Shown: in pieces, positions 1 through 64,000 of the stretch
Numbering within the stretch: position 1 is the first letter of the stretch
How the letters are laid out: the number at the start of each line of letters is the position of its first letter
Assembly (NCBI GenBank): GCA_050309605.1
Contig: JBNRMN010000052.1
Location: 3,794-67,793, forward strand
DNA: 64,000 bases
Reading direction: 5' to 3'
Source of the DNA: Anaerohalosphaeraceae bacterium
Lineage (GTDB): Bacteria > Planctomycetota > Phycisphaerae > Sedimentisphaerales > Anaerohalosphaeraceae
Notes under the pieces: generated by a model
What the model saw: only the letters and a program-made list of their open reading frames with translations
Database searches by the model: none
Told to the model about the DNA's origin: nothing
Made by a program: the position numbers and the translations under genes

Positions 1-475
1 TCGTCATCTGGTCGTCATAGGTCCCTTTGATCCCAATATCATCATTCCCGTCACCGCGTGCGACAACATCCAGCGGGCCGCCGATCACGCTGCTGGCCGT
101 GCCCAGCGTCTGACCGACCAGCAGGTCAACCCAGGCGGTTGCGGTTCGGGCAGGGTCATCCGTCTCGCACACGATCGCGGCAGAAAAGATATAATCCGTA
201 TCCGCAGCCACGGTTATACCTCGGCTGTTAATCCCGGTCCCTGCCGCGGCATTGGCGGAGCTGGCGATCCACAGTGTCTGACCGCCAAAATTGCGCCAGG
301 TATAAAAAATACGGCTGGCATTGGAACCTGAACCTTGGCCGTTCCAGGTCCAGTTACCGGTGGCACTGAAGTCGGCCGGGTCGCTCAGCGGATAGGCCTC
401 GAAATCATCGACGAAGACCGCGCTTGCCGCGGTCGCCAAGGCCACAATCATTGTTAATACTGCCAATCTCTTCAT
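1..475 (-). CDS. Secreted protein, N-terminal part only (gene runs off the left edge). Its N-terminal domain is paralogous to that of the 1264-aa protein at 13140-16934.
   Basis: My own minus-strand translation from the ATG at 473-475 gives MKRLAVLTMIVALATAASAVFVDDFEAYPLSDPADFSATGNWTWNG...SRIFYTWRNFGGQTLWIASS. It has a signal-peptide-like start. It aligns with MVIFSDDFESYQTANPAGSDFLATWTV...SRIFDTGLYGGTRLWISN of the 1264-aa ORF. It is absent from the ORF track because there is no stop inside the window. Confidence 0.6.
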   Translation of the reverse strand, partial: MKRLAVLTMIVALATAASAVFVDDFEAYPLSDPADFSATGNWTWNGQGSGSNASRIFYTWRNFGGQTLWIASSANAAAGTGINSRGITVAADTDYIFSAAIVCETDDPARTATAWVDLLVGQTLGTASSVIGGPLDVVARGDGNDDIGIKGTYDDQMT

Positions 476-538
476 CGTCATTACCTCCATACTAAAAGTT
501 AAGATTACGTTAATGACAGATCATCTACTGTGTGCCGA

Positions 539-1168
539 TCATGCGCGACGCCGACGCAGCAGCGCCAATCCGCCCAGCCCCAGCATCGACAGCGTCGCCG
601 GTTCGGGAATATAGGTCGCCTGAAACTGGCCGTCCCAGTCATTGGCGATCTCGTTGATACGCACCCAGCCGCCGCCGGTGTATTGGTTGCCGACCGTCAA
701 GCGAACCGCCCCCTTGACGATTTGCAGTACATCCTCATTGTACTGAACAAACATCATCGCATACTGCGTGTTCGCATCCAGTTCCAGCGCGTCAAATTGC
801 CAAGTCATCAGGTCGTTGGCCGCAAAATCCTGTGCATTGAGCGCATTGGTGGATACACCAACCAGCGCAGCATCAGTCATCCCGGCAACCGTCAATGCCG
901 AATACACCGCCAAATAGGTATCGCCCGGCGCCGGCAAGTTGGTTGTCGAATCCGTTTTGGCATACGTCCAGTCCACCAGATACACGGTATCCGGAACGAC
1001 ATAACCTTCCGGAAGGATTTTGCCGGCGTTCGGCGTAAAAATTTGTCCCCACCCGTCGGCGCGATTGTCCCATGTGCCGTACGTCGGGTGCCCGGCCGTA
1101 AACGTCGCAGCGGCGACTGCCGACAAGGCAATCACCATCGCCAGACTTAACATCATTTTCGTTTTCAT
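539..1168 (-). CDS. PEP-CTERM-anchored secreted protein with an uncharacterised ~170-aa domain
   Basis: It has an N-terminal signal peptide. The C-terminus is IPEPATLSMLGLGGLALLRRRRA, which is a PEP motif, a TM helix and an Arg cluster. The body is paralogous to the N-terminal domain of the ORF at 3643-4716 (shared GWGQxFTP, TVYLxxWTY, GDxYLA, TQYAxMF, GGGWxRxxxIANDWD). Confidence 0.8.
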   Translation of the reverse strand: MKTKMMLSLAMVIALSAVAAATFTAGHPTYGTWDNRADGWGQIFTPNAGKILPEGYVVPDTVYLVDWTYAKTDSTTNLPAPGDTYLAVYSALTVAGMTDAALVGVSTNALNAQDFAANDLMTWQFDALELDANTQYAMMFVQYNEDVLQIVKGAVRLTVGNQYTGGGWVRINEIANDWDGQFQATYIPEPATLSMLGLGGLALLRRRRA

Positions 1169-1273
1169 CAGTCAAACCTCCACTCATATGAAATAGGTTA
1201 TCTCATCGGCGGACCATCCGCCAATTGTTCATCAACCGACATCTTACAATCTCTTTTCTGCTTTCAAGCCGCT

Positions 1274-2104
1274 TTATCGCCACGTTTGAGGGATATAAAA
1301 ATACCCATCCGAACTCATCATCGTCTCCTGACCGGTGTAGCGTCGGACGCTGCCGTCGGCATAACCGGCATTCATTCGCAATTCTTCCATTTCCGTTGGA
1401 AGCCGACCGGTAGAGGGAATTGAGCCGGGGGCAGGCACATAAATCCAGAAAGACGCGCAATAATTCCCATACATAGGATCTCGGTCGTAATCTTTGAATA
1501 GGCCGGAACCACGCCGCGGCCGATGCGCCAGCCACCAGTCCTCAGCCACGCCGGGCCAATTGTAAATACTGTCGGACAACAACAACTGAGCGCTGGCTTT
1601 GGTCTCACCTCTGCCCTTGGGTCCTGTAAACTGCCGACCATCGAGCATCGCCATGGAATAACCGCCCCAGTATAAATTGTACGAGCAGTTTGTACCTTCT
1701 CCGGAGTCTTTGTAATTGACGTATTGATACTGCAATTCGGAATAATCCCTCGTACGTCCCAGGGGACACATAAAGGTGTCAACCAGAGGCAGATAGCCCC
1801 CCAAATAATAATACGTGCCTTCATTTTCGGCCCAACCGGCAACGCCCTGATGGTAATTCAGGTAATTGGCCACGCTGAATGTTCCGTTTGTACGTTCAGC
1901 CGGATGGGGAGGCAGAACACCTTGATTGTCAGCGGCGTAGGCCAGCACGCCCTTAACCGTCTGATTCATATTGTTGGCGCAAACAATCAACTTCGCGGCC
2001 TCCTTGGCCTTGCGCAAAGAAGGCACCACAATGGACATCAACAGTGCGATGACGGCGATGACCACGAGCAGTTCGATCAGCGTAAACGCCCTTCGATTCT
2101 TCAT
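1274..2104 (-). CDS. Prepilin-type N-terminal cleavage/methylation domain protein (DUF1559 / H-X9-DG-like)
   Basis: The leader MKNRRAFTLIELLVVIAVIALLMSIVVPSL is a classic type IV pilin-like leader. The C-terminal ADGSVRRY is a DG motif. I placed the start at the ATG at 2104 rather than the track start at 2158, because the leader must be N-terminal. Confidence 0.85.
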   Translation of the reverse strand: MKNRRAFTLIELLVVIAVIALLMSIVVPSLRKAKEAAKLIVCANNMNQTVKGVLAYAADNQGVLPPHPAERTNGTFSVANYLNYHQGVAGWAENEGTYYYLGGYLPLVDTFMCPLGRTRDYSELQYQYVNYKDSGEGTNCSYNLYWGGYSMAMLDGRQFTGPKGRGETKASAQLLLSDSIYNWPGVAEDWWLAHRPRRGSGLFKDYDRDPMYGNYCASFWIYVPAPGSIPSTGRLPTEMEELRMNAGYADGSVRRYTGQETMMSSDGYFYIPQTWR

Positions 2105-2202
2105 TTTATGATCCTTTCCATTGGATGTTGCTGCATTTATATTGCTGCACCATGTCATTCAGTCGTCTCACATCCATCGCCGTTAAGATGCAATGGATCG
2201 TT

Positions 2203-3588
2203 TCACGGCGAAATACAGTTGATATTCGCCGGATCAGTGCAGCTGAGCCAATCCTGTGCCAATAAGACAAAATCCTTAAAATCAACGTAACAATCCCGGT
2301 TCAAATCGCCCGGCAGATACGTTCCGGGCGTAAAACAGCCGTCCAGAAAATCTTCGACTTGCTGTCCGTCCAAAAGCCAGCTCAGGTTAAACCGGACAAA
2401 CTGAGCGCCTTGATACATATAATTAGGGCCGCCTTCAAACATCAGATAAATCCAGCCTTCGCTCGGCGTGCCCGGTCGGCCTGCGGTCATTGATGAATAA
2501 GCACTGGGACCGTCAAAGACCAGCCGCTTGACCGGCCACGTCTTGCCGCCGTCAAAACTGCCCCACACCGTCATTCGCTGACGTCCGCTGTTTGAATCAA
2601 TATTACTGAAGATCAAAATGTCCTGATCTCTGACCGGCAGTCTCACCAGACCGCCCATCAATCCATAGGTACTGTCCTGATTGCCGTCGGGCAGGACGTC
2701 ACTGACCGACAAATCCTGCCAGGTGTGGCCGTCGTCATAACTCCAGGCGATATGCCGCCACAGCGGACTCAAGCCGTCGGTGGACAGGTGGCGACGTGAA
2801 TTGTAATTGATGACGCCGCTGGACAGCTCCGCCAGCGCCGCCTCGCCGGTCCCCAGGGCGGGAAACGGGGCACTGGTTTGCCACGTGTATCCCCCGTCGT
2901 CGCTGTACATGGCGCAGTTATAATGAGTCGGCCAGCTCTCTCTGGCATTACTCCAGCCCGGCATCACCCGAGCGGGCATCAGCAGCCGCCCTTTGTGCTG
3001 ACCATACCGCAGCGTAATGCCGGAATCCGCGCCGTGCGTAAACGCGCTGCCGGCCTGGTACATTTCGTCGTTAATGACCGTCGCTTCATTGGCGGCAACA
3101 ATGTCTTTTCTCTGGCCGTTGTGCTCCCAGGTCTTGCCGTGGTCGCCGCTGCGCCAGGAATGCCCACTCTCCCAATCGCCGCCGACGCCGTCCATAAACA
3201 CAATCACATCGCCGGTGGTTTCATCGACCACCGCCGCGCCCAGCCCGACACCGGCCATGGCGGGATCGTCGCCAATCACAATTTGATCCCCCCATGTCGC
3301 CCCGCCGTCCTCACTGCGGCGAACGCGGGGCAGCGTATTATTCCCCCAAAACGCCAGCACTGTTCCGTCCAGTGCGACCACAATGCTTGGAAACCGGCCG
3401 CCCGTATAAATCTGCTGCATTTCCATCGCAGGCTCTGCCAGAAACGAATCCAGCTGCGCATCCTGATACTCCAGATTGGCAGCTCCCAGCGCAACCGGCC
3501 TGAGCCAACCCGTAACAGAAAAAACCGCGATTGCGAATACGAGTGTACATGGTGTTATTCGATTGTCAGGCATTCTTCTTTCTTCCAA
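2203..3588 (-). CDS. Exo-alpha-sialidase (GH33, BNR/Asp-box) with a dockerin-like C-terminal tail
   Basis: There are five Asp-box motifs: SEDGGATW, SGDHGKTW, SDDGGYTW, SYDDGHTW and SFDGGKTW. GGRFPSIV is FRIP-like. A signal peptide is present. The C-terminal tail is YLPGDLNRDCYVDFKDFVLLAQDWLSCTD. Confidence 0.85.
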   Translation of the reverse strand: MEERRMPDNRITPCTLVFAIAVFSVTGWLRPVALGAANLEYQDAQLDSFLAEPAMEMQQIYTGGRFPSIVVALDGTVLAFWGNNTLPRVRRSEDGGATWGDQIVIGDDPAMAGVGLGAAVVDETTGDVIVFMDGVGGDWESGHSWRSGDHGKTWEHNGQRKDIVAANEATVINDEMYQAGSAFTHGADSGITLRYGQHKGRLLMPARVMPGWSNARESWPTHYNCAMYSDDGGYTWQTSAPFPALGTGEAALAELSSGVINYNSRRHLSTDGLSPLWRHIAWSYDDGHTWQDLSVSDVLPDGNQDSTYGLMGGLVRLPVRDQDILIFSNIDSNSGRQRMTVWGSFDGGKTWPVKRLVFDGPSAYSSMTAGRPGTPSEGWIYLMFEGGPNYMYQGAQFVRFNLSWLLDGQQVEDFLDGCFTPGTYLPGDLNRDCYVDFKDFVLLAQDWLSCTDPANINCISP

Positions 3589-3642
3589 ACAAATAATAAG
3601 TTCATCTGTTCCGATACAACCACGCTGACCGTTTCGTTGACA

Positions 3643-4716
3643 TTACGGCACAAGACAACGGTCAGGCCATGTCGTATCCGTGCACAACATCCAACCATCC
3701 GCCATCATCGCCAAATCCAATAAATCAACATAACAATCCCGATTCAGATCGCCGGGCAGATAGACCGTCCCCGGCTGACCGCAATAGGGGTCCTGGCCGT
3801 GAATCATAATGATCACCTCGTCGATCGGCTGATGATGGAAATCCGGATCGAGGCTCTCAACCGTGTGAACCAGTGTGATGGACCGCAACCGACCCGGAAT
3901 GGGAACCTGCTCGGTCGCCGCCGTTACGGTGTGTACACCGGACTGCATCGCCGCAAACTGCAGCGTGATCGGCTGTGCCGGCCCGGCGCCGAGATCGACT
4001 TCGGCCGCATAATCACCGAGCGGGGCCACTGTCACCTCCACTGGCTCGGCAGGTTGGCCGCACAGAATGATGTTATACGAATCCGAAGGCGATTCAGACG
4101 TGAGATTCAGTGTGTTGTTTTCGGCGGTGATGATCAGTCCCTCGGTCATATACGCTGCCCGGTAATGCGGATCCCAGTCATTGGCGATGTCATCCACCCG
4201 AATCCAGCCGCCGCCGGGATACGGGTCGCCGGTGGACATAACAACCGCCTGACTTCGGAAAATCCCCGATGCGTCCGGCGTACTTGAAAACATCAGGGCG
4301 TATTGCGTCTCTTTATCCAGCGGGATGCCGTCAAATGCCCAGGTCACCAACACGCCGTTTCCCGCCGCGGCCATATCAACCGCCGTTGACGAAACGCCGA
4401 GCAGGTTGGATGCATTCATCTCATCGGGGTCCAGCTCGGAAAAAATCGCCAGATAGACATCCCCCGCCGTTTGGCCGAAGCCGGAATCGCTTGTTTTGTA
4501 CGTCCAGCCCAACAGATACACCGTCTGCGGCAGTTCCAGACCTTCAGGTTCTATCATTCCAACGCCGGGCGTAAAGGTCTGCCCCCAGCCGTTGGCGCGG
4601 TCATCTGAAAACGTTCCGAAACCGCTGGTAAACGGAGTTGCCCCCGCCGCGGTTGAAATCAACAGTATGACCATACAAATCCTGCTCATAAAGACATAAA
4701 AACCGCTTTTCATCAA
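3643..4716 (-). CDS. Secreted protein: uncharacterised N-terminal domain (paralog of 539-1168), Ig-like middle region and dockerin-like tail
   Basis: It has a signal peptide. ANGWGQTFTP...GGGWIRVDDIANDWD matches the PEP-CTERM protein. The C-terminal tail YLPGDLNRDCYVDLLDLAMMADGWMLCTD matches the sialidase tail. Confidence 0.7.
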   Translation of the reverse strand: MMKSGFYVFMSRICMVILLISTAAGATPFTSGFGTFSDDRANGWGQTFTPGVGMIEPEGLELPQTVYLLGWTYKTSDSGFGQTAGDVYLAIFSELDPDEMNASNLLGVSSTAVDMAAAGNGVLVTWAFDGIPLDKETQYALMFSSTPDASGIFRSQAVVMSTGDPYPGGGWIRVDDIANDWDPHYRAAYMTEGLIITAENNTLNLTSESPSDSYNIILCGQPAEPVEVTVAPLGDYAAEVDLGAGPAQPITLQFAAMQSGVHTVTAATEQVPIPGRLRSITLVHTVESLDPDFHHQPIDEVIIMIHGQDPYCGQPGTVYLPGDLNRDCYVDLLDLAMMADGWMLCTDTTWPDRCLVP

Positions 4717-4744
4717 AACTCCTCTAATGAATATTGGATACCAC

Positions 4745-5608
4745 TTATGGGTTCCGTCTGATGTCGCCGGAAATATTCAGCAGCTTGAAAATATATAGAA
4801 AATGCCTCGAAATCAGCTCGGCGGCGTCCTGACTGCTGCGCCGCACGAGAGCGTCATACAGTTCACGGTGAGTGGACATGCCGGGCGCTTCGAGAAGCGT
4901 GCTGTATTGCTGTGTCCCCATCGACCGAACAAGCACCTGAAAAGCCATCGCGTACCATTGCATCAGTTTGGGACGATAGACGCGAACATACTGAGGCCCC
5001 CCGGCCATCTTATTAACGGTCAAATGAAAATTGATGTCTTCTTGCCTGAACACGTTGATATCAGAGCTTTGCATAGCCTTGTCCATCCGCTCGATAATCC
5101 GGCCCAGCACAGTTAGTTGCTCATCGGTAATGCTCGAGGCAAGACCGTAAAATGAACCCGTCTCAAAGTTCACCCGAAAACGATAAATATCCAGCGCAAT
5201 TTCAGGGTCGCTGAAATCCACCAGAAAAGAACCGCGATTGCGATCCGTATAAAGCCAGCCTTCCTGGCGAAGTCTGTAAAACGCCTCGCGAACAGGGCCG
5301 TTGCTGACCTGCAGTTCTTTGGCCACCACCGATTCGGTAATCTTGCCGGCGTAATGGATTTGTGTTTCGGGGTCTTCTCCGGGAAACACAATCTCGCGCA
5401 GGATGTGCTCGTACACCTCCTCGGCCAGCGCACTGCCTTTTCGAGAACCCTCGTGAAAAGGAATATAATCAAAAATCTGGTGCATAGGAACGGCGGACAT
5501 CGTGTGTGTGATCTCCCTGAGAGGACTCATTGGCAATACCTTTCCGACTATTTCATAAATCCCAATCTGAGCGATTAGACCGAAGATAGCTGATAAACAC
5601 TTAATCAC
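4745..5608 (-). CDS. GntR-family transcriptional regulator (FadR/FCD subfamily, NanR-like context)
   Basis: The winged-HTH region is SVVAKELQVSNGPVREAFYRLRQEGWLYTDRNRGSFLV, followed by a helical FCD-like C-terminal domain. It is the first gene of the sialidase gene string. An alternative start at M27 (5530) is possible. Confidence 0.8.
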   Translation of the reverse strand: MIKCLSAIFGLIAQIGIYEIVGKVLPMSPLREITHTMSAVPMHQIFDYIPFHEGSRKGSALAEEVYEHILREIVFPGEDPETQIHYAGKITESVVAKELQVSNGPVREAFYRLRQEGWLYTDRNRGSFLVDFSDPEIALDIYRFRVNFETGSFYGLASSITDEQLTVLGRIIERMDKAMQSSDINVFRQEDINFHLTVNKMAGGPQYVRVYRPKLMQWYAMAFQVLVRSMGTQQYSTLLEAPGMSTHRELYDALVRRSSQDAAELISRHFLYIFKLLNISGDIRRNP

Positions 5609-6039
5609 TTAAGTACTTAATTGAATTATAGTGGAACGCCGCTTTGGATACAAGAAAAATTTTCTGAAGAGAAAAAAATTTCAGACAAATGCCATTAAAT
5701 GTAAATTGTAGGTTTTTTATATCCCCTACAAAGCAATACATTGTTCCCGCGCGTGCCGGCCTGGAATAATGTGATTTATCCATTAACTCAAACGGACCGA
5801 AAACTGGCTCTATTTTGACATAACTATAATCCATAAAGAATGTTACAGTATTCTGACAAAGGCCGTAAAAAGGACTCGCCCGAACGGGATAATCCTCAAT
5901 TATGCTCTTTAATCTTTGATTTTTGATCTCTCAAACTGGCCATCGCTCAGTTGGAGTTAATAACATAATTTTAAGGGTCTTGAAATATCACAACCGTTCG
6001 CCGGTTTTTTTCAGTTTGACCCTTTCGTTTAGGTAAGTC

Positions 6040-6560
6040 AATAACCGTCCGCCCCTTCGGGGCGGCACAACAGCGCGCACAACAGCGAGGCGCAACAGCG
6101 CGGCCGCGCAAGCGGCCCGATGGGGGACGTAACGCCGTGGGTGTCGCAATCCGGCTCACTCGCGCGGCTCGGCTATTGTAAACAATAGCGCGGCGGCGCG
6201 AGCCGCCCGATAGGGGGATGCGGATAGATGGGACGTTTTCCAAATCGCCGTATTATCCGGCCGCTCGCGCGGCTCGGCTATTGTACGATGACGCAACGCA
6301 CCAGCGCGGCGCAATAGCGCGGCGGCGCAAGCCGCCCAATGGGGGGATGCGAGTGTGTTGAACGTTATCCAAGGCGTGGTGTTATCCGGCCGCTTGCGCG
6401 GGTCGGCTATTGTACGATGACGCAACACACCAGCGCGGCGCAATAGCGCGGCCGCGCAAGCGGCCCGATGGGGGACGTAACGCCGTGGGTGTCGCAATCC
6501 GGCCGCTCGCGCGGCTCGGCTGTTGTTATGAATCCGGCGCACCAGCGCGGCTCAGGTAAA
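6040..6560. repeat. Cluster of REP/BIME-like palindromic elements (8 arms in alternating orientation, higher-order units of ~125-130 bp)
   Basis: A arms ATCCGGCCGCTCGCGCGGCTCGGCTATTGT start at 6149, 6254, 6374 and 6497. B arms CAATAGCGCGGCCGCGCAAGCGGCCCGAT start at 6093, 6182, 6311 and 6441. Each arm carries a 5-6 bp stem with a GCAA/TCGC/TTGC loop. A 28-nt inter-arm segment is identical at 6121-6148 and 6469-6496. Confidence 0.9.
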
Positions 6561-6729
6561 ATGGCCTTTCAGGCCGAAATAGTAAACATTTTTGGCCTGC
6601 TCCTGAACGCGGTGAACGCTTACGATATTTCTATGAATACAGGCGTTCAGCAACACTTTCTTGCCAAACGCCTGTATAGAGCAACCTAAACAAAACTAAA
6701 AAGAGCTTTATTTGAACTATTCAGCCGAG

Positions 6730-10686
<3,957 letters not shown>

Positions 10687-10715
10687 TTAACAATATACGG
10701 TAATGATCAGTATTC

Positions 10716-13010
10716 TTATTGTTCAGCCGCAGGATAAACCTGTATTCGTTGGCCGTCAAATCCAACAGCTACTATTTTTGTCGAGTCTTTGAAATAGGGC
10801 ACATCTGTGAAACTGCGTGGATGAGGGCTGCCGGTTCCCGTCATGGTAATGTGCGTCATCTCCCGGTCGCGATACGTTTCGAATACGACCGTATTCTTCC
10901 AGACAGAATGGTCAACCCGAATACCCCGTTCGGTTTCTGAAACGCCTTGGCCCGGGGCACCCTCAACAGCAAGGCGGTTTTTATAGGCCAGGTAACTGTT
11001 GCCGCTGATATAATGCAATGTGTCCTCAAACGGCAGCTTGGGATGCCGCGAGACAGATTCCACGACTTCCTGAATCATCTCGGCAGTGATGGTTTTGCGA
11101 GCGGATGTGTAATCACTGAAAAGCTTATCCACCTCCTGAAGCATACCGATTCGAATAAAAAATTGCGATAAGTCGTAGCCTACGGCATCACACACATGTT
11201 TGACAAAATCCACCTGCAATTGTCCATGCGGAATGCCCGTTTCATCACGTGTTCGAACCGCCTCATACACGTCGCCCCAAAAATACGGACGATGCCACGG
11301 ATTGCCCTCTCCGGCCAGATGGAAAAACAGCGTCAACTGCCACAGCGGACACAATTTGACAAAATGATCTCCGTCCCAGTAGCCGTTGCGTTCACCGTAG
11401 GCCCTGTCGGGACCAGCCTGCAAGCCCCATTCCTGGTCATGAATATGTGCATTGTTCAGATAGGCGTTAAAACGACCGCCAATCGTCCCTGCCACGCGTT
11501 CATGTTCCAGGCGCAGATTGTCCGGCGTAAACCGATACTGCGTATAGACCGAAAATATATTGTTCGTCACCTCCGTTGTTCCGACCCACATCATCCCCGG
11601 CCGTGTCTGATTAATATGTCCGAATTCGTGAACCGGTCCCCATGAGTTTTGCAGGATTTTCGGGTAATGGGCGACGACCCCCATGGTATTTTCGTTAAAT
11701 CCGGCGCCCAGTTGATCTCTGAACATATAACCGCGCCAGACCACTCGGCCGAACAGTCGGTTTTGAGGCACTCGACCGTGCTTAAACAATCCCAATAGGT
11801 GAAACTGGTGACGGACAATGGTATCGTACACATCCACCAGATCGCGAAGATTTTCAGGACTGTTTTCTTTCAGGGCATTGACCGTATAGGCCAATTGCAC
11901 ATGCCGCCCCCGTAAGTCCATAACGGGGCTGACGGCATGATTCAGCAGTGTTGCACCATCGGCGTTGGTATGTTTCCGAGCGTCAAAAAACCCATTGACC
12001 CGACCGGAAGCGATGTGCACGGTAATCGGCGGCGCGCTGTCGGGATGATCCACATAATAACTCAGATAACCGTTGCCGCGGCCTTTCGTTTTGAATTGGT
12101 TCACGCCCGTGCGCAACCGGTACGAATGGTCGTCGCCCGATTGGGCGAAATCACGCACGCGCAGTGAAATATCGCGGCCGTGGGTCCGGCCCACAAAGAC
12201 GAGCACATCCTGATCCGCTTCAAAGAAGAGGCCCGTGGGGTTCTCAAACTGATTGAACAGTCCCGTCTTGAGTTCCTCCGCCAGGCTGTACACATCGCGG
12301 TAAGCCTCATAGGCCTGAATACGATATTCACGCGGGTACGTCCCGTCAAACAGTTGCTGAGCAATCGTTTTCAACACACTGTTTTGAATCCCGTCGATAT
12401 CCTGCTGGGTAATGCCGTCAGCCAGTTCAGAAAATGTCACGTCGGTAAACAGTCGATAATCGGGATGATCCTCCGTGCGGGCGGCGGCGTAGGCCTCAAA
12501 CTGAGCCAGGGACACATAATACCTCTGATCTTGAGAATACGCATCAGTTACTGTAACGCGAACCGCCTCAGGGTTTTTTATCGGCGGGTTAAAATTGACA
12601 TAGCCGGCCTGATGGGTTCGCCGAAAGCGGAATGTTTCCACTTCCTTAAAATCAGTCTCGCCGGCTCGTTTCACCGCGACGGCGCCCGCTCGAATGATGC
12701 CATTGACGCCGGTAGTCCGGGGAGTCAGGACGATATAGCTGATTTCTTCAACGCCGGGTTCAAGGTAAAATGTCAGGGACAAAGGCGTATTCGGAGCAAT
12801 ACCCGACCAGGGGGAGTGGAACAACGTTGTCAAATCCCCGTCAACGGCGTTGTCAATCCGCTCTCGCGGCTGAAACAACTCCGGCGGCGCCAGCGCGGCG
12901 GATACCACGTTCAATTGGACATCTTGAGGAAAATCGGCGGCCGACAGTATTCCTGCAAGCGCACTCAATACCATAACCATTAAACCGACCGCATGTTGGC
13001 GACTTCTCAT
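10716..13010 (-). CDS. M60-like (enhancin-like) zinc metallopeptidase with an N-terminal discoidin-like domain; candidate mucinase
   Basis: The zinc motif VHEFGHINQ (HExxH) sits in the M60-like context. The N-terminal NAVDGDLTTLFHSPW is F5/8 type C-like. A signal peptide is present. Confidence 0.8.
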   Translation of the reverse strand: MRSRQHAVGLMVMVLSALAGILSAADFPQDVQLNVVSAALAPPELFQPRERIDNAVDGDLTTLFHSPWSGIAPNTPLSLTFYLEPGVEEISYIVLTPRTTGVNGIIRAGAVAVKRAGETDFKEVETFRFRRTHQAGYVNFNPPIKNPEAVRVTVTDAYSQDQRYYVSLAQFEAYAAARTEDHPDYRLFTDVTFSELADGITQQDIDGIQNSVLKTIAQQLFDGTYPREYRIQAYEAYRDVYSLAEELKTGLFNQFENPTGLFFEADQDVLVFVGRTHGRDISLRVRDFAQSGDDHSYRLRTGVNQFKTKGRGNGYLSYYVDHPDSAPPITVHIASGRVNGFFDARKHTNADGATLLNHAVSPVMDLRGRHVQLAYTVNALKENSPENLRDLVDVYDTIVRHQFHLLGLFKHGRVPQNRLFGRVVWRGYMFRDQLGAGFNENTMGVVAHYPKILQNSWGPVHEFGHINQTRPGMMWVGTTEVTNNIFSVYTQYRFTPDNLRLEHERVAGTIGGRFNAYLNNAHIHDQEWGLQAGPDRAYGERNGYWDGDHFVKLCPLWQLTLFFHLAGEGNPWHRPYFWGDVYEAVRTRDETGIPHGQLQVDFVKHVCDAVGYDLSQFFIRIGMLQEVDKLFSDYTSARKTITAEMIQEVVESVSRHPKLPFEDTLHYISGNSYLAYKNRLAVEGAPGQGVSETERGIRVDHSVWKNTVVFETYRDREMTHITMTGTGSPHPRSFTDVPYFKDSTKIVAVGFDGQRIQVYPAAEQ

Positions 13011-13070
13011 CTTTCAGCCTTTCATCTGCATTAAAATGACCTGCTCGGCGTTCTGCCCAACACCTTTCAC

Positions 13071-13119
13071 AAGACAAAAAGTCTCGGCGGGATTGCACCT
13101 ATCCCGAACCCGCCGAGAC
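13071..13119 (-). terminator. Intrinsic terminator downstream of the 1264-aa gene
   Basis: On the minus strand an 11-bp perfect stem (GTCTCGGCGGG ... CCCGCCGAGAC, 17-nt loop) is followed directly by TTTTTGTCTT. It lies 20 nt after the stop at 13140. Confidence 0.6.
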
Positions 13120-13139
13120 CTCGTATTCAGGCACGCCGT

Positions 13140-16100
13140 TCAGTCAAGCAGCCACATGCTCGACATCACGGCCAAATCCTCAAGATCAACCGCCTTGTCG
13201 CCGGTCAGATCCGCGCCCCCGCAGGGCGGAAAATCAGTACAGCCGCCGGCAAGCCAGTGCTCTGCCAGACCGGCCAAATCATCCAGCCCCTTTTCGCCGG
13301 TCAACATATCCCACACATACACCTCAAACAGGGCTTCCGTAAACCGGTCTTGCGAATCGGTCGCCCGAACGGTAAACGTATTCAATCCCGTATCGGCGTC
13401 GCGCGGCATACCGCTGAGCGTCCCGTCAGGTTCAACCACAAGCCATTGCGGGCCGGCGACTTTGGAAAAGACAGCCGGATGGCCGTCGAAGGAGGACGCC
13501 AGATGCGATACGCTGTCCAGGTAATCGCGGCCTTCCAGCGCATCGACGCCCTCAATCAATTCGGCTGCAAAATAAGGCGACCAATCATAATCGGGAGCAT
13601 ACGGCGCCAGATAGCGGCCCGGAATGACCTGCCGCTCAATGCCCGGCCCGCTCCAGGCCACCGACACATGATCGCCACCGCCGCCTTCTTTATGCAGCGC
13701 ACGGATGTAATAGGCGCGTCCGGCCTGAAGGCTGTAGGTGTTGGATTGTTGAGAGGCATATTTATCCCATTGTCGATGATCCGTCCAGGCCGAATCGCCG
13801 GTCACATTGGCAATGCGAATAGCGTTCGAAGCAGACGTTGTCGGACTGAGCCACAATTCCGAATTATCATCGCCGGCAATCCAAAACGTGTACTGACCCG
13901 TTGTCGGCGGGACAAGAAAACCGTGTATCCGCGACCCGTAATTATCCGCCCAGTTGATCGGCCCTTCAAACGAGTCAATCAGTTCCACGACATCGGGACT
14001 GTTCGGATAGCGGGCGTTGCCGGTCAATGCCGAGACCCGATTGCCGGAGATATTTCGCCAGGCTTGGCGCAAAATTCCGCCGAAACCGTCGCCGGTTGTA
14101 AATGTCCAGACCTGTCCCGGAATGATCTGGCCGCCGGCAAGCACAGTATCCACCCGCCAATAGTATCGGGTGTTTCGTTTCAGTGCATCCGGCCGATAGG
14201 TCGGCAAGGTCACTCGGCCTTCATACTGCACAGAAGACGTATCCGCAGCGGCCACCGCATCGTAATCCGTGCCGAGATAGACGTCATTGGCTGCCGCCGA
14301 GGCGCCCATCGACCACTTCAGATCAACAGACAAAAACATCGCCTGCGCGCCGTTAAACGGATTGGGACTTTCTGCCGCGCCGCCGGCAATCACGTCCTGG
14401 ATTTGACTTTCCGTCAGAGCGACACTGTAGATTCGCACATCATCCAGTCCGCCGTGGAAACTCCGGTCGGCCCGGCCCCAATCCCGTCCGACAGCCGAAC
14501 TGCCGTAGAAGGATTCGGGCTGATGGGCGGCATTGTTGACGGCCTTATTCAGCGCCGAGCCGTCATAGGTATAAAGAGTCGCCCGCGTCGGTTCAATCAC
14601 CAGCGCAACAAAGGCCGCCTGACCGACCGAAAGGGACAATCCGGAATTCCAGTTCCAGTACTTGTCATTCCAGTGATACCCCAGCCGGTTGTTATCCCGG
14701 AAATTCAGATTGGCCGCGCCGCCGTTGCGGCACGAAAAAATCGCGGCGTACGGCGTCTGAACACTGTCAGGCCGGACCCATGCGGTTATCGTCACCGTAT
14801 TGCTGCTGAAATTCATTGACGGCATTTCAATATAATCATCTTCACCGTCAAAGACCAGAGCGCGGCCGAACTTGCCCGGAATCGAATCCGCCTCGAAGGT
14901 CAAGCCGCCTCGTAATTGACCATGGTTGCCATTGATCGTTGAATCATAGGCCGTCGTACCGGAGGTTTCATCCAGTTTCCAGTATCCCCGAAGTGTCGGG
15001 TTCGGAACCTCCACGGTAACATGAACATTGCCGTGAGCAGTCCGCCCGGTTGAATCCACAATGGTGTACTGAAATTGATCCATCCCGATCTTATTGCCGG
15101 GCGCCCTATAAAACAACTCATCGCGACCGTTCGGGCCGGTTCCCGGCGACAGTTCCAATGTGCCGCCGAACGCCGTTGTTTCCGGAAAATCGGCAATCGC
15201 AATCGGATCCCCGTTGGCGTCATAATCATTGGCCAGCACATCCAGTCTGCCCGATTCGGTCGCCGCGACGGTGAACCGGTCAAGATTCGCATACGGGGGG
15301 ACCGGATAATCATACAGTCCGATGTTGCGGATATTGACGCCCTGATTCAGCTTCGATTGACGACAACTCATAATCTGGAGCAGTTCGGGATTTGAAAAAC
15401 GAGACAGCCCGTAATTGTTGCCGCTCATCACCGTCGCGCCTTCCGGATTGCCGCCCACATTATCGCTGGCTCCCAAGTTATGCCCGACCTCATGACGGGC
15501 CACATGCTGCCAGTTATGGTCGTTGCCGTTCCAGCCGTTAAAGGATCGCCCCCCCCAGCCGGAACCGCCGTAGTCGCAGACAAACGCCACCCCGCCGCCC
15601 ACCGAGCCGACCATCCCAATAAAATGGTGATTTACGCCGGGGAACATAGCATTCCAGTAATCATTGACGTTCCACCAGTCGATGCCCCATTGCTCGCTGG
15701 ATCGATCCAGACCGGCGTTGCTCGTGCGATAGACGACCTTGCCCAGTTTGACTTCCATCAGCAGATCGCGTGTATAAATCGCATTAAAATGCGCAACAGC
15801 GTTTTCCGCCTTGCGGGCGTAACTGGACAAATCAGAATAATTGGTGGCGTTCATATATTCGACCAGCACATCAAACCCGATATCGTGCTGATAAACAGTT
15901 TTATACAGATTGCCCAACCCGGCGGCTGAAGCGGTAAAAGAGGCTCCCGCATAGGGTGCTCCGGCGGGAGATTGAGGCGTTCCGCCGAGAGGGGTAAAGT
16001 TATTCACCGCCGCGGCATTGTCATTGGTTTCGTACGGCGGATTGTACCACCAGTCCGTTGCGTTGCCCTTGAACACGTGGTAGCGCAGATCGCCGTTGGG

Positions 16101-16934
16101 CAGCAGCGTTGCCTCGACATAACTGTCCGGCTCTTCCTCGCACCAGCCGCGATAGGTCCGCACCGGCCCGGCCTCAATCGGCAATTGGGTCAAGCCGTCC
16201 CCATCCAGCAAAATCACTTCAAAGTTCGGACCGCGATGGGAAACCCGCTCCAGATTAAAGGTGCGGATCTGACCGTTTCGCAGGACCGCCCCGCGCATCG
16301 TTTCCGGCGGATCAGCCGGATCAATCGTCATATCGGTCACCGCAGAGACTTTCACATCATCCACGCCGAAAAAGGGTTTGGCCGTTTGAGGGTTTCCATT
16401 GCCGATCAAAGTAATCTTTATGAACAGGCGATCGCCGGGATTCAGTGTACCGGTGGTAAATGCATGGGTGGTCTTGAAGTCATTTTTATTGGAGTTATTA
16501 CCCGAACCGGCACTGAGCACTTCCACCGGACCGCCGATAACGCTCACAGCCGAGGCCGCATCGGAACCAACCAATAAATCATAGGATGACAATGTCATTC
16601 GGGACGGGTCGGATGTCTCGGCCAACAGCAGCACTGAAAACTCATAATCGGTACCGCTGGCAATGTTAATGCCGTTGCTGGTGATGCGCGTACCATCCAC
16701 ATTGGAGATCCAGAGCCGCGTGCCGCCGTAAAGACCGGTATCGAAAATGCGCGACGCATCGCCTGTTCCCGGACCCGGATCAACCGTCCAGGTGGCCAGG
16801 AAATCAGAACCGGCAGGGTTTGCTGTCTGATAACTCTCAAAATCATCGCTGAAAATCACCATTCCGTTTACCGCCGACAAGCAGGCAGCCATCATTAAAA
16901 CTCGTGCATATTTCTTGATCATTGAAAACTCCAT
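13140..16934 (-). CDS. Large secreted multidomain protein: N-terminal paralogous domain, HExxH metalloprotease, cadherin-like, LamG, PA14, Ig-like and dockerin-like tail
   Basis: The reprolysin-like zinc site is HEVGHNLGASDN. A DVLANDYDANGDPI segment is cadherin-like. The LamG-like segment runs from FGRALVFDGEDDYIEM to DDVRIYSVALTE. The PA14-like segment is GSRIHGFLVPPTTGQYTFWIAGDDNSELWLS. The C-terminal tail is GGADLTGDKAVDLEDLAVMSSMWLLD. A signal peptide is present. Confidence 0.8.
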   Translation of the reverse strand: MEFSMIKKYARVLMMAACLSAVNGMVIFSDDFESYQTANPAGSDFLATWTVDPGPGTGDASRIFDTGLYGGTRLWISNVDGTRITSNGINIASGTDYEFSVLLLAETSDPSRMTLSSYDLLVGSDAASAVSVIGGPVEVLSAGSGNNSNKNDFKTTHAFTTGTLNPGDRLFIKITLIGNGNPQTAKPFFGVDDVKVSAVTDMTIDPADPPETMRGAVLRNGQIRTFNLERVSHRGPNFEVILLDGDGLTQLPIEAGPVRTYRGWCEEEPDSYVEATLLPNGDLRYHVFKGNATDWWYNPPYETNDNAAAVNNFTPLGGTPQSPAGAPYAGASFTASAAGLGNLYKTVYQHDIGFDVLVEYMNATNYSDLSSYARKAENAVAHFNAIYTRDLLMEVKLGKVVYRTSNAGLDRSSEQWGIDWWNVNDYWNAMFPGVNHHFIGMVGSVGGGVAFVCDYGGSGWGGRSFNGWNGNDHNWQHVARHEVGHNLGASDNVGGNPEGATVMSGNNYGLSRFSNPELLQIMSCRQSKLNQGVNIRNIGLYDYPVPPYANLDRFTVAATESGRLDVLANDYDANGDPIAIADFPETTAFGGTLELSPGTGPNGRDELFYRAPGNKIGMDQFQYTIVDSTGRTAHGNVHVTVEVPNPTLRGYWKLDETSGTTAYDSTINGNHGQLRGGLTFEADSIPGKFGRALVFDGEDDYIEMPSMNFSSNTVTITAWVRPDSVQTPYAAIFSCRNGGAANLNFRDNNRLGYHWNDKYWNWNSGLSLSVGQAAFVALVIEPTRATLYTYDGSALNKAVNNAAHQPESFYGSSAVGRDWGRADRSFHGGLDDVRIYSVALTESQIQDVIAGGAAESPNPFNGAQAMFLSVDLKWSMGASAAANDVYLGTDYDAVAAADTSSVQYEGRVTLPTYRPDALKRNTRYYWRVDTVLAGGQIIPGQVWTFTTGDGFGGILRQAWRNISGNRVSALTGNARYPNSPDVVELIDSFEGPINWADNYGSRIHGFLVPPTTGQYTFWIAGDDNSELWLSPTTSASNAIRIANVTGDSAWTDHRQWDKYASQQSNTYSLQAGRAYYIRALHKEGGGGDHVSVAWSGPGIERQVIPGRYLAPYAPDYDWSPYFAAELIEGVDALEGRDYLDSVSHLASSFDGHPAVFSKVAGPQWLVVEPDGTLSGMPRDADTGLNTFTVRATDSQDRFTEALFEVYVWDMLTGEKGLDDLAGLAEHWLAGGCTDFPPCGGADLTGDKAVDLEDLAVMSSMWLLD

Positions 16935-17086
16935 ATCTTATACATCCCCATCAAGTGATACTATCAGCCCCCCCGCAATGTCGCACTGTAAAAGACACAG
17001 GGGCTACGCCAACATAATCGTCTTTACAGTCTTATCTTGCCGTCATAGTATCTCCTTTCGTTCTCAGAATTATCGGTTGCTATTGC

Positions 17087-18274
17087 TCAGCAAAGCCCCA
17101 ATGCTTTGCCCACAGATAGAAACTTCTCTATCGCCATATCCAGATCATCCCGGGTATGCGCCGCGGAAATCTGGGTGCGAATTCGGGCCTTGCCTTCCGG
17201 CACGACCGGATACGCAAAGGCAATCACATAAATTCCTTCTTCCAACAGCCGCTCGGCCATCTGCTGAGCCGCTACCGCATCACCCAGCACAATCGGTACA
17301 ATCGGATGGTCGCCGGGCAGGACATTCAACCCCGTCTGCTCGATGCGCGATCGGAAATAGGCGGTATTTTCACGCAGTGTATCCAGCAGCGCTGACGACC
17401 GGCTGAGCATATCCAGCGCCGCCAGCGACGCGCACGCAATCGCCGGCGCCAGCGTATTGGAAAACAAATACGGCCGGCTTCGCTGACGCAGCAATTCGAT
17501 GATTTCTTGACGTCCCGTCGTGAACCCGCCGCTGGCGCCGCCCAGCGCCTTGCCGAATGTGCCGGTGATGATATCCACACGTCCCGCCACATCGCGATAC
17601 TCCGGCGTGCCGCGTCCGGTTGTACCAATCACGCCGGTGGCATGGCAATCATCAATCATCACCAGCGCATCATAGCGATCCGCCAGTTCACAAATCACAT
17701 CCAGCGGCGCAACGTATCCATCCATCGAAAAAACGCCGTCGGTGGCGATCAGCCGAAAACGTGCGTCGCGGGCGTCTTTGAGCTTCTCTTCAAGATCTTT
17801 CATATCGCAGTTCGTGTAACGATACCGCTGCGCCTTGCACAGCCGGATGCCGTCGATAATACTGGCATGATTGAGCTGATCGCTGATAATCGCGTCCTCC
17901 GGCCCAAGCAGCGTTTCAAACAAGCCGCCGTTGGCGTCAAAACAACTGCTGTACAGAATCGTATCCTCCGTACCGAGAAAGGCGGACACCTTCTGTTCCA
18001 ATTCTTTATGAATACGCTGCGTTCCGCAGATAAACCGCACCGACGACAGACCGTAGCCCCACTTGTCATAACTGTCTTTGGCGGCCTGAATGATCTTCGG
18101 ATGGTCGGACAATCCCAGATAATTGTTCGCACACAGATTCAGCACAGACCGCCCCGAAGCGACGTCGATGCGATTGTTCTGCGGACTGGTCAACACCCGC
18201 TCGGCCTTGTACAGACCTGACCGGCGCATCTGCTCAAGCTGCTTGGTTATAGATAATTGCATTTGGCCAAACAT
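17087..18274 (-). CDS. kbl: Glycine C-acetyltransferase (2-amino-3-ketobutyrate CoA ligase)
   Basis: Full-length match to the Kbl family: [27 protein letters not shown], and the PLP-Lys region [14 protein letters not shown]. Confidence 0.9.
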
Positions 18275-18296
18275 ATCTCAATTCTCCGCTGTGCGG

Positions 18297-19328
18297 CTAC
18301 GTTGCCCAATTCAATATGACCTTACACGCTTTACCGGACAACATCGCCGAAAATCCCTTTTCATAATCCCGATAGTCAAAACGGTGCGTAATCAGCGGCG
18401 CGATATCCAGCCCGCACTGAATCAGCATCGTCGTGTTATACCATGTTTCGTACATCAGCCGTCCGTAAATCCCCTTCAGTGTCAGTCCATTGAAAATCAC
18501 CAGATTCCAGTCCACCTGCGTCGGAGGCAAAAGACCCAGCAGTGCAACCTGTCCCCCATGCGCCATCGAGGTCAGCATATCTGTCAGAGCCGACGGACTG
18601 CCGGACATCTCCATCCCGACGTCAAAACCCTCTTTCATTCCCAATTCCCGCTGCACCGCATCCAGCGATTCGCTGCGCGGGTCAATGGTTTTCGTCGCAC
18701 CCATCTTTCGAGCCAGCGCCAGCCGATCCGGATTGATATCGGTCACCACGATAAATCGGGCGCCGACTTGCCGGGCCACGGCCGTGGCCATACATCCAAT
18801 CGGCCCGGCCCCGGTAATCAGTACATCCTCGCCGACGACACGGTAGGTCAGGGCCGTATGCACTGCATTGCCAAGCGGATCAAAACAGCTCAGCACCTCC
18901 AAATCAATCGACGTATCGCAATACCAGACATTGGTCACCGGTACAGAGATATATTCGGCAAACGCCCCGTCGCGATTAACGCCGATCCCCTGCGGCGAAT
19001 GACACAAATGCCTTCGCCCGGCCAGACAATTCCGACAGCGGCCGCACACGACGTGACCTTCGGCACTAACGATGTCTCCTGTCTTGAAATCGTGCACGTT
19101 ACTGCCCATCTCCACGATACGCCCGACAAACTCATGTCCGATTACCATCGGCGTACGAATGGTCTGCTGTGCCCATTGATCCCACGTGTAAATGTGGACA
19201 TCTGTCCCGCAAATCGAGGTTTTCAGGACCTGAATCAAGACATCATTGATGCCGATTTTTGGAATCGGGACTTCTTCGAGCCACAACCCCTCTTTTGCTT
19301 CTTTTTTGACCAATGCCTTCATAGTCAC
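18297..19328 (-). CDS. tdh: L-threonine 3-dehydrogenase
   Basis: Zn-ADH signatures ICGTDVHIY and GHEFVG are present. The 343-aa length and its position directly upstream of kbl match the classic tdh-kbl pair. Confidence 0.9.
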
Positions 19329-19412
19329 CTGCTTTCAGCGAAATCGGCTTGTTCCGTCAAACCCCCATAAAACGCTATGTCTTTGTTTATACCGACCAAC
19401 CTATCCATGCGT

Positions 19413-20132
19413 TCACTTAAATTCGAGCGTTCCAAAACCATCGGGCCGATGAAAATCCGGCGACGCCGTCGAAATCGGCGACCAGCTCAGCCAATGCGGC
19501 CGCGAACTCTCATCGGCGCACTTGTATAAATTACCGCGCCAGACCGCCCCTGCTTGCGGCTGTTCGACGGTCGCATAACGCCGAAGCAAGGCAAACGGCA
19601 GCGCGTATTCCATAACCCAGACCACGGGGGTTTCAATCTCGGACGCAATCGGCCGCTCGGCAAGAGACGCGGCACGCTTGATTTGCCTGCAATCGTCGTT
19701 CTCCAGAAAACGGATGTCCCGATGCGGCGCCGTCTGGTATCGCATTAACAGGGTCCCGATGCAATTGACTTCAAGATTAAAATACGCCTCGGACGGCTCG
19801 GCCTGCGGCGTAAAGAAAAACTCCACACAGCTATCCTTCCAGACCGGCCCGTGCGTGTCCGTCGCAACCGCCCGAACCCATTGATCCTCCACCCGAAAGA
19901 TCACATACAGGGCATTCTCGTCATAACGCATTTTGGCCTGCGTCACGGGACGATGCGAACCGGTTGTCGGCTGGGCACAGGCAATCTCCAGCGGCGCGGT
20001 CCTCTGCCAGACAGGCTTTTCAAAATCCGCATCGACTGCAATCGGCTGCGGTGCGGGCAAGACGCGATAGGCCCTGGCCGCCGTCGGCGAAGCCTTGTCG
20101 CCCGTTTGAATTGAAAGTCTGCCTTGTGTCAT
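19413..20132 (-). CDS. Carbohydrate-binding family 9-like (CBM9_2/DOMON-like) protein, no obvious signal peptide
   Basis: The pattern DADFEKPVWQ...YDENALYVIFRVED...DSCVEFFFTP...FNLEVNCIGT is typical of CBM9-like domains. This is a family-level call only. Confidence 0.5.
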   Translation of the reverse strand: MTQGRLSIQTGDKASPTAARAYRVLPAPQPIAVDADFEKPVWQRTAPLEIACAQPTTGSHRPVTQAKMRYDENALYVIFRVEDQWVRAVATDTHGPVWKDSCVEFFFTPQAEPSEAYFNLEVNCIGTLLMRYQTAPHRDIRFLENDDCRQIKRAASLAERPIASEIETPVVWVMEYALPFALLRRYATVEQPQAGAVWRGNLYKCADESSRPHWLSWSPISTASPDFHRPDGFGTLEFK

Positions 20133-20202
20133 TCTTACATCCTGGCCGTATAGCCATTAATCACATACAAATCACTTTGATATCGTATCGACGACAGCCG
20201 CA

Positions 20203-22491
20203 TTATGCGCTGCCGCCTTCTTCGGTCAGGGTTTCAATGCCGATCCTGCCCAGCGTCTTAAACAGCAAGATTGTCGCCGCCAGAGCCGCACCGGACAGAA
20301 CAAATCCCCACGCCAGATTGCCGTAAATAAAATTGCCCACCGCAAACAGAGACGCATAAATCACCACGCACCCCAGGAACACGCACAAGATCTGATACGG
20401 CATCTTCCAGTCGCCCACCGCGTCGGTCCGGTCAATCTCCACGCCTTCGGCGCGGGCGTCCATAACCACTTTTCGCCAGCCCGGACCGCCGGGATGACAC
20501 AGCCGGTAAAAATTACGCAGCGTCTGTTGATCCGCCGGCCGAGTCAAAAACGTCGCTGTCAGCCACACCACCGTAACAATGCCAACGCACACCAGAAGCT
20601 GTACCGAGAATTTCAGATGATTCAGCGCGGGGTGAAAGATATAAATCGCAGTGCCTTTGACAACACCGTCAAAGGTCATCGCAATCTCGTCCACAGTGGC
20701 CGCCTCCACCAAGCCGAGCCGCGCACGGCGTTTGTTTTCGCGCTCAAACTCACACTGTCTCTGGTATTCACAAAACGTCTCAAAGTCTTCCTGCCACGGC
20801 CTGCCCTCTATCGCCTCAACCAGAACCGGCACAGACGCCGCCGTTCTCAACTGCTCAAGCTCCTGCAGTTTGGCGTCATATCGGGCACGGGCCGCATCCC
20901 GCGCATCGGACCCCTGGTCCCTGGCCTTGCGCCACGCTGCAACGAGCGTCTCAAGTTCGGCATCGACCTGATCAATGTGACGTTGATATTGGCGTTGTTC
21001 TGCAACTACCGTATTGACCGTTTCGACGTCTTGAATGGAAAAGACCTGATCCCGCACGACGGGACTGTCAACATACCATTTGATCGTGCCTTTATCGCCG
21101 ACGCCCAGCACAATCCAAAAGGCCACGATTGTCGCAGCCACCATCGCGATGATTTCCGTCCAGGCGTTAATCCGCCACCAGAACCACCGCAGCAAATAGA
21201 TCGCCCCGGTTCCCGCACCGGACAACAGCAAGATCTCAAACGCCTGATTGGCGTCCTCCAGAAACGTCAGGGCGAAAAAACCGGCAATCAGCATCAGCAT
21301 CACCGTACAGATCCGACCGGCCAACACCAATTCTTTTTCAGAGGCATTGGGTTTCATAAACCGTTTGTACCAGTCGTTGACGACATAAGAAGACCCCCAG
21401 TTCAGATGCGTTCCGATGGTGGACATATAGGCCGCAATCAGCGAGGCCACCACCAATCCGAGCAGGCCCGGCCCCATCTTGGAAATCATCACCGGATAGG
21501 CGATATCATGCCGCAGATAGGTCGGATCGATGCCGGGAAACTCCGATTTGATGCTTTCCAGCGACGGATACACCACAATCGAGGCCAGCGCCACGATAAT
21601 CCACGGCCACGGACGCATTGCATAATGCATAAAATTAAAAAACAGCGTTGCCCCGATGGCGTTTTTTTCATCTTTGGCCGAGAGCATCCGCTGGGCGATA
21701 TATCCCCCGCCACCGGGTTCAGCACCCGGATACCACACGCTCCACCACTGAACCGCCACGGGAATCAGCAGCAGCGGCACCCACGCCAGCCAGTTCGAAA
21801 AGTCCGGCATCCAGCTTAATTTCCCGACCACCTCCGGGTGAGCCAGCAAAGCGTTTAGTCCGCCGACTTCCGGCTGATTGCACGCGACCACCGCCGCATA
21901 GACCGCCCCGAACATCGCCACCGAGTACTGGAAAAAGTCCGCCCAGATACAGCTTTTGATGCCCCCGGCCGTGGCGTAAATCACAACCCCGGCCGAGCCG
22001 AGCACCACCGCCACCCACGGCTTGACGTCAAAAATCACCTGCCCGATTTTGATCGCCGCCAACGTGACTGTGCCCATAATCAAACAGTTGAAAAAAATCC
22101 CCAGATACAGCGACCGAAACCCGCGGATAAAGGCCGCACTTTTGCCGCTGTAGCGCAGCTCATAAAACTCCAGATCCGTCATCACCCGCGACCGCCGCCA
22201 TAGCTGGGCATAGATAAACACCGTCACCATACCGGTAATTAAAAACGCCCACCATCCCCAGTTGGCCACCACGCCGCCGCCGCGCACCATTCCCGTGACC
22301 AGGTTGGGCGTATCGCAGGAAAACGTGCACGCCACCATCGAGACGCCCAGCAGCCACCACGGCATACTGCGGCCGCCGAGAAAAAACTCCGCCGAACTGC
22401 GCCCCGCCGTTTTGGAAACAATCAAACCGATGGCGACAATCGCCGCAAAGAATACCACAAGAATCAACCAGTCTATCCCTGCCAGTGCCAT
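20203..22491 (-). CDS. Sodium:solute symporter family (SSF) transporter with a ~150-aa internal hydrophilic coiled-coil insert
   Basis: It has many TM helices. The SSF-like N-terminal half includes GGRSMPWW. A charged, helical insert lies at about nt 20640-21100 (QRHIDQVDAELETLVAAWRKARDQGSDARDAARARYDAKLQELEQLR). Confidence 0.8.
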   Translation of the reverse strand: MALAGIDWLILVVFFAAIVAIGLIVSKTAGRSSAEFFLGGRSMPWWLLGVSMVACTFSCDTPNLVTGMVRGGGVVANWGWWAFLITGMVTVFIYAQLWRRSRVMTDLEFYELRYSGKSAAFIRGFRSLYLGIFFNCLIMGTVTLAAIKIGQVIFDVKPWVAVVLGSAGVVIYATAGGIKSCIWADFFQYSVAMFGAVYAAVVACNQPEVGGLNALLAHPEVVGKLSWMPDFSNWLAWVPLLLIPVAVQWWSVWYPGAEPGGGGYIAQRMLSAKDEKNAIGATLFFNFMHYAMRPWPWIIVALASIVVYPSLESIKSEFPGIDPTYLRHDIAYPVMISKMGPGLLGLVVASLIAAYMSTIGTHLNWGSSYVVNDWYKRFMKPNASEKELVLAGRICTVMLMLIAGFFALTFLEDANQAFEILLLSGAGTGAIYLLRWFWWRINAWTEIIAMVAATIVAFWIVLGVGDKGTIKWYVDSPVVRDQVFSIQDVETVNTVVAEQRQYQRHIDQVDAELETLVAAWRKARDQGSDARDAARARYDAKLQELEQLRTAASVPVLVEAIEGRPWQEDFETFCEYQRQCEFERENKRRARLGLVEAATVDEIAMTFDGVVKGTAIYIFHPALNHLKFSVQLLVCVGIVTVVWLTATFLTRPADQQTLRNFYRLCHPGGPGWRKVVMDARAEGVEIDRTDAVGDWKMPYQILCVFLGCVVIYASLFAVGNFIYGNLAWGFVLSGAALAATILLFKTLGRIGIETLTEEGGSA

Positions 22492-22512
22492 ACAGCCTTC
22501 CTTTTCTAATGA

Positions 22513-23439
22513 TTACGATTTATTCTGCCTGCCGCGAAAAAATTCAATGGTCTCGGCAAGCCCTCGTTCAAAATCCGTCTGCAGAGTAAATCCGGCATCG
22601 GTTATTTTGTCGATGCTCGCCAGTGAATGTTTGACATCGCCGGCGCGAACCGGAGCGTACTGAATCTCGGACGACGAGCCGGTCAGGTCGATAATGTGTC
22701 GGGCGATCTCGTTAATCGTCTGCCGCCTCCCGCACGCCACATTATACACACCGCTCAAAGAGTCGTGCTCGGCCAGAAACACATTGGCCCCCACGATATC
22801 CTTGACGAAAATAAAATCCCGCGTCTGGGCGCCGTCGCCGAAAATCGTTATCGGCTCGTTGCGCAGCGCCTTATGAATAAAAATCGGAATCGCCGCGGCA
22901 TACGGACTGTTCGGATCCTGCCGCGGTCCGAACACATTAAAATACCGCATACAGGCCGTCGGCAGCCAGCCTTCCTGAGCATATATACTGCAATAATATT
23001 CACCGTCCAGCTTGGTCACCGCATACGGACTTTTCGGTTCGGGGATCATCGTCTCGACCTTGGGCACCGCGGGATTGTCGCCATAGATTGCCGCCGAACT
23101 GCTGAAACAGAGTTTTTTAACACCGGCCCAGGCCGCTTCCTGCAGCACAATCGTCGTGCCCTGCGTATTGATGGTGATGCACTCTTCGGGATGATCCATC
23201 GATTCGGGCACACTGATCATCGCCGCCAGATGAAACACATAATCCACATCCTGCATCGCGGCCTTGACATCCCTGCGTGAGGCCACCGATCCGTCGATGA
23301 ATTCGCAGTCAATACCGTCCAGATTCTCACGCCGGCCCGTACGCAGATTGTCCAGCACACGAACCTGTGCCTTGTCGGCATAATACGCCGCGATATGACT
23401 GCCGATAAAACCGGCCCCGCCTGTTACAAGGACGCGCAT
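22513..23439 (-). CDS. NAD-dependent sugar-nucleotide 4-epimerase (UDP-Glc/UDP-GlcNAc 4-epimerase-like SDR)
   Basis: Seen: MRVLVTGGAGFIGSH (Rossmann fold), the catalytic SPYAVTK (YxxxK), and a WbpP/TviC-like length. I placed the start at M16 of the track ORF. Confidence 0.85.
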   Translation of the reverse strand: MRVLVTGGAGFIGSHIAAYYADKAQVRVLDNLRTGRRENLDGIDCEFIDGSVASRRDVKAAMQDVDYVFHLAAMISVPESMDHPEECITINTQGTTIVLQEAAWAGVKKLCFSSSAAIYGDNPAVPKVETMIPEPKSPYAVTKLDGEYYCSIYAQEGWLPTACMRYFNVFGPRQDPNSPYAAAIPIFIHKALRNEPITIFGDGAQTRDFIFVKDIVGANVFLAEHDSLSGVYNVACGRRQTINEIARHIIDLTGSSSEIQYAPVRAGDVKHSLASIDKITDAGFTLQTDFERGLAETIEFFRGRQNKS

Positions 23440-24578
23440 TGTCCGGTTCTCCCAGAGACGGCCGACCGGGCGGCGTCTCGCCAAATGGTTTCCGTAATTC
23501 GATGCATCCGATCCTCCTGCTCAATCATCGATTGCACCAGCTTCATTTGTGTTCGGGCGCGATCCAGATTATGCTCGGGTCGGGCGATCTTGTAATACAC
23601 ATCGCCGGCCAGATAGTCGCCCAGAAAGCGAATCATCTGCTCAAACGTGATCAATTTGCCCGCAAAGGCCAGATACTGCTTCTCGATCGGCGTAAAAAAC
23701 GTCTCCGCCTCGACCGCAAATCCCCGCGCAATCGGTTCAAACAGCGAGATATCCATCCACACGTTCGACAAATCCCGCTCATCCTCAGCGGCCGGACACG
23801 TCGCCGTGCGAACCATATCGCCCACATCATACAGCGACAGCCCCGGCATCACCGTATCCAGGTCAATCACACACACACCCTTGTCAGTCGTCCGATCAAA
23901 CAGCACATTGTTGATTTTGGTATCGTTGTGTGTCACGCGAACGGGAATCTTGCCTTGATTCTGAAGCTCCACCAGCACGCCGCATATCTCGGCATGGTTC
24001 TGAACAAAGGCGATTTCCTCTTTGACCTGAGCGGCTCGGTTGCAGGGGTCTTTGTCCAGCACCTTACCGAACGCTTCAAGCCGCTTGGGCGTATGATGAA
24101 AATCCGGTATCGTCTCATGCAGCGGACCGCCCGGCAGATCGCTGAGCATCTTCTGAAACGCACCAAACATCCGCGCCGCCTCATACGCCTGAGCGGGACT
24201 GCTCAGCACATCATAGGACACCGTTGACTCGATCCGATTGTACATACGCCAGTAATTGCCCTCCGGACACCGATAGCAGCCCGCCTGATCCCGCGTGCGG
24301 ATAACGCGAAGCTGCCGAGCCCCCAGCGCCGGATTGTATTGGACGGTTTGACGGCGGATATGCTCGGTAACACGGAGCACATTGTCCATCAGGGCAAACG
24401 GATACCGAAACACCTTATGGTTGATCCGCTGCAAAATGTAACGAACCGTCGATCCGTCGCAGTCGGCCTGAACCGAATAGGTATCATTGATATGACCGCC
24501 GCCGAACGGTTCTATTCGCTCAACCCGTCCGGCAATCTCAAACTGTTCGACAATTGTTTTCAGGTGGTTGTTCATCAC
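23424..24578 (-). CDS. N-acetylhexosamine 1-kinase-like anomeric sugar kinase (NahK/LnpB family, APH fold)
   Basis: These motifs match what I recall of Bifidobacterium NahK: IEPFGGGHINDTYSV, YILQRINHKVF, IPVRVTHNDTKINNVLFD, VIDLDTVMPG and PEHNLDRARTQMKLVQSM. Confidence 0.75.
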   Translation of the reverse strand: MMNNHLKTIVEQFEIAGRVERIEPFGGGHINDTYSVQADCDGSTVRYILQRINHKVFRYPFALMDNVLRVTEHIRRQTVQYNPALGARQLRVIRTRDQAGCYRCPEGNYWRMYNRIESTVSYDVLSSPAQAYEAARMFGAFQKMLSDLPGGPLHETIPDFHHTPKRLEAFGKVLDKDPCNRAAQVKEEIAFVQNHAEICGVLVELQNQGKIPVRVTHNDTKINNVLFDRTTDKGVCVIDLDTVMPGLSLYDVGDMVRTATCPAAEDERDLSNVWMDISLFEPIARGFAVEAETFFTPIEKQYLAFAGKLITFEQMIRFLGDYLAGDVYYKIARPEHNLDRARTQMKLVQSMIEQEDRMHRITETIWRDAARSAVSGRTGQCASL

Positions 24579-24592
24579 AAAGCCTTTGCTGT

Positions 24593-26560
24593 CTATTCGT
24601 CTTTCGTAATGCTGATGATGCCGTTGGAATCCGATCCGCCGTCGCTGCGAACCACCGCACGCAGCCGATACGCCGCCTGCGGATCAAAATCCTTTTGGGG
24701 AACGACAAGCTTGTATGTATTGCGATAATTCGAGCCGCCGGTGCGCCCCTCATGAACATCCGTCGCAACCAAAACGTCGCCGCTGAGAAGCTGTACCTCG
24801 CGAATATCCAGGCGATGAGCGCCGTGCGTATAGGAAAAGTGAACCGTATAGGTTCCCGGCTCTTGAAGATGGCCGCCCACATCCCAGGTCATCGGTTGAT
24901 AGGTCTCATCGGTCTGCCCCGACGACCAGCGGCCGATTTCAATCCGCGGCGGATCCAGCGGACGATAATGCATCTTCACGTAGGAAAGTCGCTGGGTATG
25001 CCGGGTCATCCGATTGTAAAAATCGGAATAATCCTTTCTTTCCATCGGCGTCCAGGCAATTTCCGACAGTGCACACCCCCGCGGAAACGCCATATAAGCG
25101 GCATGTTCCGGCGTGGAAATGTATTCCGTCCAGATTTGAGCCTGCACCCCCAGGATATGCTTTTTCTGGGTGTCTGTCAGCACGCTCGGAACCGGATCAT
25201 ACGAATAGACTCTTTCCAGCGGTATAAATCCGCCGATGGCCAGCGGCTCTGTTTGGGGATCGGCCTGATAATAATCAAAATAAAGGTGCGTATTGGACGC
25301 CATCACCACATCATGGCCGGCCCGTGCGGCCTGGATGCCTCCGCTTTCGCCGCGCCAGCTCATCACCGTCGCGTTCGGCGCCAGCCCCCCTTCCAGAATC
25401 TCATCCCAGCCGATCAGACGCCGTCCATGGGCGTTCAGGAATCTCTCGATTCGCTGAACAAAATAGCTTTGCAGCTCGTGTTCATCGGCCAGCCCTTCCT
25501 GTTCGATTCGCGCCTGACAGTGGGGACAGGCTTCCCATCGCACCTTAGGGCACTCGTCCCCGCCGATATGAATATACTCACCGGGGAACAGTTCCATCGT
25601 TTCGGTCAGAACATCTTTGAGAAACTCAAACACCTTGTCGTTGCCGGCACAATAAACATCCCGCATAATACCCCATCGGGTTTGCACTTCAAACGGTCCG
25701 CCCGTGCAGGACAATTCAGGATAGGCCGCAAGCACCGCCATACAATGTCCGGGCATCTCGATTTCAGGCACAATGGTAATAAACTGCTGCTGAGCATACG
25801 CAACAATCTCGCGGATTTCCTCTTGGGTATAAAACCCGCCGTGCGGCGTCCCGTCGTAGTCTTGGGTATTGCGCCCGAGGACTGTCTCTTTGCGCCAGGA
25901 CGATATCTCTGTCAGTTTCGGATACTTCTTGATCTCGATCCGCCAGCCCTGATCTTCGTTCAGATGCCAGTGGAAGGTATTCATTTTATGCAGCGCCAGC
26001 ACATCAATGAATTTCATCACAAATTCCTTCGGCATAAAATGACGCGACGTATCCAGCATCATTCCGCGCCAGCCGAACCGGGGATAATCTTCAATCTTCA
26101 CGCACGGCACAGTCCACGCCGCGCCCTGGACTTTCGAGGGGCTGAATATCTCTGTCGGCAAGAGCTGCCGCAGCGTCTGTCCGCCGTAAAACAACCCCGC
26201 CGGCGACGGGGCCGTAATCACCACCTGTCGGACGCCTGCATCCAGACGATAGCCTTCCTGACCCAACGCCTCGAGCGACGGATCTATCTTCAGAACGATC
26301 CGATTCGCCTGATCCGACACCCAGCGTCGCACAGGCAGCGCAAACCCTGTGGCCGGGCGCAACTGCGCAGCCAGCCGACGACCGACCGACTCAGAAGCGT
26401 GTTCAACCGCGATAACGGTATCGGAGGTCACCTCGAATTCGCCTGACTGCACCTCCAGTTTTACCGGTTGAGGAATAATCGAAACCGTCGATTGGCCGAT
26501 TGCCGCGCTGGCGACTATTGTCATCGTCATAAGAGATACGAATCTTCGCAAACCATTCAT
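24593..26560 (-). CDS. Beta-N-acetylhexosaminidase (GH20) with an extra C-terminal beta-sandwich-like domain
   Basis: Seen: DTSRHF, FHWHLNEDQGWR and the catalytic pair YIHIGGDE. A signal peptide follows M26. I moved the start to 26560 to avoid overlap with the upstream gene. Confidence 0.9.
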   Translation of the reverse strand: MNGLRRFVSLMTMTIVASAAIGQSTVSIIPQPVKLEVQSGEFEVTSDTVIAVEHASESVGRRLAAQLRPATGFALPVRRWVSDQANRIVLKIDPSLEALGQEGYRLDAGVRQVVITAPSPAGLFYGGQTLRQLLPTEIFSPSKVQGAAWTVPCVKIEDYPRFGWRGMMLDTSRHFMPKEFVMKFIDVLALHKMNTFHWHLNEDQGWRIEIKKYPKLTEISSWRKETVLGRNTQDYDGTPHGGFYTQEEIREIVAYAQQQFITIVPEIEMPGHCMAVLAAYPELSCTGGPFEVQTRWGIMRDVYCAGNDKVFEFLKDVLTETMELFPGEYIHIGGDECPKVRWEACPHCQARIEQEGLADEHELQSYFVQRIERFLNAHGRRLIGWDEILEGGLAPNATVMSWRGESGGIQAARAGHDVVMASNTHLYFDYYQADPQTEPLAIGGFIPLERVYSYDPVPSVLTDTQKKHILGVQAQIWTEYISTPEHAAYMAFPRGCALSEIAWTPMERKDYSDFYNRMTRHTQRLSYVKMHYRPLDPPRIEIGRWSSGQTDETYQPMTWDVGGHLQEPGTYTVHFSYTHGAHRLDIREVQLLSGDVLVATDVHEGRTGGSNYRNTYKLVVPQKDFDPQAAYRLRAVVRSDGGSDSNGIISITKDE

Positions 26561-26579
26561 AGGCACTGTCCTTTCCAAT

Positions 26580-27512
26580 TTATCTTGACTGACTATCTCT
26601 CGCATACAGATATTCGGGATAAACGCCCTGCTCAATCAATTGACGTACCTTCTCCTGAGCGATCGCCTGATCCTCGCGATACGTGATGCCGAACCAATTC
26701 TCGTTTGTGCTTAGAATTTGAACCTTTCTGAGACCTTTATGAATTAAGGCATCAACCGCTGTTGGAATGCCGAATTCACTTGTTGGGTTATCGCCCTCTG
26801 TTTTCAGGTAGCCGTCAAACTGCATCTGTAGAAAATCAAAAACATCCGACCCCAGCCCCCACAAATTCATCGACACATATTCCTCCCCCGACAGCCGATG
26901 CGACGCGCCCGAAGCGTCCTGATAAACGGCGCCTGTGCCGTCTTTTCGAATGCCGGTGCATTCCTGAATCGAAGTCAGCCTCATCTGCGCGTCGTACCGG
27001 CACAGGCCGCGGGATACCGCCCCGTATTCCGACAGCGTATTGCGCAGAAGATACCCCACCATCGCATAATCAGCGGCCTTGCCGGCGGCCATGTTGTCCA
27101 GATGCGACGCCATCACGCGATACGCCTGGACGCCGTAATAATCGTCGGCGTTAATCACGGCAAACGGCTCATTAATCACGTCTTTGGCCACCAGAATCGC
27201 ATGCCCCGTTCCCCAGGGCTTTTCGCGATGGGCCGGCAGCGAATAGCCGTTCAGACACGCATCCAATTCCTGATAGGCATACGCCGTTTCCACCTGATTT
27301 GCAAATTTATGGCCGATCTTCTCTCGAAAGGCGTCTTCAAAATAATGGCGAATCACAAAGACGATCTTGTCAAAACCCGCTCGAAGCGCATCATAAATGG
27401 AATAGTCAATAATGATTTCACCGTTCGGGCCGACGGGGGCGATCTGTTTCAGCCCCCCGTAGCGGCTTCCCAATCCGGCGGCGATAATAAGCAGTGTTTT
27501 TTTCTTCACCAA
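26580..27512 (-). CDS. Sugar-1-phosphate nucleotidyltransferase (NTP_transferase fold)
   Basis: The N-terminal LLIIAAGLGSRYGGLKQ is a G-loop. KPWGTGHA and NADDYYG are also present. It sits in the same operon as the anomeric kinase, two genes upstream with the GH20 gene between them. Confidence 0.75.
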   Translation of the reverse strand: MVKKKTLLIIAAGLGSRYGGLKQIAPVGPNGEIIIDYSIYDALRAGFDKIVFVIRHYFEDAFREKIGHKFANQVETAYAYQELDACLNGYSLPAHREKPWGTGHAILVAKDVINEPFAVINADDYYGVQAYRVMASHLDNMAAGKAADYAMVGYLLRNTLSEYGAVSRGLCRYDAQMRLTSIQECTGIRKDGTGAVYQDASGASHRLSGEEYVSMNLWGLGSDVFDFLQMQFDGYLKTEGDNPTSEFGIPTAVDALIHKGLRKVQILSTNENWFGITYREDQAIAQEKVRQLIEQGVYPEYLYARDSQSR

Positions 27513-27523
27513 AAGACAACCCC

Positions 27524-29893
27524 TTAATCAAATGCCTCAATGGACTTGCGCAGCGTTCGACACGACTGGTAAAACTCGTCCGGCTCCATTTCTTTGAGGA
27601 AGACGAACCCCCGCGTTGCGCGAATCAGCGGGCTTTTGTGATTGTAAAACCATTCCCGCCCCAGACAGGTCTTGAGCACCTGATACTGCTGAACCTGAAT
27701 CCGCTGAGCCAGTTCCGAAAACGGCCCGTCGTGCTCATAACTGGGAAACGACGCTTCTTTCTGGCTGAGAAACGCATTCTCAAACGACTGATGCATCACC
27801 GAAAACATATTCAGGCTCACCGGCACAAACACATTCGCCTCTGACGGCTCAAACCGATACCACACATTGCGATATCCCCACACCCGAATATCATCACGTT
27901 TGGTCTTCTGTTGATAGACCTGCATCGCCTCGGAGACGGCCTGAAGCACTTTATAGTGCGTATCCGGCCCGCTGGCTTCCGGGTCCAGCGCCACGGTGAC
28001 CACGTCCGGATGAATACGCTCCAATTGTTCAACAATCGGCAGAATGTCGCGTTTGCGCGTCGGCTGCGGCGTGAACACATCCCCGGTATAAAACCCAAGC
28101 CGCAGATGCATCACATTATCGCAGTTCCAGCCGTAATAGCCCCACAGACACTCCACTTCCCACTCACGGCACATGCCTTTGAGCTGCTGAATCGCCGGCG
28201 GGTCCTGCTTGCCGGGGTACTGCGTTCGAAAATAATCCAGCAGGTCGTCAATAATCTTTTCAATCTTATCGCTTTTTTTCTGCCCGTACACCGCGTACAA
28301 ATTCCGCAAAAAGCGGCGCGCGCAGCCTTCGTCCTTCATCTCGGCGTTTCCGGCCGCCACCCCGTCCAGATACTGCCAGACATCACGATTCCGTGCCATC
28401 CGGTTGTCCGGTTCAAAATATCCCTCACGCCGCAACGCCGCAAACGAATGCGAATGATAAAACCGCCAAAGCGTGGATACCTGCCATTCCATAAACCGGT
28501 TGGTCACCGACGTAAAGCCGCTGGTCAGCGTCATAAAATGATGGCGGTTGCTCGCCTTTCGAAAATGACGCACCAAATGACCGAAATACCCCAGCATAAT
28601 ATCATCATGATGTGGTTCGGTATGCAGAAAACAGGTGTTCTCCAATACCTCAATGCCTTTTTTGATCTTCTGCTCAAGACGCTCCTGCACCTGTCGGGCC
28701 AATTGCGCGGGGGGGTGTTTTTCTTTGCGCACTGTTTCCGCGGCAAATCGATGCTGCTCAAAATCGCCGGCCGACAGACGCGAGAGCCTCTTTCTTTTCT
28801 GAACCGACAGATCAATGACATATTTTTCGATATCCGCATCACTGAGCTTTCGCTGTTTGCGCAGCCGATGATACTGCCGTTCTTCAAGTCCTTTGGCCGC
28901 CCCCTCGGTCAGATAGAACCGAGCACCCGGCAACACCTGAAGCGAAGTCGCCGGATAGCGAACGTCCTTGCCCGATTGGATCGCATGGGCCACCACATCG
29001 GCTTTCGCCTCGCCGGCGGCCATAATAATCGCGGTGCAGTCCGGGTTGCGGGTAATGGTTCGCAGGCCAATGGTAATCACATGCGACCGCCGTGCGATTT
29101 CAATCCCGCCCAGATCGCCCGCCGCGGCGGCCTGCGTCTCATAATTGGTCGGACACAGCCGTGTCGTGGAATGATGATCCGAACCGCTGATATTAAACCC
29201 GATATGACCGTCCGGCCCGATGCCGCCCAGAAAGAAGCCGATACCGCCCAATTCGGCGATGCGATCCTCATAATCCATACACCACTGGTCAATGCGCTCC
29301 AGCACATCCTTCTGCTCGCACTCCAGATTGGTCTTGGGCTGACGATAACGCAGCGTCAAATCCACCCGCTTGTCCGGCCAGACGCGCTCCAGTGTCTGCC
29401 CAGACGACAGACCGATCTTGCACGGATCGATCAGCATCGCCTTTTTCGGTTCCAGACCGAAGTTTTTGAGATAATACGTCTTGACGTAATAACAAAAGCT
29501 GTTGGCCTGGGCTGAATTGATTGGATAAAACTCATCAATCTGGACAAAATGAAGGCTTTTCATATCCGGCTTGACGGCCGGATCAATGCCCCATTCAATG
29601 AGCATCTTTTCGGTTTCGGGCTTGTGCCAGGTTTTCAGCAGATGCCGAACCCACTTGATGAAATACTCCGGCGTCTTGCCTGTCGGCAGTGAAATCAACC
29701 CGCCGGGATGCTGCTGAACCCATTCCAGAAAACGCAGCGCCGCCAATTGGCCCAGGACGGGAAAACTGTTCACCACCAAAGACGGTATCTTCTCTGTCGG
29801 CGGATAGATCATGTCATAAGCCGAACAGGCCAGCGCCTTTTTTTCGACGTGCGACAGTCGAACCGATGTTGTTACTCTTTTTTTTGCATCCAT
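27524..29893 (-). CDS. Glucosamine-6-phosphate deaminase (NagB-like) fused to a LmbE/PIG-L-like deacetylase domain and a long C-terminal region
   Basis: The NagB/6-phosphogluconolactonase fold is indicated by ISLPTGKTPEYF and GGIGPDGHIGFN. The LmbE-like motif is LHTEPHHDDIMLGY. The protein is 789 aa long. Confidence 0.75.
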   Translation of the reverse strand: MDAKKRVTTSVRLSHVEKKALACSAYDMIYPPTEKIPSLVVNSFPVLGQLAALRFLEWVQQHPGGLISLPTGKTPEYFIKWVRHLLKTWHKPETEKMLIEWGIDPAVKPDMKSLHFVQIDEFYPINSAQANSFCYYVKTYYLKNFGLEPKKAMLIDPCKIGLSSGQTLERVWPDKRVDLTLRYRQPKTNLECEQKDVLERIDQWCMDYEDRIAELGGIGFFLGGIGPDGHIGFNISGSDHHSTTRLCPTNYETQAAAAGDLGGIEIARRSHVITIGLRTITRNPDCTAIIMAAGEAKADVVAHAIQSGKDVRYPATSLQVLPGARFYLTEGAAKGLEERQYHRLRKQRKLSDADIEKYVIDLSVQKRKRLSRLSAGDFEQHRFAAETVRKEKHPPAQLARQVQERLEQKIKKGIEVLENTCFLHTEPHHDDIMLGYFGHLVRHFRKASNRHHFMTLTSGFTSVTNRFMEWQVSTLWRFYHSHSFAALRREGYFEPDNRMARNRDVWQYLDGVAAGNAEMKDEGCARRFLRNLYAVYGQKKSDKIEKIIDDLLDYFRTQYPGKQDPPAIQQLKGMCREWEVECLWGYYGWNCDNVMHLRLGFYTGDVFTPQPTRKRDILPIVEQLERIHPDVVTVALDPEASGPDTHYKVLQAVSEAMQVYQQKTKRDDIRVWGYRNVWYRFEPSEANVFVPVSLNMFSVMHQSFENAFLSQKEASFPSYEHDGPFSELAQRIQVQQYQVLKTCLGREWFYNHKSPLIRATRGFVFLKEMEPDEFYQSCRTLRKSIEAFD

Positions 29894-29927
29894 ACGTTCA
29901 CAAACAAGTAAGAAAATGTAATAAAAG

Positions 29928-31292
29928 TCAATACAACGTATCCACCCCCAACGGACGGGCTGTTTTCCACGCGCCGCGCGTAAAATCGGGGAATTTGACC
30001 GGTTCGCCGTTGCGCGCGACGGATTTTTCGCTCAGCGGAATGACCGCATTCCACACGACCGAGTCATACACATTGATGTCCGGCTGAAGCCCTTTGCGCA
30101 GGGCCTGAATCAAACGATAATCCTCAATGAAATCCATTCCGCCGTGACCGGCCCCGGCGGCATCTTCTTTCAGCTTCGTCCAGACGGGGTGTTCAAACTC
30201 GTCAAAATACGCCTCCAGCTTGTCCCACTGATGAGAACGGCTTCGACCTTCGATATGCACCAACTGCTCCGGATATTTGCGCGCCAGCCCTCGGGTGCCC
30301 TGCACCAGAAAGTCCCGACTGTAAGGCCGCGGCAGATTGGTGTCATGCTTGCAGATGATGGTCTTGCCGTTTTTCGTGCGAATCAGACACGTATTGACAT
30401 CCCCCAGCGCAAATTTCTGATGAACCCATTCGCTGTCCGGATAATGCTCACGGGCATACGCATTCAGCCCGCGCCCTTTGCTGCTGAATGAGACCATATA
30501 ATCCAGCGCATCGCCGTGATGAATCCCCATACACCACGCCATCGGGCCGATGCCGTGCTGCGGATACAGATTGCCGTTGCGTTTGATAGAATACTGCAAA
30601 CGCCACATATTGTAATAGTACGTCGGCGACAGTTTCAGCGCCCGCAGATCATGCAGATAGCCGCACTCGCCGTGAATCATCTCACCGAACAGGCCCTTTT
30701 GAATCATATTCAAAAGCACCATCTCCGTGTAATCATAACAGCAGTTCTCCATCATCATACAGTGGCGGCGATGTTTCTCCGACGTCTCGACCAGCTCCCA
30801 GCAATCGTCCAGCGACATCGCCAGATTCAGCTCCGTGGCCGCATGCTTGCCGTTTCGCATCGCTGTCAGTGCAATCGGTGCGTGCCATTCCCACGGCGCG
30901 GCGCTATAGACCAGATCCAGCTCTTCCTGCTCGCACATCCGCTGGAAATCCCGCGGCCCGTCGGTATAGGCCGTCGGTTCCGGATGTCCCGCATCCATCA
31001 GGACTTGTTTGGCCCACGCCGTCCGTTCGGGACGCACGTCACAGACCGCGGCCACCTGACACCCTTCAATTCGCGAAAGATTACGAATATGCCCGCTGCC
31101 CATATTGCCAATCCCGACAAAGCCGACCTTGATCACATCCTTGGGGGGCGTCGGATAATTCAGCATCACAGCCGGTTCGGCCTTGTGAACCGACTGGGCA
31201 CAGCCGGAAAGCGTGGCACCGGCAACAACGGCGCCGAAGCCGGCCGCAGCGCTTGTTTTGAACAAATCTCTTCGGTTAATCGAATTTTTCAC
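29928..31292 (-). CDS. GH109-like NAD-dependent alpha-N-acetylgalactosaminidase (Gfo/Idh/MocA fold) with a TAT signal
   Basis: The twin-arginine signal is INRRDLFKTSAAAGFGAVVAGATLSGC. The Rossmann motif is VGFVGIGNMGSGH. A GH109-like core is present (GKHAATELNLA, HCMMMENCCYDY, GECGYLHDLR). A GTG start at 31292, preceded by AGGAACAGGAG, is more plausible than the track ATG at 31361. Confidence 0.7.
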   Translation of the reverse strand: MKNSINRRDLFKTSAAAGFGAVVAGATLSGCAQSVHKAEPAVMLNYPTPPKDVIKVGFVGIGNMGSGHIRNLSRIEGCQVAAVCDVRPERTAWAKQVLMDAGHPEPTAYTDGPRDFQRMCEQEELDLVYSAAPWEWHAPIALTAMRNGKHAATELNLAMSLDDCWELVETSEKHRRHCMMMENCCYDYTEMVLLNMIQKGLFGEMIHGECGYLHDLRALKLSPTYYYNMWRLQYSIKRNGNLYPQHGIGPMAWCMGIHHGDALDYMVSFSSKGRGLNAYAREHYPDSEWVHQKFALGDVNTCLIRTKNGKTIICKHDTNLPRPYSRDFLVQGTRGLARKYPEQLVHIEGRSRSHQWDKLEAYFDEFEHPVWTKLKEDAAGAGHGGMDFIEDYRLIQALRKGLQPDINVYDSVVWNAVIPLSEKSVARNGEPVKFPDFTRGAWKTARPLGVDTLY

Positions 31293-31454
31293 GTTCGCAC
31301 TCCTGTTCCTGAAGGGTTGGCGTTCACTGTATTTGAACCGATATTGTCCGCAGCGATCCAAGTGACATCAATTATAAGCGGATTATTTCTTGAACCCAAT
31401 AGACCAACGTAATATAATGATGGAAAATCGTAACATAAATTGAGGGTTCATACC

Positions 31455-32342
31455 ATGACAACCGGCGAAAAACAAAAGATAAAACGTCAATATACGTCCG
31501 GAAAGCCTGGAAATGTCATTGATGCGGATTACTTCTACTTTGATACAGCCCCGCGGGAGCACAACGATCTGGCCATTGTCTGCGGCGGATACGAAAAATG
31601 CGCCCCGGACTTTGACATCAATCGCAGCAACTATCCCTACTACTTTATCAAATATACCGTCAACGGCAAAGGAACGCTGCACATCGATTCACGGTCCCAC
31701 GCGCTGCGGCCGGGAATCCTGACCGGATTCGCCCCGGGCACCCCACACCATTACAAAGCCGACACGGCCAATCCGATGGAACATATTTTCATTACCTTTT
31801 TGGGGGATGACTGCGCCGACTTGTTCGCAAAAAGCACGCTGGCAGAAAAACACTGCATTCTGTCGGACAACCCCGATGAAACACTGAATCTGCTCAACAA
31901 AATCCTGCTGTTGGGCCATGAAAAAATCGATTATGCACAAGAGATCTGCTGTGCGTATCTGCGCATCCTGCTGTTGGAACAGCCCGCCTATGTGACGCAA
32001 AGTAAAGCCAATTATCCGATTTCCAAAGGCACTTACCTGGACTGCAAACGATACATCGACACCCATTTCTCAACCATTAAATCACCCAGTGAAGTCGCCG
32101 AAAAGTGCGGCATCGACGTCCGCTATTTATCGGTCCTGTTCAAGCGTTACTGCCACATTTCCCCCAGTCAGTACCTCCAGCGGCTCAAACTCAATAAAGC
32201 CGCCAATTTATTGCTGACCACCGATCTGGCCATTAAAGAAGTCGCTTATCGGGTTGGATTTGAGGATCCCTATCATTTCTCGAAAAATTTCAAAGATCTT
32301 CACGGACAAGCGCCCAATCATTATCGAAAAAATCACATGTGA
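31455..32342 (+). CDS. AraC-family transcriptional regulator (cupin sensor plus HTH), divergent from the glycan operon
   Basis: The C-terminal AraC HTH is VRYLSVLFKRYCHISPSQYLQRLKLNKAANLL...VAYRVGFEDPYHFSKNFK. The ATG at 31455 has GAGG 8 nt upstream. Confidence 0.85.
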   Translation: MTTGEKQKIKRQYTSGKPGNVIDADYFYFDTAPREHNDLAIVCGGYEKCAPDFDINRSNYPYYFIKYTVNGKGTLHIDSRSHALRPGILTGFAPGTPHHYKADTANPMEHIFITFLGDDCADLFAKSTLAEKHCILSDNPDETLNLLNKILLLGHEKIDYAQEICCAYLRILLLEQPAYVTQSKANYPISKGTYLDCKRYIDTHFSTIKSPSEVAEKCGIDVRYLSVLFKRYCHISPSQYLQRLKLNKAANLLLTTDLAIKEVAYRVGFEDPYHFSKNFKDLHGQAPNHYRKNHM

Positions 32343-32432
32343 TTCCATCCGAGACGCCCGCCTCCCAAGTCCGCATTGATGGATGTGCTGTCTTGACTGT
32401 TTTCGAGTATCGAGGGTTCTGCATCCGCTCGC

Positions 32433-35213
32433 TCAATCTTCCATCCACGTCGGACCGATAGCGATGTCCACCTTAAGAGGCACCCGCAGCGGCATCGCGC
32501 CGGTCATTTCGTCTTTAATCCACGCCGCATGCCGTTCGGCCTGGGCCTTCGGCAGTTCAAAAACCAGCTCGTCGTGAATTTGCAGAATCATTTTGACCTC
32601 CGGCTGTGTTTTTTCAATCCGGCGATGAATGTTGACCATCGCCACTTTGATTAAATCGGCGGCGGAACCTTGAATGACCGTATTGACCGCCAGTCGCTCA
32701 GCCTGCGACCGTACATTATGATTGCGGCTGTTCAGCCCGCTAATGGGACGCCGACGCCCCAAAATCGTCTCGGCATATCCTTGTTTTTGGGCCTTGGCAA
32801 TGACTTGGTCCATAAATGCCCGAATCGATTTATAACGCGCAAAATAGTCATTGATAAATTGCCGGGCTTCCTGCTGACTGATGCCGACACTCCGCGCCAA
32901 ACCGAACGGCCCCTGCCCGTAAATGATGCCGAAATTGACCCCTTTGGATTTACTTCGCATCTGTGGCGTAACCTCCTCAATCGGCACACCGTAGATTTGC
33001 GAAGCGACAAAACTGTGAATATCGCGATCTTCGGCAAACGCCTTGAGCAAGGCCGCATCCCCGGAAAAATGCGCCAGCAGCCGAAGCTCAATCTGCGAAT
33101 AATCGGCGCTGAGAATGCAGCCGTCCTCATCTGCGGGCACAAACGCCGCACGAATTCGGCGCCCCAGCTCGGTACGCACCGGAATATTCTGAAGATTCGG
33201 ATCCGACGAGCTGAGCCGACCGGTTGCCGTTACCGTTTGGTTGAAGGAGGCATGCACACGACCGGTCCGCGGGTTGATCAATTGCCCCAGCTTGTCAATA
33301 TAAGTATTCTTGAGTTTGACAAGTTGACGGTATTGCAGAATCAGCGGGACAATCTCATGCCGACCGGCCAACTGCTCCAGCACACCAACGTCAGTGCTGC
33401 GTTGAGTCTTGCCGGACTTGATGCTTTCCAGGCCGAGCCGATCAAACAAAATTTCGCCAAGCTGCCTGGGAGAATCTATGTTAAACGACACCCCCGCCAA
33501 CTGAAATATTGTGTCGGTCAGTTCACCGATTGTATCGGAAATATCGTTGCTCATGCGCCGCAGCAGCGCCGTATCCAGCGACACACCATTGGCCTCCATA
33601 CGGGCCAGCACCTCCACCAGCGGCATCTCAACCGTTTCGAATAATTTTTTCAAGGCCGGCTGGGCATCGAGCCGCCGTGAAAGATACGCATAAAGCTGCC
33701 ATGTCACATCGGCATCCTCGGCGGCATAATCGCACGCGGCCTGCGTATCTATCTGATCAAACGTGCGCTGGTTCTTTCCTTTGCCAATGAGCGACGTGAT
33801 GGCAATCGGCTCATACCCCAGGTAATCCCGACTCATTGCATCCATCGAATGACTGCCGCGATCCGGCGACAGACAATACGAGGCCACCATCGTATCAAAC
33901 ACGCCGCCCTCCGAGACGGCGACCGGCATACCGGCATTTTCCAGCACAAGCCAGTCGTACTTAAGGTTCTGGGCGACTTTATACCGCGTCGCATCCGCCA
34001 AAATCGGCCCTATAGCCGTCTTGACATCCTCCAGTTCAAGGCGATTTTGCCCCAGCGGTGCTCGAACTGGCAGATACCACCCCGTGTGTGCCTGCCACGA
34101 AAAACTCAACCCCGCCAGATCGGCCCGCATTGCATCAATGTGTGTCGTTTCGGTGTCAAAGGCGAACTGTTTCTGCGTTTTCAGTGCGTTGACAAAAGCA
34201 TCCAGTTTCTCCGGTGTATCGACCAGATGATACACCTTGTTGGCCGGTCGCACCGACGGCGGCTCACGATCATCTTCAAAAAGGCTGCCCTGTCCTTTTC
34301 GCGCGACGGGCGGCTGGCCGGCATTCGACGGCGAGGCGTTCGAGCCATCGGCCTTTAGCCCCATCTGCGACAGCAGCCGGGTAAACCCCAGCTCCGAAAA
34401 CACCGCCGCCAGTCGTTCCTTGTCCGCCTCGGATACCCGGAACAGCGACTGGTCAAACGCGACCGGCGCATCGCAATGGAGAGTCACCAGCTCGCGGCTT
34501 AACTCAATCTTATCTTTATTGGCGCGCAGATTGTCGCCCCGCTTACCCTTGATTTCATCGGCGTGGGCCAACAGCGCATCCAGCGACCCGTATTTTTTGA
34601 TCCAGTCCATCGCCGTCTTCGGCCCGACATCCGGCACGCCCGGCACGTTGTCGGCGGTATCGCCCTGCAGCGCCAGTACATCCACAAACTGCTCAGGCCG
34701 AAGCCCCGTCTCGGCCAGCAGCGCTTCGGGATCGGTCTTTTTACCGGTCTTGATGTCGTAGGCAAACACCGACGGCCCCAAAACCTGAAGCATATCCTTG
34801 TCTTTGGAACAGATATACACCTCCACGCCCCGTTTGACAGCGGCCGCGGCCAGCGTCCCCATCACATCATCGGCCTCATAACCGTCCACCCGCAGCATGG
34901 GAATCCGCAGCGCTTCAAGAATCTGCTCAATACGGGCAATCTGCCCCGGCATATCTTCCGGCATCGGCGGACGATGAGCCTTGTACTCCGGATAAATCGA
35001 CGTGCGGAAACCGGGCGTCTTGGAGTCCATCGCCACGACCAGCATATCCGGCTTTTCCCGCTCCAGCAGGCCCAGCAGCGCCGTGGTAAACACATACACC
35101 GCTTTGGTCGGTTCGCCGTTGGGCGCATTAAGCGGACGCATCGGAGCATAATAGGCCGAATAAATATGGGCATGCCCGTCGATGATAAACAAACGCGGCG
35201 TTTTCTTCGTCAT
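32433..35213 (-). CDS. polA: DNA polymerase I
   Basis: The 926-aa product has a 5'-3' exonuclease N-terminus (LFIIDGHAHIYSAYYA), a 3'-5' exonuclease domain, and Pol A motifs (DYSQIELRLLAH, RSKSKGVNFGIIYG, QIHDELVFE). Confidence 0.95.
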   Translation of the reverse strand: MTKKTPRLFIIDGHAHIYSAYYAPMRPLNAPNGEPTKAVYVFTTALLGLLEREKPDMLVVAMDSKTPGFRTSIYPEYKAHRPPMPEDMPGQIARIEQILEALRIPMLRVDGYEADDVMGTLAAAAVKRGVEVYICSKDKDMLQVLGPSVFAYDIKTGKKTDPEALLAETGLRPEQFVDVLALQGDTADNVPGVPDVGPKTAMDWIKKYGSLDALLAHADEIKGKRGDNLRANKDKIELSRELVTLHCDAPVAFDQSLFRVSEADKERLAAVFSELGFTRLLSQMGLKADGSNASPSNAGQPPVARKGQGSLFEDDREPPSVRPANKVYHLVDTPEKLDAFVNALKTQKQFAFDTETTHIDAMRADLAGLSFSWQAHTGWYLPVRAPLGQNRLELEDVKTAIGPILADATRYKVAQNLKYDWLVLENAGMPVAVSEGGVFDTMVASYCLSPDRGSHSMDAMSRDYLGYEPIAITSLIGKGKNQRTFDQIDTQAACDYAAEDADVTWQLYAYLSRRLDAQPALKKLFETVEMPLVEVLARMEANGVSLDTALLRRMSNDISDTIGELTDTIFQLAGVSFNIDSPRQLGEILFDRLGLESIKSGKTQRSTDVGVLEQLAGRHEIVPLILQYRQLVKLKNTYIDKLGQLINPRTGRVHASFNQTVTATGRLSSSDPNLQNIPVRTELGRRIRAAFVPADEDGCILSADYSQIELRLLAHFSGDAALLKAFAEDRDIHSFVASQIYGVPIEEVTPQMRSKSKGVNFGIIYGQGPFGLARSVGISQQEARQFINDYFARYKSIRAFMDQVIAKAQKQGYAETILGRRRPISGLNSRNHNVRSQAERLAVNTVIQGSAADLIKVAMVNIHRRIEKTQPEVKMILQIHDELVFELPKAQAERHAAWIKDEMTGAMPLRVPLKVDIAIGPTWMED

Positions 35214-35269
35214 GCGGACCTTCGCTTTCGCTCAAATTCAAAACACCCACGGTCAAAATGCAGCGCAGG

Positions 35270-36586
35270 TCAACCGTTATTCTTCATAATCCAGCCGGTC
35301 AGTTGATCCACCCGGTCGCGAAACGCAGCGTCGGACTTATACAATTGCTCGATCTTGCTGCAGGCATGGACGACCGTCGAATGATCACGCCCGCCCAGAT
35401 GGCCGCCGATCTCTTCGAGACTGTGTCGGGTCAGATTGCGCGCCAGATACATACAAACCTGACGCGGCAGTGCGATGCTTTGGCTGCGTTTTTTGCTTTG
35501 CAGGTCGGTGATGCGTACATCGTACTGTTCGCTGACCGCACGCACGATATCGCTCATCGCGATGCTGCGCCCGGCGGCAGCCTCCTGAACACCGAGCGCC
35601 TGTTTGGCCAGTTCCAGCGTTATCGGCTGACCGGCGGCGCGAGCCGTGGCGTAGATCACCGTCAGCGCCCCTTCTAACTCGCGAATGTTGGTCTTGATTT
35701 GCTCGGCAATCAGCTCGGCCACGTTGTCCGGCAGCGTCAGACCGCGAAGATGAGCCTTCTTTTTGACAATAGCAATCCGCGTTTCATAGCTGGGCGGATC
35801 CAGCCGCGCGACCAGCCCCCACTTGAAACGGCTGATGAGCCGATCTTCCAGCGCCGCCAGGTCCTGCGGTGCGCTGTCGGCGGTCAGAACGATTTGTTTA
35901 CGATTGTTGTACAGCGCGTTGAAGGTATGAAAAAATTCTTCCTGACTCTGTTCCCGCTCGCGAAGAAACTGAATATCATCGATGATCAGAATATCGACGT
36001 TGCGATACTGATTTTGAAACTCCGGCAGGTTGCCCTGCTCAATGGCACTGATGAATCCATTGACAAACTGCTCGCAACTGTGAAATTCGATGCGCAGATA
36101 GGGCGACCGTTTATGCGCGTCGTGGCAAACCGCGTGCAGCAGGTGCGTCTTGCCCAGGCCGACGTTGCCGTATAAAAACAGCGGATTGTAAATCACCCCG
36201 GGGTTTTGACTGACGGCGATACAACTGGCGTGTGCCAACCGATTGCACGGGCCGACCACAAAACTGTCAAATGTATAATCCGGATGAAGACGCACCTGCG
36301 GCTGAACAACGACCGCATCAGCGGGACTGTGCTGTGTTCCGGTAACAACAAATTGAACGCCGACCAAATGCCCCGTGATACGCTGAGCCGCCTGCGTAAA
36401 AGCCGCCAGACAGCGTTCGTGCAAATACTGAGCCCACGACGGATCTGAGCAGCCCACCTGCAGCAGCCCCCCGTCAAACGACACCGGCGTCAGTTCATCA
36501 AACCACTTGCGGGTATTGACCGGATCGACGGATCGCACCTGTTCGAGTATGCGCTCCAGAATTTCAGATGTATCCTGAACGACCAA
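35270..36586 (-). CDS. dnaA: Chromosomal replication initiator protein DnaA
   Basis: Seen: the AAA+ Walker A motif YGNVGLGKTHLLHA, the Walker B motif DILIIDDIQFL, and the domain IV DNA-binding helix (LPRQVCMYLARNLTRHSLEEIGGHLGGRDHSTVVHA). Confidence 0.95.
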   Translation of the reverse strand: MVVQDTSEILERILEQVRSVDPVNTRKWFDELTPVSFDGGLLQVGCSDPSWAQYLHERCLAAFTQAAQRITGHLVGVQFVVTGTQHSPADAVVVQPQVRLHPDYTFDSFVVGPCNRLAHASCIAVSQNPGVIYNPLFLYGNVGLGKTHLLHAVCHDAHKRSPYLRIEFHSCEQFVNGFISAIEQGNLPEFQNQYRNVDILIIDDIQFLREREQSQEEFFHTFNALYNNRKQIVLTADSAPQDLAALEDRLISRFKWGLVARLDPPSYETRIAIVKKKAHLRGLTLPDNVAELIAEQIKTNIRELEGALTVIYATARAAGQPITLELAKQALGVQEAAAGRSIAMSDIVRAVSEQYDVRITDLQSKKRSQSIALPRQVCMYLARNLTRHSLEEIGGHLGGRDHSTVVHACSKIEQLYKSDAAFRDRVDQLTGWIMKNNG

Positions 36587-36862
36587 TGGTAACCTCGTTT
36601 ATCCTGAATGGCCTAAAAGACCGAAATCTTGATTTCTCGTCTCTACAAACAGGCCGAACGGGAAACAAAGCCCCCTTTTTCTGTCAGAAATTGCGGTTGC
36701 CATCTCCACCGTCAGCCAAAAAACAAACTGTACCGCCTCTGCGAAACATTGTCAAAGAAATTTACCGCAGCGCAGCAAACAGCGCAAATCCCCCCTGTTG
36801 ACGGCGATGACGCCGGTTTGAACAACACCCGGATCAGCGGACGGCGGCACTGTCCGGTCAGG

Positions 36863-37420
36863 TCAACGCGGCCACAACGCAATCATCGGCTCGGCCACGG
36901 CATTGGCTTTTTCCTCGCCCATCAACTGCCGCACCAACTCCAGCGCAAACTCCAGTGCCGTTCCCGGCCCCTGGCTGGTCACACAACGCCCATCGACCAC
37001 GACGCGCCGGGCCGCACAGGCGGCATCCGGCAGGGCATCGGCAAACGACGGATAACACGTCGCGTTTTGAGGCAGCAAACCGTGATGGGCCAGAACTACC
37101 GCCGGCGAGGCGCATATCGCCGCATACCAGCCGCCTCGCTGTTTCTGGGTCTTGAGCAGTTCAATCAGCATCTGACTGTCCCGCAGGTGTTCGGCGCCCG
37201 GCATGCCGCCGGGCAAGACGATGCAGGTGTAGGTTTTATCGGCGCATTGAGCGATCTGAGCATCAGCCGTCAGCTTGACACCCCGTGAGGCAGTGATCTG
37301 AAGCGAACCGACCGACGCAACCGTGACCTCAGCGCCGGCCCGACGCAGCACATCAATCACCGTCACCGCCTCCAGCTCCTCAATCCCGTCGGCAATCGCA
37401 ACAAGTATATTCACACCCAT
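36863..37420 (-). CDS. DJ-1/PfpI family protein (YajL/ThiJ-like)
   Basis: Seen: VLVAIADGIEELEAV, LPGGMPGAEHL, and the nucleophile elbow AAICASP. Confidence 0.85.
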   Translation of the reverse strand: MGVNILVAIADGIEELEAVTVIDVLRRAGAEVTVASVGSLQITASRGVKLTADAQIAQCADKTYTCIVLPGGMPGAEHLRDSQMLIELLKTQKQRGGWYAAICASPAVVLAHHGLLPQNATCYPSFADALPDAACAARRVVVDGRCVTSQGPGTALEFALELVRQLMGEEKANAVAEPMIALWPR

Positions 37421-37456
37421 TGAAATCCCCTTTCTGCATTCTGAGTTCCGTGTTCC

Positions 37457-38266
37457 TTACAGCAGCGGACGCAGCGTCCAGAATGTTTTATACACCGCGT
37501 CAAGGACGACGGCAAATACATAATTCATCGCCAGAATCGTCATAAAGCTGCCGACAAACGCCTCGGTACAGGCCTGCCCGACGCCCTGAGCGCCTTCCCG
37601 ACAGGTAAACCCCTTGTAACAGCTAATCAACGCAATCGCCCCGCCGAAAAAGAACCCTTTTAATATACCCGTGCAGACGTCCCATAGTTCGACGCCCTGG
37701 GCACTGTAATCCCAGTACGCCCCCGCATTGATATTCAGTTGAGAAACGCTGATAAAATAGCCGCCCAAAATACCCAAAAAATCGGCGTAGATAATCAAAA
37801 ACGGCGTCAACAGCAGGCACGCCAGCACCCGCGGCGCGACCAGATACATCATCGGATCGGTCCCCATACTCCGCACCGCCGCGATCTGTTCGGTAACATT
37901 CATCGTTCCCAGCTCGGCCGTCAGCGCCCCGCCGACCCGCCCGGCCAGCATCACCGCCGCCAACACCGGCCCCAGCTCCTTGACGACCGCGATATTGATC
38001 AAAACACCAAGCCGCTCTTCCAGCCCCATCGCGGCCAGTTGACCAAAGGCCTGAATCGCCAAAATCATCCCGACAAACGCCCCCGTGGCCATAATGACCG
38101 GAACGCTGTGGACCCCGATCGCATTCATCTGGGTCAAAACGAATCCATAATAGCGGGGCTTGAAAATAATCTTGGCAATGGCACTGAGCGACCCGCCGGC
38201 AAACCGGACAAACCGCCCCAGCCGCTCGATACCGTTGATTGTGTTGGCGCCGACTCGTTCAAGCAT
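37457..38266 (-). CDS. mlaE: MlaE-family ABC transporter permease
   Basis: The polytopic 269-aa protein has the typical MlaE/YrbE pattern (FVGMILAIQ, VVKELGPVLAAVMLAGRVGGALTAELGTM). Confidence 0.85.
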   Translation of the reverse strand: MLERVGANTINGIERLGRFVRFAGGSLSAIAKIIFKPRYYGFVLTQMNAIGVHSVPVIMATGAFVGMILAIQAFGQLAAMGLEERLGVLINIAVVKELGPVLAAVMLAGRVGGALTAELGTMNVTEQIAAVRSMGTDPMMYLVAPRVLACLLLTPFLIIYADFLGILGGYFISVSQLNINAGAYWDYSAQGVELWDVCTGILKGFFFGGAIALISCYKGFTCREGAQGVGQACTEAFVGSFMTILAMNYVFAVVLDAVYKTFWTLRPLL

Positions 38267-38697
38267 CGTTCAAAAGGTCTTCAAATAATTCACGTCCTGC
38301 GTTTTCTTATTGGTTTATCGAACTGAAGTTACACAAACCTTTACAGAAACTGCCCAGGGAAATCTGTAAGGCCCCATTTATTCAAAAACCCCAACCATTC
38401 TTTTCTAAGTTTCCCATATTAACATCTGTAAAAAAGTTGACCTATCCAGAGAAAACAAACTCTTGTTTTATCGGTCTCGAATTTTTCGAATTTATATTAA
38501 CCTATTTCAATAAATAGTTTACAAACAAATCACTGATTCCTCAAAAAAATCTCCAAATACCCCATATTGCCCATTTTAACTAAAGTTTTCACCCCCTCCA
38601 TCCGATAGCAACCTGAAGACAAAGCAGCCAGATTAACAGACAAAAGGGAAAATTGGTAAAATAAGAAACTTTGAAACATTCAAAAAGAGAGGAACCT

Positions 38698-39420
38698 ATG
38701 ATCAAGCAATTCATCCGCGAGCGTTATCTGGAAGCCCTTCTGACCGGTGATCGTCAAGCCTGCCGCAATATCATTGAAGAGGCCCTTCAGGGTGGAACAA
38801 TGGCGATTCAAATCTATATGGACATCATCTGGCCGATGATGGTCGAAATTGACGACTTATATCGTCAGGATCGCATTATGCCCGCTCAGGAGGCCCTGGC
38901 CTCACGGATCAACCGCAGCATCGTCAATCAGTTACAAAACAAGCTGCCCCGCCGCCCCGTTACCGACAGACGCATCGTCATTGTCACAGCCGAAAGCGAG
39001 CAAGCGGAACTGGGGGGACAAATGACCTGTGATCTGTTTGAAAGCGACGGCTGGCGATGCCGATTCCTCGGCGGCAAAGTCAACAACGAAGATATTCTGG
39101 AGTTTATTCACAGTTATGCACCCGATGTCCTGCTGTTGTACGGCTTTAACGGCAAGGACGCCCCGTCGGTACGCGAATTAATCGACCGCATTCGTCAAAT
39201 TAACGCCTGGCCGGACATGCGAATTATGCTCTCCGGCGGGGTCTTTAAGCGGGCCGAAGGGCTGTGGGAAGAAATCGGTGCCGATCTGTATGCCGAAACT
39301 GCCGCCGAGGCGGTCCACATCGCCTCGCTTCCGGCTGAAGACCTGCCCGCACCGGTACGCACCATCAAGCAGCGAGGACGCTGCCAATCGAACCCCGAAC
39401 CTGTCTCGGTCGCAAGCTGA
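38698..39420 (+). CDS. Stand-alone B12-binding-domain-like protein (helical cap plus Rossmann-like domain) with degenerate ligand motifs
   Basis: RIVIVTAESEQAELGGQMTCDLFESDGWRCRFLGG...IMLSGGV aligns to the DxHxxG...GG cobalamin-binding fold, but has Ala in place of His. The ATG at 38698 is preceded by GAGAGGAA. The track start at 38671 is a TTG. Confidence 0.6.
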   Translation: MIKQFIRERYLEALLTGDRQACRNIIEEALQGGTMAIQIYMDIIWPMMVEIDDLYRQDRIMPAQEALASRINRSIVNQLQNKLPRRPVTDRRIVIVTAESEQAELGGQMTCDLFESDGWRCRFLGGKVNNEDILEFIHSYAPDVLLLYGFNGKDAPSVRELIDRIRQINAWPDMRIMLSGGVFKRAEGLWEEIGADLYAETAAEAVHIASLPAEDLPAPVRTIKQRGRCQSNPEPVSVAS

Positions 39421-39524
39421 AAGAAAGCCAAACAATCAAACTGGATTCAGACGAGTGGACGGGCAACAAATCGCTCATTCTGGACTTTTCTTTGCTGAAA
39501 TAGAAAAAACTTTCTAAAAACCTG

Positions 39525-39553
39525 TTGCAAACCCACCCCTGAGTCGCTATAAG
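39525..39553 (+). promoter_or_regulatory. Sigma70-like promoter upstream of ptsN
   Basis: TTGCAA (39525-39530), a 17-nt spacer, then TATAAG (39548-39553), about 58 nt upstream of the ptsN ATG. Confidence 0.4.
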
Positions 39554-39610
39554 GATGTCTTTTATGTGTGTTCAGACGGTCAATTAAACTTTTTGAAATA
39601 AAATACGCTT

Positions 39611-40069
39611 ATGATTCTGACACAAATACTTCAGCCGTCCTGTATCAAGGCGCCCCTTGAGAGCAAAGAAAAGGATGCCGCCATTGAGGAACTCATCAAT
39701 GTGCTTTCGGATGCCGGCTTGCTGAGCGACCGTACCGAGGCCCTTGAGGCCGTGATGGCCCGCGAAATGACGCGCAGCACCGGTATCGGATCGGGCATCG
39801 CCATCCCCCACGGCAAATGTGCCGCCGCCAAAGAACTGGTCATGGCCATCGGCATCGCCGCAGACCCCATCGAATTCGACAGCATTGACAACAAGCCGGT
39901 CCAGATCATCGTGCTGCTCGTTTCGCCGCCCGATCAAACCGGTCCGCATATCCAGGCGCTGGCTCGCATCAGTCGGCTGCTGCTGGATGCCCAGTTCAAA
40001 GCACAGCTTGAAAAAGCATCCTCGCCGGAAGAAGTCTATTCACTGATCAGCACCAAAGAATCCCAATAA
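39611..40069 (+). CDS. ptsN: PTS EIIA-Ntr-type nitrogen regulatory protein
   Basis: The 152-aa EIIA(Fru/Ntr) fold has the phosphorylatable His in GIAIPHGK and the LLVSP region. Confidence 0.85.
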   Translation: MILTQILQPSCIKAPLESKEKDAAIEELINVLSDAGLLSDRTEALEAVMAREMTRSTGIGSGIAIPHGKCAAAKELVMAIGIAADPIEFDSIDNKPVQIIVLLVSPPDQTGPHIQALARISRLLLDAQFKAQLEKASSPEEVYSLISTKESQ

Positions 40070-40143
40070 AGCCGTCCTCTCCATCGGCCCAGGGCGCACC
40101 GCGTTAAAGACAAGACAAAATAACGAACTGGCTGCTTTGTAAA

Positions 40144-41568
40144 ATGCAATGCCTGTTGTTTCAAACCCAGACTCGGCTTACCGCGACAATTGTTGCAGCG
40201 GTGAGCTTTTTTTATTGTTCGCCGGCTCCGGCGCTGGTCGAATCGGTCGGGACGAACGGATCCAATGCGCGAATTGTTCAGCAGCAGGGCCTGACCGGCA
40301 AAGGCATCGGCATCGTCATGCTCTCATCGGGCAATGCACGCGCTTCACACGAGGCCTTTGTCGTGTCCGACACTCAGCGGGCGGTCATCAATTATGACTT
40401 TACCGGCAAGGGCGCCAAGGCGGCCTCACACGATACGCAAGTAGCCGGGATTATCGCGGCGCAGGGCGGCCAACAGTATCCGTCGTGTTTGGGCGTTGCT
40501 CCGGGGGCCTGTGTTCACAGCGCCCGTATTTCGGACGGCGGCCTGTCGCCATATGCCATCGATCGCGCTTTGAATGAACTGATCGTCAACAAAGGCTGCC
40601 GCATTGTCGTTACCGGTGTTCAGATACCCGCCAGTGCGGCCGCGCCGGACGGCGCATCGGTTTGGAGCAAGATATACGATTATTACGCCGAACATTACGA
40701 CGTGTTTTTTGCCAACGCCGCCGGCAACAGCGACTCAACTGTCACCATTTTCGGCGACAGCTATAACGGCGTCACCACCGGCGGGCTGGCACTGGATCCG
40801 GCCGGTCGTTACCGCATCGTCGGTTCGATTTCCAACCCCGGCCCGACGCTGGACGAGCGACGCAAACCCGAACTGACGGCCCCGGCCCAGCGGCAAATGA
40901 TTCCAAACGCCTCCGGTGATTCGTCGTGGTCATCGGCCGGCTCGGCGCGCGGCGAAACCAGCTTTTCCGCCCCGCATACCGCCGGCGCAGCCGCGCTGCT
41001 GATGGAACGAGCTGCCCAGACCGACACGCCGTATGACGACAAGAGCCTGACCATCAAAGCCGTCCTCGTCAACGCCGCCGACCCAAACGTCCTGGACAAA
41101 TCCGGAAAACCGACCGATCCCGATAAGACGCTGTGGCATCCGCAGCGCGGATACGGCCGTCTGGACGCCGGCCGGGCATTGAAACTGCTAAAGGCCGGAC
41201 GCGTGCAACCGGACCATCCCATTGAGAACACCGCCGGATGGGCGTATGAAACAATGGAGTTCTATGGCCGTCATCGTTATACCATCGATGCAAAAAAAAA
41301 TCAGCGGCTGAATCTGACCGTCACCTGGCATCGTAAACTGAGACGCTACTCGCCTGTGTCATACGTTGAAGAAGCCCCCCGCTTTAACCTGCAGCTGGAC
41401 ATCACGTCACCGAGCGGACAAATCCTGTTCTCCGAATACGATCCGCAAAACAATCTCCGCAAGGCCGGCCTTGTCCTGCCGGAAGACGGCCTTTATCACG
41501 TCGAAATACGTAACCGCGTCTATCAGCAAAAGCGGTCCTATGCGATGGCATTTGAGCTTACAGATTGA
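40144..41568 (+). CDS. S8 (subtilisin-like) peptidase family protein with a C-terminal beta-sandwich domain
   Basis: A signal peptide is present. The His region is SHDTQVAGIIAA, the oxyanion region is ANAAGNS, and the Ser region is GETSFSAPHTAGAAALL. The expected D(T/S)G position reads LSSG (see findings). Confidence 0.7.
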   Translation: MQCLLFQTQTRLTATIVAAVSFFYCSPAPALVESVGTNGSNARIVQQQGLTGKGIGIVMLSSGNARASHEAFVVSDTQRAVINYDFTGKGAKAASHDTQVAGIIAAQGGQQYPSCLGVAPGACVHSARISDGGLSPYAIDRALNELIVNKGCRIVVTGVQIPASAAAPDGASVWSKIYDYYAEHYDVFFANAAGNSDSTVTIFGDSYNGVTTGGLALDPAGRYRIVGSISNPGPTLDERRKPELTAPAQRQMIPNASGDSSWSSAGSARGETSFSAPHTAGAAALLMERAAQTDTPYDDKSLTIKAVLVNAADPNVLDKSGKPTDPDKTLWHPQRGYGRLDAGRALKLLKAGRVQPDHPIENTAGWAYETMEFYGRHRYTIDAKKNQRLNLTVTWHRKLRRYSPVSYVEEAPRFNLQLDITSPSGQILFSEYDPQNNLRKAGLVLPEDGLYHVEIRNRVYQQKRSYAMAFELTD

Positions 41569-41619
41569 GCAGACGCTCGCCCGTCAGTTCTCTGCATAAT
41601 TGACCTCAGAATATCTCGA

Positions 41620-42195
41620 TTATTGCGTTAAATCGGAATCTCCGGAACGTTCTGCAGACAAGCCGCTGTTCTTTTTGAATCGCGGGGGAACTTTGGCTGC
41701 CTTTTCCGCCCAGTGGGTTGACAGGTCCTCTGTTTCTCGTTCCACCGCGGAGCATTCCGGAATGTGATCCGATCCCTGAGTAACTCGATTTTTTAGATAA
41801 GTCAAATGCTCCCGCTGGACTCTCAGCATCATCTGCAATCGTAAAAGCAACCCCGCGTCATTAAACTGTCTGGCCTGCTCAATCCGAATCTGGTTACGAC
41901 GAATGGCATCTTCTTCGTCTTCAATGTCATACCAAACCATCGCTTCACCGTCTCCGGAGGTATGCACTCGACTGATATTGACACTTGGACAACCACCAAA
42001 TAAAGAGATTCCTTCGGCCAGCATCATCGCATGCTCAACCTTCTGATAAGCATAGACCTTGAAAATGGCAGATAAATTCTCGACGCCCAATCGCCGCATC
42101 AGCGCGGCATGATTGATATATTGAATCGCACTGGTTGTTTCAAGCTCCAGATCCATATTGAGCAGCGCCAAAAAATTAATGGGTGTAATAATCAT
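41620..42195 (-). CDS. Ferritin-like / bacterioferritin-like four-helix-bundle protein with a C-terminal extension
   Basis: It has Rubrerythrin/Bfr-like helices (LNMDLELETTSAIQYINHA, YQKVEHAMMLAE, EDEEDAIRRNQ). The start was chosen at the internal M12. This is a family-level call only. Confidence 0.55.
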   Translation of the reverse strand: MIITPINFLALLNMDLELETTSAIQYINHAALMRRLGVENLSAIFKVYAYQKVEHAMMLAEGISLFGGCPSVNISRVHTSGDGEAMVWYDIEDEEDAIRRNQIRIEQARQFNDAGLLLRLQMMLRVQREHLTYLKNRVTQGSDHIPECSAVERETEDLSTHWAEKAAKVPPRFKKNSGLSAERSGDSDLTQ

Positions 42196-42764
42196 AATTT
42201 GCCTCCGGATACAAGTTGTAATATCCATGGCAAGGACAATAGGACCCGTCAGAGCTTAACTGGAGAGGTACACTCGTACTCTGGTGATTCAACTGCGCCG
42301 GTTGCGTTGAGAATGAACAATCACAATCGGAAGCTCTGAGATATCTTCTCGCCAACATCCATGTTTTGACGACACCAAACATCTCAATTCCCCACTGACT
42401 TTTCAGGAAAACACACGCCGCTCTTTCACATCGACATGTCGAGGCAAATTACTTAAATGAAGAAAGATGCACCTTTGAAGATTATCATTGGGTCCTTTAA
42501 TATCATATATATTGACAGAATTAGGCCCAAATGAGGTATCCTCTTTCGTTGGTTTTTTTTGACCGAGGCTATTGATCTGCCTTTGTATAACTGGTATTTT
42601 GCAAGGCCAACTATCAGCAAAACTAAAACTTGGATTATGTCTTCTAATGATTTTGTGATTGGATTTTCCTGTTTTTTCTTTACATCGCTGTTCATTATGT
42701 CGATAATAGTCTTGCGGGAAACCCGTTTTTTTGTTCTTAACTCTTTATAAATTAAGGATTTAAT

Positions 42765-44633
42765 ATGTGCGGCATTGTGGCGTATTTCGGACGGAAATCG
42801 GCTCAGCCGATACTCATTGAAGGCCTTAAGCGTCTTGAATATCGCGGCTACGATTCGGCCGGGCTGGCGCTGCTTGAACAGCCAGACTTTTCGATCTACA
42901 AAACAGCCGGACGTATTGCCAATCTGGAAGAGATTCTTCCCGTCCCGCCGCGGAAAGCGGTCCTGGGCATCGGTCATACCCGCTGGGCCACACACGGCCA
43001 GCCGAGCACCGCCAACGCCCATCCGCATGTGGATTATACCGGCAAAATCGCCCTGGTGCATAACGGCATCATTGAAAACTACGCCACGCTGAAAAAATGG
43101 CTCATCAAGGAAGGCTGCACCTTCAAGAGCGAAACCGACACGGAGGTGGCCGCAAATCTGATTGGTTATTTTTACAGCAAAAATCAAACCCGCGACGGCC
43201 GAGACTGCCCTTCAGAATGCGACCGCTTCGAATGGGCTGTCCAGCAGGCCATCAATGAAATCGTCGGCACGTTCGGCCTGGCAATTTTGTGTCGGGACTG
43301 CCCCGAAACACTCATCGGCGTCAAAAAAGGAAGCCCTCTGATTTTGGGCGTCGGCAAAAACGAATTTATCATCGCCTCGGACGCCTCGGCGATTATCGAG
43401 CACACCAGCCAGGCGGTCTATTTGTCCGACGGCGAGATGGTGACCATTTGCGGCGACGGCTTTTCGACCAAGACGCTTAGCAACGAAACGGTGGATGCCG
43501 AGCTGAAGGAGATTGAAATCTCGCTGGATCAGATTGAGCTGGAAGGCTTTTCGCACTATATGCAAAAGGAAATCGCCGAACAGCCGGCCTCTCTGGAAAC
43601 CTGTCTGAACGGACGCATCGATCTGAAGAACGGCCGGGTCGTACTGGGCGGCATTCAATCGCGTCTGCGCGAACTGACACGCACCAAGCGAATCATCCTG
43701 ACCGCCTGCGGCACGGCCTGGCACGCCGGGCTGGTCGGCGAATTCCTGTTCGAGCAGCTTGCCCGCATCCCGGCCGAGGTTGAATACGCCAGCGAGTTTC
43801 GCTATCGCAACCCGATTCTTGAAGAAGGGACGGTCGTCATCGCCATCAGTCAGTCCGGCGAGACCGCCGATACGCTGGCCGCCTTTGAACAGGCCAAAGA
43901 ACGCGGCGCCACTGTGCTGGGCGTGGTCAACGTCGTCGGTTCGACCATCGCCCGACTGACCGACGCCGGCGTGTATCTGCGCGTCGGGCCGGAAATCGGC
44001 GTCGCCAGCACCAAGGCCTTTACCGCTCAAGTGGCGGTGCTGTCGATGCTGGCCATCGAGCTGGGCCGACGGCGGCACCTGAGCAACGACGTGGCCGAGG
44101 GACTGCTCAAAGAACTGGTCGCCATCCCGAACAAAATCAAAAGCATCCTGACACAATCCGAGATCATCCGCGACATCGCCGCGGCCAATGTGGACAGGGA
44201 AAACTGGCTTTTCCTCGGACGCGGCTTTAATTATCCGGTCGCGCTGGAAGGCGCGCTGAAACTCAAGGAAATCAGCTACATTCACGCCGAGGGACTGCCC
44301 GCAGCGGAAATGAAACACGGCCCGATCGCCCTGATTACCGACGGGATGCCGGCGGTCTTTATCGCCACACGCTGCGCTCAATACGACAAAATCATCGGCA
44401 ATATCGAAGAAGTTCGCGCCCGCGGCGGGCGGACCATTGTCGTGGCGACCGAAGGCGACGAGCAGATTCGCCCTTACGCCGATCATGTCATTTACATCCC
44501 CGACACCTGCGATTACTTCCAGCCGCTGCTGACGGTCGTTCCGCTGCAAATTCTGGCCTATCACGCCGCGGTACTGCGCGGCCACGATGTCGATAAGCCC
44601 CGCAATCTGGCCAAAAGTGTCACCGTCGAATAA
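42765..44633 (+). CDS. glmS: Glutamine--fructose-6-phosphate aminotransferase
   Basis: The MCGIVAY N-terminal nucleophile, the tandem SIS domains and the C-terminal KSVTVE are all present. It is full length at 622 aa. Confidence 0.97.
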   Translation: MCGIVAYFGRKSAQPILIEGLKRLEYRGYDSAGLALLEQPDFSIYKTAGRIANLEEILPVPPRKAVLGIGHTRWATHGQPSTANAHPHVDYTGKIALVHNGIIENYATLKKWLIKEGCTFKSETDTEVAANLIGYFYSKNQTRDGRDCPSECDRFEWAVQQAINEIVGTFGLAILCRDCPETLIGVKKGSPLILGVGKNEFIIASDASAIIEHTSQAVYLSDGEMVTICGDGFSTKTLSNETVDAELKEIEISLDQIELEGFSHYMQKEIAEQPASLETCLNGRIDLKNGRVVLGGIQSRLRELTRTKRIILTACGTAWHAGLVGEFLFEQLARIPAEVEYASEFRYRNPILEEGTVVIAISQSGETADTLAAFEQAKERGATVLGVVNVVGSTIARLTDAGVYLRVGPEIGVASTKAFTAQVAVLSMLAIELGRRRHLSNDVAEGLLKELVAIPNKIKSILTQSEIIRDIAAANVDRENWLFLGRGFNYPVALEGALKLKEISYIHAEGLPAAEMKHGPIALITDGMPAVFIATRCAQYDKIIGNIEEVRARGGRTIVVATEGDEQIRPYADHVIYIPDTCDYFQPLLTVVPLQILAYHAAVLRGHDVDKPRNLAKSVTVE

Positions 44634-44649
44634 CACGCCGTCGCCCGAT

Positions 44650-44855
44650 ACGGGATACGGATAGATGGGACGTTTTCCAAGGCGTGGCATTATCCGGCTC
44701 ACTCGCGCGGCTCGGCTATTGTACGATGACGCAACGCAACATCGCGCGCAATAGCGCGGCCGCGCAAGCGGCCCGATACAGGGATGCGGATATACCGGGG
44801 CATTTTCCAAGACGCCACATTATCCGGCTCACTCGCGCGGCTCGGCTGTTGCGCA
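44650..44855. repeat. REP/BIME-like element cluster (A-B-A arms), same family as 6040-6560
   Basis: A arms lie at 44692-44722 and 44822-44851, and a B arm at 44750-44778. The flanking GGATACGGATAGATGGGACGTTTTCCAA almost repeats 6217-6244. Confidence 0.9.
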
Positions 44856-44879
44856 GGATGGGTTTTGCCCGTCGCGGGG

Positions 44880-45341
44880 CTATTTTCGTCCTGCCGGCGA
44901 ACGCCGCACGTTGTTGTCCGTTCTGCTTTTGGGAATATCCACATGTCCCTGAAGGACCTTCATGGCTTTTTTGACATCGGCGACCTTCAGCACGCCGGTG
45001 GTCCGTCCGCCCCGCGCGCCGGCGGTGCAGTAGGCATAGGCGATATTGATATGCGACTTGGCGAGTTTCTCGGTCACGTCGGCAAACGCCCCGGCCTTGT
45101 TGGGCAGATTCACACACAGCACTTCCGTCTCGCTGAATTGCAGATTCAGCTTGTTCAACACCTCTCGTATGCGCGATGTGGCGCTGCCGACCAATCGCAT
45201 CACCCCGTGCTCCATCGAGTCCATCATGGTCATCGCCACAATATTGATCTTCGCATCGGCCAGCTCTTTGAGTATCCGGGCCAGCACGCCGGGTTTGTTG
45301 ACCATAAAAATTGAGAACTGTGTATCCAAATGCATCGCCAA
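44880..45341 (-). CDS. ACT-domain (tandem) small-molecule-binding protein
   Basis: There are two ACT-like beta-alpha-beta-beta-alpha-beta units: FSIFMVNKPGVLARILKELADAKINIVAM and LCVNLPNKAGAFADVTEKLAKSHINIAYAY. Confidence 0.7.
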   Translation of the reverse strand: MAMHLDTQFSIFMVNKPGVLARILKELADAKINIVAMTMMDSMEHGVMRLVGSATSRIREVLNKLNLQFSETEVLCVNLPNKAGAFADVTEKLAKSHINIAYAYCTAGARGGRTTGVLKVADVKKAMKVLQGHVDIPKSRTDNNVRRSPAGRK

Positions 45342-45404
45342 CCCCTTTCCAATAGGTTAAGACAAATGATCACGTCCATACGATTATTTTCGACGGTCGC
45401 CTTG

Positions 45405-46394
45405 TTATCCTGTTTTCGCCTTCCAGCACGCCGCCAGATGGGTTCCGCTCGGATCCTTGGGATCAAGCGATTGAACCTCCTCACGGCAGCGGGCCTCGGC
45501 CAATGGGCAGCGCGGATGAAACGGACAACCCGACGGCGGATTGGACGGACTGGGCACCTCGCCGCCCAGCACGATACGCTGTTTGGTGTCCACCGGCATC
45601 GGCTCCGGAATCGCGCTGAGCAGCGCCTGCGTATAGGGATGCCGCGGATCGGCATACAGCGCATCACGTTGGGCAAACTCCACGATACGTCCCAAATACA
45701 TCACCGCCACGTCCTCGCTGATATGCTCAACCACCGCCAGATCGTGAGCAATAAAAATGTACGTCAGCCCCATCTGTTCCTGCAAGTCCTGGAGCAGATT
45801 GATGATCTGCGACTGAATGGACACATCCAGCGCACTGACCGGCTCATCGCAAATCAGCAGCTTCGGCTCCAGCGCCAGTGCACGGGCAATACCGATGCGC
45901 TGCCGCTGCCCGCCGGAAAACTCATGCGGATAGCGACCCAGATGTTCACCCGACAGCCCGACCCGATCAAGCAGTTCGGCCGCCTTGTCCCGTCGCTCAG
46001 AGCGTCCGGCCAAGCGGTGTATCAGCAGCGGCTCGCTGACGATCTGTTCCACATTCATGCGCGGGTTCAGCGAGCCATACGGATCCTGAAAGATCATCTG
46101 CATATCCCGAAGCAGATGCTTCATCCGTTTGGCATCGGCGGCAAACACATCCTCGCCGTCAAACACAAATCGTCCCTCCGCCGGCTCTGACAGTCGCAGC
46201 AGCGTCCGTCCGACCGTTGTTTTGCCGCAGCCGCTTTCGCCGACCAGCCCCAGTGTCCTGCCGCGACGAACGCTAAAACTGACCCCGTCAACCGCCTTGA
46301 CATAACCGACCGTCTTACGCAGAACACCCGCCCGAATGGGAAACCAGGTCTTCAGATTGCTGACTTCAACAAGATTGTCGTTCGTTTGACTCAT
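45405..46394 (-). CDS. Oligopeptide/dipeptide ABC transporter ATP-binding protein (OppF/DppF-like)
   Basis: Seen: Walker [10 protein letters not shown], the signature [15 protein letters not shown], Walker B LLICDEP, and the C-terminal oligopeptide-type Cys/His motif. I placed the start at MSQTNDN (46394). The longer track ORF overlaps the upstream gene. Confidence 0.9.
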
Positions 46395-46410
46395 TATTTC
46401 TGTCTTCTGA

Positions 46411-47430
46411 CTACTGACCTCTGACCTCTGATATTTGCGCCTCATACCCCTCGGCATACCAGCAGGCGACGCATCGACCGACAGCAACCTCTTTGAGCGG
46501 CGGTTCTTCGGTTTGGCATCGCCGATCGTCTTTGCCCACCGGACAGCGCGGATGAAACTTGCAGCCGCTCGGAAAATCCAGCGGGTTGGGTACGGCCCCG
46601 CCGATGACATCCAGCCGATGTTTGCGTTCGCCCAGCCGCGGAAGCGACCGCAGCAATCCCTGCGTATAAGGATGCAGCGGCTTTTCAAACAACGGCCTGA
46701 CCGTCGCCGACTCGACCACACGCGAGGCGTACATCACCACCACATCGTCGGCGTTCTCGGCCACCACGCCCAGATCATGGGTAATCAGCATAATGCTCAT
46801 CCGATGTTCGCGCTGCAACTGCCGCAGCAGGTCGAGAATTTGGGCCTGAATCGTCACATCCAGCGCCGTGGTCGGCTCATCGGCAATCAGCAGTTTGGGC
46901 GAACAGCTCAGCGCCATCGCAATCATCACACGCTGCCGCATCCCCCCGCTCATCTGATGCGGATATTCATCAATCCGACGCTGCGGATCGGCAATCCCGA
47001 CGCGCCGCATCATCTCAATCGCCTGTGCTCGGCTCTGACGGAGATTCAGCCCGCGGTGCAGCCGAATCGCCTCGACAATCTGATTGCCGACCGTAAAGAC
47101 CGGATTCAGACTGGTCATCGGCTCCTGAAAAATCATCGCGATCTCATTGCCGCGAATCTGCCGCATTCGGCTTTCAGGCAGATGCAGCAGCGAACGCCCG
47201 CTGAAGTGAATATCGCCCGCCACAATTCGACCGGGCGGATACGGAATCAGACGCATCACCGACAGCGCCGTCACGCTCTTGCCGCAGCCGCTTTCGCCGA
47301 CCACCGCCAGCGTCTTGCCCGCGTGCAGGTCAAAACTAACCTCCTGCACCGCCCGCACCAGCCCCAGCTCGGTATAAAAATGCGTCGAAAGATTTCGGAT
47401 CGACAATAAATTGGAGTTAGTCTGCGTCAT
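46411..47430 (-). CDS. Oligopeptide/dipeptide ABC transporter ATP-binding protein (OppD/DppD-like)
   Basis: Seen: Walker [10 protein letters not shown], the signature [15 protein letters not shown], and Walker [13 protein letters not shown]. Confidence 0.9.
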
Positions 47431-47474
47431 ACCGGTTTTCTGTCATCCTGTTTGCGGTTCATTCCGATAGCTCA

Positions 47475-48488
47475 TCAATCCGTCCTCAGTTTCGGATCCA
47501 GACAATCCCGCAGCGCATCGCCGAACAAATTCAGAGCCAGTGACAACACAAAAATCGCCGCGGTCGCCGCCACCATTTCCCACCAGACATTGCGGGCCAG
47601 TTCCGCCCGAGCGGCATCAATCATCGCGCCCCAACTGGGTTTGTCGGTCTCGCCCAGCCCCAAAAAGCTCAAAATGACCTCGGCGTGAATAAATGTCACA
47701 AAGCGCAGCGAAAAATTGATGATGATGATATGAAACACATTCGGCAGCAAATGCTGAAAGATAATCCGACCCGACGAACAGCCCATCGCCCGCGCCGCCA
47801 GGACGTATTCACTTTCTTTGCGCTTCATAATCTCGCCGCGAATCAGCCGGGCAATGCCGACCCAACTGGTCAGCCCCATTGCCAGATACACCCCCGTTAC
47901 GCCCCGCAGCGGCACCCCGAACAGCGATTTATCCCGCAGCACCACCGCAAAAGCCATCACCAGCAGAATATAGGGAATCGTATTGAGCGTGGTCAGCAGC
48001 CAGACCACCAGATCATCAATCCAGCCGCGAAAATACCCGGCTATCGCCCCCAACGGCACGCCGATCAGCAAACTGATGACCGACGCGCAAAGCGCCACGG
48101 TGATCGATGTTTTGGCCCCGTACAGCGTTTTTCGCAAGGTGGAACGCCCCAGAAAATCCGTTCCCAGCAGCGACCAGCCCGACCGGGTATCCCCGTCCAG
48201 CGTCTGCCATTCATACGACGCCAGCGGCGCCTGATACGACGGACCGACGTCCTCATTCCATCGCATCAGCACATTATCCACACCGGCGATCTCACAGACA
48301 AACACAAATCCGGCCAATACAAAATAGGCCATCGACACCCAAAAACACACCATCGCCAGCCGCCGTTTGCGCAATCGGCGCAATCCGTCCGCCCACAAGC
48401 TGCGCCCCTTTGAAGGGGTTCGAAGGTTCAGGTCTTTGTCTTTAATCGGTGTTTCAGTTTTCGCCATTCGATTTCCGACTCTTATCAA
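47475..48488 (-). CDS. ABC transporter permease (OppC/DppC-like)
   Basis: The BPD_transp_1 EAA-like loop YVLAARAMGCSSGRIIFQHLLPN is present, with 6 TM helices. Confidence 0.85.
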   Translation of the reverse strand: MIRVGNRMAKTETPIKDKDLNLRTPSKGRSLWADGLRRLRKRRLAMVCFWVSMAYFVLAGFVFVCEIAGVDNVLMRWNEDVGPSYQAPLASYEWQTLDGDTRSGWSLLGTDFLGRSTLRKTLYGAKTSITVALCASVISLLIGVPLGAIAGYFRGWIDDLVVWLLTTLNTIPYILLVMAFAVVLRDKSLFGVPLRGVTGVYLAMGLTSWVGIARLIRGEIMKRKESEYVLAARAMGCSSGRIIFQHLLPNVFHIIIINFSLRFVTFIHAEVILSFLGLGETDKPSWGAMIDAARAELARNVWWEMVAATAAIFVLSLALNLFGDALRDCLDPKLRTD

Positions 48489-48493
48489 AACGG

Positions 48494-49654
48494 TTATTCA
48501 AGCGACACCCGCGGATCCACCCAGGCATAGCAAATATCCGTCAGCAAGGTAAAAAAGATAATCAGCAGCGACATGATATAGGTCATTGCATTAAGCACAA
48601 AAAAGTCCCGCGAGTTGATCGCCTGAATCATCAAATCGCCCAATCCCGGAATCCCGAAAAACCGCTCCAGCAGCAGCGAGCCGAGAATCAGATACGGAAT
48701 GGACAGCACGACATTGGTGATAATCGGGATCATGGCGTTTTTCAGGACATGCTTAAACAATACCGTACGCGTCGAAAGCCCCTTGGCAAAGGCCGTGCGG
48801 ACATAATCACAACGCATCTCATCCAGCATCACCGTGCGGTAAAACCGTAAATTGGCCCCCAGACCGGCCGCAATGCCGATCAGCGCCGGCAGCGCCACGC
48901 TGACCCAAATCGAACGGTCGGGCACAAAAAAGATCGGGAACCAGTCCAACTGATACGCAAAGAAATACTGACCGAAAATAATAAAGCTCAGATAGGGTAT
49001 GCTCATCCCCGCCACACATATCACCACCACCGTCACGTCCCAGGCCGAGCCGCGGACGAACGCCACCACCAGCGCCAGCGTAATCGAAATCGCCAGCGTC
49101 CCGGCAAACATCGGTGCCGTCAGCGCCAGCGACGGCCCCACCCCCCACAGAATACGATCGGAAATCAGTTCACGGTTCAAATCGTAGCCGAAATTAAATG
49201 TCAGTGCCCGCGTAAAGTGATTGAAAAATTGACTGTCAAAATCCAGCATTTTCCAGGATCGCCCCCATCGGACGCTGCCGAGACGTTCTTTGAACAGATC
49301 CGACAGCCAGAGGCCTTTGGCTTTTTGCTCAAGCTCAAACTCACTTAATGGACCAACGGCAGCGGATTCGGCATCTTCCAGACGGGCCGCTTCGGCCGCG
49401 CGCGCCGTCTCAAGATAAGCCGCTTTGTTGGACTGCCAGTCGTCTTCTTCCAGCGGCTCCAATCCGACAAACAGCGGCTTGTCCAAGCCGTATTCATGGC
49501 GAATCTCGGCAATGGTCTCGGCATCGGCATCACGACCGGCTATCTGATAGGAAATGTCGCCCCCGAGCAGCGTAAACAGCACAAACGTCAGCAACAACAC
49601 CCCGAACACTATCGGAATCGTATAAAGCAGTCGTCGTATAATAAAGGCCGTCAT
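48494..49654 (-). CDS. ABC transporter permease (OppB/DppB-like) with an enlarged first periplasmic loop
   Basis: Seen: the N-terminal FIIRRLLYTIPIVFGV and the EAA loop DYVRTAFAKGLSTRTVLFKHVLKNA. About 70 extra residues follow the first TM helix. Confidence 0.85.
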   Translation of the reverse strand: MTAFIIRRLLYTIPIVFGVLLLTFVLFTLLGGDISYQIAGRDADAETIAEIRHEYGLDKPLFVGLEPLEEDDWQSNKAAYLETARAAEAARLEDAESAAVGPLSEFELEQKAKGLWLSDLFKERLGSVRWGRSWKMLDFDSQFFNHFTRALTFNFGYDLNRELISDRILWGVGPSLALTAPMFAGTLAISITLALVVAFVRGSAWDVTVVVICVAGMSIPYLSFIIFGQYFFAYQLDWFPIFFVPDRSIWVSVALPALIGIAAGLGANLRFYRTVMLDEMRCDYVRTAFAKGLSTRTVLFKHVLKNAMIPIITNVVLSIPYLILGSLLLERFFGIPGLGDLMIQAINSRDFFVLNAMTYIMSLLIIFFTLLTDICYAWVDPRVSLE

Positions 49655-49660
49655 AGCGTC

Positions 49661-51478
49661 TTATCTTCGTTTCAATTCCGTCAACAAATCCCTGTAGGCA
49701 TCGCGCTGTTCCTTGTCGATCCGCCGATATTTCAATACATTATACGAAAACACATGCGGCTTGTAATTTTTATACCACCCATGACAAAGCGCATACGAAA
49801 CGCGATGGGAGGTAAACGCCGCCGGATAGTCGTCCATCACCATCCGTTCCATCCGTCGGTACAGTTCCGTTCGCTCCGGGCTGTCGAACATCACCTGAGC
49901 CTGCTCAAGCAGTGTATCATATTCCGGATTGGAATAAAAAAACTTATTTCCGCCGGGAGCAAAATATTTTGATCCAAACAGTTCCAGAAAATCGATCGCG
50001 TCCGGCATCCCGGCACTGACGCCGCTGGCAAACAACTGCAAATGGCCGTTATTCATTTCCGACAGATAGGTCGGCCAGTCCATATAATCAACATTCAGGC
50101 GAAGCCCGATCCGAGAGATGTATTTCTGCAAAAACTGGCCGTACTGACGGGAAAAATTGTCCGTCCCCGGCATGCCCAGCTTCAGCGGCCCAATAGGGCC
50201 GTCGTGAATGCGTTCGGCCTCTTTGAGCAGTTCAGCCGCTTCGGCCGGATCATAACGCGAAAACCCGTACTCGGCGATATTGGGATCATAGGAATTTAAC
50301 CCCGGCGAGACAAACCCATGGGCAACCTCAAATCGCCCGTTGAACAGCAAATCAATCATGGCCTGACGATCAATCGCACGCGAAATGGCCATACGCAGCG
50401 GCTTGTTCGCCCCCAGAACCGGATCTCTGAGATTAAAGCCCATCCAAAACGTGGACGGATCGACATAGGTTTCCAGCCGGATGTTGCGCTGAATCATTTC
50501 CTCGGTCAGTTCCCCGCCGCCGACGCCGATGGCCTCGTCAAAATTATCCTTGGGAATACCCGAAAAATCCAGCTCGCCCCGCATAAACAGCAGCCAGCGC
50601 GGCTGATCTTCTTCAATCACGCGAAAGATAATCCGGTCGGCAAAGGGAAGCGGTTGGCCCGCATCATCCAGCAAGCCGGCCTCCGCATCGCCCGATTCCC
50701 CCTCGGACGGATACACCTGCCCCCGCCAGTTGGCGTTGCGCACCAGTTCGACATAGCTGCCGCGACGCCAGGCCTTGAGCCGATACGGACCGGTCCCCAC
50801 GGGACGATTGCGAATCTGAGCACGATAATAATCGACCGCCTCATGCGGTACCGGCGCTGCGGAGACATCCGAAAGCATGGATTCGACCAACTGCGGCCAG
50901 GGACGAATCAGTTTGATTTGCAGGGTATAATCGTCCAGTGCCCGAAGCCCTTCGACCTCATAGCTGTAATCAACGGCCCATTCATCGGGAAACTGCTTGG
51001 TGTAGTCGCGAAAGGCATCAAGCCCGACGACGCGATCATTCCATGAGGGCCAGTTTTGACTGCGATATTTGACGTTGGCAATGCGTTTCAGGGCGTACAC
51101 AAAATCGTGCGCCGTCACGTGGCGCCCTTTGCCCTCCGGAAAACACGGGTCGTCCTGGTATTGAATCCCTTGCTTGATGCGAATGGTATAAGTCAGCTTA
51201 TCCTCACTGATGTCCGGCATACCGTCAGCCAGCAGCGGAATAATCTCATACGGCCGCTTCAAGTAATGGTACTCATACAGCGGTTCATAGATATTGCCCG
51301 CGACCGTCATTCCATAAACGTCGCGCAAATTGCCGCTGTCCAGCGTCTGAACTTTCGTAACCAGCGACAAATGAAGCACGCTCTGGTCGTCGTCGTGCGG
51401 GGTTCTGTGCCATCCGCAGCCGTAAAACGCCGTACAGACAATCAGCCATACGGCCAAAAGCTTAAACGTCAGCAGCAT
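49661..51478 (-). CDS. ABC transporter substrate-binding protein, family 5 (OppA/DppA-like), copy 2
   Basis: SBP_bac_5 pattern, paralogous to 51510-53351 (shared PCFP.G.GR..TAHDFV.A.KRIANVK and WPQLV). I placed the start at M24 (51478) to remove overlap with the upstream gene. Confidence 0.85.
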   Translation of the reverse strand: MLLTFKLLAVWLIVCTAFYGCGWHRTPHDDDQSVLHLSLVTKVQTLDSGNLRDVYGMTVAGNIYEPLYEYHYLKRPYEIIPLLADGMPDISEDKLTYTIRIKQGIQYQDDPCFPEGKGRHVTAHDFVYALKRIANVKYRSQNWPSWNDRVVGLDAFRDYTKQFPDEWAVDYSYEVEGLRALDDYTLQIKLIRPWPQLVESMLSDVSAAPVPHEAVDYYRAQIRNRPVGTGPYRLKAWRRGSYVELVRNANWRGQVYPSEGESGDAEAGLLDDAGQPLPFADRIIFRVIEEDQPRWLLFMRGELDFSGIPKDNFDEAIGVGGGELTEEMIQRNIRLETYVDPSTFWMGFNLRDPVLGANKPLRMAISRAIDRQAMIDLLFNGRFEVAHGFVSPGLNSYDPNIAEYGFSRYDPAEAAELLKEAERIHDGPIGPLKLGMPGTDNFSRQYGQFLQKYISRIGLRLNVDYMDWPTYLSEMNNGHLQLFASGVSAGMPDAIDFLELFGSKYFAPGGNKFFYSNPEYDTLLEQAQVMFDSPERTELYRRMERMVMDDYPAAFTSHRVSYALCHGWYKNYKPHVFSYNVLKYRRIDKEQRDAYRDLLTELKRR

Positions 51479-51509
51479 TGCCGACGCCGAAAAGCACCGC
51501 CCTGGCAAG

Positions 51510-53351
51510 TTATCGAAATGTCTTCTTGTAACGTTCACGCTTGTCATTGTCCACTTGGAAAAATTTCGTCAGACCCATTCCGTTCGTATCGGGTCGATAG
51601 GAGTTCGGCACAATGTTTTCCACCCAGTCATGATGCAGCAGATACGAGATGCGATGATAGACATACGCCGCCGGCAAATCATGGACGACAATCCGCTGCG
51701 CCCGGTGATACAATGCGGTTCGTTCCGGACTGTCCGGCATCACGGAAATCTGCTCATAAATCGCGTCAAATTCAGGATTGCTGTATTGGGTGCTGTTGGG
51801 CCAGGGCGAATTCTTACTGTAATACACCTGCATAAAATTTTCCGCATCGGGATAATCGGCGATCCATCCGGAAAAAAACATCTGATGGCTGCCGTTGCGC
51901 ATCCGCTCCAAAAACGTCGGCCAGTCGAACATCTCCAGTTCCACCGTCAAGCCGATCTGAGCCATACAGCTCTGCAAAAACTGCCCCATCTGGCGAATCG
52001 TCGCGTCGGTGCCGCCCATCGCCAAACGCAACCGTCCCAACGGACCGCCGTGGATCCGCTCGGCCTCCTGTAAATACGTCTTAGCGCGGGCCAAATCCCG
52101 CTGCGATGAAGAAATGTCTTCAATCGTCGGATCATACCCCTGCATCACCGGCGGAATATAGCCGTGTGCGACCCTGCCGCGACCGTTCAAAAACAATTCG
52201 ATAAATCGCTCCCGGTCGATGCTGTAACTAATCGCTTTGCGCAGCGCAAGATTGCCGCCCACTGTCCTGTCGGACATCGTGAAGCCGACCCAAAAGGTAT
52301 TCGGCTCATCAAAGGTCCTCAATTGAATGTTTCGCTCTTTCATCATCTCGGTCATCTCGACGCCCATCGAAATCACCTGGCCGAAATTGTCTTTGGGAAT
52401 ACTGTTAATATCCAGCTCGCCCCGAATAAACAGCAGCCAGCGCGGCTGGTCTTCAATGATGACCCGCCAGAAGACGCGATCAATATAAGGCAGACGCCGG
52501 GATGTCCCGTCCTGCTCTGATACAATCCAGTGATAATTCGGATTTCGCTCGGCTTCGATAAAACTGCCCCGCCGCCATCGAACCAGACGGTACGCCCCGG
52601 TTCCGACGGGATTGGAGCCGATACGCTTGCCGTAATACGCAGCCGCTTCACGCGCGATCGGCGCGGTGGCGGTATATTGAAGCCACATCACCAACTGCGG
52701 CCAGGGACGCACCAGTCGCACCACCAGCATATAATCATCCTCGGCGTACAGCCCCTCCACGTGCCGGTTGTAATCGACCTGATCCGGCTCGCATTGCTTG
52801 GTGTATTCGCGAAACGCATCCAAACCGACGATCCGCCCGTCAAATATCCACCAGCTTTTACTTCGGTTTTTGACGTTGGCGATGCGCTTCCAGGCAAACA
52901 CAAAATCGTGCGCCGTCAGTTCTCGCCCTTGACCGTCCGGAAAACAGGGATTGTCGTGAAAATAGACCCCCTTGCGGACGGGAATGTGGTAAACCAAACC
53001 GTCTTCGCTGATCTGAGGCATATCCGCCGCCAACAGGGGAACCATCCGATACGGACGTTCGGTGTAATCATAATCGTATAAACACTCAAAAATATCCCCC
53101 GCAACGGCATGGGTGACCGCATCCCCCATTTCCGCCGGATCCAGCGTCTGAATACTTTCGCGCAACCGATGATAAATTATCATTTCATCCGTACTGTGCG
53201 GACTTGTGCGGTCACAGCCAAATACAATCATCGCCGCGCCCAAGCTGCACACCCAAGCACCCAGCATCCGAAAAACACGATGCTTCGTGTCGGTAGATTC
53301 TGTAGAGCGGCCTGTTCTGCCGTTATGCTGTCGTACCGTCTTCTTGCTCAT
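51510..53351 (-). CDS. ABC transporter substrate-binding protein, family 5 (OppA/DppA-like), copy 1
   Basis: SBP_bac_5 pattern with a signal/lipoprotein-like N-terminus (VCSLGAAMIVFGC). Confidence 0.85.
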   Translation of the reverse strand: MSKKTVRQHNGRTGRSTESTDTKHRVFRMLGAWVCSLGAAMIVFGCDRTSPHSTDEMIIYHRLRESIQTLDPAEMGDAVTHAVAGDIFECLYDYDYTERPYRMVPLLAADMPQISEDGLVYHIPVRKGVYFHDNPCFPDGQGRELTAHDFVFAWKRIANVKNRSKSWWIFDGRIVGLDAFREYTKQCEPDQVDYNRHVEGLYAEDDYMLVVRLVRPWPQLVMWLQYTATAPIAREAAAYYGKRIGSNPVGTGAYRLVRWRRGSFIEAERNPNYHWIVSEQDGTSRRLPYIDRVFWRVIIEDQPRWLLFIRGELDINSIPKDNFGQVISMGVEMTEMMKERNIQLRTFDEPNTFWVGFTMSDRTVGGNLALRKAISYSIDRERFIELFLNGRGRVAHGYIPPVMQGYDPTIEDISSSQRDLARAKTYLQEAERIHGGPLGRLRLAMGGTDATIRQMGQFLQSCMAQIGLTVELEMFDWPTFLERMRNGSHQMFFSGWIADYPDAENFMQVYYSKNSPWPNSTQYSNPEFDAIYEQISVMPDSPERTALYHRAQRIVVHDLPAAYVYHRISYLLHHDWVENIVPNSYRPDTNGMGLTKFFQVDNDKRERYKKTFR

Positions 53352-53366
53352 CGGTCAAGCCGATAC

Positions 53367-54476
53367 TCACCTCGCCGGCGGAGGGGGTAACTGGGGCGGA
53401 GTATGCCTGGGGCGCCCCGCGTCGGTTTGTCCATAATTAAACTTCAAACGTGTGGCCAGATGGCCCGGCCCCATATCACTGCCAAAATAGGCCTCAAATT
53501 CGCGATCCAGACCCGATCCGCCGCGCTGAAGAATGCGGATAAACGGGGTTTGCTGCTCCATAATACGGGTTAATACCTGACTGTCCACTTCAGCAATTAC
53601 AGTGGCCACTGCATTGCGCTGATCCTCGGTCAAGGGACTCGGATCGGCCATATAACGCTGGAAAACCAGCGACAACAGCTCCGCAAAACGACGCGCCATC
53701 GCCGCACGCGCCTCGGATTCCCGTTGATCCAAAATAAGCTGACCCATCGACCGGAGCAATATGGCATCGAACTGCTCGTCATGGACGTTCCAGCTCAGAT
53801 AGGCGTCAATCCGGCGCTGCGCAACAGCCATCAGAATATCGCGGGCCGTCTCATGGTTGACCATGGCCGCAAAGGTAACAATCGTTCGCAGAATTTGCGT
53901 ATCCGACTCGTTAGAGACACGCTCACGCAGCGCGTCCAGAATCCTTTCCGTCAGGACTTCATCCCCGATAGACGGATCAGTAAGCTGAACCGCAACCCCC
54001 GAACCGGCCACGCACTTGACCGCCCAATAGCGAAGCACTCCGTCAGGATCATCCAAACGCTCCAGGCCGAACTCTGCAAGCAGAGGGCTGTGCAGTTGAG
54101 CCGTCAGAATCATTAAATTCCGTCGCATCAGCGTCTTTTTCTCGGACGGCTCCCAACGCCCGACCGTCTCAAACGCCTGCTGCAAATGCTGCCGGCCGAT
54201 CTGCACATAACCGGCCGCGTACAGGCTGAGCGGCTCGCTGCCTTTTTCCTGCTGGATCTGACGGCGAATCGCTACAATCTGATCAGATTCCTCAGCCAGC
54301 AGCATGGCATCCAGGGCTATACGCCAAAAATCATTGACAACCGCACGATCCGAATCGCTCATCTGGCCGCCGCTGCTGACCAGCCGCTCACGAACGCTCG
54401 CGATTCTGTCGGTCGGAACCACCGCATATACCGCCGTGATTGCGCAGACCAAGAAAAAGACTATTGTTTGCTTCAT
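53367..54476 (-). CDS. Secreted all-helical hypothetical protein (possibly HEAT/ARM-like), first gene of the ABC operon
   Basis: It has a signal peptide (MKQTIVFFLVCAITAVYA), helix-rich low-complexity repeats and a Pro-rich C-terminus. I recognise no family. Confidence 0.55.
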   Translation of the reverse strand: MKQTIVFFLVCAITAVYAVVPTDRIASVRERLVSSGGQMSDSDRAVVNDFWRIALDAMLLAEESDQIVAIRRQIQQEKGSEPLSLYAAGYVQIGRQHLQQAFETVGRWEPSEKKTLMRRNLMILTAQLHSPLLAEFGLERLDDPDGVLRYWAVKCVAGSGVAVQLTDPSIGDEVLTERILDALRERVSNESDTQILRTIVTFAAMVNHETARDILMAVAQRRIDAYLSWNVHDEQFDAILLRSMGQLILDQRESEARAAMARRFAELLSLVFQRYMADPSPLTEDQRNAVATVIAEVDSQVLTRIMEQQTPFIRILQRGGSGLDREFEAYFGSDMGPGHLATRLKFNYGQTDAGRPRHTPPQLPPPPAR

Positions 54477-54845
54477 TATCCCGCCACTTCAAAATAAATA
54501 GATCTTCTACATCGACTATCGGTTCAGCCAAATGCAAAACGTTTACCGCACAAGAAGATACCCCCCTGTCCGAGGCCTGTCAAGGTAATTCATTTGTATT
54601 ATAGTGCGTCATTCGACCAATTTGAAGCCTCGTCGGTACATATAGAGTCCGATAAAAAAAGTCTGTCATTTTTTTATCGCTTTATGAAGCTTTCTTGCCA
54701 GACGACGGTTATTATGACTTCGAAATCCGCCGAAAAAATGGTATAAATAATTTACGGCGAACTTTTCAAAATTCAGAACAGTAGATTTCTTATAACGATA
54801 TTTTTACTCTGAAAAACGCCATAATCGCACATATATGATCGTATC

Positions 54846-55919
54846 ATGACAACGCCTTGGATAAAGACGCGAAACGGACATTTCAGGACCGTGGTGTGGT
54901 CAGTCGCGGCGGTGCTGTTATCACTGGTCGCCCTGACGGAAGTCATCGCCAACGGCGCTGACGCTGCACCTGCTGCCGATCAACAACAGGCGCCATCAGC
55001 CGAAAAAGAAGAGCAAAAAGACCCCAATGCACCAATACCACCCCCTGCTCACCGCGATAACGCCCCATCCGATCCCAACCAGCCGCCGGCCAACGGCCGC
55101 ATTGAGAACGAAAAAGAAGAAGATGATGACGACGACTCAATGTTTCCCGATGCGGAAGATATGGTCGAGCTGTTTGAGCTTTTTAGTCGAATATTCAATG
55201 ATCAATACATCTCCGAGACCGGCTTTGTGGATTACGCCACGCTTCGTCGCAAACGGGCCGATCTGATCAAGGCATCCAATCTGCTCGAAAAGCTGCACCC
55301 GGCGGTGTTGATGAGCCTGGATCGAGAGCAGCGAGTCGCCTTTTGGATCAATACCTACAATACCTGCACGCTGAAATTGATTATCGATAACTACCCCATT
55401 CAGCCCAAGTGGTATATGATTCTGTATCCAAGCAACAGCATTATGCAGATTCCGGGGGCTGCAACGAAGGTCTTTTTTCGAATTATGGGGCTGGAGTATA
55501 ACCTGAAAGAAATGCGCAATGACTTGCTTTTGGATCGGTACAGGGACCCGCGGATCTGTTTTGCGTTGACCGAGGCAGCGCGCGGCGGCGCTATCCTGCG
55601 CAATGAACCGTATCTGCCTGACAAACTTGAAGAGCAGCTGGACGACCAGGTCCATCGCTTTCTCGATTCACCGCAAGGCCTGCGGATCGACCGACAGAAT
55701 AACGTGCTCCATCTGTCTCATGTCTTTTCGATGAATAAAAAGGTGTTTCTTGAATCGGAATACGCCGAAATTCTCCGTTTTCGTGCTCGAAAACCCGAAG
55801 AACGGGCCTGGCTCAATTTTCTGTCCAAATACCTGCCCCAAGAGGATGCCCAGTGGCTGGACGCCAACGATCCGGCGATCCGCTTTATTGACTTTGACTG
55901 GAACCTCAATGAAAAATAA
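54846..55919 (+). CDS. DUF547 domain protein with an acidic, Pro-rich low-complexity N-terminal region
   Basis: Seen: a TM/signal anchor, the acidic stretch [18 protein letters not shown], and a DUF547-like core ([25 protein letters not shown]). Confidence 0.65.
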
Positions 55920-55970
55920 CCATCTCACCCGCTGCGCCCTGTGAATTCCCATTTTCTGTATGCTTTTTGT

Positions 55971-55999
55971 TTGACCCCATGAACTGCCGCGGTTATAGT
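55971..55999 (+). promoter_or_regulatory. Sigma70-like promoter upstream of metK
   Basis: TTGACC (55971-55976), a 17-nt spacer, then TATAGT (55994-55999). This leaves a leader of only ~40 nt. Confidence 0.45.
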
Positions 56000-56047
56000 T
56001 TATCATTTATTTTTATTGACGCATATAACCTTTGGGAGTCCAGACAA

Positions 56048-57253
56048 ATGGCGCAAAAGAAAGTTACAGAAAATGGTCGTTTTCATGGTCGCGGCCACTT
56101 GTTTACCAGTGAATCGGTCACCATGGGACATCCGGACAAAGTCGCCGACCAAATATCCGACGCCATCCTGGATGCCATGTTGGAACAGGACCCGGACAGC
56201 CGAGTGGCCTGCGAAACGCTGGTTGCCACCGGAATGGCCGTCATTGCCGGCGAAGTCACCACCAAGGCCGTCGTCAATATTGCCGATGTGGTCCGCACAA
56301 CCATCAAAGAAATCGGTTACACCAATCCGCAAATCGGGTTTGACGCCGAGAATTGCGCCGTGATCGTCGCCCTGGGCAAGCAAAGCCCCGACATCTCACA
56401 AGGCGTTACCGAAGGTCAGGGCCTGCACAAAGAACAAGGCGCCGGCGACCAGGGACTCATGTTCGGCTTTGCCTGCCGGGAAACACCCGCCCTGATGCCA
56501 ATGCCGATTTATCTGGCGCACAAAATTACCAATCGACTGGCATCCATGCGGCAAAACGGCAAGCTGCCCTGGCTCAGGCCGGACGGCAAGAGCCAGGTCA
56601 CAGTCGAATACGGCGACAACGGCAAACCCAAACGCATTCACACTGTCGTTGTCTCCACACAGCACGCCGAAGATATCTCTTATCGCGAGATAAAAAAACA
56701 GATCATTGAAAACATTATCCTGCCCGTGCTGCCGGCCAAACTAGTCGATAAACAATTGATCGTTCACGTCAACCCCACCGGACGATTCGTGACCGGAGGC
56801 CCCAAAGGCGACTGCGGCCTGACCGGACGCAAAATTATCGTCGATACCTACGGCGGACGCGGCAGCCACGGCGGCGGCGCCTTCAGCGGAAAAGACCCCT
56901 CCAAGGTCGATCGCTCGGCCAGTTATATGGCTCGCTACATCGCCAAAAACATCGTCGCAGCCGGGCTTGCCGATGCCTGCGAAGTGCAGCTTTCTTATGC
57001 CATCGGCGTTGCAGAGCCGATCAGCGTATTGGTTGATACCGAAGGAACCGGAAAAATCGACGAGATCGAAATTGAACAGTTGGTGCGCAAGCTTTTCCCG
57101 TTGACGCCCAAGGGAATGATCAATCATCTCAAACTCAAACGTCCTATTTACAAAGAAACCGCCCGCAACGGCCACTTCGGGCGCAACTACAGGGATTTTA
57201 CGTGGGAACAGACCGACATGGCCGACAAACTTCGCAAAGCCGCCGGACTGTAA
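56048..57253 (+). CDS. metK: S-adenosylmethionine synthase
   Basis: Seen: [37 protein letters not shown] and [17 protein letters not shown] placed the start at the ATG at 56048 (MAQKK...). Confidence 0.97.
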
Positions 57254-57278
57254 ATTAGAGGCTTTGCAGCCGACGCGA

Positions 57279-58667
57279 TCAGAACGTCCCGTCAAAGATG
57301 GCTTTTGCGATATCGTTAATGGCTTGGCGCGTCGTGGCATTGCCGCCCTGCGTCAAGATGCTAAAGACAATATCGCCGCGCGGGGTTCGACAAATCCCTG
57401 AAAATGTGCGAACGCCGGCGATATAGCCGGTCTTGCCGTAGATGTGCCCGCGATACGGGGCCTGTTGAAAATACCGGGCAAGCGTGCCGTCGTTTCCGGC
57501 CTCAGCCAGCGTGGCCAGATACCGCTCGGCATACGGTTTTTTCAGCATGTCCTCAAGAACGGCGACAAGGACTTGACACGAAAGACGATTCTTGCGACTC
57601 AGGCCGCTGCCGTCGTCGAGTTCAAACTGATCGCTGTCCACGCCGAGCAGATTCAAATAGCGACCAACCAGCATCAGCCCGTGCGGCCATTCGCCATTGA
57701 TGCGCCCCTGTGTGTTCTCCGCGGAAATGGTTTTGATCAGGCTCTCGGCGGCCAGGTTCAGACTGTCCTTGTTGCAGCGGTCAAGCACATCCCAGACAGG
57801 CGTGGAAAAGGTGTGCAGCCGCTTTAAATCCGCTTCCTGCCGAACATATTTTTTCACAATCCTGCCGTTGACGGCAATACCGGCCGAGCGAAGATAGCCA
57901 ACAAGCAGATGGGCAAATAACCCGGCCGGCTGCTCAACGGCCGCATCAAAACCCGCGGATTGATTAAGATTGCCGCGGATGGAGAGCCGATTGGGCGTCG
58001 TCGTACGATAGCCCCCGATGGCGCTGTTGCCGCTGTTGATCAATCGAAGCTGATTGATCAGCGTCACATAATCGTTGTCCGGCTCCATTCGCAGCACCGC
58101 CCTGCCGTTTTGCCGCGTCGCCGTGATCCGCACACAGTTGCGATTGTAGTTCAGTCCACTGACTTCGCAGGCGTACGCCTGATTGAGCTGATCAGCCGGC
58201 CACGACGGATGCACACGATTCAAATCGAAGAAAAAACTGTCGATCACAATATCCTGGAGACGGTCAACACCGCGATCGGCCAGAATTCGAACGATTTCCC
58301 CAAAAATCCAGTCCTGACCGCGGCCATATCGCCGATCAATCAACGAATCACCCAATACCGGATCGCCGCCGCCGATAATGACGAGACTGTCGCCCAGCAA
58401 GGCAACGTGTGTTTGAAATTCGTAATCCGGGCCGAGATAATGCAGCACCGCAGCCGAAGTGGCCAGTTTCATATTCGACGCGGGAATCATCGTCTTTTCG
58501 GCGTTTCGACGATACAGCGTCGTGCCGTCCTCGGCCCGCAACGCCAGAATCGCAAACTCGGCCGTTCGTTGATTGGATCGGCTGATGATTTGCGAAATCG
58601 TGTCCGCTCTTGCCGGCCACTGCACCACCGACAACACAATGAGACCATAGATAAAAAAGGGTTTCAT
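57279..58667 (-). CDS. dacB: D-alanyl-D-alanine carboxypeptidase/endopeptidase (PBP4, peptidase S13)
   Basis: Seen: the SxxK motif IPASNMKL, SGN, the KTG motif YGKTGY, and a signal peptide. Confidence 0.85.
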   Translation of the reverse strand: MKPFFIYGLIVLSVVQWPARADTISQIISRSNQRTAEFAILALRAEDGTTLYRRNAEKTMIPASNMKLATSAAVLHYLGPDYEFQTHVALLGDSLVIIGGGDPVLGDSLIDRRYGRGQDWIFGEIVRILADRGVDRLQDIVIDSFFFDLNRVHPSWPADQLNQAYACEVSGLNYNRNCVRITATRQNGRAVLRMEPDNDYVTLINQLRLINSGNSAIGGYRTTTPNRLSIRGNLNQSAGFDAAVEQPAGLFAHLLVGYLRSAGIAVNGRIVKKYVRQEADLKRLHTFSTPVWDVLDRCNKDSLNLAAESLIKTISAENTQGRINGEWPHGLMLVGRYLNLLGVDSDQFELDDGSGLSRKNRLSCQVLVAVLEDMLKKPYAERYLATLAEAGNDGTLARYFQQAPYRGHIYGKTGYIAGVRTFSGICRTPRGDIVFSILTQGGNATTRQAINDIAKAIFDGTF

Positions 58668-58864
58668 AATGCCGTGTTATTTAACACAATCCGTACACCG
58701 TTTCAAGGGGCAACAACCCGTAAAATGGAAAATCATAACCCACGCGGCACACTCCACTGTACACGCTCTGAACCAGATCGCATGGCTTGTTGCCTTTGAA
58801 AAGGGCAAACTGGCCAAAAGGCAAAACGCGATGACGGCCCGTGAACGATGGCCAAAAAGAAATG

Positions 58865-59308
58865 TTAACAACCGCCCAAAACAGGCACCTCAAGATCCGC
58901 CAGGAACCGGCAGATATGTTGGATGGACTCAATAAATTTTTCGTATTCAATCGGCTTGACAACGTATAGACTGCATCCGAGTTGCTGACATTGCTCCACA
59001 GCCTGACGATCTCCGGTGGTGGTCAAAACCACGATGGGGATTTTTCGAAGTGTGTCATCGGATTTCAGCCGCCTCAGGACATCCAGACCATCGACTTTAG
59101 GCATTCGAATATCCAGCAGCAACAGCATCGGACGACGGTAATTGTCCGATTCCGGCGACTTGGCATCCTCAAGAAAGTCCAGTATTTCCTGGCCGTCATT
59201 GAAACGTAAAATCGTATTGAGCATACCGCTGCGAATCAGATTCCGCTCAATCAAGGCAAAATGCCCGTCGTCGTCCTCGGCAACAAGAATCAAAGCATCC
59301 TTATTCAT
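58865..59308 (-). CDS. Stand-alone response regulator receiver (CheY-like)
   Basis: Seen: the acidic pocket ILVAEDDD, the phospho-acceptor LLLLDIRMPKVDG, and VVLTT...VVKP. Confidence 0.9.
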   Translation of the reverse strand: MNKDALILVAEDDDGHFALIERNLIRSGMLNTILRFNDGQEILDFLEDAKSPESDNYRRPMLLLLDIRMPKVDGLDVLRRLKSDDTLRKIPIVVLTTTGDRQAVEQCQQLGCSLYVVKPIEYEKFIESIQHICRFLADLEVPVLGGC

Positions 59309-59588
59309 CGTAGCAGCCCGCCAACCCTTGTTGATTCGCTCTACTCGATGCGAAAAATTAGTTAAATTAAACTTAATACAAGTCGCAACTTATGTCAATG
59401 TTTTTATAAAAAAACAAAAACAGCCCATACCTGATCTTAATATAAATATATACGCCGCTCACGCAACCGCCAAAAACCAACATCCGACAAAGAAAATTCT
59501 GACTTTATGTAACTATCATAATATTAATAACTTACGTCAAAATCCTGTACCGGAAAAAAAAGTCTTGTTATTCTTGGCCGGGTGATTA

Positions 59589-59617
59589 TTGACAGCCCCG
59601 CGTTCGCCTGCTATATT
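59589..59617 (+). promoter_or_regulatory. Near-consensus sigma70-like promoter of the pyrK-pyrD leader
   Basis: TTGACA (59589-59594), exactly 17 nt of spacer, then TATATT (59612-59617). Confidence 0.5.
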
Positions 59618-59684
59618 GGTTACTGAAAAGATGGACAGTAGATTTTTGAGGTGAGAACTTGACGGCTTTCTTTGCCGTGGCGGG

Positions 59685-59728
59685 CTTCCGGAATATCAGT
59701 GGATGAATGTTCCGGAAGCTTTATTTTT
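59685..59728 (+). terminator. Intrinsic terminator-like hairpin inside the pyrK 5' leader (candidate attenuator)
   Basis: CTTCCGGAA (59685-59693), a 16-nt loop, then TTCCGGAAG (59710-59718), followed by CTTTATTTTT. It lies 28 nt upstream of the pyrK ATG and downstream of the promoter at 59589. Confidence 0.55.
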
Positions 59729-59755
59729 ACGTAACTTCTTTTTGGACAAAATCTT

Positions 59756-60709
59756 ATGGAAAAAGAGGTTGGCGCCGGACACAAAGGGAGCTTCACGGCC
59801 AACGTGCTGAGCAATCAGCAGATTCGCGAATGCTACTATCGCCTGAATCTAAAGCTTGACCCGATCGGAAGCCGTTTATTTGAAACAGCCAAGCCCGGCC
59901 GATTTGTGGAGATAGATTTGGCCGGACTGCCGCTGCCGCCCGAAGACAAAATTCCCCCCGCCCTGCGCGACGCAGCCCATCGACAAATCCTTCTGCGTCG
60001 TCCGTTCAGTTTTTCAGACGTCATCCTCACCCCCGGCCAGGACGGCCCAAGCGTCAAACTGGAGATCCTCTATTGCGTGCTCGGCCCGGCGACCTTGCGA
60101 ATGATGACGCTGGCCGGCGGCGACACCCTCAACCTAATCGGCCCGCTGGGCAACGGCTTTGCCCTGCCCGACACCCTCAAAAAAGCGGTTTTGATCGCCG
60201 GCGGCATGGGCGCCCCGCCGCTGCTGCATCTGGGCGGCTATCTGAAAAGGCACCGCCCCGAGGTGGAAACAATCTGCTTCGCCGGCGCCAGAAGTTGTGA
60301 GGATTTGCCCTTTACTCTCAAAATCGGCAATCTGACCGGCTTGGTACTCGAAGAATTTGACGTCCTGGGCATCTCCTCGCGCGTCGCTACAGACGACGGC
60401 TCGGCCGGCTTTAGGGGATTTGTCACCGATTGCGCCCGGCACTGGCTCCGCAACAATCAGCCGGACCCCAGCGAGACCCTCATTTATGCCTGCGGACCGG
60501 AACCGATGCTGGCCGAGGCGGCGCAACTGGCCGAGGACTTTGACCTGCCCTGTCAGGTCAGTATGGAGCGGATGATGGCATGCGGCATCGGGTTATGCCA
60601 AAGCTGCGCAGTGGAAATCAAAACTGATACCCCCGACCAAACCGAATATAAACTCTGCTGCAAAGATGGCCCGGTCTTTGACAGCCGAACTGTGATCTTT
60701 AAAGTATAA
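59756..60709 (+). CDS. pyrK: Dihydroorotate dehydrogenase (type 1B) electron-transfer subunit
   Basis: It has an FAD/NAD-binding fold and the C-terminal 2Fe-2S Cys cluster MACGIGLCQSCAV...CCKDGPVF. Confidence 0.9.
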   Translation: MEKEVGAGHKGSFTANVLSNQQIRECYYRLNLKLDPIGSRLFETAKPGRFVEIDLAGLPLPPEDKIPPALRDAAHRQILLRRPFSFSDVILTPGQDGPSVKLEILYCVLGPATLRMMTLAGGDTLNLIGPLGNGFALPDTLKKAVLIAGGMGAPPLLHLGGYLKRHRPEVETICFAGARSCEDLPFTLKIGNLTGLVLEEFDVLGISSRVATDDGSAGFRGFVTDCARHWLRNNQPDPSETLIYACGPEPMLAEAAQLAEDFDLPCQVSMERMMACGIGLCQSCAVEIKTDTPDQTEYKLCCKDGPVFDSRTVIFKV

Positions 60710-60716
60710 GGGGTTC

Positions 60717-60792
60717 AACAGCCGAGCCGCGCAAGCGGCCGGATAACAACATAATGTGGGATTAAAAGCCGAGCCGCGCAAGCGGCCGGATA
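60717..60792. repeat. Two direct copies of the REP-like element in the pyrK-pyrD spacer
   Basis: AGCCGAGCCGCGCAAGCGGCCGGATA occurs twice (about 60720-60746 and 60767-60792), in the same orientation. Confidence 0.9.
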
Positions 60793-60901
60793 GCAATACT
60801 TGGTGCGCAATGCAATCGGGCATCCTGTGCCGATGTATGTGGGTTGATGGACGACGCCGTTTTTATAAACTGAAAACCAACCTCTTTTTGCACATAAAAC
60901 G

Positions 60902-61834
60902 ATGGAACAAAACGTTGATTTGACCGTTGATTTTGCGGGGCTAACGCTCAGCAACCCGGTGCTGACGGCATCGGGAACCTGCGGCTATGCCGACGAACTG
61001 GCCGAGTTTATGGATGTTTCGAAGCTGGGCGGCGTCATTACCAAAAGCGTCACCGTCGCCCCGCGCAAAGGCAATCCCACCCCGCGAATCGTGGAAACCG
61101 ACGCCGGGATGCTCAACGCTATCGGGCTGGCCAATATCGGACTGGAACGCTTCGTCAGCGAAAAAATCCCCGTTCTCGAACAGCTCGGTACAACGGTCTT
61201 TGTCAACGTCGCCGGGCAGATGATCGACGATTATGTGCAGGTCGCCGAGCGGCTGGCCAAAGAACAGGCTGTCGCGGCTCTGGAATTAAACATAAGCTGC
61301 CCCAATGTCAAACAGGGCGGCATCAGCTTCGGTACCGATCCGACGCAGATTCGAGACATCACAAAACAGGTCAAAGCGGCCTGCGGCCCCAAACCCCTCA
61401 TCGTCAAGCTTACCCCGATGGTGACCGATATTTCCGCCGCCGCACGGGCCGCCGTCGAGGCCGGAGCCGACGCCCTGAGCATGGTCAACACCTTTACCGC
61501 TATGGTCATCGACATCGAAACCCGCCGTCCCGTGCTGGCCAATCGTACCGGCGGGCTGAGCGGCCCGGCTGTCAAGCCGATTGCGATCTATCTGGTCAGC
61601 AAAGTCTATCAGGAGGTCGCCAAGCCCGCCGGCGTCCCGATCCTCGGCGGAGGCGGCATACGAACCGCCGCCGATGCTGTCGAATTTATGATCGCCGGCG
61701 CCGCCGCCGTGACCATTGGAACCGCCACCTTCGTCCAGCCCGATACCGCGCTGCTCATCATCGAAGGCATCCGCCGCTACTGCACCCGAAAAGGACTGAC
61801 CACAATGACCGAACTGACCGGCAGCCTGCAATAA
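60902..61834 (+). CDS. pyrD: Dihydroorotate dehydrogenase (type 1B) catalytic subunit
   Basis: Seen: NPVLTASGTCGY, ELNISCPN (catalytic Cys), GGLSGPAVKPIA and GGGI. The product is 310 aa. Confidence 0.95.
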   Translation: MEQNVDLTVDFAGLTLSNPVLTASGTCGYADELAEFMDVSKLGGVITKSVTVAPRKGNPTPRIVETDAGMLNAIGLANIGLERFVSEKIPVLEQLGTTVFVNVAGQMIDDYVQVAERLAKEQAVAALELNISCPNVKQGGISFGTDPTQIRDITKQVKAACGPKPLIVKLTPMVTDISAAARAAVEAGADALSMVNTFTAMVIDIETRRPVLANRTGGLSGPAVKPIAIYLVSKVYQEVAKPAGVPILGGGGIRTAADAVEFMIAGAAAVTIGTATFVQPDTALLIIEGIRRYCTRKGLTTMTELTGSLQ

Positions 61835-61862
61835 CTCCGCCCTGAAGTTGCCGACGCATCTA

Positions 61863-61891
61863 CAACAGCCGAGCCGCGCAAGCGGTCGGAT
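61863..61891. repeat. Single REP-like element downstream of pyrD
   Basis: CAACAGCCGAGCCGCGCAAGCGGTCGGAT, differing from the 60717 copies by one nucleotide. Confidence 0.85.
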
Positions 61892-62015
61892 AACACTCTC
61901 CCACCGCACAGACACCCCCCACAGAACAAACTTCTCCGCGTCGCCTATTTTGAAATCTGAAATCTGTCTGCGAAATTGACACCAGTCCAGAAAACCGAAA
62001 GTCGCTCTTTCCCTG

Positions 62016-62273
62016 CTAAGGGGCAATACCCCGCACCCCCGTCCACTGGTCGTCGTAGTAATACCGCGTTGTCGTACCCGCTATCGCATCCACCGTCTCA
62101 ATCCTTCGGCCTAACGCATCATACGCGAACGTCGCGACCACAGTACTATCCGACCGCGACACCTTTGTCAAGCGATTTTCCATATCATATTCATAGACAT
62201 ACCCCCGATGGTCGCCCGTCAGATTCCCGGCGTCATCGTAAACACTAAAGATCGCAAATAGCCATATGATGAA
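62016..62273 (-). pseudogene. RHS/YD-repeat protein fragment (85 codons, no start codon, truncated at both ends)
   Basis: My own minus-strand translation gives FIIWLFAIFSVYDDAGNLTGDHRGYVYEYDMENRLTKVSRSDSTVVATFAYDALGRRIETVDAIAGTTTRYYYDDQWTGVRGIAP*. It contains three or four canonical YD repeats (YDxxGNL, YxYDxxNRL, FAYDALGRRI, YYYD). It is absent from the ORF track because it has no Met start. Confidence 0.7.
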
Positions 62274-62870
62274 TTAATCCATTTCAACATAATACCGCTT
62301 CCGAACCACTTCTTCATATGAAGCAGGCACAAGCCTGTCTTCGCACAAAAAATAATCTCGAAGAAATAATTGATAAGCCAACACCCTATTTCTGCGGTCT
62401 GTCCAGAAGCGAGCGTCAAGGCCGTTTTCCCATCGCTGATCTTTTTGTTGTGCTTCTTGAATTTTTCTGTCAAACTCCGCCGTCGAAACTAAAATGCCGT
62501 CGGGATTAGACTCCTTTAGATCATTATAGATTCCGGTTCGTAACGCCATTTCACTTTCGATCTGCCGAGCACGCTGTCGCAGGTATCGGACCCACCATCG
62601 CACCTTGTCAATCTCCGCCCAATCGGCCAAAGAGATGTGCTCGATATAAGCCAGTTCAAGTCGTACTGTCATAATCTCGGATATATCAATATCGTCGATG
62701 TAAAAGTCATTATTGATGCCTTCTCGAATGGCTTTTAAGTGTTCATGTACAAAATGGATGTCCGAGGGTAAAATAAAGACAAAGTAAAACAGACGCGGGA
62801 CGCCATGACCCAACGCAGCACCAATTAAAACAAAAACAACAGGCATCCCAAACATTTTCAATTTTTTCAT
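62274..62870 (-). CDS. Single-TM hypothetical protein, paralog B (candidate immunity protein)
   Basis: It has an N-terminal TM helix (MPVVFVLIGAALG) and is roughly 40% identical by eye to the ORF at 62920-63549 (RLELAYIE, WWVRYL, PDGILVS, EF..KI.EA.QKD, RDYFLC..RLVP.S.EE.VR.RY). The composition is AT-rich. GAGAGAG lies upstream of the ATG. Confidence 0.55.
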   Translation of the reverse strand: MKKLKMFGMPVVFVLIGAALGHGVPRLFYFVFILPSDIHFVHEHLKAIREGINNDFYIDDIDISEIMTVRLELAYIEHISLADWAEIDKVRWWVRYLRQRARQIESEMALRTGIYNDLKESNPDGILVSTAEFDRKIQEAQQKDQRWENGLDARFWTDRRNRVLAYQLFLRDYFLCEDRLVPASYEEVVRKRYYVEMD

Positions 62871-62919
62871 CTTGAACTCTCTCGTTCCAAACCATCAAGG
62901 CCTTATTAAGGAATGACGG

Positions 62920-63549
62920 CTACTCCATCATTTCTTCAAGTGCTTGAATCCGATAGCGATTTCGCACCCCTTCTTCGAAAGAACAAGGCACAAGTCTGTT
63001 ATTGCATAAAAAATAATCACGACGAGGCACATCATATTTTATAATTCCCTCTTTTCCATCAGGCCAGCTGCCATGCCACCAGCCGCGACTCCACTGTGCA
63101 TCTTTCTGCCGTGCCTCCTCGATTTTTTGTTCGAATTCTTCTGCCGAAACCAGGATACCGTCAGGATGTGTTTCTTTCAGTTCTTTTAGTTCATGAAAGA
63201 TTTCTGTTCTATTGCTGATTTGTGCAGAAGTAAACATTCCATACCTGTCAAGATACCGCACCCACCATTTTATCCTTTTTAGCTCGTTCAGATTGAACAA
63301 AGTCATATTCTCAATATAGGCCAACTCAAGTCGTAATTTCATCATTTCTCGTCTGTCATGATCATCTAAATACAACAACTCTCCGTTTAGGATGCTTCTC
63401 TGGATTGTGTTTAACGGTAGATACGCTTTCCTAACATCCTGACGAAAGTCACTAAAATAATAGCACAATGGACTTGAATAATAGCCAAGCACTATCCCAA
63501 TAAGAGTAAACACAATCGCAGCACTTTTCTTCTTTTTCTTCTTCTTCAT
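62920..63549 (-). CDS. Single-TM hypothetical protein, paralog A (candidate immunity protein)
   Basis: The N-terminus MKKKKKKKSAAIVFTLIGIVLG is a poly-Lys tract followed by a TM helix. I placed the start at 63549, 2 nt after the upstream ORF's stop, which suggests translational coupling. The track start at 63576 overlaps that upstream ORF. Confidence 0.55.
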   Translation of the reverse strand: MKKKKKKKSAAIVFTLIGIVLGYYSSPLCYYFSDFRQDVRKAYLPLNTIQRSILNGELLYLDDHDRREMMKLRLELAYIENMTLFNLNELKRIKWWVRYLDRYGMFTSAQISNRTEIFHELKELKETHPDGILVSAEEFEQKIEEARQKDAQWSRGWWHGSWPDGKEGIIKYDVPRRDYFLCNNRLVPCSFEEGVRNRYRIQALEEMME

Positions 63550-63551
63550 AG

Positions 63552-64000
63552 TTAATTTCTCTTTTTTACAGGGCACCTCACCGATGGGTCAAAAAGCGGC
63601 GTACATGATCCTACTCCGAGTGATCCGAATCCTGACGTATCTATTGGCTCCATTATACCAGGAATATCAAAATCTGTCGTCGTCTTCATACCAGAACAGC
63701 ATTCTGTTATACATCGATATAATCTTCGACAACGATATGTTTTACCCTGCTGATTCAGTTTGATGAGATTCTTAATAATCGCTTCATTGGGTGTTATGTA
63801 ACCCTTACCGACATATAAAAGCATATCTGCGTCGGTCCATTTCCCATCCGGCCCCGTTCCAATAAGTTTCACACTAACAGGAACATACCCAGCAATCTGA
63901 TAATTTACCCACTCCCACAAGGTTTCCTCTTGAAAAATATTCAAAGGCCAAGGCAGGTTAACTCTGTATTTCAATGTAACCCATCGAGCCATTATCTTTC
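63552..64000 (-). CDS. Hypothetical Cys-rich protein or C-terminal domain. The reading frame is open to the window edge, so the true start is unknown.
   Basis: The frame is open from 64000. The first in-window Met is at 63992, and there is no upstream stop within the window. The sequence (...GKWTDADMLLYVGKGYITPNEA...CRRLYRCITECCSG...) matches no family I recognise. It sits immediately upstream of the tandem paralogs. Confidence 0.4.
   Translation of the reverse strand, partial: KIMARWVTLKYRVNLPWPLNIFQEETLWEWVNYQIAGYVPVSVKLIGTGPDGKWTDADMLLYVGKGYITPNEAIIKNLIKLNQQGKTYRCRRLYRCITECCSGMKTTTDFDIPGIMEPIDTSGFGSLGVGSCTPLFDPSVRCPVKKRN

Follow-up and report, generated by a model that had tools for sequence, protein, structure and literature searches.

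How could a bacterium use N-acetylhexosamines such as GalNAc when its genome shows no match to the GalT family or to nagA? The question is raised by a gene string on contig JBNRMN010000052.1 of an Anaerohalosphaeraceae bacterium, analysed here within a window of 64,000 nucleotides (the whole stretch of DNA under study). As a whole, the locus is best explained, in a reading that we hold with moderate confidence, as an AraC-controlled operon that harvests N-acetylhexosamines, above all GalNAc, from glycans and uses them.

Gene order, glycosidases and transporter

Both the identities of the genes and the structure of the operon are established by the analysis. Behind a divergent gene for an AraC-family protein (31440..32342, plus strand; Pfam cupin/AraC_binding and HTH_18 domains), eight co-directional genes lie on the minus strand: GH109, a NagB-LmbE fusion, a nucleotidyltransferase (NTase), GH20, a NahK-type kinase, an SDR 4-epimerase, an SSF transporter and a CBM9-like protein. 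The first seven had been listed in this order in the sequence-only reading, and all were found. From GH109 to SSF the genes are separated by 34, 11, 19 and 14 nt, then overlap by about 16 nt, and are then separated by 21 nt; its claim of gaps of 35 nt or less therefore holds. A genome of the same genus (G002) has the identical gene order, including the divergent AraC gene next to GH109, at 76-87% protein identity, and in an unrelated soil metagenome run a contig of 13.8 kb covers positions 22338-32400 with 19 differences. For these two reasons the arrangement is no assembly artefact. The AraC gene is also close to the operon in loci L031 and L043, and its product is a probable sugar-responsive regulator of the operon.

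The GH109-type NAD-dependent alpha-N-acetylgalactosaminidase (29928..31292, minus strand) matches Pfam Glyco_hydro_109_C at 192 bits (E 8.7e-57) together with GFO_IDH_MocA. Read from the sequence, its true start is a GTG at 31292 with an AGGAG-like site ahead, and its N-terminus carries the TAT motif NRRDLFK, in agreement with the TAT export claimed earlier, plus a lipobox, LSGC, as in a TAT-lipoprotein. The GH20 beta-N-acetylhexosaminidase (24593..26560, minus strand; Glyco_hydro_20 at 416 bits, with Glyco_hydro_20b) carries a signal peptide that follows the Met at 26560; the longest open reading frame extends to 26635. These exported enzymes would free alpha-GalNAc and beta-GlcNAc/GalNAc. 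The sugars would then enter through the 762-aa sodium:solute symporter (20203..22491, minus strand; Pfam SSF, TIGR00813), a candidate HexNAc importer, whose homologues, 73-97% identical, lie near NahK in loci L025, L031, L043, L070 and L095. The last gene encodes a CBM9-like protein of 239 aa without an obvious signal peptide (19413..20132, minus strand; CBM9_2, E 1.9e-40), and it travels with the operon, being found downstream of SSF in L025, L031, L043, L070 and G002. Farther downstream in the same window are a gene for an M60 peptidase (10716-13010) and a GH2 gene (6730-10686).

Kinase, nucleotidyltransferase and epimerase

The cytoplasmic, APH-fold N-acetylhexosamine 1-kinase (23424..24578, minus strand; Pfam APH) aligns over residues 4-365, its full length, with the NahK structures of B. 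longum/B. infantis (PDB 4ocu/4wh1/4ocj) at E 3e-81. The HNDTKxNN catalytic loop is intact and the IDLDT motif is kept, as expected of the NahK-like anomeric kinase that had been proposed here. This enzyme would phosphorylate imported HexNAc at O1. In the next step, the 310-aa NTase (26580..27512, minus strand) would convert HexNAc-1-P and UTP into UDP-HexNAc and PPi, the role filled by GalT in bifidobacteria; on the strength of its family and its neighbours, we propose that it is a HexNAc-1-P uridylyltransferase (UDP-HexNAc pyrophosphorylase). The family is that of PDB 3pnn, within which GxGxR...K, KPWGT and NADD motifs and Gln81 are invariant. It is an uncharacterised family, and no characterised member was found. 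The gene is single-copy in its own genome. Bacterial GlmU acts poorly on GalNAc-1-P, so a dedicated NTase would make sense. The third enzyme, an SDR-family nucleotide-sugar 4-epimerase (22513..23439, minus strand; Pfam Epimerase at 199 bits, longest open reading frame to 23484), is closest to UDP-HexNAc 4-epimerases. Its nearest PDB chains are 6dnt, 4zrm, 6wjb/6wj9, 2p5u, WbgU and WbpP (E 4e-68 to 3e-51), in line with the 4-epimerase step suggested earlier. It is proposed to interconvert UDP-GalNAc and UDP-GlcNAc, running here from the former to the latter. In 8 of 80 loci, NahK is directly followed on its 3' side by an epimerase homologue.

The linkage of NTase with NahK is conserved. Of 80 loci on genome contigs from many phyla, 25 have an NTase gene at most 10 kb from a NahK homologue and 23 have the two genes directly side by side, the NTase preceding NahK in 22 and following it in one; the gaps between the alignments of these neighbours range from -6 to 317 nt. 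The linked loci include Pirellulales, Victivallales, Lentisphaeria, Acidobacteriota, Chloroflexota, Hydrogenedentota, Armatimonadota, Aminicenantes, Woeseiaceae and Lachnospiraceae, among the last Roseburia inulinivorans. Among Planctomycetota genomes, 17 of the 19 that are NTase-positive are also NahK-positive, as against 29 of 301 overall. The NTase has no match at 1e-30 in 12 of these 29 NahK-positive genomes and was not found at 1e-20 in two further Sedimentisphaerales genomes that carry a NahK operon, one such NTase-less operon reading GH109-fusion-GH20-NahK-SSF; there the products of NahK must have another fate. GalT-family matches occur in 3 of 17 genomes with both NahK and NTase, 6 of 12 with NahK and no NTase, and 111 of 301 overall, related genomes in these counts not being independent, and six NahK-positive genomes match neither GalT nor NTase. 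Complementarity between GalT and NTase is thus a trend only.

The operon's own genome is 99.7% complete and was searched as a whole for nagA (TIGR00221), galT (PF01087) and ROK proteins. Neither nagA nor galT gave a match, and the genome has no kinase-type ROK protein, its sole ROK protein being an HTH-containing, NagC/Mlc-like regulator. The classical nagK, nagA and aga genes had been reported missing from the window; for nagA and a ROK kinase this extends to the genome. The 25 linked loci, the 17 of 19 genomes and the lack of a galT match also favour the earlier proposal that a pyrophosphorylase-type NTase replaces GalT. Taken together, the NahK homology, the NTase-NahK linkage, the kinship of the epimerase and the lack of matches to nagA, galT and a kinase-type ROK protein make the predicted route through kinase, pyrophosphorylase and epimerase well supported by genomics, and the route probably represents a GalT-free use of amino sugars.

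The NagB-LmbE fusion and the fate of the sugars

We infer which substrate each protein uses, which way flux runs and, in its entirety, how the sugars pass into catabolism. UDP-GlcNAc could pass directly into envelope synthesis. The likeliest catabolic exit would be a reversal of the pyrophosphorylase step to give GlcNAc-1-P, in an Isselbacher-type UTP/PPi cycle, after which the fusion would act by deacetylation in its LmbE domain and deamination in its NagB domain, with a mutase between (GlmM or a PMM/PGM paralogue), to yield fructose-6-P.

The fusion (789 aa, 27524..29893, minus strand) is the only NagB-like gene of the genome. It combines an N-terminal NagB fold (about residues 30-345) with a C-terminal LmbE/PIG-L fold (about 400-789) that contains a large helical insertion. 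It scores 196 bits against NCBIfam PRK02122, under the cut-off of 384, and reaches E 3e-14 with the best PDB NagB entry. Its AF2 model has a pLDDT of 93.9, and Foldseek matches it to NagB at TMt 0.8-0.9. The LmbE domain is below the Pfam cut-off (18 vs 28.2 bits), and the top 41 structural matches of the C-domain model all belong to the LmbE superfamily. Catalytic and metal-binding residues are conserved (D120-E121, D228-G-H230, H428/D430/D431, H646). In the NagB domain the position of Glu148 of E. coli NagB, in the FNEP motif, is not kept, the family having FNxxGS at this place. Judged from residues and model, the protein is probably a deacetylase and deaminase. In genome G134 the fusion gene shares 4 nt with an overlapping ROK sugar-kinase gene and NagA has no match, which fits this role. 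It counts against the favoured reading that 8 of the 12 genomes carrying a 789-type fusion also have a NagA-like match.

The sequence-only reading had further suggested, as an inference, that the route may feed the NagB-LmbE enzyme. This specific coupling is unsupported, as only 3 of the 12 fusion genomes have NahK. The other nine speak for a narrower reading, which we judge unlikely, in which UDP-GalNAc and UDP-GlcNAc would be made purely for peptidoglycan, LPS or exopolysaccharide, while the fusion would work independently on GlcNAc-6-P/GlcN-6-P from elsewhere and share only the regulator. The coupling of the fusion to a ROK 6-kinase-type gene in G134 points the same way, as does the precedent of AmgK/MurU, a pure salvage route. 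The genome also has GlmS, GlmM, the PMM/PGM paralogue and a GlmU-like gene, and with this de novo set UDP-GlcNAc would be a normal end product. Against such a restriction to salvage, no GlcNAc 6-kinase was found in the genome (the ROK protein is regulator-like, and the BcrAD_BadFG matches look like CoA-enzyme activases), which would leave the fusion without a visible supply of substrate. Moreover, an operon that combines a pair of exported glycosidases with a high-capacity symporter and a deaminase resembles a nutrient operon, and B. thetaiotaomicron needs the homologous kinase to grow when GalNAc is the carbon source (PMC11992087).

It is improbable, in our view, that the NTase is instead a UDP-hexose pyrophosphorylase that would act on Glc-1-P/Gal-1-P and serve the galactose which the neighbouring GH2 sets free, with HexNAc-1-P left to a mutase or, directly, to the LmbE domain. 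Beyond 3pnn, the family profile matches in the PDB only GalU/YngB enzymes (GalU-type UTP-glucose-1-P uridylyltransferases), which are thus its sole characterised relatives there. Some genomes with NahK operons do without the NTase, and since galT has no match, a pyrophosphorylase route for galactose would be plausible too. The likeness to GalU is remote, however, with E about 1e-7 over the N-terminal 125-190 residues only and 28 bits against a galU model cut-off of 327; the recurrent neighbour of the NTase across phyla is NahK rather than galactokinase or GH2, and the epimerase accompanying the pair is nearest to HexNAc-type enzymes. A shortcut of peptidoglycan recycling from MurNAc through MurNAc-1-P to UDP-MurNAc shares the two-step logic of an APH-fold anomeric kinase beside an NTP-transferase-fold enzyme, and AmgK accepts GlcNAc as well, but it is very improbable here, given the close full-length NahK homologue, an NTase that at 310 aa exceeds the MurU-type length and whose profile, run against the PDB up to E 1, retrieved no MurU chain, and the partners GH109, GH20 and 4-epimerase, none of them related to MurNAc.

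Comparison with known systems

The favoured reading, an operon for harvesting and using HexNAc, has a close enzymatic counterpart in the GNB/LNB pathway of Bifidobacterium, which consists of the GH112 phosphorylase LnpA, LnpB/NahK, the GalT-type uridylyltransferase LnpC and the GalE-type LnpD. Both share a NahK-type 1-kinase, nucleotide activation and 4-epimerisation, leading from GalNAc-1-P to the GlcNAc series. In the bifidobacterial pathway activation depends on the GalT-type enzyme, whereas here it is proposed to proceed through a pyrophosphorylase-type NTase. GH112 had no match in the operon's genome, in a search without a working control, and the epimerase, below the galE cut-off, resembles WbgU, WbpP and 6dnt instead of classical GalE. 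The bifidobacterial sugars arise by intracellular phosphorolysis, while the monosaccharides here would come from exported GH109 and GH20.

The AmgK/MurU system of Pseudomonas and others serves MurNAc salvage. Its analogy with the operon, drawn earlier, stands in logic, an anomeric kinase being paired with an enzyme that makes the UDP-sugar directly, but not in the kinship of the NTase, which is of another family with GalU-like relatives only, even though MurU structures are present in the PDB. The kinase likewise is orthologous to NahK and not to AmgK, and the setting is one of glycan degradation and 4-epimerisation instead of cell-wall recycling. The cycle proposed for the operon follows the logic of the Isselbacher pathway, or UDP-sugar pyrophosphorylase route, for galactose, in which a sugar-1-P and UTP give a UDP-sugar that is 4-epimerised and released by pyrophosphorolysis as the epimeric sugar-1-P, with UTP and PPi recycled; in the operon the substrates would be N-acetylhexosamines, and the cycle as a whole is our proposal. 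PDB 3pnn, which aligns end to end with the NTase (E 5e-91), is a structural-genomics entry for a 'conserved domain protein', presumably from Porphyromonas gingivalis, and carries no function. Compared with NagA plus NagB, the fusion shares the NagB fold with its Asp-Glu and Asp-Gly-His motifs and has a deacetylase-type domain fused on, of LmbE/PIG-L fold where NagA has an amidohydrolase fold. It exceeds the 'glucosamine-6-phosphate deaminase-like' fusions of PRK02122 by about 130 residues, and its substrate may be GlcNAc-6-P or GlcNAc-1-P.

In gene content, a close parallel is the PUL BT4240-50 of B. thetaiotaomicron. Experiments have shown that BT4240 is a 1-kinase with a preference for GalNAc and that growth on GalNAc requires it; GH109, GH2 and an M60-like peptidase are encoded in its locus too (Ndeh et al. 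2025, PMC11992087). A NahK-like GalNAc 1-kinase, GH109, a GH2 beta-galactosidase, an M60-like peptidase and a sugar transporter are common to both loci, the transporter being of the MFS type there and of the SSF type here; SusC/SusD-type genes, another difference, are absent among the genes annotated here. For the BT4240 pathway no enzyme downstream of GalNAc-1-P is named (PMC11992087), and for these steps the operon offers candidates in the NTase, the epimerase and the NagB-LmbE fusion.

A putative N-acetylhexosamine gene string and its setting

A tight co-directional gene string runs along the minus strand from about 19.4 to 31.3 kb of the window, with a divergent AraC-family regulator gene (31440-32342) at its head. 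According to Pfam and NCBIfam, the string encodes, in order, a GH109 protein (29928-31292; Glyco_hydro_109_C, 192 bits), a 789-aa NagB-LmbE fusion with NagB-like similarity (27524-29893), a 310-aa sugar-1-phosphate nucleotidyltransferase of the NTP_transferase family (NTase; 26580-27512), a GH20 protein (24593-26560; 416 bits), an APH-fold kinase of the NahK type (23424-24578), an SDR epimerase (22513-23439), an SSF symporter (20203-22491) and a CBM9-like protein (19413-20132). The intergenic gaps measure 34, 11, 19, 14 and 21 nt, and one pair of genes overlaps by about 16 nt. The N-terminus of GH109 carries a twin-arginine motif (NRRDLFK) and a lipobox, and GH20 has a signal peptide. No signal peptide was found on inspecting the N-termini of the kinase, NTase and epimerase.

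In the same-genus genome the operon order is identical and the proteins are 76-87% identical. An unrelated soil run contains a 13.8-kb contig that spans 22338-32400 with 19 differences. Because these two sources agree, the gene arrangement can be regarded as real. The string described by the sequence-only reading is confirmed, and so is its placement of the GH109 start at 31292, where the sequence has a GTG codon.

The source is a Phycisphaerae-type Planctomycetota MAG of 3.4 Mb, 99.7% complete, and the profile searches covered it as a whole. Near-identical DNA occurs in metagenomes from poultry litter, soil, animal gut, biogas and sludge. One run bears a transcriptomic label (X20), but its content is probably DNA, and all its contigs are short and of low depth. 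Promoter-like sites number 25 against 11.6 expected, are scattered, and follow a sigma-70 consensus that may not hold for Planctomycetota; a single one is informative, a TTGAAC-17-TATAAT match within the divergent spacer between GH109 and the AraC-family gene. Terminator-like sites were no more frequent in the scan than expected by chance. Directly upstream of the AraC-family gene are polA (926 aa) and a DnaA-family gene (438 aa) on the minus strand (32433-36586). No replication origin is evident in the window, where cumulative GC skew declines steadily with no turning point. In Phycisphaerae-type loci the CBM9-like protein, of about 240 aa and with no recognisable signal peptide, is regularly encoded together with the SSF transporter or the fusion, and homologues occur in loci L025, L031, L043, L070, L106 and L113.

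The kinase, its epimerase and the linked nucleotidyltransferase

The kinase matches the Bifidobacterium NahK structures 4ocu, 4wh1 and 4ocj in phmmer searches of the PDB (E 3e-81 to 4e-79) over residues 4-365 of 384. The APH catalytic loop H-N-D-x-K-x-N-N (HNDTKxNN) and the Mg-binding IDLDT are kept in the NahK alignment, identically or conservatively. The protein is thus a full-length homologue of the biochemically and structurally characterised NahK, and ATP-dependent phosphorylation of GlcNAc/GalNAc at O1 is predicted. Family searches reveal no other HexNAc kinase in the genome. The epimerase gene (Pfam Epimerase, 199 bits) overlaps the end of the kinase gene, so that a 4-epimerase accompanies the kinase as in the GNB/LNB pathway. 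Its nearest PDB relatives are 6dnt, 4zrm, 6wjb/6wj9, 2p5u, WbgU and WbpP, a mixed group in which 4zrm and 2p5u are named UDP-glucose 4-epimerase and 6dnt and 6wjb are unnamed epimerases. WbgU and WbpP are UDP-HexNAc 4-epimerases, and 6dnt and 6wjb presumably also act on HexNAc.

The NTase matches PDB entry 3pnn from end to end (E 5e-91), a solved structure with no function attached. Membership of the superfamily is clear, as PF00483 (NTP_transferase) scores 38.1 bits against a gathering cut-off of 21.2. The family, which has more than 8000 matches in the protein collection, is labelled inconsistently among sources, as dTDP-glucose or UDP-glucose pyrophosphorylase. Across 21 members A11-A12-G13, R17, K22-Q23, K98-P-W-G-T102 and N121-A-D-D124 are invariant, as are the GxGxR...K, KPWGT and NADD motifs and Gln81. 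Two known identities were considered. Assignment as a GalU-type enzyme finds an echo in the PDB, where the family profile reaches, beyond 3pnn, only GalU/YngB-type UTP-glucose-1-P uridylyltransferases at about 1e-7; the curated galU model, TIGR01099, gives only 28.2 bits against a cut-off of 326.8. A MurU-type MurNAc-1-P uridylyltransferase finds no support, as the profile matched no MurU, GlmU or RmlA chain in the PDB at E up to 1. In a literature search of incomplete coverage, no paper was found on a characterised family member or on an NTase partner of NahK.

Relatives of the kinase were sought in one genome per species, and 80 loci with 10-kb flanks were kept. In 25 of these loci an NTase gene is found no more than 10 kb from the NahK homologue; in 23 the two genes are immediate neighbours, in 22 of them in the order NTase to NahK, and the alignment gaps range from -6 to 317 nt. 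Such loci belong to Pirellulales, Victivallales, Lentisphaeria, Acidobacteriota, Chloroflexota, Hydrogenedentota, Armatimonadota, Aminicenantes, Woeseiaceae and Lachnospiraceae, including Roseburia inulinivorans. The NTase is also present, unlinked to NahK, in Akkermansia, one Bacteroidota MAG and one Planctomycetia MAG; counting unlinked Akkermansia, more than ten phylum-level lineages have the pair, Lachnospiraceae and Bacteroidota among them. An epimerase homologue directly follows NahK in 8/80 loci. For a gene that is single-copy in the Anaerohalosphaeraceae genome, such linkage greatly exceeds what chance would give, and nothing else backs the sequence-only reading as strongly. That reading had proposed a route from the kinase through a pyrophosphorylase-type NTase to a 4-epimerase with no GalT; at the genomic level, homology and conserved NTase-NahK linkage favour that interpretation.

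The association is not universal. Of 301 evenly sampled Planctomycetota genomes, 29 have NahK, 19 the NTase and 17 both; the NTase was absent at 1e-30 from 12 of the 29 NahK-positive genomes. Two Sedimentisphaerales genomes (G325 and G326) have NahK operons, arranged GH109-fusion-GH20-NahK-SSF-CBM9 and GH20-NahK-SSF-CBM9 (L043 and L070), yet encode no 3pnn-family NTase genome-wide at E 1e-20; HexNAc-1-P must therefore have another fate there. GalT-family matches occur in 3/17 genomes with both NahK and NTase and in 6/12 with NahK only. None of these counts, from the 301-genome sample onwards, amounts to a statistical test, because related genomes are non-independent. A rule by which NahK genomes carry either NTase or GalT is no more than a trend, since in six NahK-positive genomes both are missing.

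A conserved protein of about 484 aa follows NahK in Opitutaceae, Lentisphaerota and Kiritimatiellia loci (L040, L042, L060, L072 and others). It shows ASKHA/ROK-like motifs (DLGxS, NDGD), has no Pfam or NCBIfam match, and proved on comparison to be unrelated to the fusion. In five loci (L033, L049, L066, L067 and L099) the 484-aa gene is followed by a stand-alone PIG-L deacetylase gene (60 bits), which is a second link between NahK and LmbE-type deacetylases.

The fusion protein and the classical routes

Several genes of the classical routes have no match in the genome. No NagA (TIGR00221) was found, the control being positive in 13 of 14 reference genomes, and no GalT (PF01087) at E up to 0.01, with a positive control in 6 reference genomes. 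The single ROK protein is NagC/Mlc-like and has an HTH domain. Beyond the fusion no NagB-like gene was found, the other PF01182 match being a 6-phosphogluconolactonase. Matches to BcrAD_BadFG, possible eukaryote-type GlcNAc kinases, are present and resemble CoA-enzyme activases. With NagA, a kinase-type ROK and a stand-alone NagB all unmatched, the classical NagK-NagA-NagB route is not visible. Genes for an archaeal-type GlmM, a PMM/PGM paralogue and a GlmU-like protein of 358 aa are present in the genome, as is one for GlmS (42765-44633 of the window). The GlmU-like protein (L017, 1489-2565; G000:C33) retains the uridylyltransferase domain in full (profile positions 2-297 of 452), and its acetyltransferase left-handed helix is mostly missing or in a separate piece.

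The AlphaFold2 model of the fusion, built from a 39-sequence alignment, has a pLDDT of 93.9. In Foldseek comparisons its N-domain aligns with the NagB of E. coli, human, B. subtilis and Borrelia (TMt 0.80-0.90), and it superposes better on GlcN-6-P deaminases than on 6-phosphogluconolactonases. The NagB-type residues are largely kept in the family (D120 in 31/39, E121 in 35/39, and D228 and H230 of D228-G-H230 in 33/39 and 35/39), but the Glu of the FNEP motif is absent, with FNxxGS in its place. Residues 400-789, modelled separately (pLDDT 92.7), had the LmbE/PIG-L superfamily as all of their top 41 Foldseek matches, including LnmX, diacetylchitobiose deacetylases, MshB and BshB. This C-domain contains a helical insertion of about 130 residues and keeps the LmbE metal-binding residues (H428 in 33/39, D430 in 36/39, D431 in 38/39, H646 in 35/39). 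Scores lie below the curated cut-offs for the nagB model TIGR00502 (68.9 vs 236.9 bits) and PRK02122 (196 vs 384), and PF02585 (PIG-L) gives 18 bits (E 0.004) against a gathering cut-off of 28.2; genome-wide, PF02585 has no match at 0.01. With both folds modelled and most of their motif residues kept, the earlier label of a NagB-LmbE fusion is right, and from the models both halves look catalytically competent.

The fusion family has more than 6800 matches, 63-100% identical among the top 120 and nearly all with no Pfam assignment. No characterising paper was found in the incompletely covered literature. NahK is present in only 3 of 12 sampled genomes with a 789-type fusion, and the fusion is therefore not specific to the NahK route. 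In locus L106 (G134:C11; 6626-12141) the fusion gene shares a 4-nt overlap with the gene for a 320-aa ROK sugar kinase, after which comes a CBM9-like gene; a ROK-family regulator-like gene points away from the fusion gene in divergent orientation. G134 has no NagA match at 1e-20. By its gene content, L106 is a compact candidate kinase-deacetylase-deaminase module. The ROK-kinase overlap and the missing NagA match in this genome suggest that the fusion generally combines a GlcNAc-phosphate deacetylase with a GlcN-6-P deaminase, and the family is put forward as one that may stand in for NagA plus NagB. As a phylum-wide replacement of NagA it shows no clean pattern, a NagA-like match being present in 8 of the 12 fusion genomes and missing from 4, the Anaerohalosphaeraceae genome among these.

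A putative route and its relation to known systems

Every mucin O-glycan is anchored through GalNAc, which also accounts for half of chondroitin. In the proposed pathway, GH109 and GH20 would free GalNAc and GlcNAc outside the cytoplasm and the SSF symporter would bring them in. The kinase would then form HexNAc-1-P, the NTase would convert it with UTP to UDP-HexNAc, and the epimerase would turn UDP-GalNAc into UDP-GlcNAc. These three enzymatic steps, backed by homology and conserved linkage, are probably correct. The exit into catabolism is more tentative and somewhat less likely than not. UDP-GlcNAc might undergo pyrophosphorolysis back to GlcNAc-1-P, after which the LmbE domain would deacetylate, GlmM or the PMM/PGM mutase would act, and the NagB domain would deaminate; this is the simplest scheme using only genes seen in the genome. 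As LmbE enzymes typically take alpha-GlcNAc-O-R substrates, GlcNAc-1-P is a reasonable candidate substrate for that domain, whereas the ROK-coupled fusion of G134 argues for GlcNAc-6-P instead.

With GlcNAc-1-P as the intermediate, the operon could even constitute a complete GalNAc/GlcNAc catabolism lacking NagK, NagA and GalT. NahK would feed an Isselbacher-type cycle in which NTase and epimerase recycle UTP and PPi and convert GalNAc-1-P to GlcNAc-1-P, the LmbE domain would deacetylate the anomerically substituted GlcNAc phosphate, GlmM would move the phosphate and the NagB domain would yield fructose-6-P. In gut Bacteroides and Akkermansia, this NTase would then supply the step that is missing downstream of the BT4240 kinase. 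This full version is speculative and, taken as a whole, unlikely. Should the readings of the NTase and of the fusion family prove right, the automatic labels 'dTDP-glucose pyrophosphorylase' and 'glucosamine-6-phosphate deaminase' would need correcting, and new enzymes for UDP-GalNAc synthesis would become available. A literature search of incomplete coverage returned nothing relevant on a 'Leloir-like' GalNAc route.

Three known systems invite comparison. The operon resembles the bifidobacterial GNB/LNB pathway in its working, but the genome gives no match to the GalT (LnpC) of that pathway; GH112 (LnpA; PF09508) has no match in the genome either, but its control was positive in 0/14 reference genomes. 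With AmgK/MurU the operon has its logic in common, and the NTase family is different. In gene content the closest parallel is the B. thetaiotaomicron PUL BT4240-50. Its NahK-like kinase, BT4240, makes HexNAc-1-P with an approximately 275-fold preference for GalNAc and is essential for growth on this sugar (PMC11992087). In 2025 the kinase was shown to be the sole GalNAc entry point in B. thetaiotaomicron; the downstream enzyme was not named and the fate of GalNAc-1-P was left open (PMC11992087). The operon and the conserved NTase-NahK pair name candidates for the steps after GalNAc-1-P.

After the CBM9-like gene, in the same direction, come tdh (L-threonine 3-dehydrogenase, 543 bits) and kbl (glycine C-acetyltransferase, 652 bits) at 17087-19328 on the minus strand, the position of tdh being kept in the same-genus genome. 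The proximity of threonine catabolism to O-glycan genes may mean that Thr-rich glycopeptides are consumed. Downstream of the operon, the minus-strand stretch 6730-16934 encodes three proteins: a GH2 beta-galactosidase of 1318 aa and an M60 (enhancin-like) peptidase of 764 aa, each carrying an F5/8-type-C domain, and a surface-type protein of 1264 aa with LamG/PA14/Big_9. The GH2 and M60 proteins, taken with GH109 and the NahK-like kinase, mirror the enzyme set of PUL BT4240-50, and the 25-kb region as a whole may serve as an island for using mucin-type O-glycoproteins.

What the first reader, a model, noticed from the sequence alone, without database searches (positions are those of the whole stretch)
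62016..64000. AT-rich terminal island: RHS/YD remnant, two tandem paralogous single-TM genes and an edge-truncated upstream ORF (candidate polymorphic toxin/immunity cassette)
From about 62270 to the window end the composition turns visibly AT-rich, unlike the surrounding GC-rich chromosome. On the minus strand the order is as follows. First, an ORF open to the window edge (63552-64000+), with a Cys-rich C-terminus and no family I recognise. Second, starting 2 nt after its stop, a 209-aa protein with a poly-Lys tract and one TM helix. Third, a roughly 40%-identical paralog (198 aa). Fourth, an 85-codon YD-repeat (RHS core) fragment with no start codon that breaks off after YYYDDQW. RHS and other polymorphic-toxin loci typically carry a variable C-terminal toxin tip followed by one or more cognate or orphan immunity genes and recombination debris of the core. 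On that model the edge ORF would be a toxin tip (of an RHS or other carrier beyond 64000) and the two paralogs a new immunity family. Neither the putative toxin nor the paralogs resemble any domain I can name, so this is the best candidate in the window for an undescribed system.
Basis: partly seen in the sequence, partly recalled or inferred. Interest (0 to 1): 0.7.

Follow-up and report, generated by a model that had tools for sequence, protein, structure and literature searches.

The report
RHS toxin tip with twin immunity genes
The AT-rich end of the window is the tail of an RHS "polymorphic toxin" locus in a Phycisphaerales (Planctomycetota) bacterium: a swappable toxin tip, two related membrane-anchored genes that are probably its antidotes, and a broken RHS fragment. 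The kind of system is well known, but this tip and these antidote genes match no described family.

Summary

- **The carrier.** An identical public contig (L001) extends the edge ORF about 200 nt past 64000. There it reads ...YDPETGRFMQRDPAEYVDGMNLYEYVRSNPINNFDPYGL. This matches the end of the RHS-associated core domain (TIGR03696, 47.6 bits, cutoff 32.5) and contains the PxxxxDPxGL motif. The ORF is therefore a 177-aa RHS C-terminal tip.
- **The two downstream genes.** A 209-aa gene starts 2 nt after the tip's stop. A 198-aa paralog (42% identical) follows. Each has a Lys-rich N-terminus and a single hydrophobic anchor, so the body of the protein should face the periplasm.
- **The RHS fragment.** A truncated RHS core fragment follows (Pfam RHS_repeat, 7e-12) and breaks at about 62033-62040.
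- **The island.** A 91%-identical syntenic relative lacks the cassette. The boundary is at 61945/61946.
- **Rarity.** The tip has no detectable relative. The paralog family has three protein clusters among 5.8 billion, and a second locus shows the same tandem pair followed by an RHS fragment.
- **Calibration.** Five neighbouring Phycisphaerae RHS cassettes also have tips and downstream ORFs with no Pfam hit. All five downstream ORFs carry an N-terminal hydrophobic anchor. This is normal for the clade.

Verdict: a real system and a new member of a known kind. Toxin and immunity functions are inferred, not shown.

The parts
63552..64000 (-). 3' part of an RHS gene. It encodes residues 30-177 of a 177-aa variable C-terminal tip, the putative toxin. 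The RHS core end (PINNFDPYGL) lies about 86-202 nt beyond the window edge.
   Evidence: The ORF is open to the window edge. L001 is identical DNA that extends it. TIGR03696 matches L001 ORF aa 1-39 at 47.6 bits. The tip has no His, 7 Cys and no hydrophobic segment, with pI 8.8. No homolog was found anywhere.
62920..63549 (-). Paralog A (209 aa), the predicted cognate immunity protein. It has a Lys-rich N-terminus, one membrane anchor and a body of about 175 aa predicted to face the periplasm.
   Evidence: It starts 2 nt after the tip's stop. The hydrophobic segment is at aa 10-29. The AF2 model has pLDDT 75.7, is helical with a small beta-sheet, and has no Foldseek match. Gene callers call it as 209 aa on three Logan contigs, and the protein (P0003) is also on record from an NCBI contig. 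dN/dS against the first copy in L002 is 0.28.
62274..62870 (-). Paralog B (198 aa), a second immunity-type paralog lying 49 nt downstream of A.
   Evidence: It is 42% identical to A, E 9e-52. The hydrophobic segment is at aa 3-25. Its ortholog P0002 (64% identical) sits in the same second position in L002. dN/dS against P0002 is 0.20.
62016..62273 (-). Truncated RHS/YD core fragment, the 5' stub of an orphan rhs module. RHS homology covers 62249-62043, and the break falls at about 62033-62040 inside the conserved ...AIAGTTTRYYYDDQ block.
   Evidence: Pfam RHS_repeat 7e-12 and TIGR01643 3e-6. It is 63% identical at the amino-acid level to Phycisphaerae RHS. It is 88-91% identical at the nucleotide level to orphan fragments in L011, L013 and L014 over 62129-62033. 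Orphan fragments in L007 begin at the same core position.
61946..62015 (.). Junction DNA between the island and the core genome, with no similarity to anything found. The island boundary is at 61945/61946.
   Evidence: Synteny with relative L030 (91.5% nt identity) runs from window 50902 to 61945 and then stops. L030 continues with an IS3-type orfA and HSP20 genes and has no RHS.
61858..61896 (-). A copy of a REP-like 39-nt hairpin repeat. It lies on the core-genome side, just inside the synteny boundary.
   Evidence: There are 6 copies in the window against 0 expected. It folds as a hairpin with a GCAA loop.

Best explanation
This is the distal end of an RHS polymorphic-toxin locus, a strain-variable island in a Phycisphaerales bacterium.

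**Shown here.** The edge ORF is the C-terminus of an RHS protein. The core ends at PINNFDPYGL and is followed by a 177-aa variable tip.

**From established RHS biology (PMC8636562, PMC8765631).** The RHS shell encloses the tip. The aspartyl-protease module at the core end cleaves after DPxGL, and the released tip is the toxic cargo delivered to neighbouring cells.

**Inferred from position (PMC3150448).** The gene that starts 2 nt after the tip's stop, paralog A, is the cognate immunity protein.

**Inferred from sequence features.** A and B each have a Lys-rich cytoplasmic N-terminus followed by a single anchor, so their roughly 170-aa bodies should face the periplasm. The tip is soluble, lacks His and has six Cys in its last 59 residues. 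I therefore propose that the toxin acts in the periplasm or on the outer face of the inner membrane, probably stabilised by disulfides, and that it is neutralised there by direct binding to A.

The absence of His argues against these toxin classes: HNH and related nucleases, HExxH peptidases, Cys-His amidases, and Ser-Asp-His or HKD lipases. A Glu/Asp-based glycosidase-type activity or a non-enzymatic binder would fit.

**Paralog B.** B is an old duplicate that has been kept under purifying selection and is conserved in tandem in a second locus. I take it as a second immunity specificity (polyimmunity). The alternative is an obligate partner of A.

**The RHS fragment.** It is the stub of a displaced orphan rhs-CT module, cut off at the island boundary.
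For: RHS identity:
- Searches show the RHS core end and the DPxGL motif.
- Searches confirm the RHS fragment.
- Searches give its closest relatives, which are Phycisphaerae RHS genes and orphan fragments.
- One search places the host: its PyrD is in a >=90% identity cluster named Phycisphaerales.

Operon layout:
- One search shows the 2-nt gap between the tip and A and the 49-nt gap between A and B.

Conservation of the pair:
- Searches show that L002 has two tandem paralogs followed by an RHS core fragment.
- One search gives dN/dS of 0.20-0.28.

Topology and composition:
- Searches give the single N-terminal anchors, no hydrophobic segment in the tip, 0 His and 7 Cys.

Clade pattern:
- One search shows that 5 of 5 ORFs downstream of RHS tips in Phycisphaerae-type loci carry N-terminal hydrophobic signals or anchors. 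It also shows that two other tips there are likewise His-free with 9 Cys.

Island status:
- Searches show that a syntenic relative lacks the cassette.
- Searches show the GC and GC3 drop.

Literature:
- PMC3150448 for rhs-CT/rhsI and orphan modules.
- PMC3482391 for polyimmunity loci, and for planctomycetes among the lineages with polymorphic toxin and immunity domains.
- PMC9637101 for a precedent of a membrane-embedded Rhs immunity protein (Tsi5).
Against: - No toxicity, binding or localisation data exist.
- The tip has no homolog, and its AF2 model is useless (pLDDT 31.7), so the proposed activity rests on exclusion only.
- Only 39 residues of the RHS core are visible. The N-terminal delivery domain is unseen, and it is not known whether the gene is full length.
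- No secretion system was seen among the large ORFs of the window that were scanned.
- The N-terminal segment of A and B could be a cleaved signal peptide rather than an anchor. That would change the anchoring but not the compartment.
- The evidence that the pair is conserved rests on a single second locus of 1155 bp.
- The homolog searches did not recover the tip's own parent protein. These protein collections therefore expose RHS tips poorly, and the absence of relatives is weaker evidence than it looks.
Confidence: 0.75

Rival explanations
1. The anatomy is the same, but the tip belongs to a promoter-less orphan rhs-CT fragment rather than to a full-length RHS gene. In that case the cassette is a silent reserve, used only after recombination, and only the immunity genes are expressed.
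For: Arrays of orphan fragments 2.4-3.3 kb apart are common in related loci. Only 39 core residues are visible. Short-read contigs break inside RHS sequence on both sides of the cassette, which is what multiple RHS copies would cause. A sigma-70-like site lies inside the tip ORF, 63680-63652, and could drive the immunity genes alone, although consensus matches of this kind are weak evidence.
Against: Nothing speaks directly against it. The source contig is reported as 68,395 bp. If that contig is the window's source, up to about 4.4 kb of further DNA lies beyond the window and could hold a large part of a complete shell. The cassette is identical or nearly so (99.93-100%) across three sequencing runs.
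Confidence: 0.3
2. A and B work together as one heteromeric, membrane-anchored immunity complex. They do not represent two separate specificities.
For: Both copies are kept in tandem in two loci that have diverged to dS > 1.3, and both are under purifying selection. No toxin-tip remnant lies between A and B, unlike a classical orphan module.
Against: Only two loci are known. Tandem immunity paralogs with separate specificities are well documented (PMC3482391, PMC5361080). The first-position copies have diverged further (51%) than the second-position copies (62-64%), which suggests different selective pressures on the two positions.
Confidence: 0.25
3. The paralogs are not immunity proteins. 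They are membrane proteins with some other role, such as export or release helpers or unrelated cargo of the island.
For: They match no known immunity family. Their fold has no structural match.
Against: The 2-nt coupling to the tip's stop is the position where RhsI genes are found (PMC3150448), and all five related cassettes show the same arrangement. Known RHS accessory genes (EagR, DUF4123 and similar) lie upstream of the rhs gene, not downstream (my own knowledge).
Confidence: 0.1
4. The locus is decaying debris and none of it functions.
For: The adjacent RHS fragment is truncated and has no start codon. The cassette lies at a rearrangement boundary next to a REP-like element, and the relative has an IS there.
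Against: The tip, A and B are all intact ORFs. A and B show dN/dS of 0.2-0.3. The sequence is identical or nearly so (99.93-100%) across independent samples.
Confidence: 0.05

Closest known systems
rhs-CT/rhsI toxin-immunity modules and orphan modules of Enterobacteria (Dickeya dadantii, Yersinia, Salmonella; PMC3150448, PMC3967940)
   Same: The core ends in PxxxxDPxGL, the sequence diverges abruptly after it, a small ORF follows immediately, RHS core fragments lie downstream, and the tip and immunity region has a lower GC content.
   Different: The host is a planctomycete with no T6SS context visible. The tip and the downstream proteins are unrelated to any described Rhs-CT or RhsI. There are two paralogous downstream genes with no toxin remnant between them, and their products are predicted to be membrane-anchored and periplasm-facing rather than cytoplasmic.
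Tse5 (RhsP1)/Tsi5 of Pseudomonas aeruginosa (PMC9637101, PMC10684867)
   Same: An Rhs toxin whose immunity protein is an inner-membrane protein, which implies a target in the cell envelope.
   Different: The Tse5 C-terminal domain forms membrane pores. The tip here has no hydrophobic segment (maximum KD19 0.72). Tsi5 has two TM helices and is small, whereas A and B have one anchor plus a large soluble domain. There is no sequence similarity.
Polyimmunity loci and orphan immunity arrays (PMC3482391; Vibrio cholerae arrays, PMC5361080)
   Same: Several immunity-type genes lie in tandem downstream of a polymorphic toxin.
   Different: This is a homogeneous pair of paralogs conserved as a pair, not a mixed array built up by successive displacement.
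RHS arrays of other Phycisphaerae MAGs (L007, L011, L013, L017)
   Same: The RHS core is related (63% aa; a conserved block at 88-91% nt). The tips are about 190-245 aa. The next ORF always has an N-terminal signal or anchor. Orphan fragments start at the same core position. Nothing has a Pfam hit.
   Different: Their tips and downstream ORFs are unrelated in sequence to those here. None has a tandem paralog pair.

Membership tests
RHS polymorphic toxin (rhs-CT/rhsI cassette) | RHS-associated core domain ending in the PxxxxDPxGL motif immediately before the variable region | tested here: met
   The L001 ORF reads ...SNPINNFDPYGL. TIGR03696 matches profile positions 38-76 of 76 at 47.6 bits, above the cutoff of 32.5.
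RHS polymorphic toxin (rhs-CT/rhsI cassette) | Long YD-repeat shell and an N-terminal trafficking domain (PAAR, signal peptide or similar) upstream | not testable with these tools
   Only 39 core residues beyond the window could be recovered. The NCBI contig of 68,395 bp was not retrievable.
RHS polymorphic toxin (rhs-CT/rhsI cassette) | Variable C-terminal tip of about 100-300 aa, unrelated between otherwise related RHS proteins | tested here: met
   The tip is 177 aa. It has no similarity to the tips of 20 related RHS loci or to anything else.
RHS polymorphic toxin (rhs-CT/rhsI cassette) | Small ORF immediately downstream on the same strand (immunity position) | tested here: met
   Paralog A starts 2 nt after the tip's stop.
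RHS polymorphic toxin (rhs-CT/rhsI cassette) | Tip is toxic and is specifically neutralised by the downstream protein | not testable with these tools
   This needs expression and rescue experiments.
RHS polymorphic toxin (rhs-CT/rhsI cassette) | Orphan or displaced RHS core fragments downstream | tested here: met
   Window 62249-62043 matches RHS_repeat at 7e-12. L002 shows the same arrangement.
Known toxin domain families (Pfam Ntox/Tox, NCBIfam, PDB sequences) | Significant profile or sequence match of the tip | tested here: not met
   The best Pfam hit is Phage_XkdX at 17 bits, below its 23.5 cutoff. PDB matches have E >= 0.96.
Known immunity families (Pfam Imm*, SUKH, SMI1 and others; PADLOC) | Significant profile match of paralogs A and B | tested here: not met
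   No family matches at E < 0.02. PADLOC gives none. The PDB profile search gives E >= 0.26. Foldseek gives E >= 1.6.
Pore-forming Rhs tips (Tse5-like) | Hydrophobic or glycine-zipper membrane-inserting segments in the tip | tested here: not met
   The maximum 19-residue Kyte-Doolittle mean is 0.72, with no window at or above 1.6.
CDI (CdiA-CT/CdiI) | VENN (or equivalent) pre-toxin motif on a filamentous haemagglutinin carrier | tested here: not met
   The demarcation motif is DPYGL on an RHS core, and there is no VENN.

The most novel reading that the evidence does not exclude
The tip is a new fold of periplasm-acting antibacterial toxin that is free of His and stabilised by disulfides. It is neutralised by a conserved two-paralog, membrane-anchored immunity pair. 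It would also be one example of a clade-wide habit: Phycisphaerae RHS toxins aim at the cell envelope (5 of 5 neighbouring cassettes have exported or anchored downstream proteins), in a phylum where the RHS delivery route is unknown.
Probability: 0.2. Interest if true: 0.6.

Novelty: new member of a known kind. Interest (0 to 1): 0.35.

Why it matters
This gives a concrete, compact candidate of about 1.8 kb (tip plus two genes) for a new antibacterial toxin and immunity pair. It comes from Planctomycetota, a phylum whose interbacterial weapons are essentially unstudied.

The predicted periplasmic orientation of the antidote proteins, together with a tip that has no His and many Cys, narrows the search to envelope targets. 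It also makes a simple experiment informative: express the tip in the cytoplasm or target it to the periplasm, with and without each paralog.

The wider pattern may be the more useful lead. In the Phycisphaerae-type RHS cassettes examined, the tips had no Pfam family and the downstream ORFs were exported or anchored. Beyond that, this is an ordinary example of a well-understood genetic architecture.

Tried and rejected
**Searches for tip homologs, all empty**
- Word-index search of 5.8 billion clusters.
- Exhaustive phmmer against 1.84 billion representatives, using the 148 aa that lie inside the window.
- JGI metagenome contigs.
- Plasmids by tblastn.
- PDB sequences.
- Caveat: none of the protein searches recovered the tip's own parent protein. 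RHS tips are probably hidden behind cluster representatives, or missing because the gene calls are cut at contig ends.

**Searches for paralog homologs**
- Only P0001, P0002 and P0003 were found.
- Genome, metagenome and viral contig scans found nothing. Plasmids gave nothing either.

**Structure**
- The single-sequence AF2 model of the tip has pLDDT 31.7 and was not used for fold search.
- The model of paralog A (pLDDT 75.7) has no Foldseek match in the PDB or BFVD.

**Extending the contig**
- Look-ups through A, B and PyrD returned only Logan contigs of 1-2 kb that break in RHS or REP repeats.

**Ideas rejected**
- tRNA-linked island: there are no tRNAs in the window.
- Rfam element: none found.
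- Defence system: no PADLOC match.
- Pore-forming tip: no hydrophobic segment.
- ADP-ribosyltransferase or deaminase motifs, checked by eye: the motif order or spacing is wrong.
- The 246-aa ORF at 61286-62026 lies mostly antisense to pyrD and is spurious.

**Other dead ends**
- A literature search for the sample accessions found nothing.
Full report
**What is in the sequence**

On the minus strand the window ends with four elements:
- An ORF open to the window edge, with its stop at 63552.
- A 209-aa ORF whose ATG (63549) lies 2 nt after that stop.
- A 198-aa ORF (62870-62274), 49 nt further on.
- Directly after its stop, an open frame with no start codon that reads ...VYDDAGNLTGDHRGYVYEYDMENRLTKV...AIAGTTTRYYYDDQW and then TGVRGIAP-stop.

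The two middle proteins are 42% identical (E 9e-52). The last frame matches Pfam RHS_repeat (7e-12) and TIGR01643 YD_repeat_2x.

The composition shift is real. GC falls from 0.54-0.64 to 0.38-0.46. GC3 is 0.37-0.44 for the three ORFs, against 0.65-0.73 for pyrD, pyrK, PBP4 and polA.

**The edge ORF is an RHS C-terminal tip**

An exact-protein look-up of paralog B returned a 2,037-bp Logan contig, L001. It is 100% identical to window 64000-62166 and extends 202 nt beyond the window. In it the frame stays open and reads YDPETGRFMQRDPAEYVDGMNLYEYVRSNPINNFDPYGL|MSNRIKLEP....

These 39 residues match the last 39 positions (38-76 of 76) of TIGR03696, the RHS repeat-associated core domain. The score is 47.6 bits against a curated cutoff of 32.5. 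They also contain the PxxxxDPxGL motif after which Rhs proteins diverge (PMC3150448).

The variable tip is therefore 177 aa, and residues 30-177 lie in the window.

**Host and island status**

The window's PyrD falls in a cluster at 90% identity or more whose representative is annotated as Phycisphaerales bacterium. The closest relatives of the RHS fragment are Phycisphaerae MAGs.

A syntenic contig from a relative, L030, is 91.5% identical at the nucleotide level from window 50902 to 61945 and then diverges. L030 continues with an IS3-type transposase orfA and HSP20 genes, and has no RHS.

The cassette is thus a strain-variable island whose boundary is at 61945/61946. That is about 110 nt past pyrD and just beyond one copy of a REP-like hairpin repeat.

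The window has no tRNA and no Rfam element. The large ORFs that were scanned encode glycoside hydrolases, an M60 peptidase, transporters, PolA and GlmS. No secretion system was seen among them.

**The RHS fragment**

Related loci show the usual array structure:
- An RHS core end followed by a tip.
- A small ORF.
- An orphan RHS fragment that begins at the same core position as the fragment here (L007: ...HDDTGNLTSDENGYGYAYDHDNRL...). It runs on through its own DPxG motif to another tip and another small ORF.

The window's fragment shares 88-91% nucleotide identity with orphan fragments in L011, L013 and L014, but only as far as 62033. In intact genes that point lies about 130 codons before the core end.

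The fragment is therefore the 5' stub of an orphan module whose remainder was lost at the island edge. Short-read contigs L001 and L003 both terminate at window 62166, inside this fragment. L001 also starts inside the RHS core end. Repeated RHS sequence bracketing a unique cassette would produce exactly this pattern.

**The paralogs**

The family is very rare. A profile search of 5.8 billion protein clusters found only three:
- A itself (P0003).
- B itself (P0001).
- P0002, which is 64% identical to B and comes from a 1,155-bp JGI contig, L002.

L002 carries the C-terminal 78 residues of a first copy, then P0002, then an RHS core fragment (AIEQTTTGYHSDVQR...LVYGNYIDEVL). The tblastn E-value of that fragment against Phycisphaerales RHS is 7e-7. 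The layout of two paralogs followed by an RHS fragment is therefore conserved in a second, well-diverged locus.

- The second-position copies are orthologous at 62-64% identity.
- The first-position copies are 51% identical.
- dN/dS is 0.20 for the second-position pair and 0.28 for the first-position pair, so both are real genes under purifying selection.

Each protein has a positively charged N-terminus (MKKKKKKKS in A, MKKLKM in B) followed by a single hydrophobic stretch. By the positive-inside rule, the remaining 170 or so residues should lie in the periplasm, either anchored in the membrane or released after signal-peptide cleavage.

An AF2 model of A built from the three-sequence alignment has pLDDT 75.7 and pTM 0.63. 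It is mostly helical with a small beta-sheet. It has no Foldseek match in the PDB or BFVD; the best E-values are 2.8 and 1.6. There is no Pfam, NCBIfam, PADLOC or PDB sequence match.

**The tip**

No relative was found in any collection. There is no family or PDB match either.

One caveat applies. Neither protein search recovered the tip's own parent protein, so RHS tips are evidently under-exposed in these clustered collections. The absence of relatives is weaker evidence than the database sizes suggest.

The single-sequence AF2 model is unusable, with pLDDT 31.7.

The sequence itself shows the following:
- No histidine.
- Seven Cys, six of them in the last 59 residues.
- Seven Trp.
- pI 8.8.
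- No hydrophobic segment.

From established knowledge of toxin catalytic sites, the lack of His argues against several classes: HNH/AHH/SHH-type nucleases, HExxH metallopeptidases, Cys-His amidases, and Ser-Asp-His or HKD lipases. The lack of hydrophobic segments argues against a Tse5-like pore former.

**Most likely mechanism**

The shown steps are these: an RHS core end with DPxGL, a variable tip, a tightly coupled downstream gene, a second conserved paralog, an RHS stub and island status.

The inferred steps are these:
- The tip is released by RHS autoproteolysis and delivered to competitor cells (PMC8636562, PMC8765631).
- A is the cognate immunity protein, by position (PMC3150448).
- The immunity bodies face the periplasm and the tip is Cys-rich and soluble, so the toxin acts in the periplasm or on the outer face of the inner membrane. 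It would be blocked there by binding.
- B is either a second specificity, as in polyimmunity (PMC3482391, PMC5361080), or a partner of A.

A membrane-embedded Rhs immunity protein has a precedent in Tsi5 (PMC9637101). That toxin, however, is a pore former and is unrelated in sequence.

**Calibration against the clade**

I extracted the tip and the next ORF from every RHS core end in the 21 loci fetched with the RHS fragment.

- In the five Phycisphaerae-type cassettes (two in L007, plus L011, L013 and L017), every downstream ORF has an N-terminal signal, lipoprotein signal or anchor.
- In the Verrucomicrobiota contig L006, Spirosoma and Paenibacillus loci, the downstream ORFs have no such segment.
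- Two of the Phycisphaerae tips (L007 tip 1 and L017) are also His-free, with nine Cys each.
- None of those five tips or five downstream ORFs has a Pfam match at E <= 0.01.

A tip and immunity gene with no recognisable domain, and an exported immunity protein, are therefore the norm for RHS cassettes in this clade. That lowers the surprise attached to this particular locus. The clade-wide pattern becomes the more interesting lead.

**Verdict**

This is a genuine, intact-looking RHS toxin-tip and immunity cassette in a Phycisphaerales genome. The tip has no detected relative, and the two-gene immunity-type family is very rare.

- Architecture: already well known.
- Components: new families.
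- Function: inferred only.
- Open question: whether the tip is attached to a full-length RHS gene.
- Novelty: new member of a known kind.
- Interest: about 0.35.

Noticed in passing
window 6257-6280, 6386-6409, 6499-6522 (+); 60719-60742, 60766-60789, 61866-61889 (-): A REP-like repeat of about 39 nt (core CAGCCGAGCCGCGCAAGCGGCCGGATAAC). It forms a short GC hairpin with a GCAA loop. There are 6 intergenic copies against 0 expected. One copy sits just inside the synteny boundary of the RHS island, and Logan contigs carrying pyrD break there.
   Followed up: partly
window 6078-6526 and 44642-44851; also L030 about 11570-13050 and 19260-19430: A dispersed and tandem intergenic repeat of about 130 nt (80-94% identity between copies). 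It is shared with the related Phycisphaerales contig L030 and has not been identified.
   Followed up: no
L030 11191-11550 (relative), equivalent to just past window 61945: The relative has an IS3-family transposase orfA (HTH_Tnp_1) followed by two HSP20 genes where the window has the RHS island. This position is a rearrangement hotspot in the lineage.
   Followed up: partly
window 6730-16934 (-) and 24593-26635 (-): A cluster of genes for glycan or mucin degradation. It holds a GH2 beta-galactosidase with an F5/8 type C domain (1318 aa), an M60 enhancin-like peptidase (764 aa), a 1264-aa protein with Laminin_G_3, Big_9 and PA14 domains, and a GH20 hexosaminidase.
   Followed up: no
window 27524-29893 (-): A 789-aa ORF with no Pfam family at E <= 1e-5.
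   Followed up: no
L007 5491-6069, L017 10697-11314 (Phycisphaerae RHS tips): Two other RHS tips of about 190-205 aa also have no His and 9 Cys each, and each is followed by an exported or anchored ORF. None has a Pfam hit. Phycisphaerae RHS tips may form an unexplored set of toxins directed at the cell envelope.
   Followed up: partly
L011 2994-3070; L013 520-599; L014 10000-10079; window 62112-62033: The block GRRIExVDAIAGTTTRYYYDDQ is conserved at 88-91% nucleotide identity between different genomes. It is repeatedly the point where orphan RHS fragments begin (L002, L013, L014) or end (the window, L011). This looks like a preferred recombination joint inside the RHS core.
   Followed up: partly
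window 61286-62026 (-): A 246-aa ORF runs mostly antisense to pyrD. It is almost certainly spurious, a product of the high GC content.
   Followed up: no
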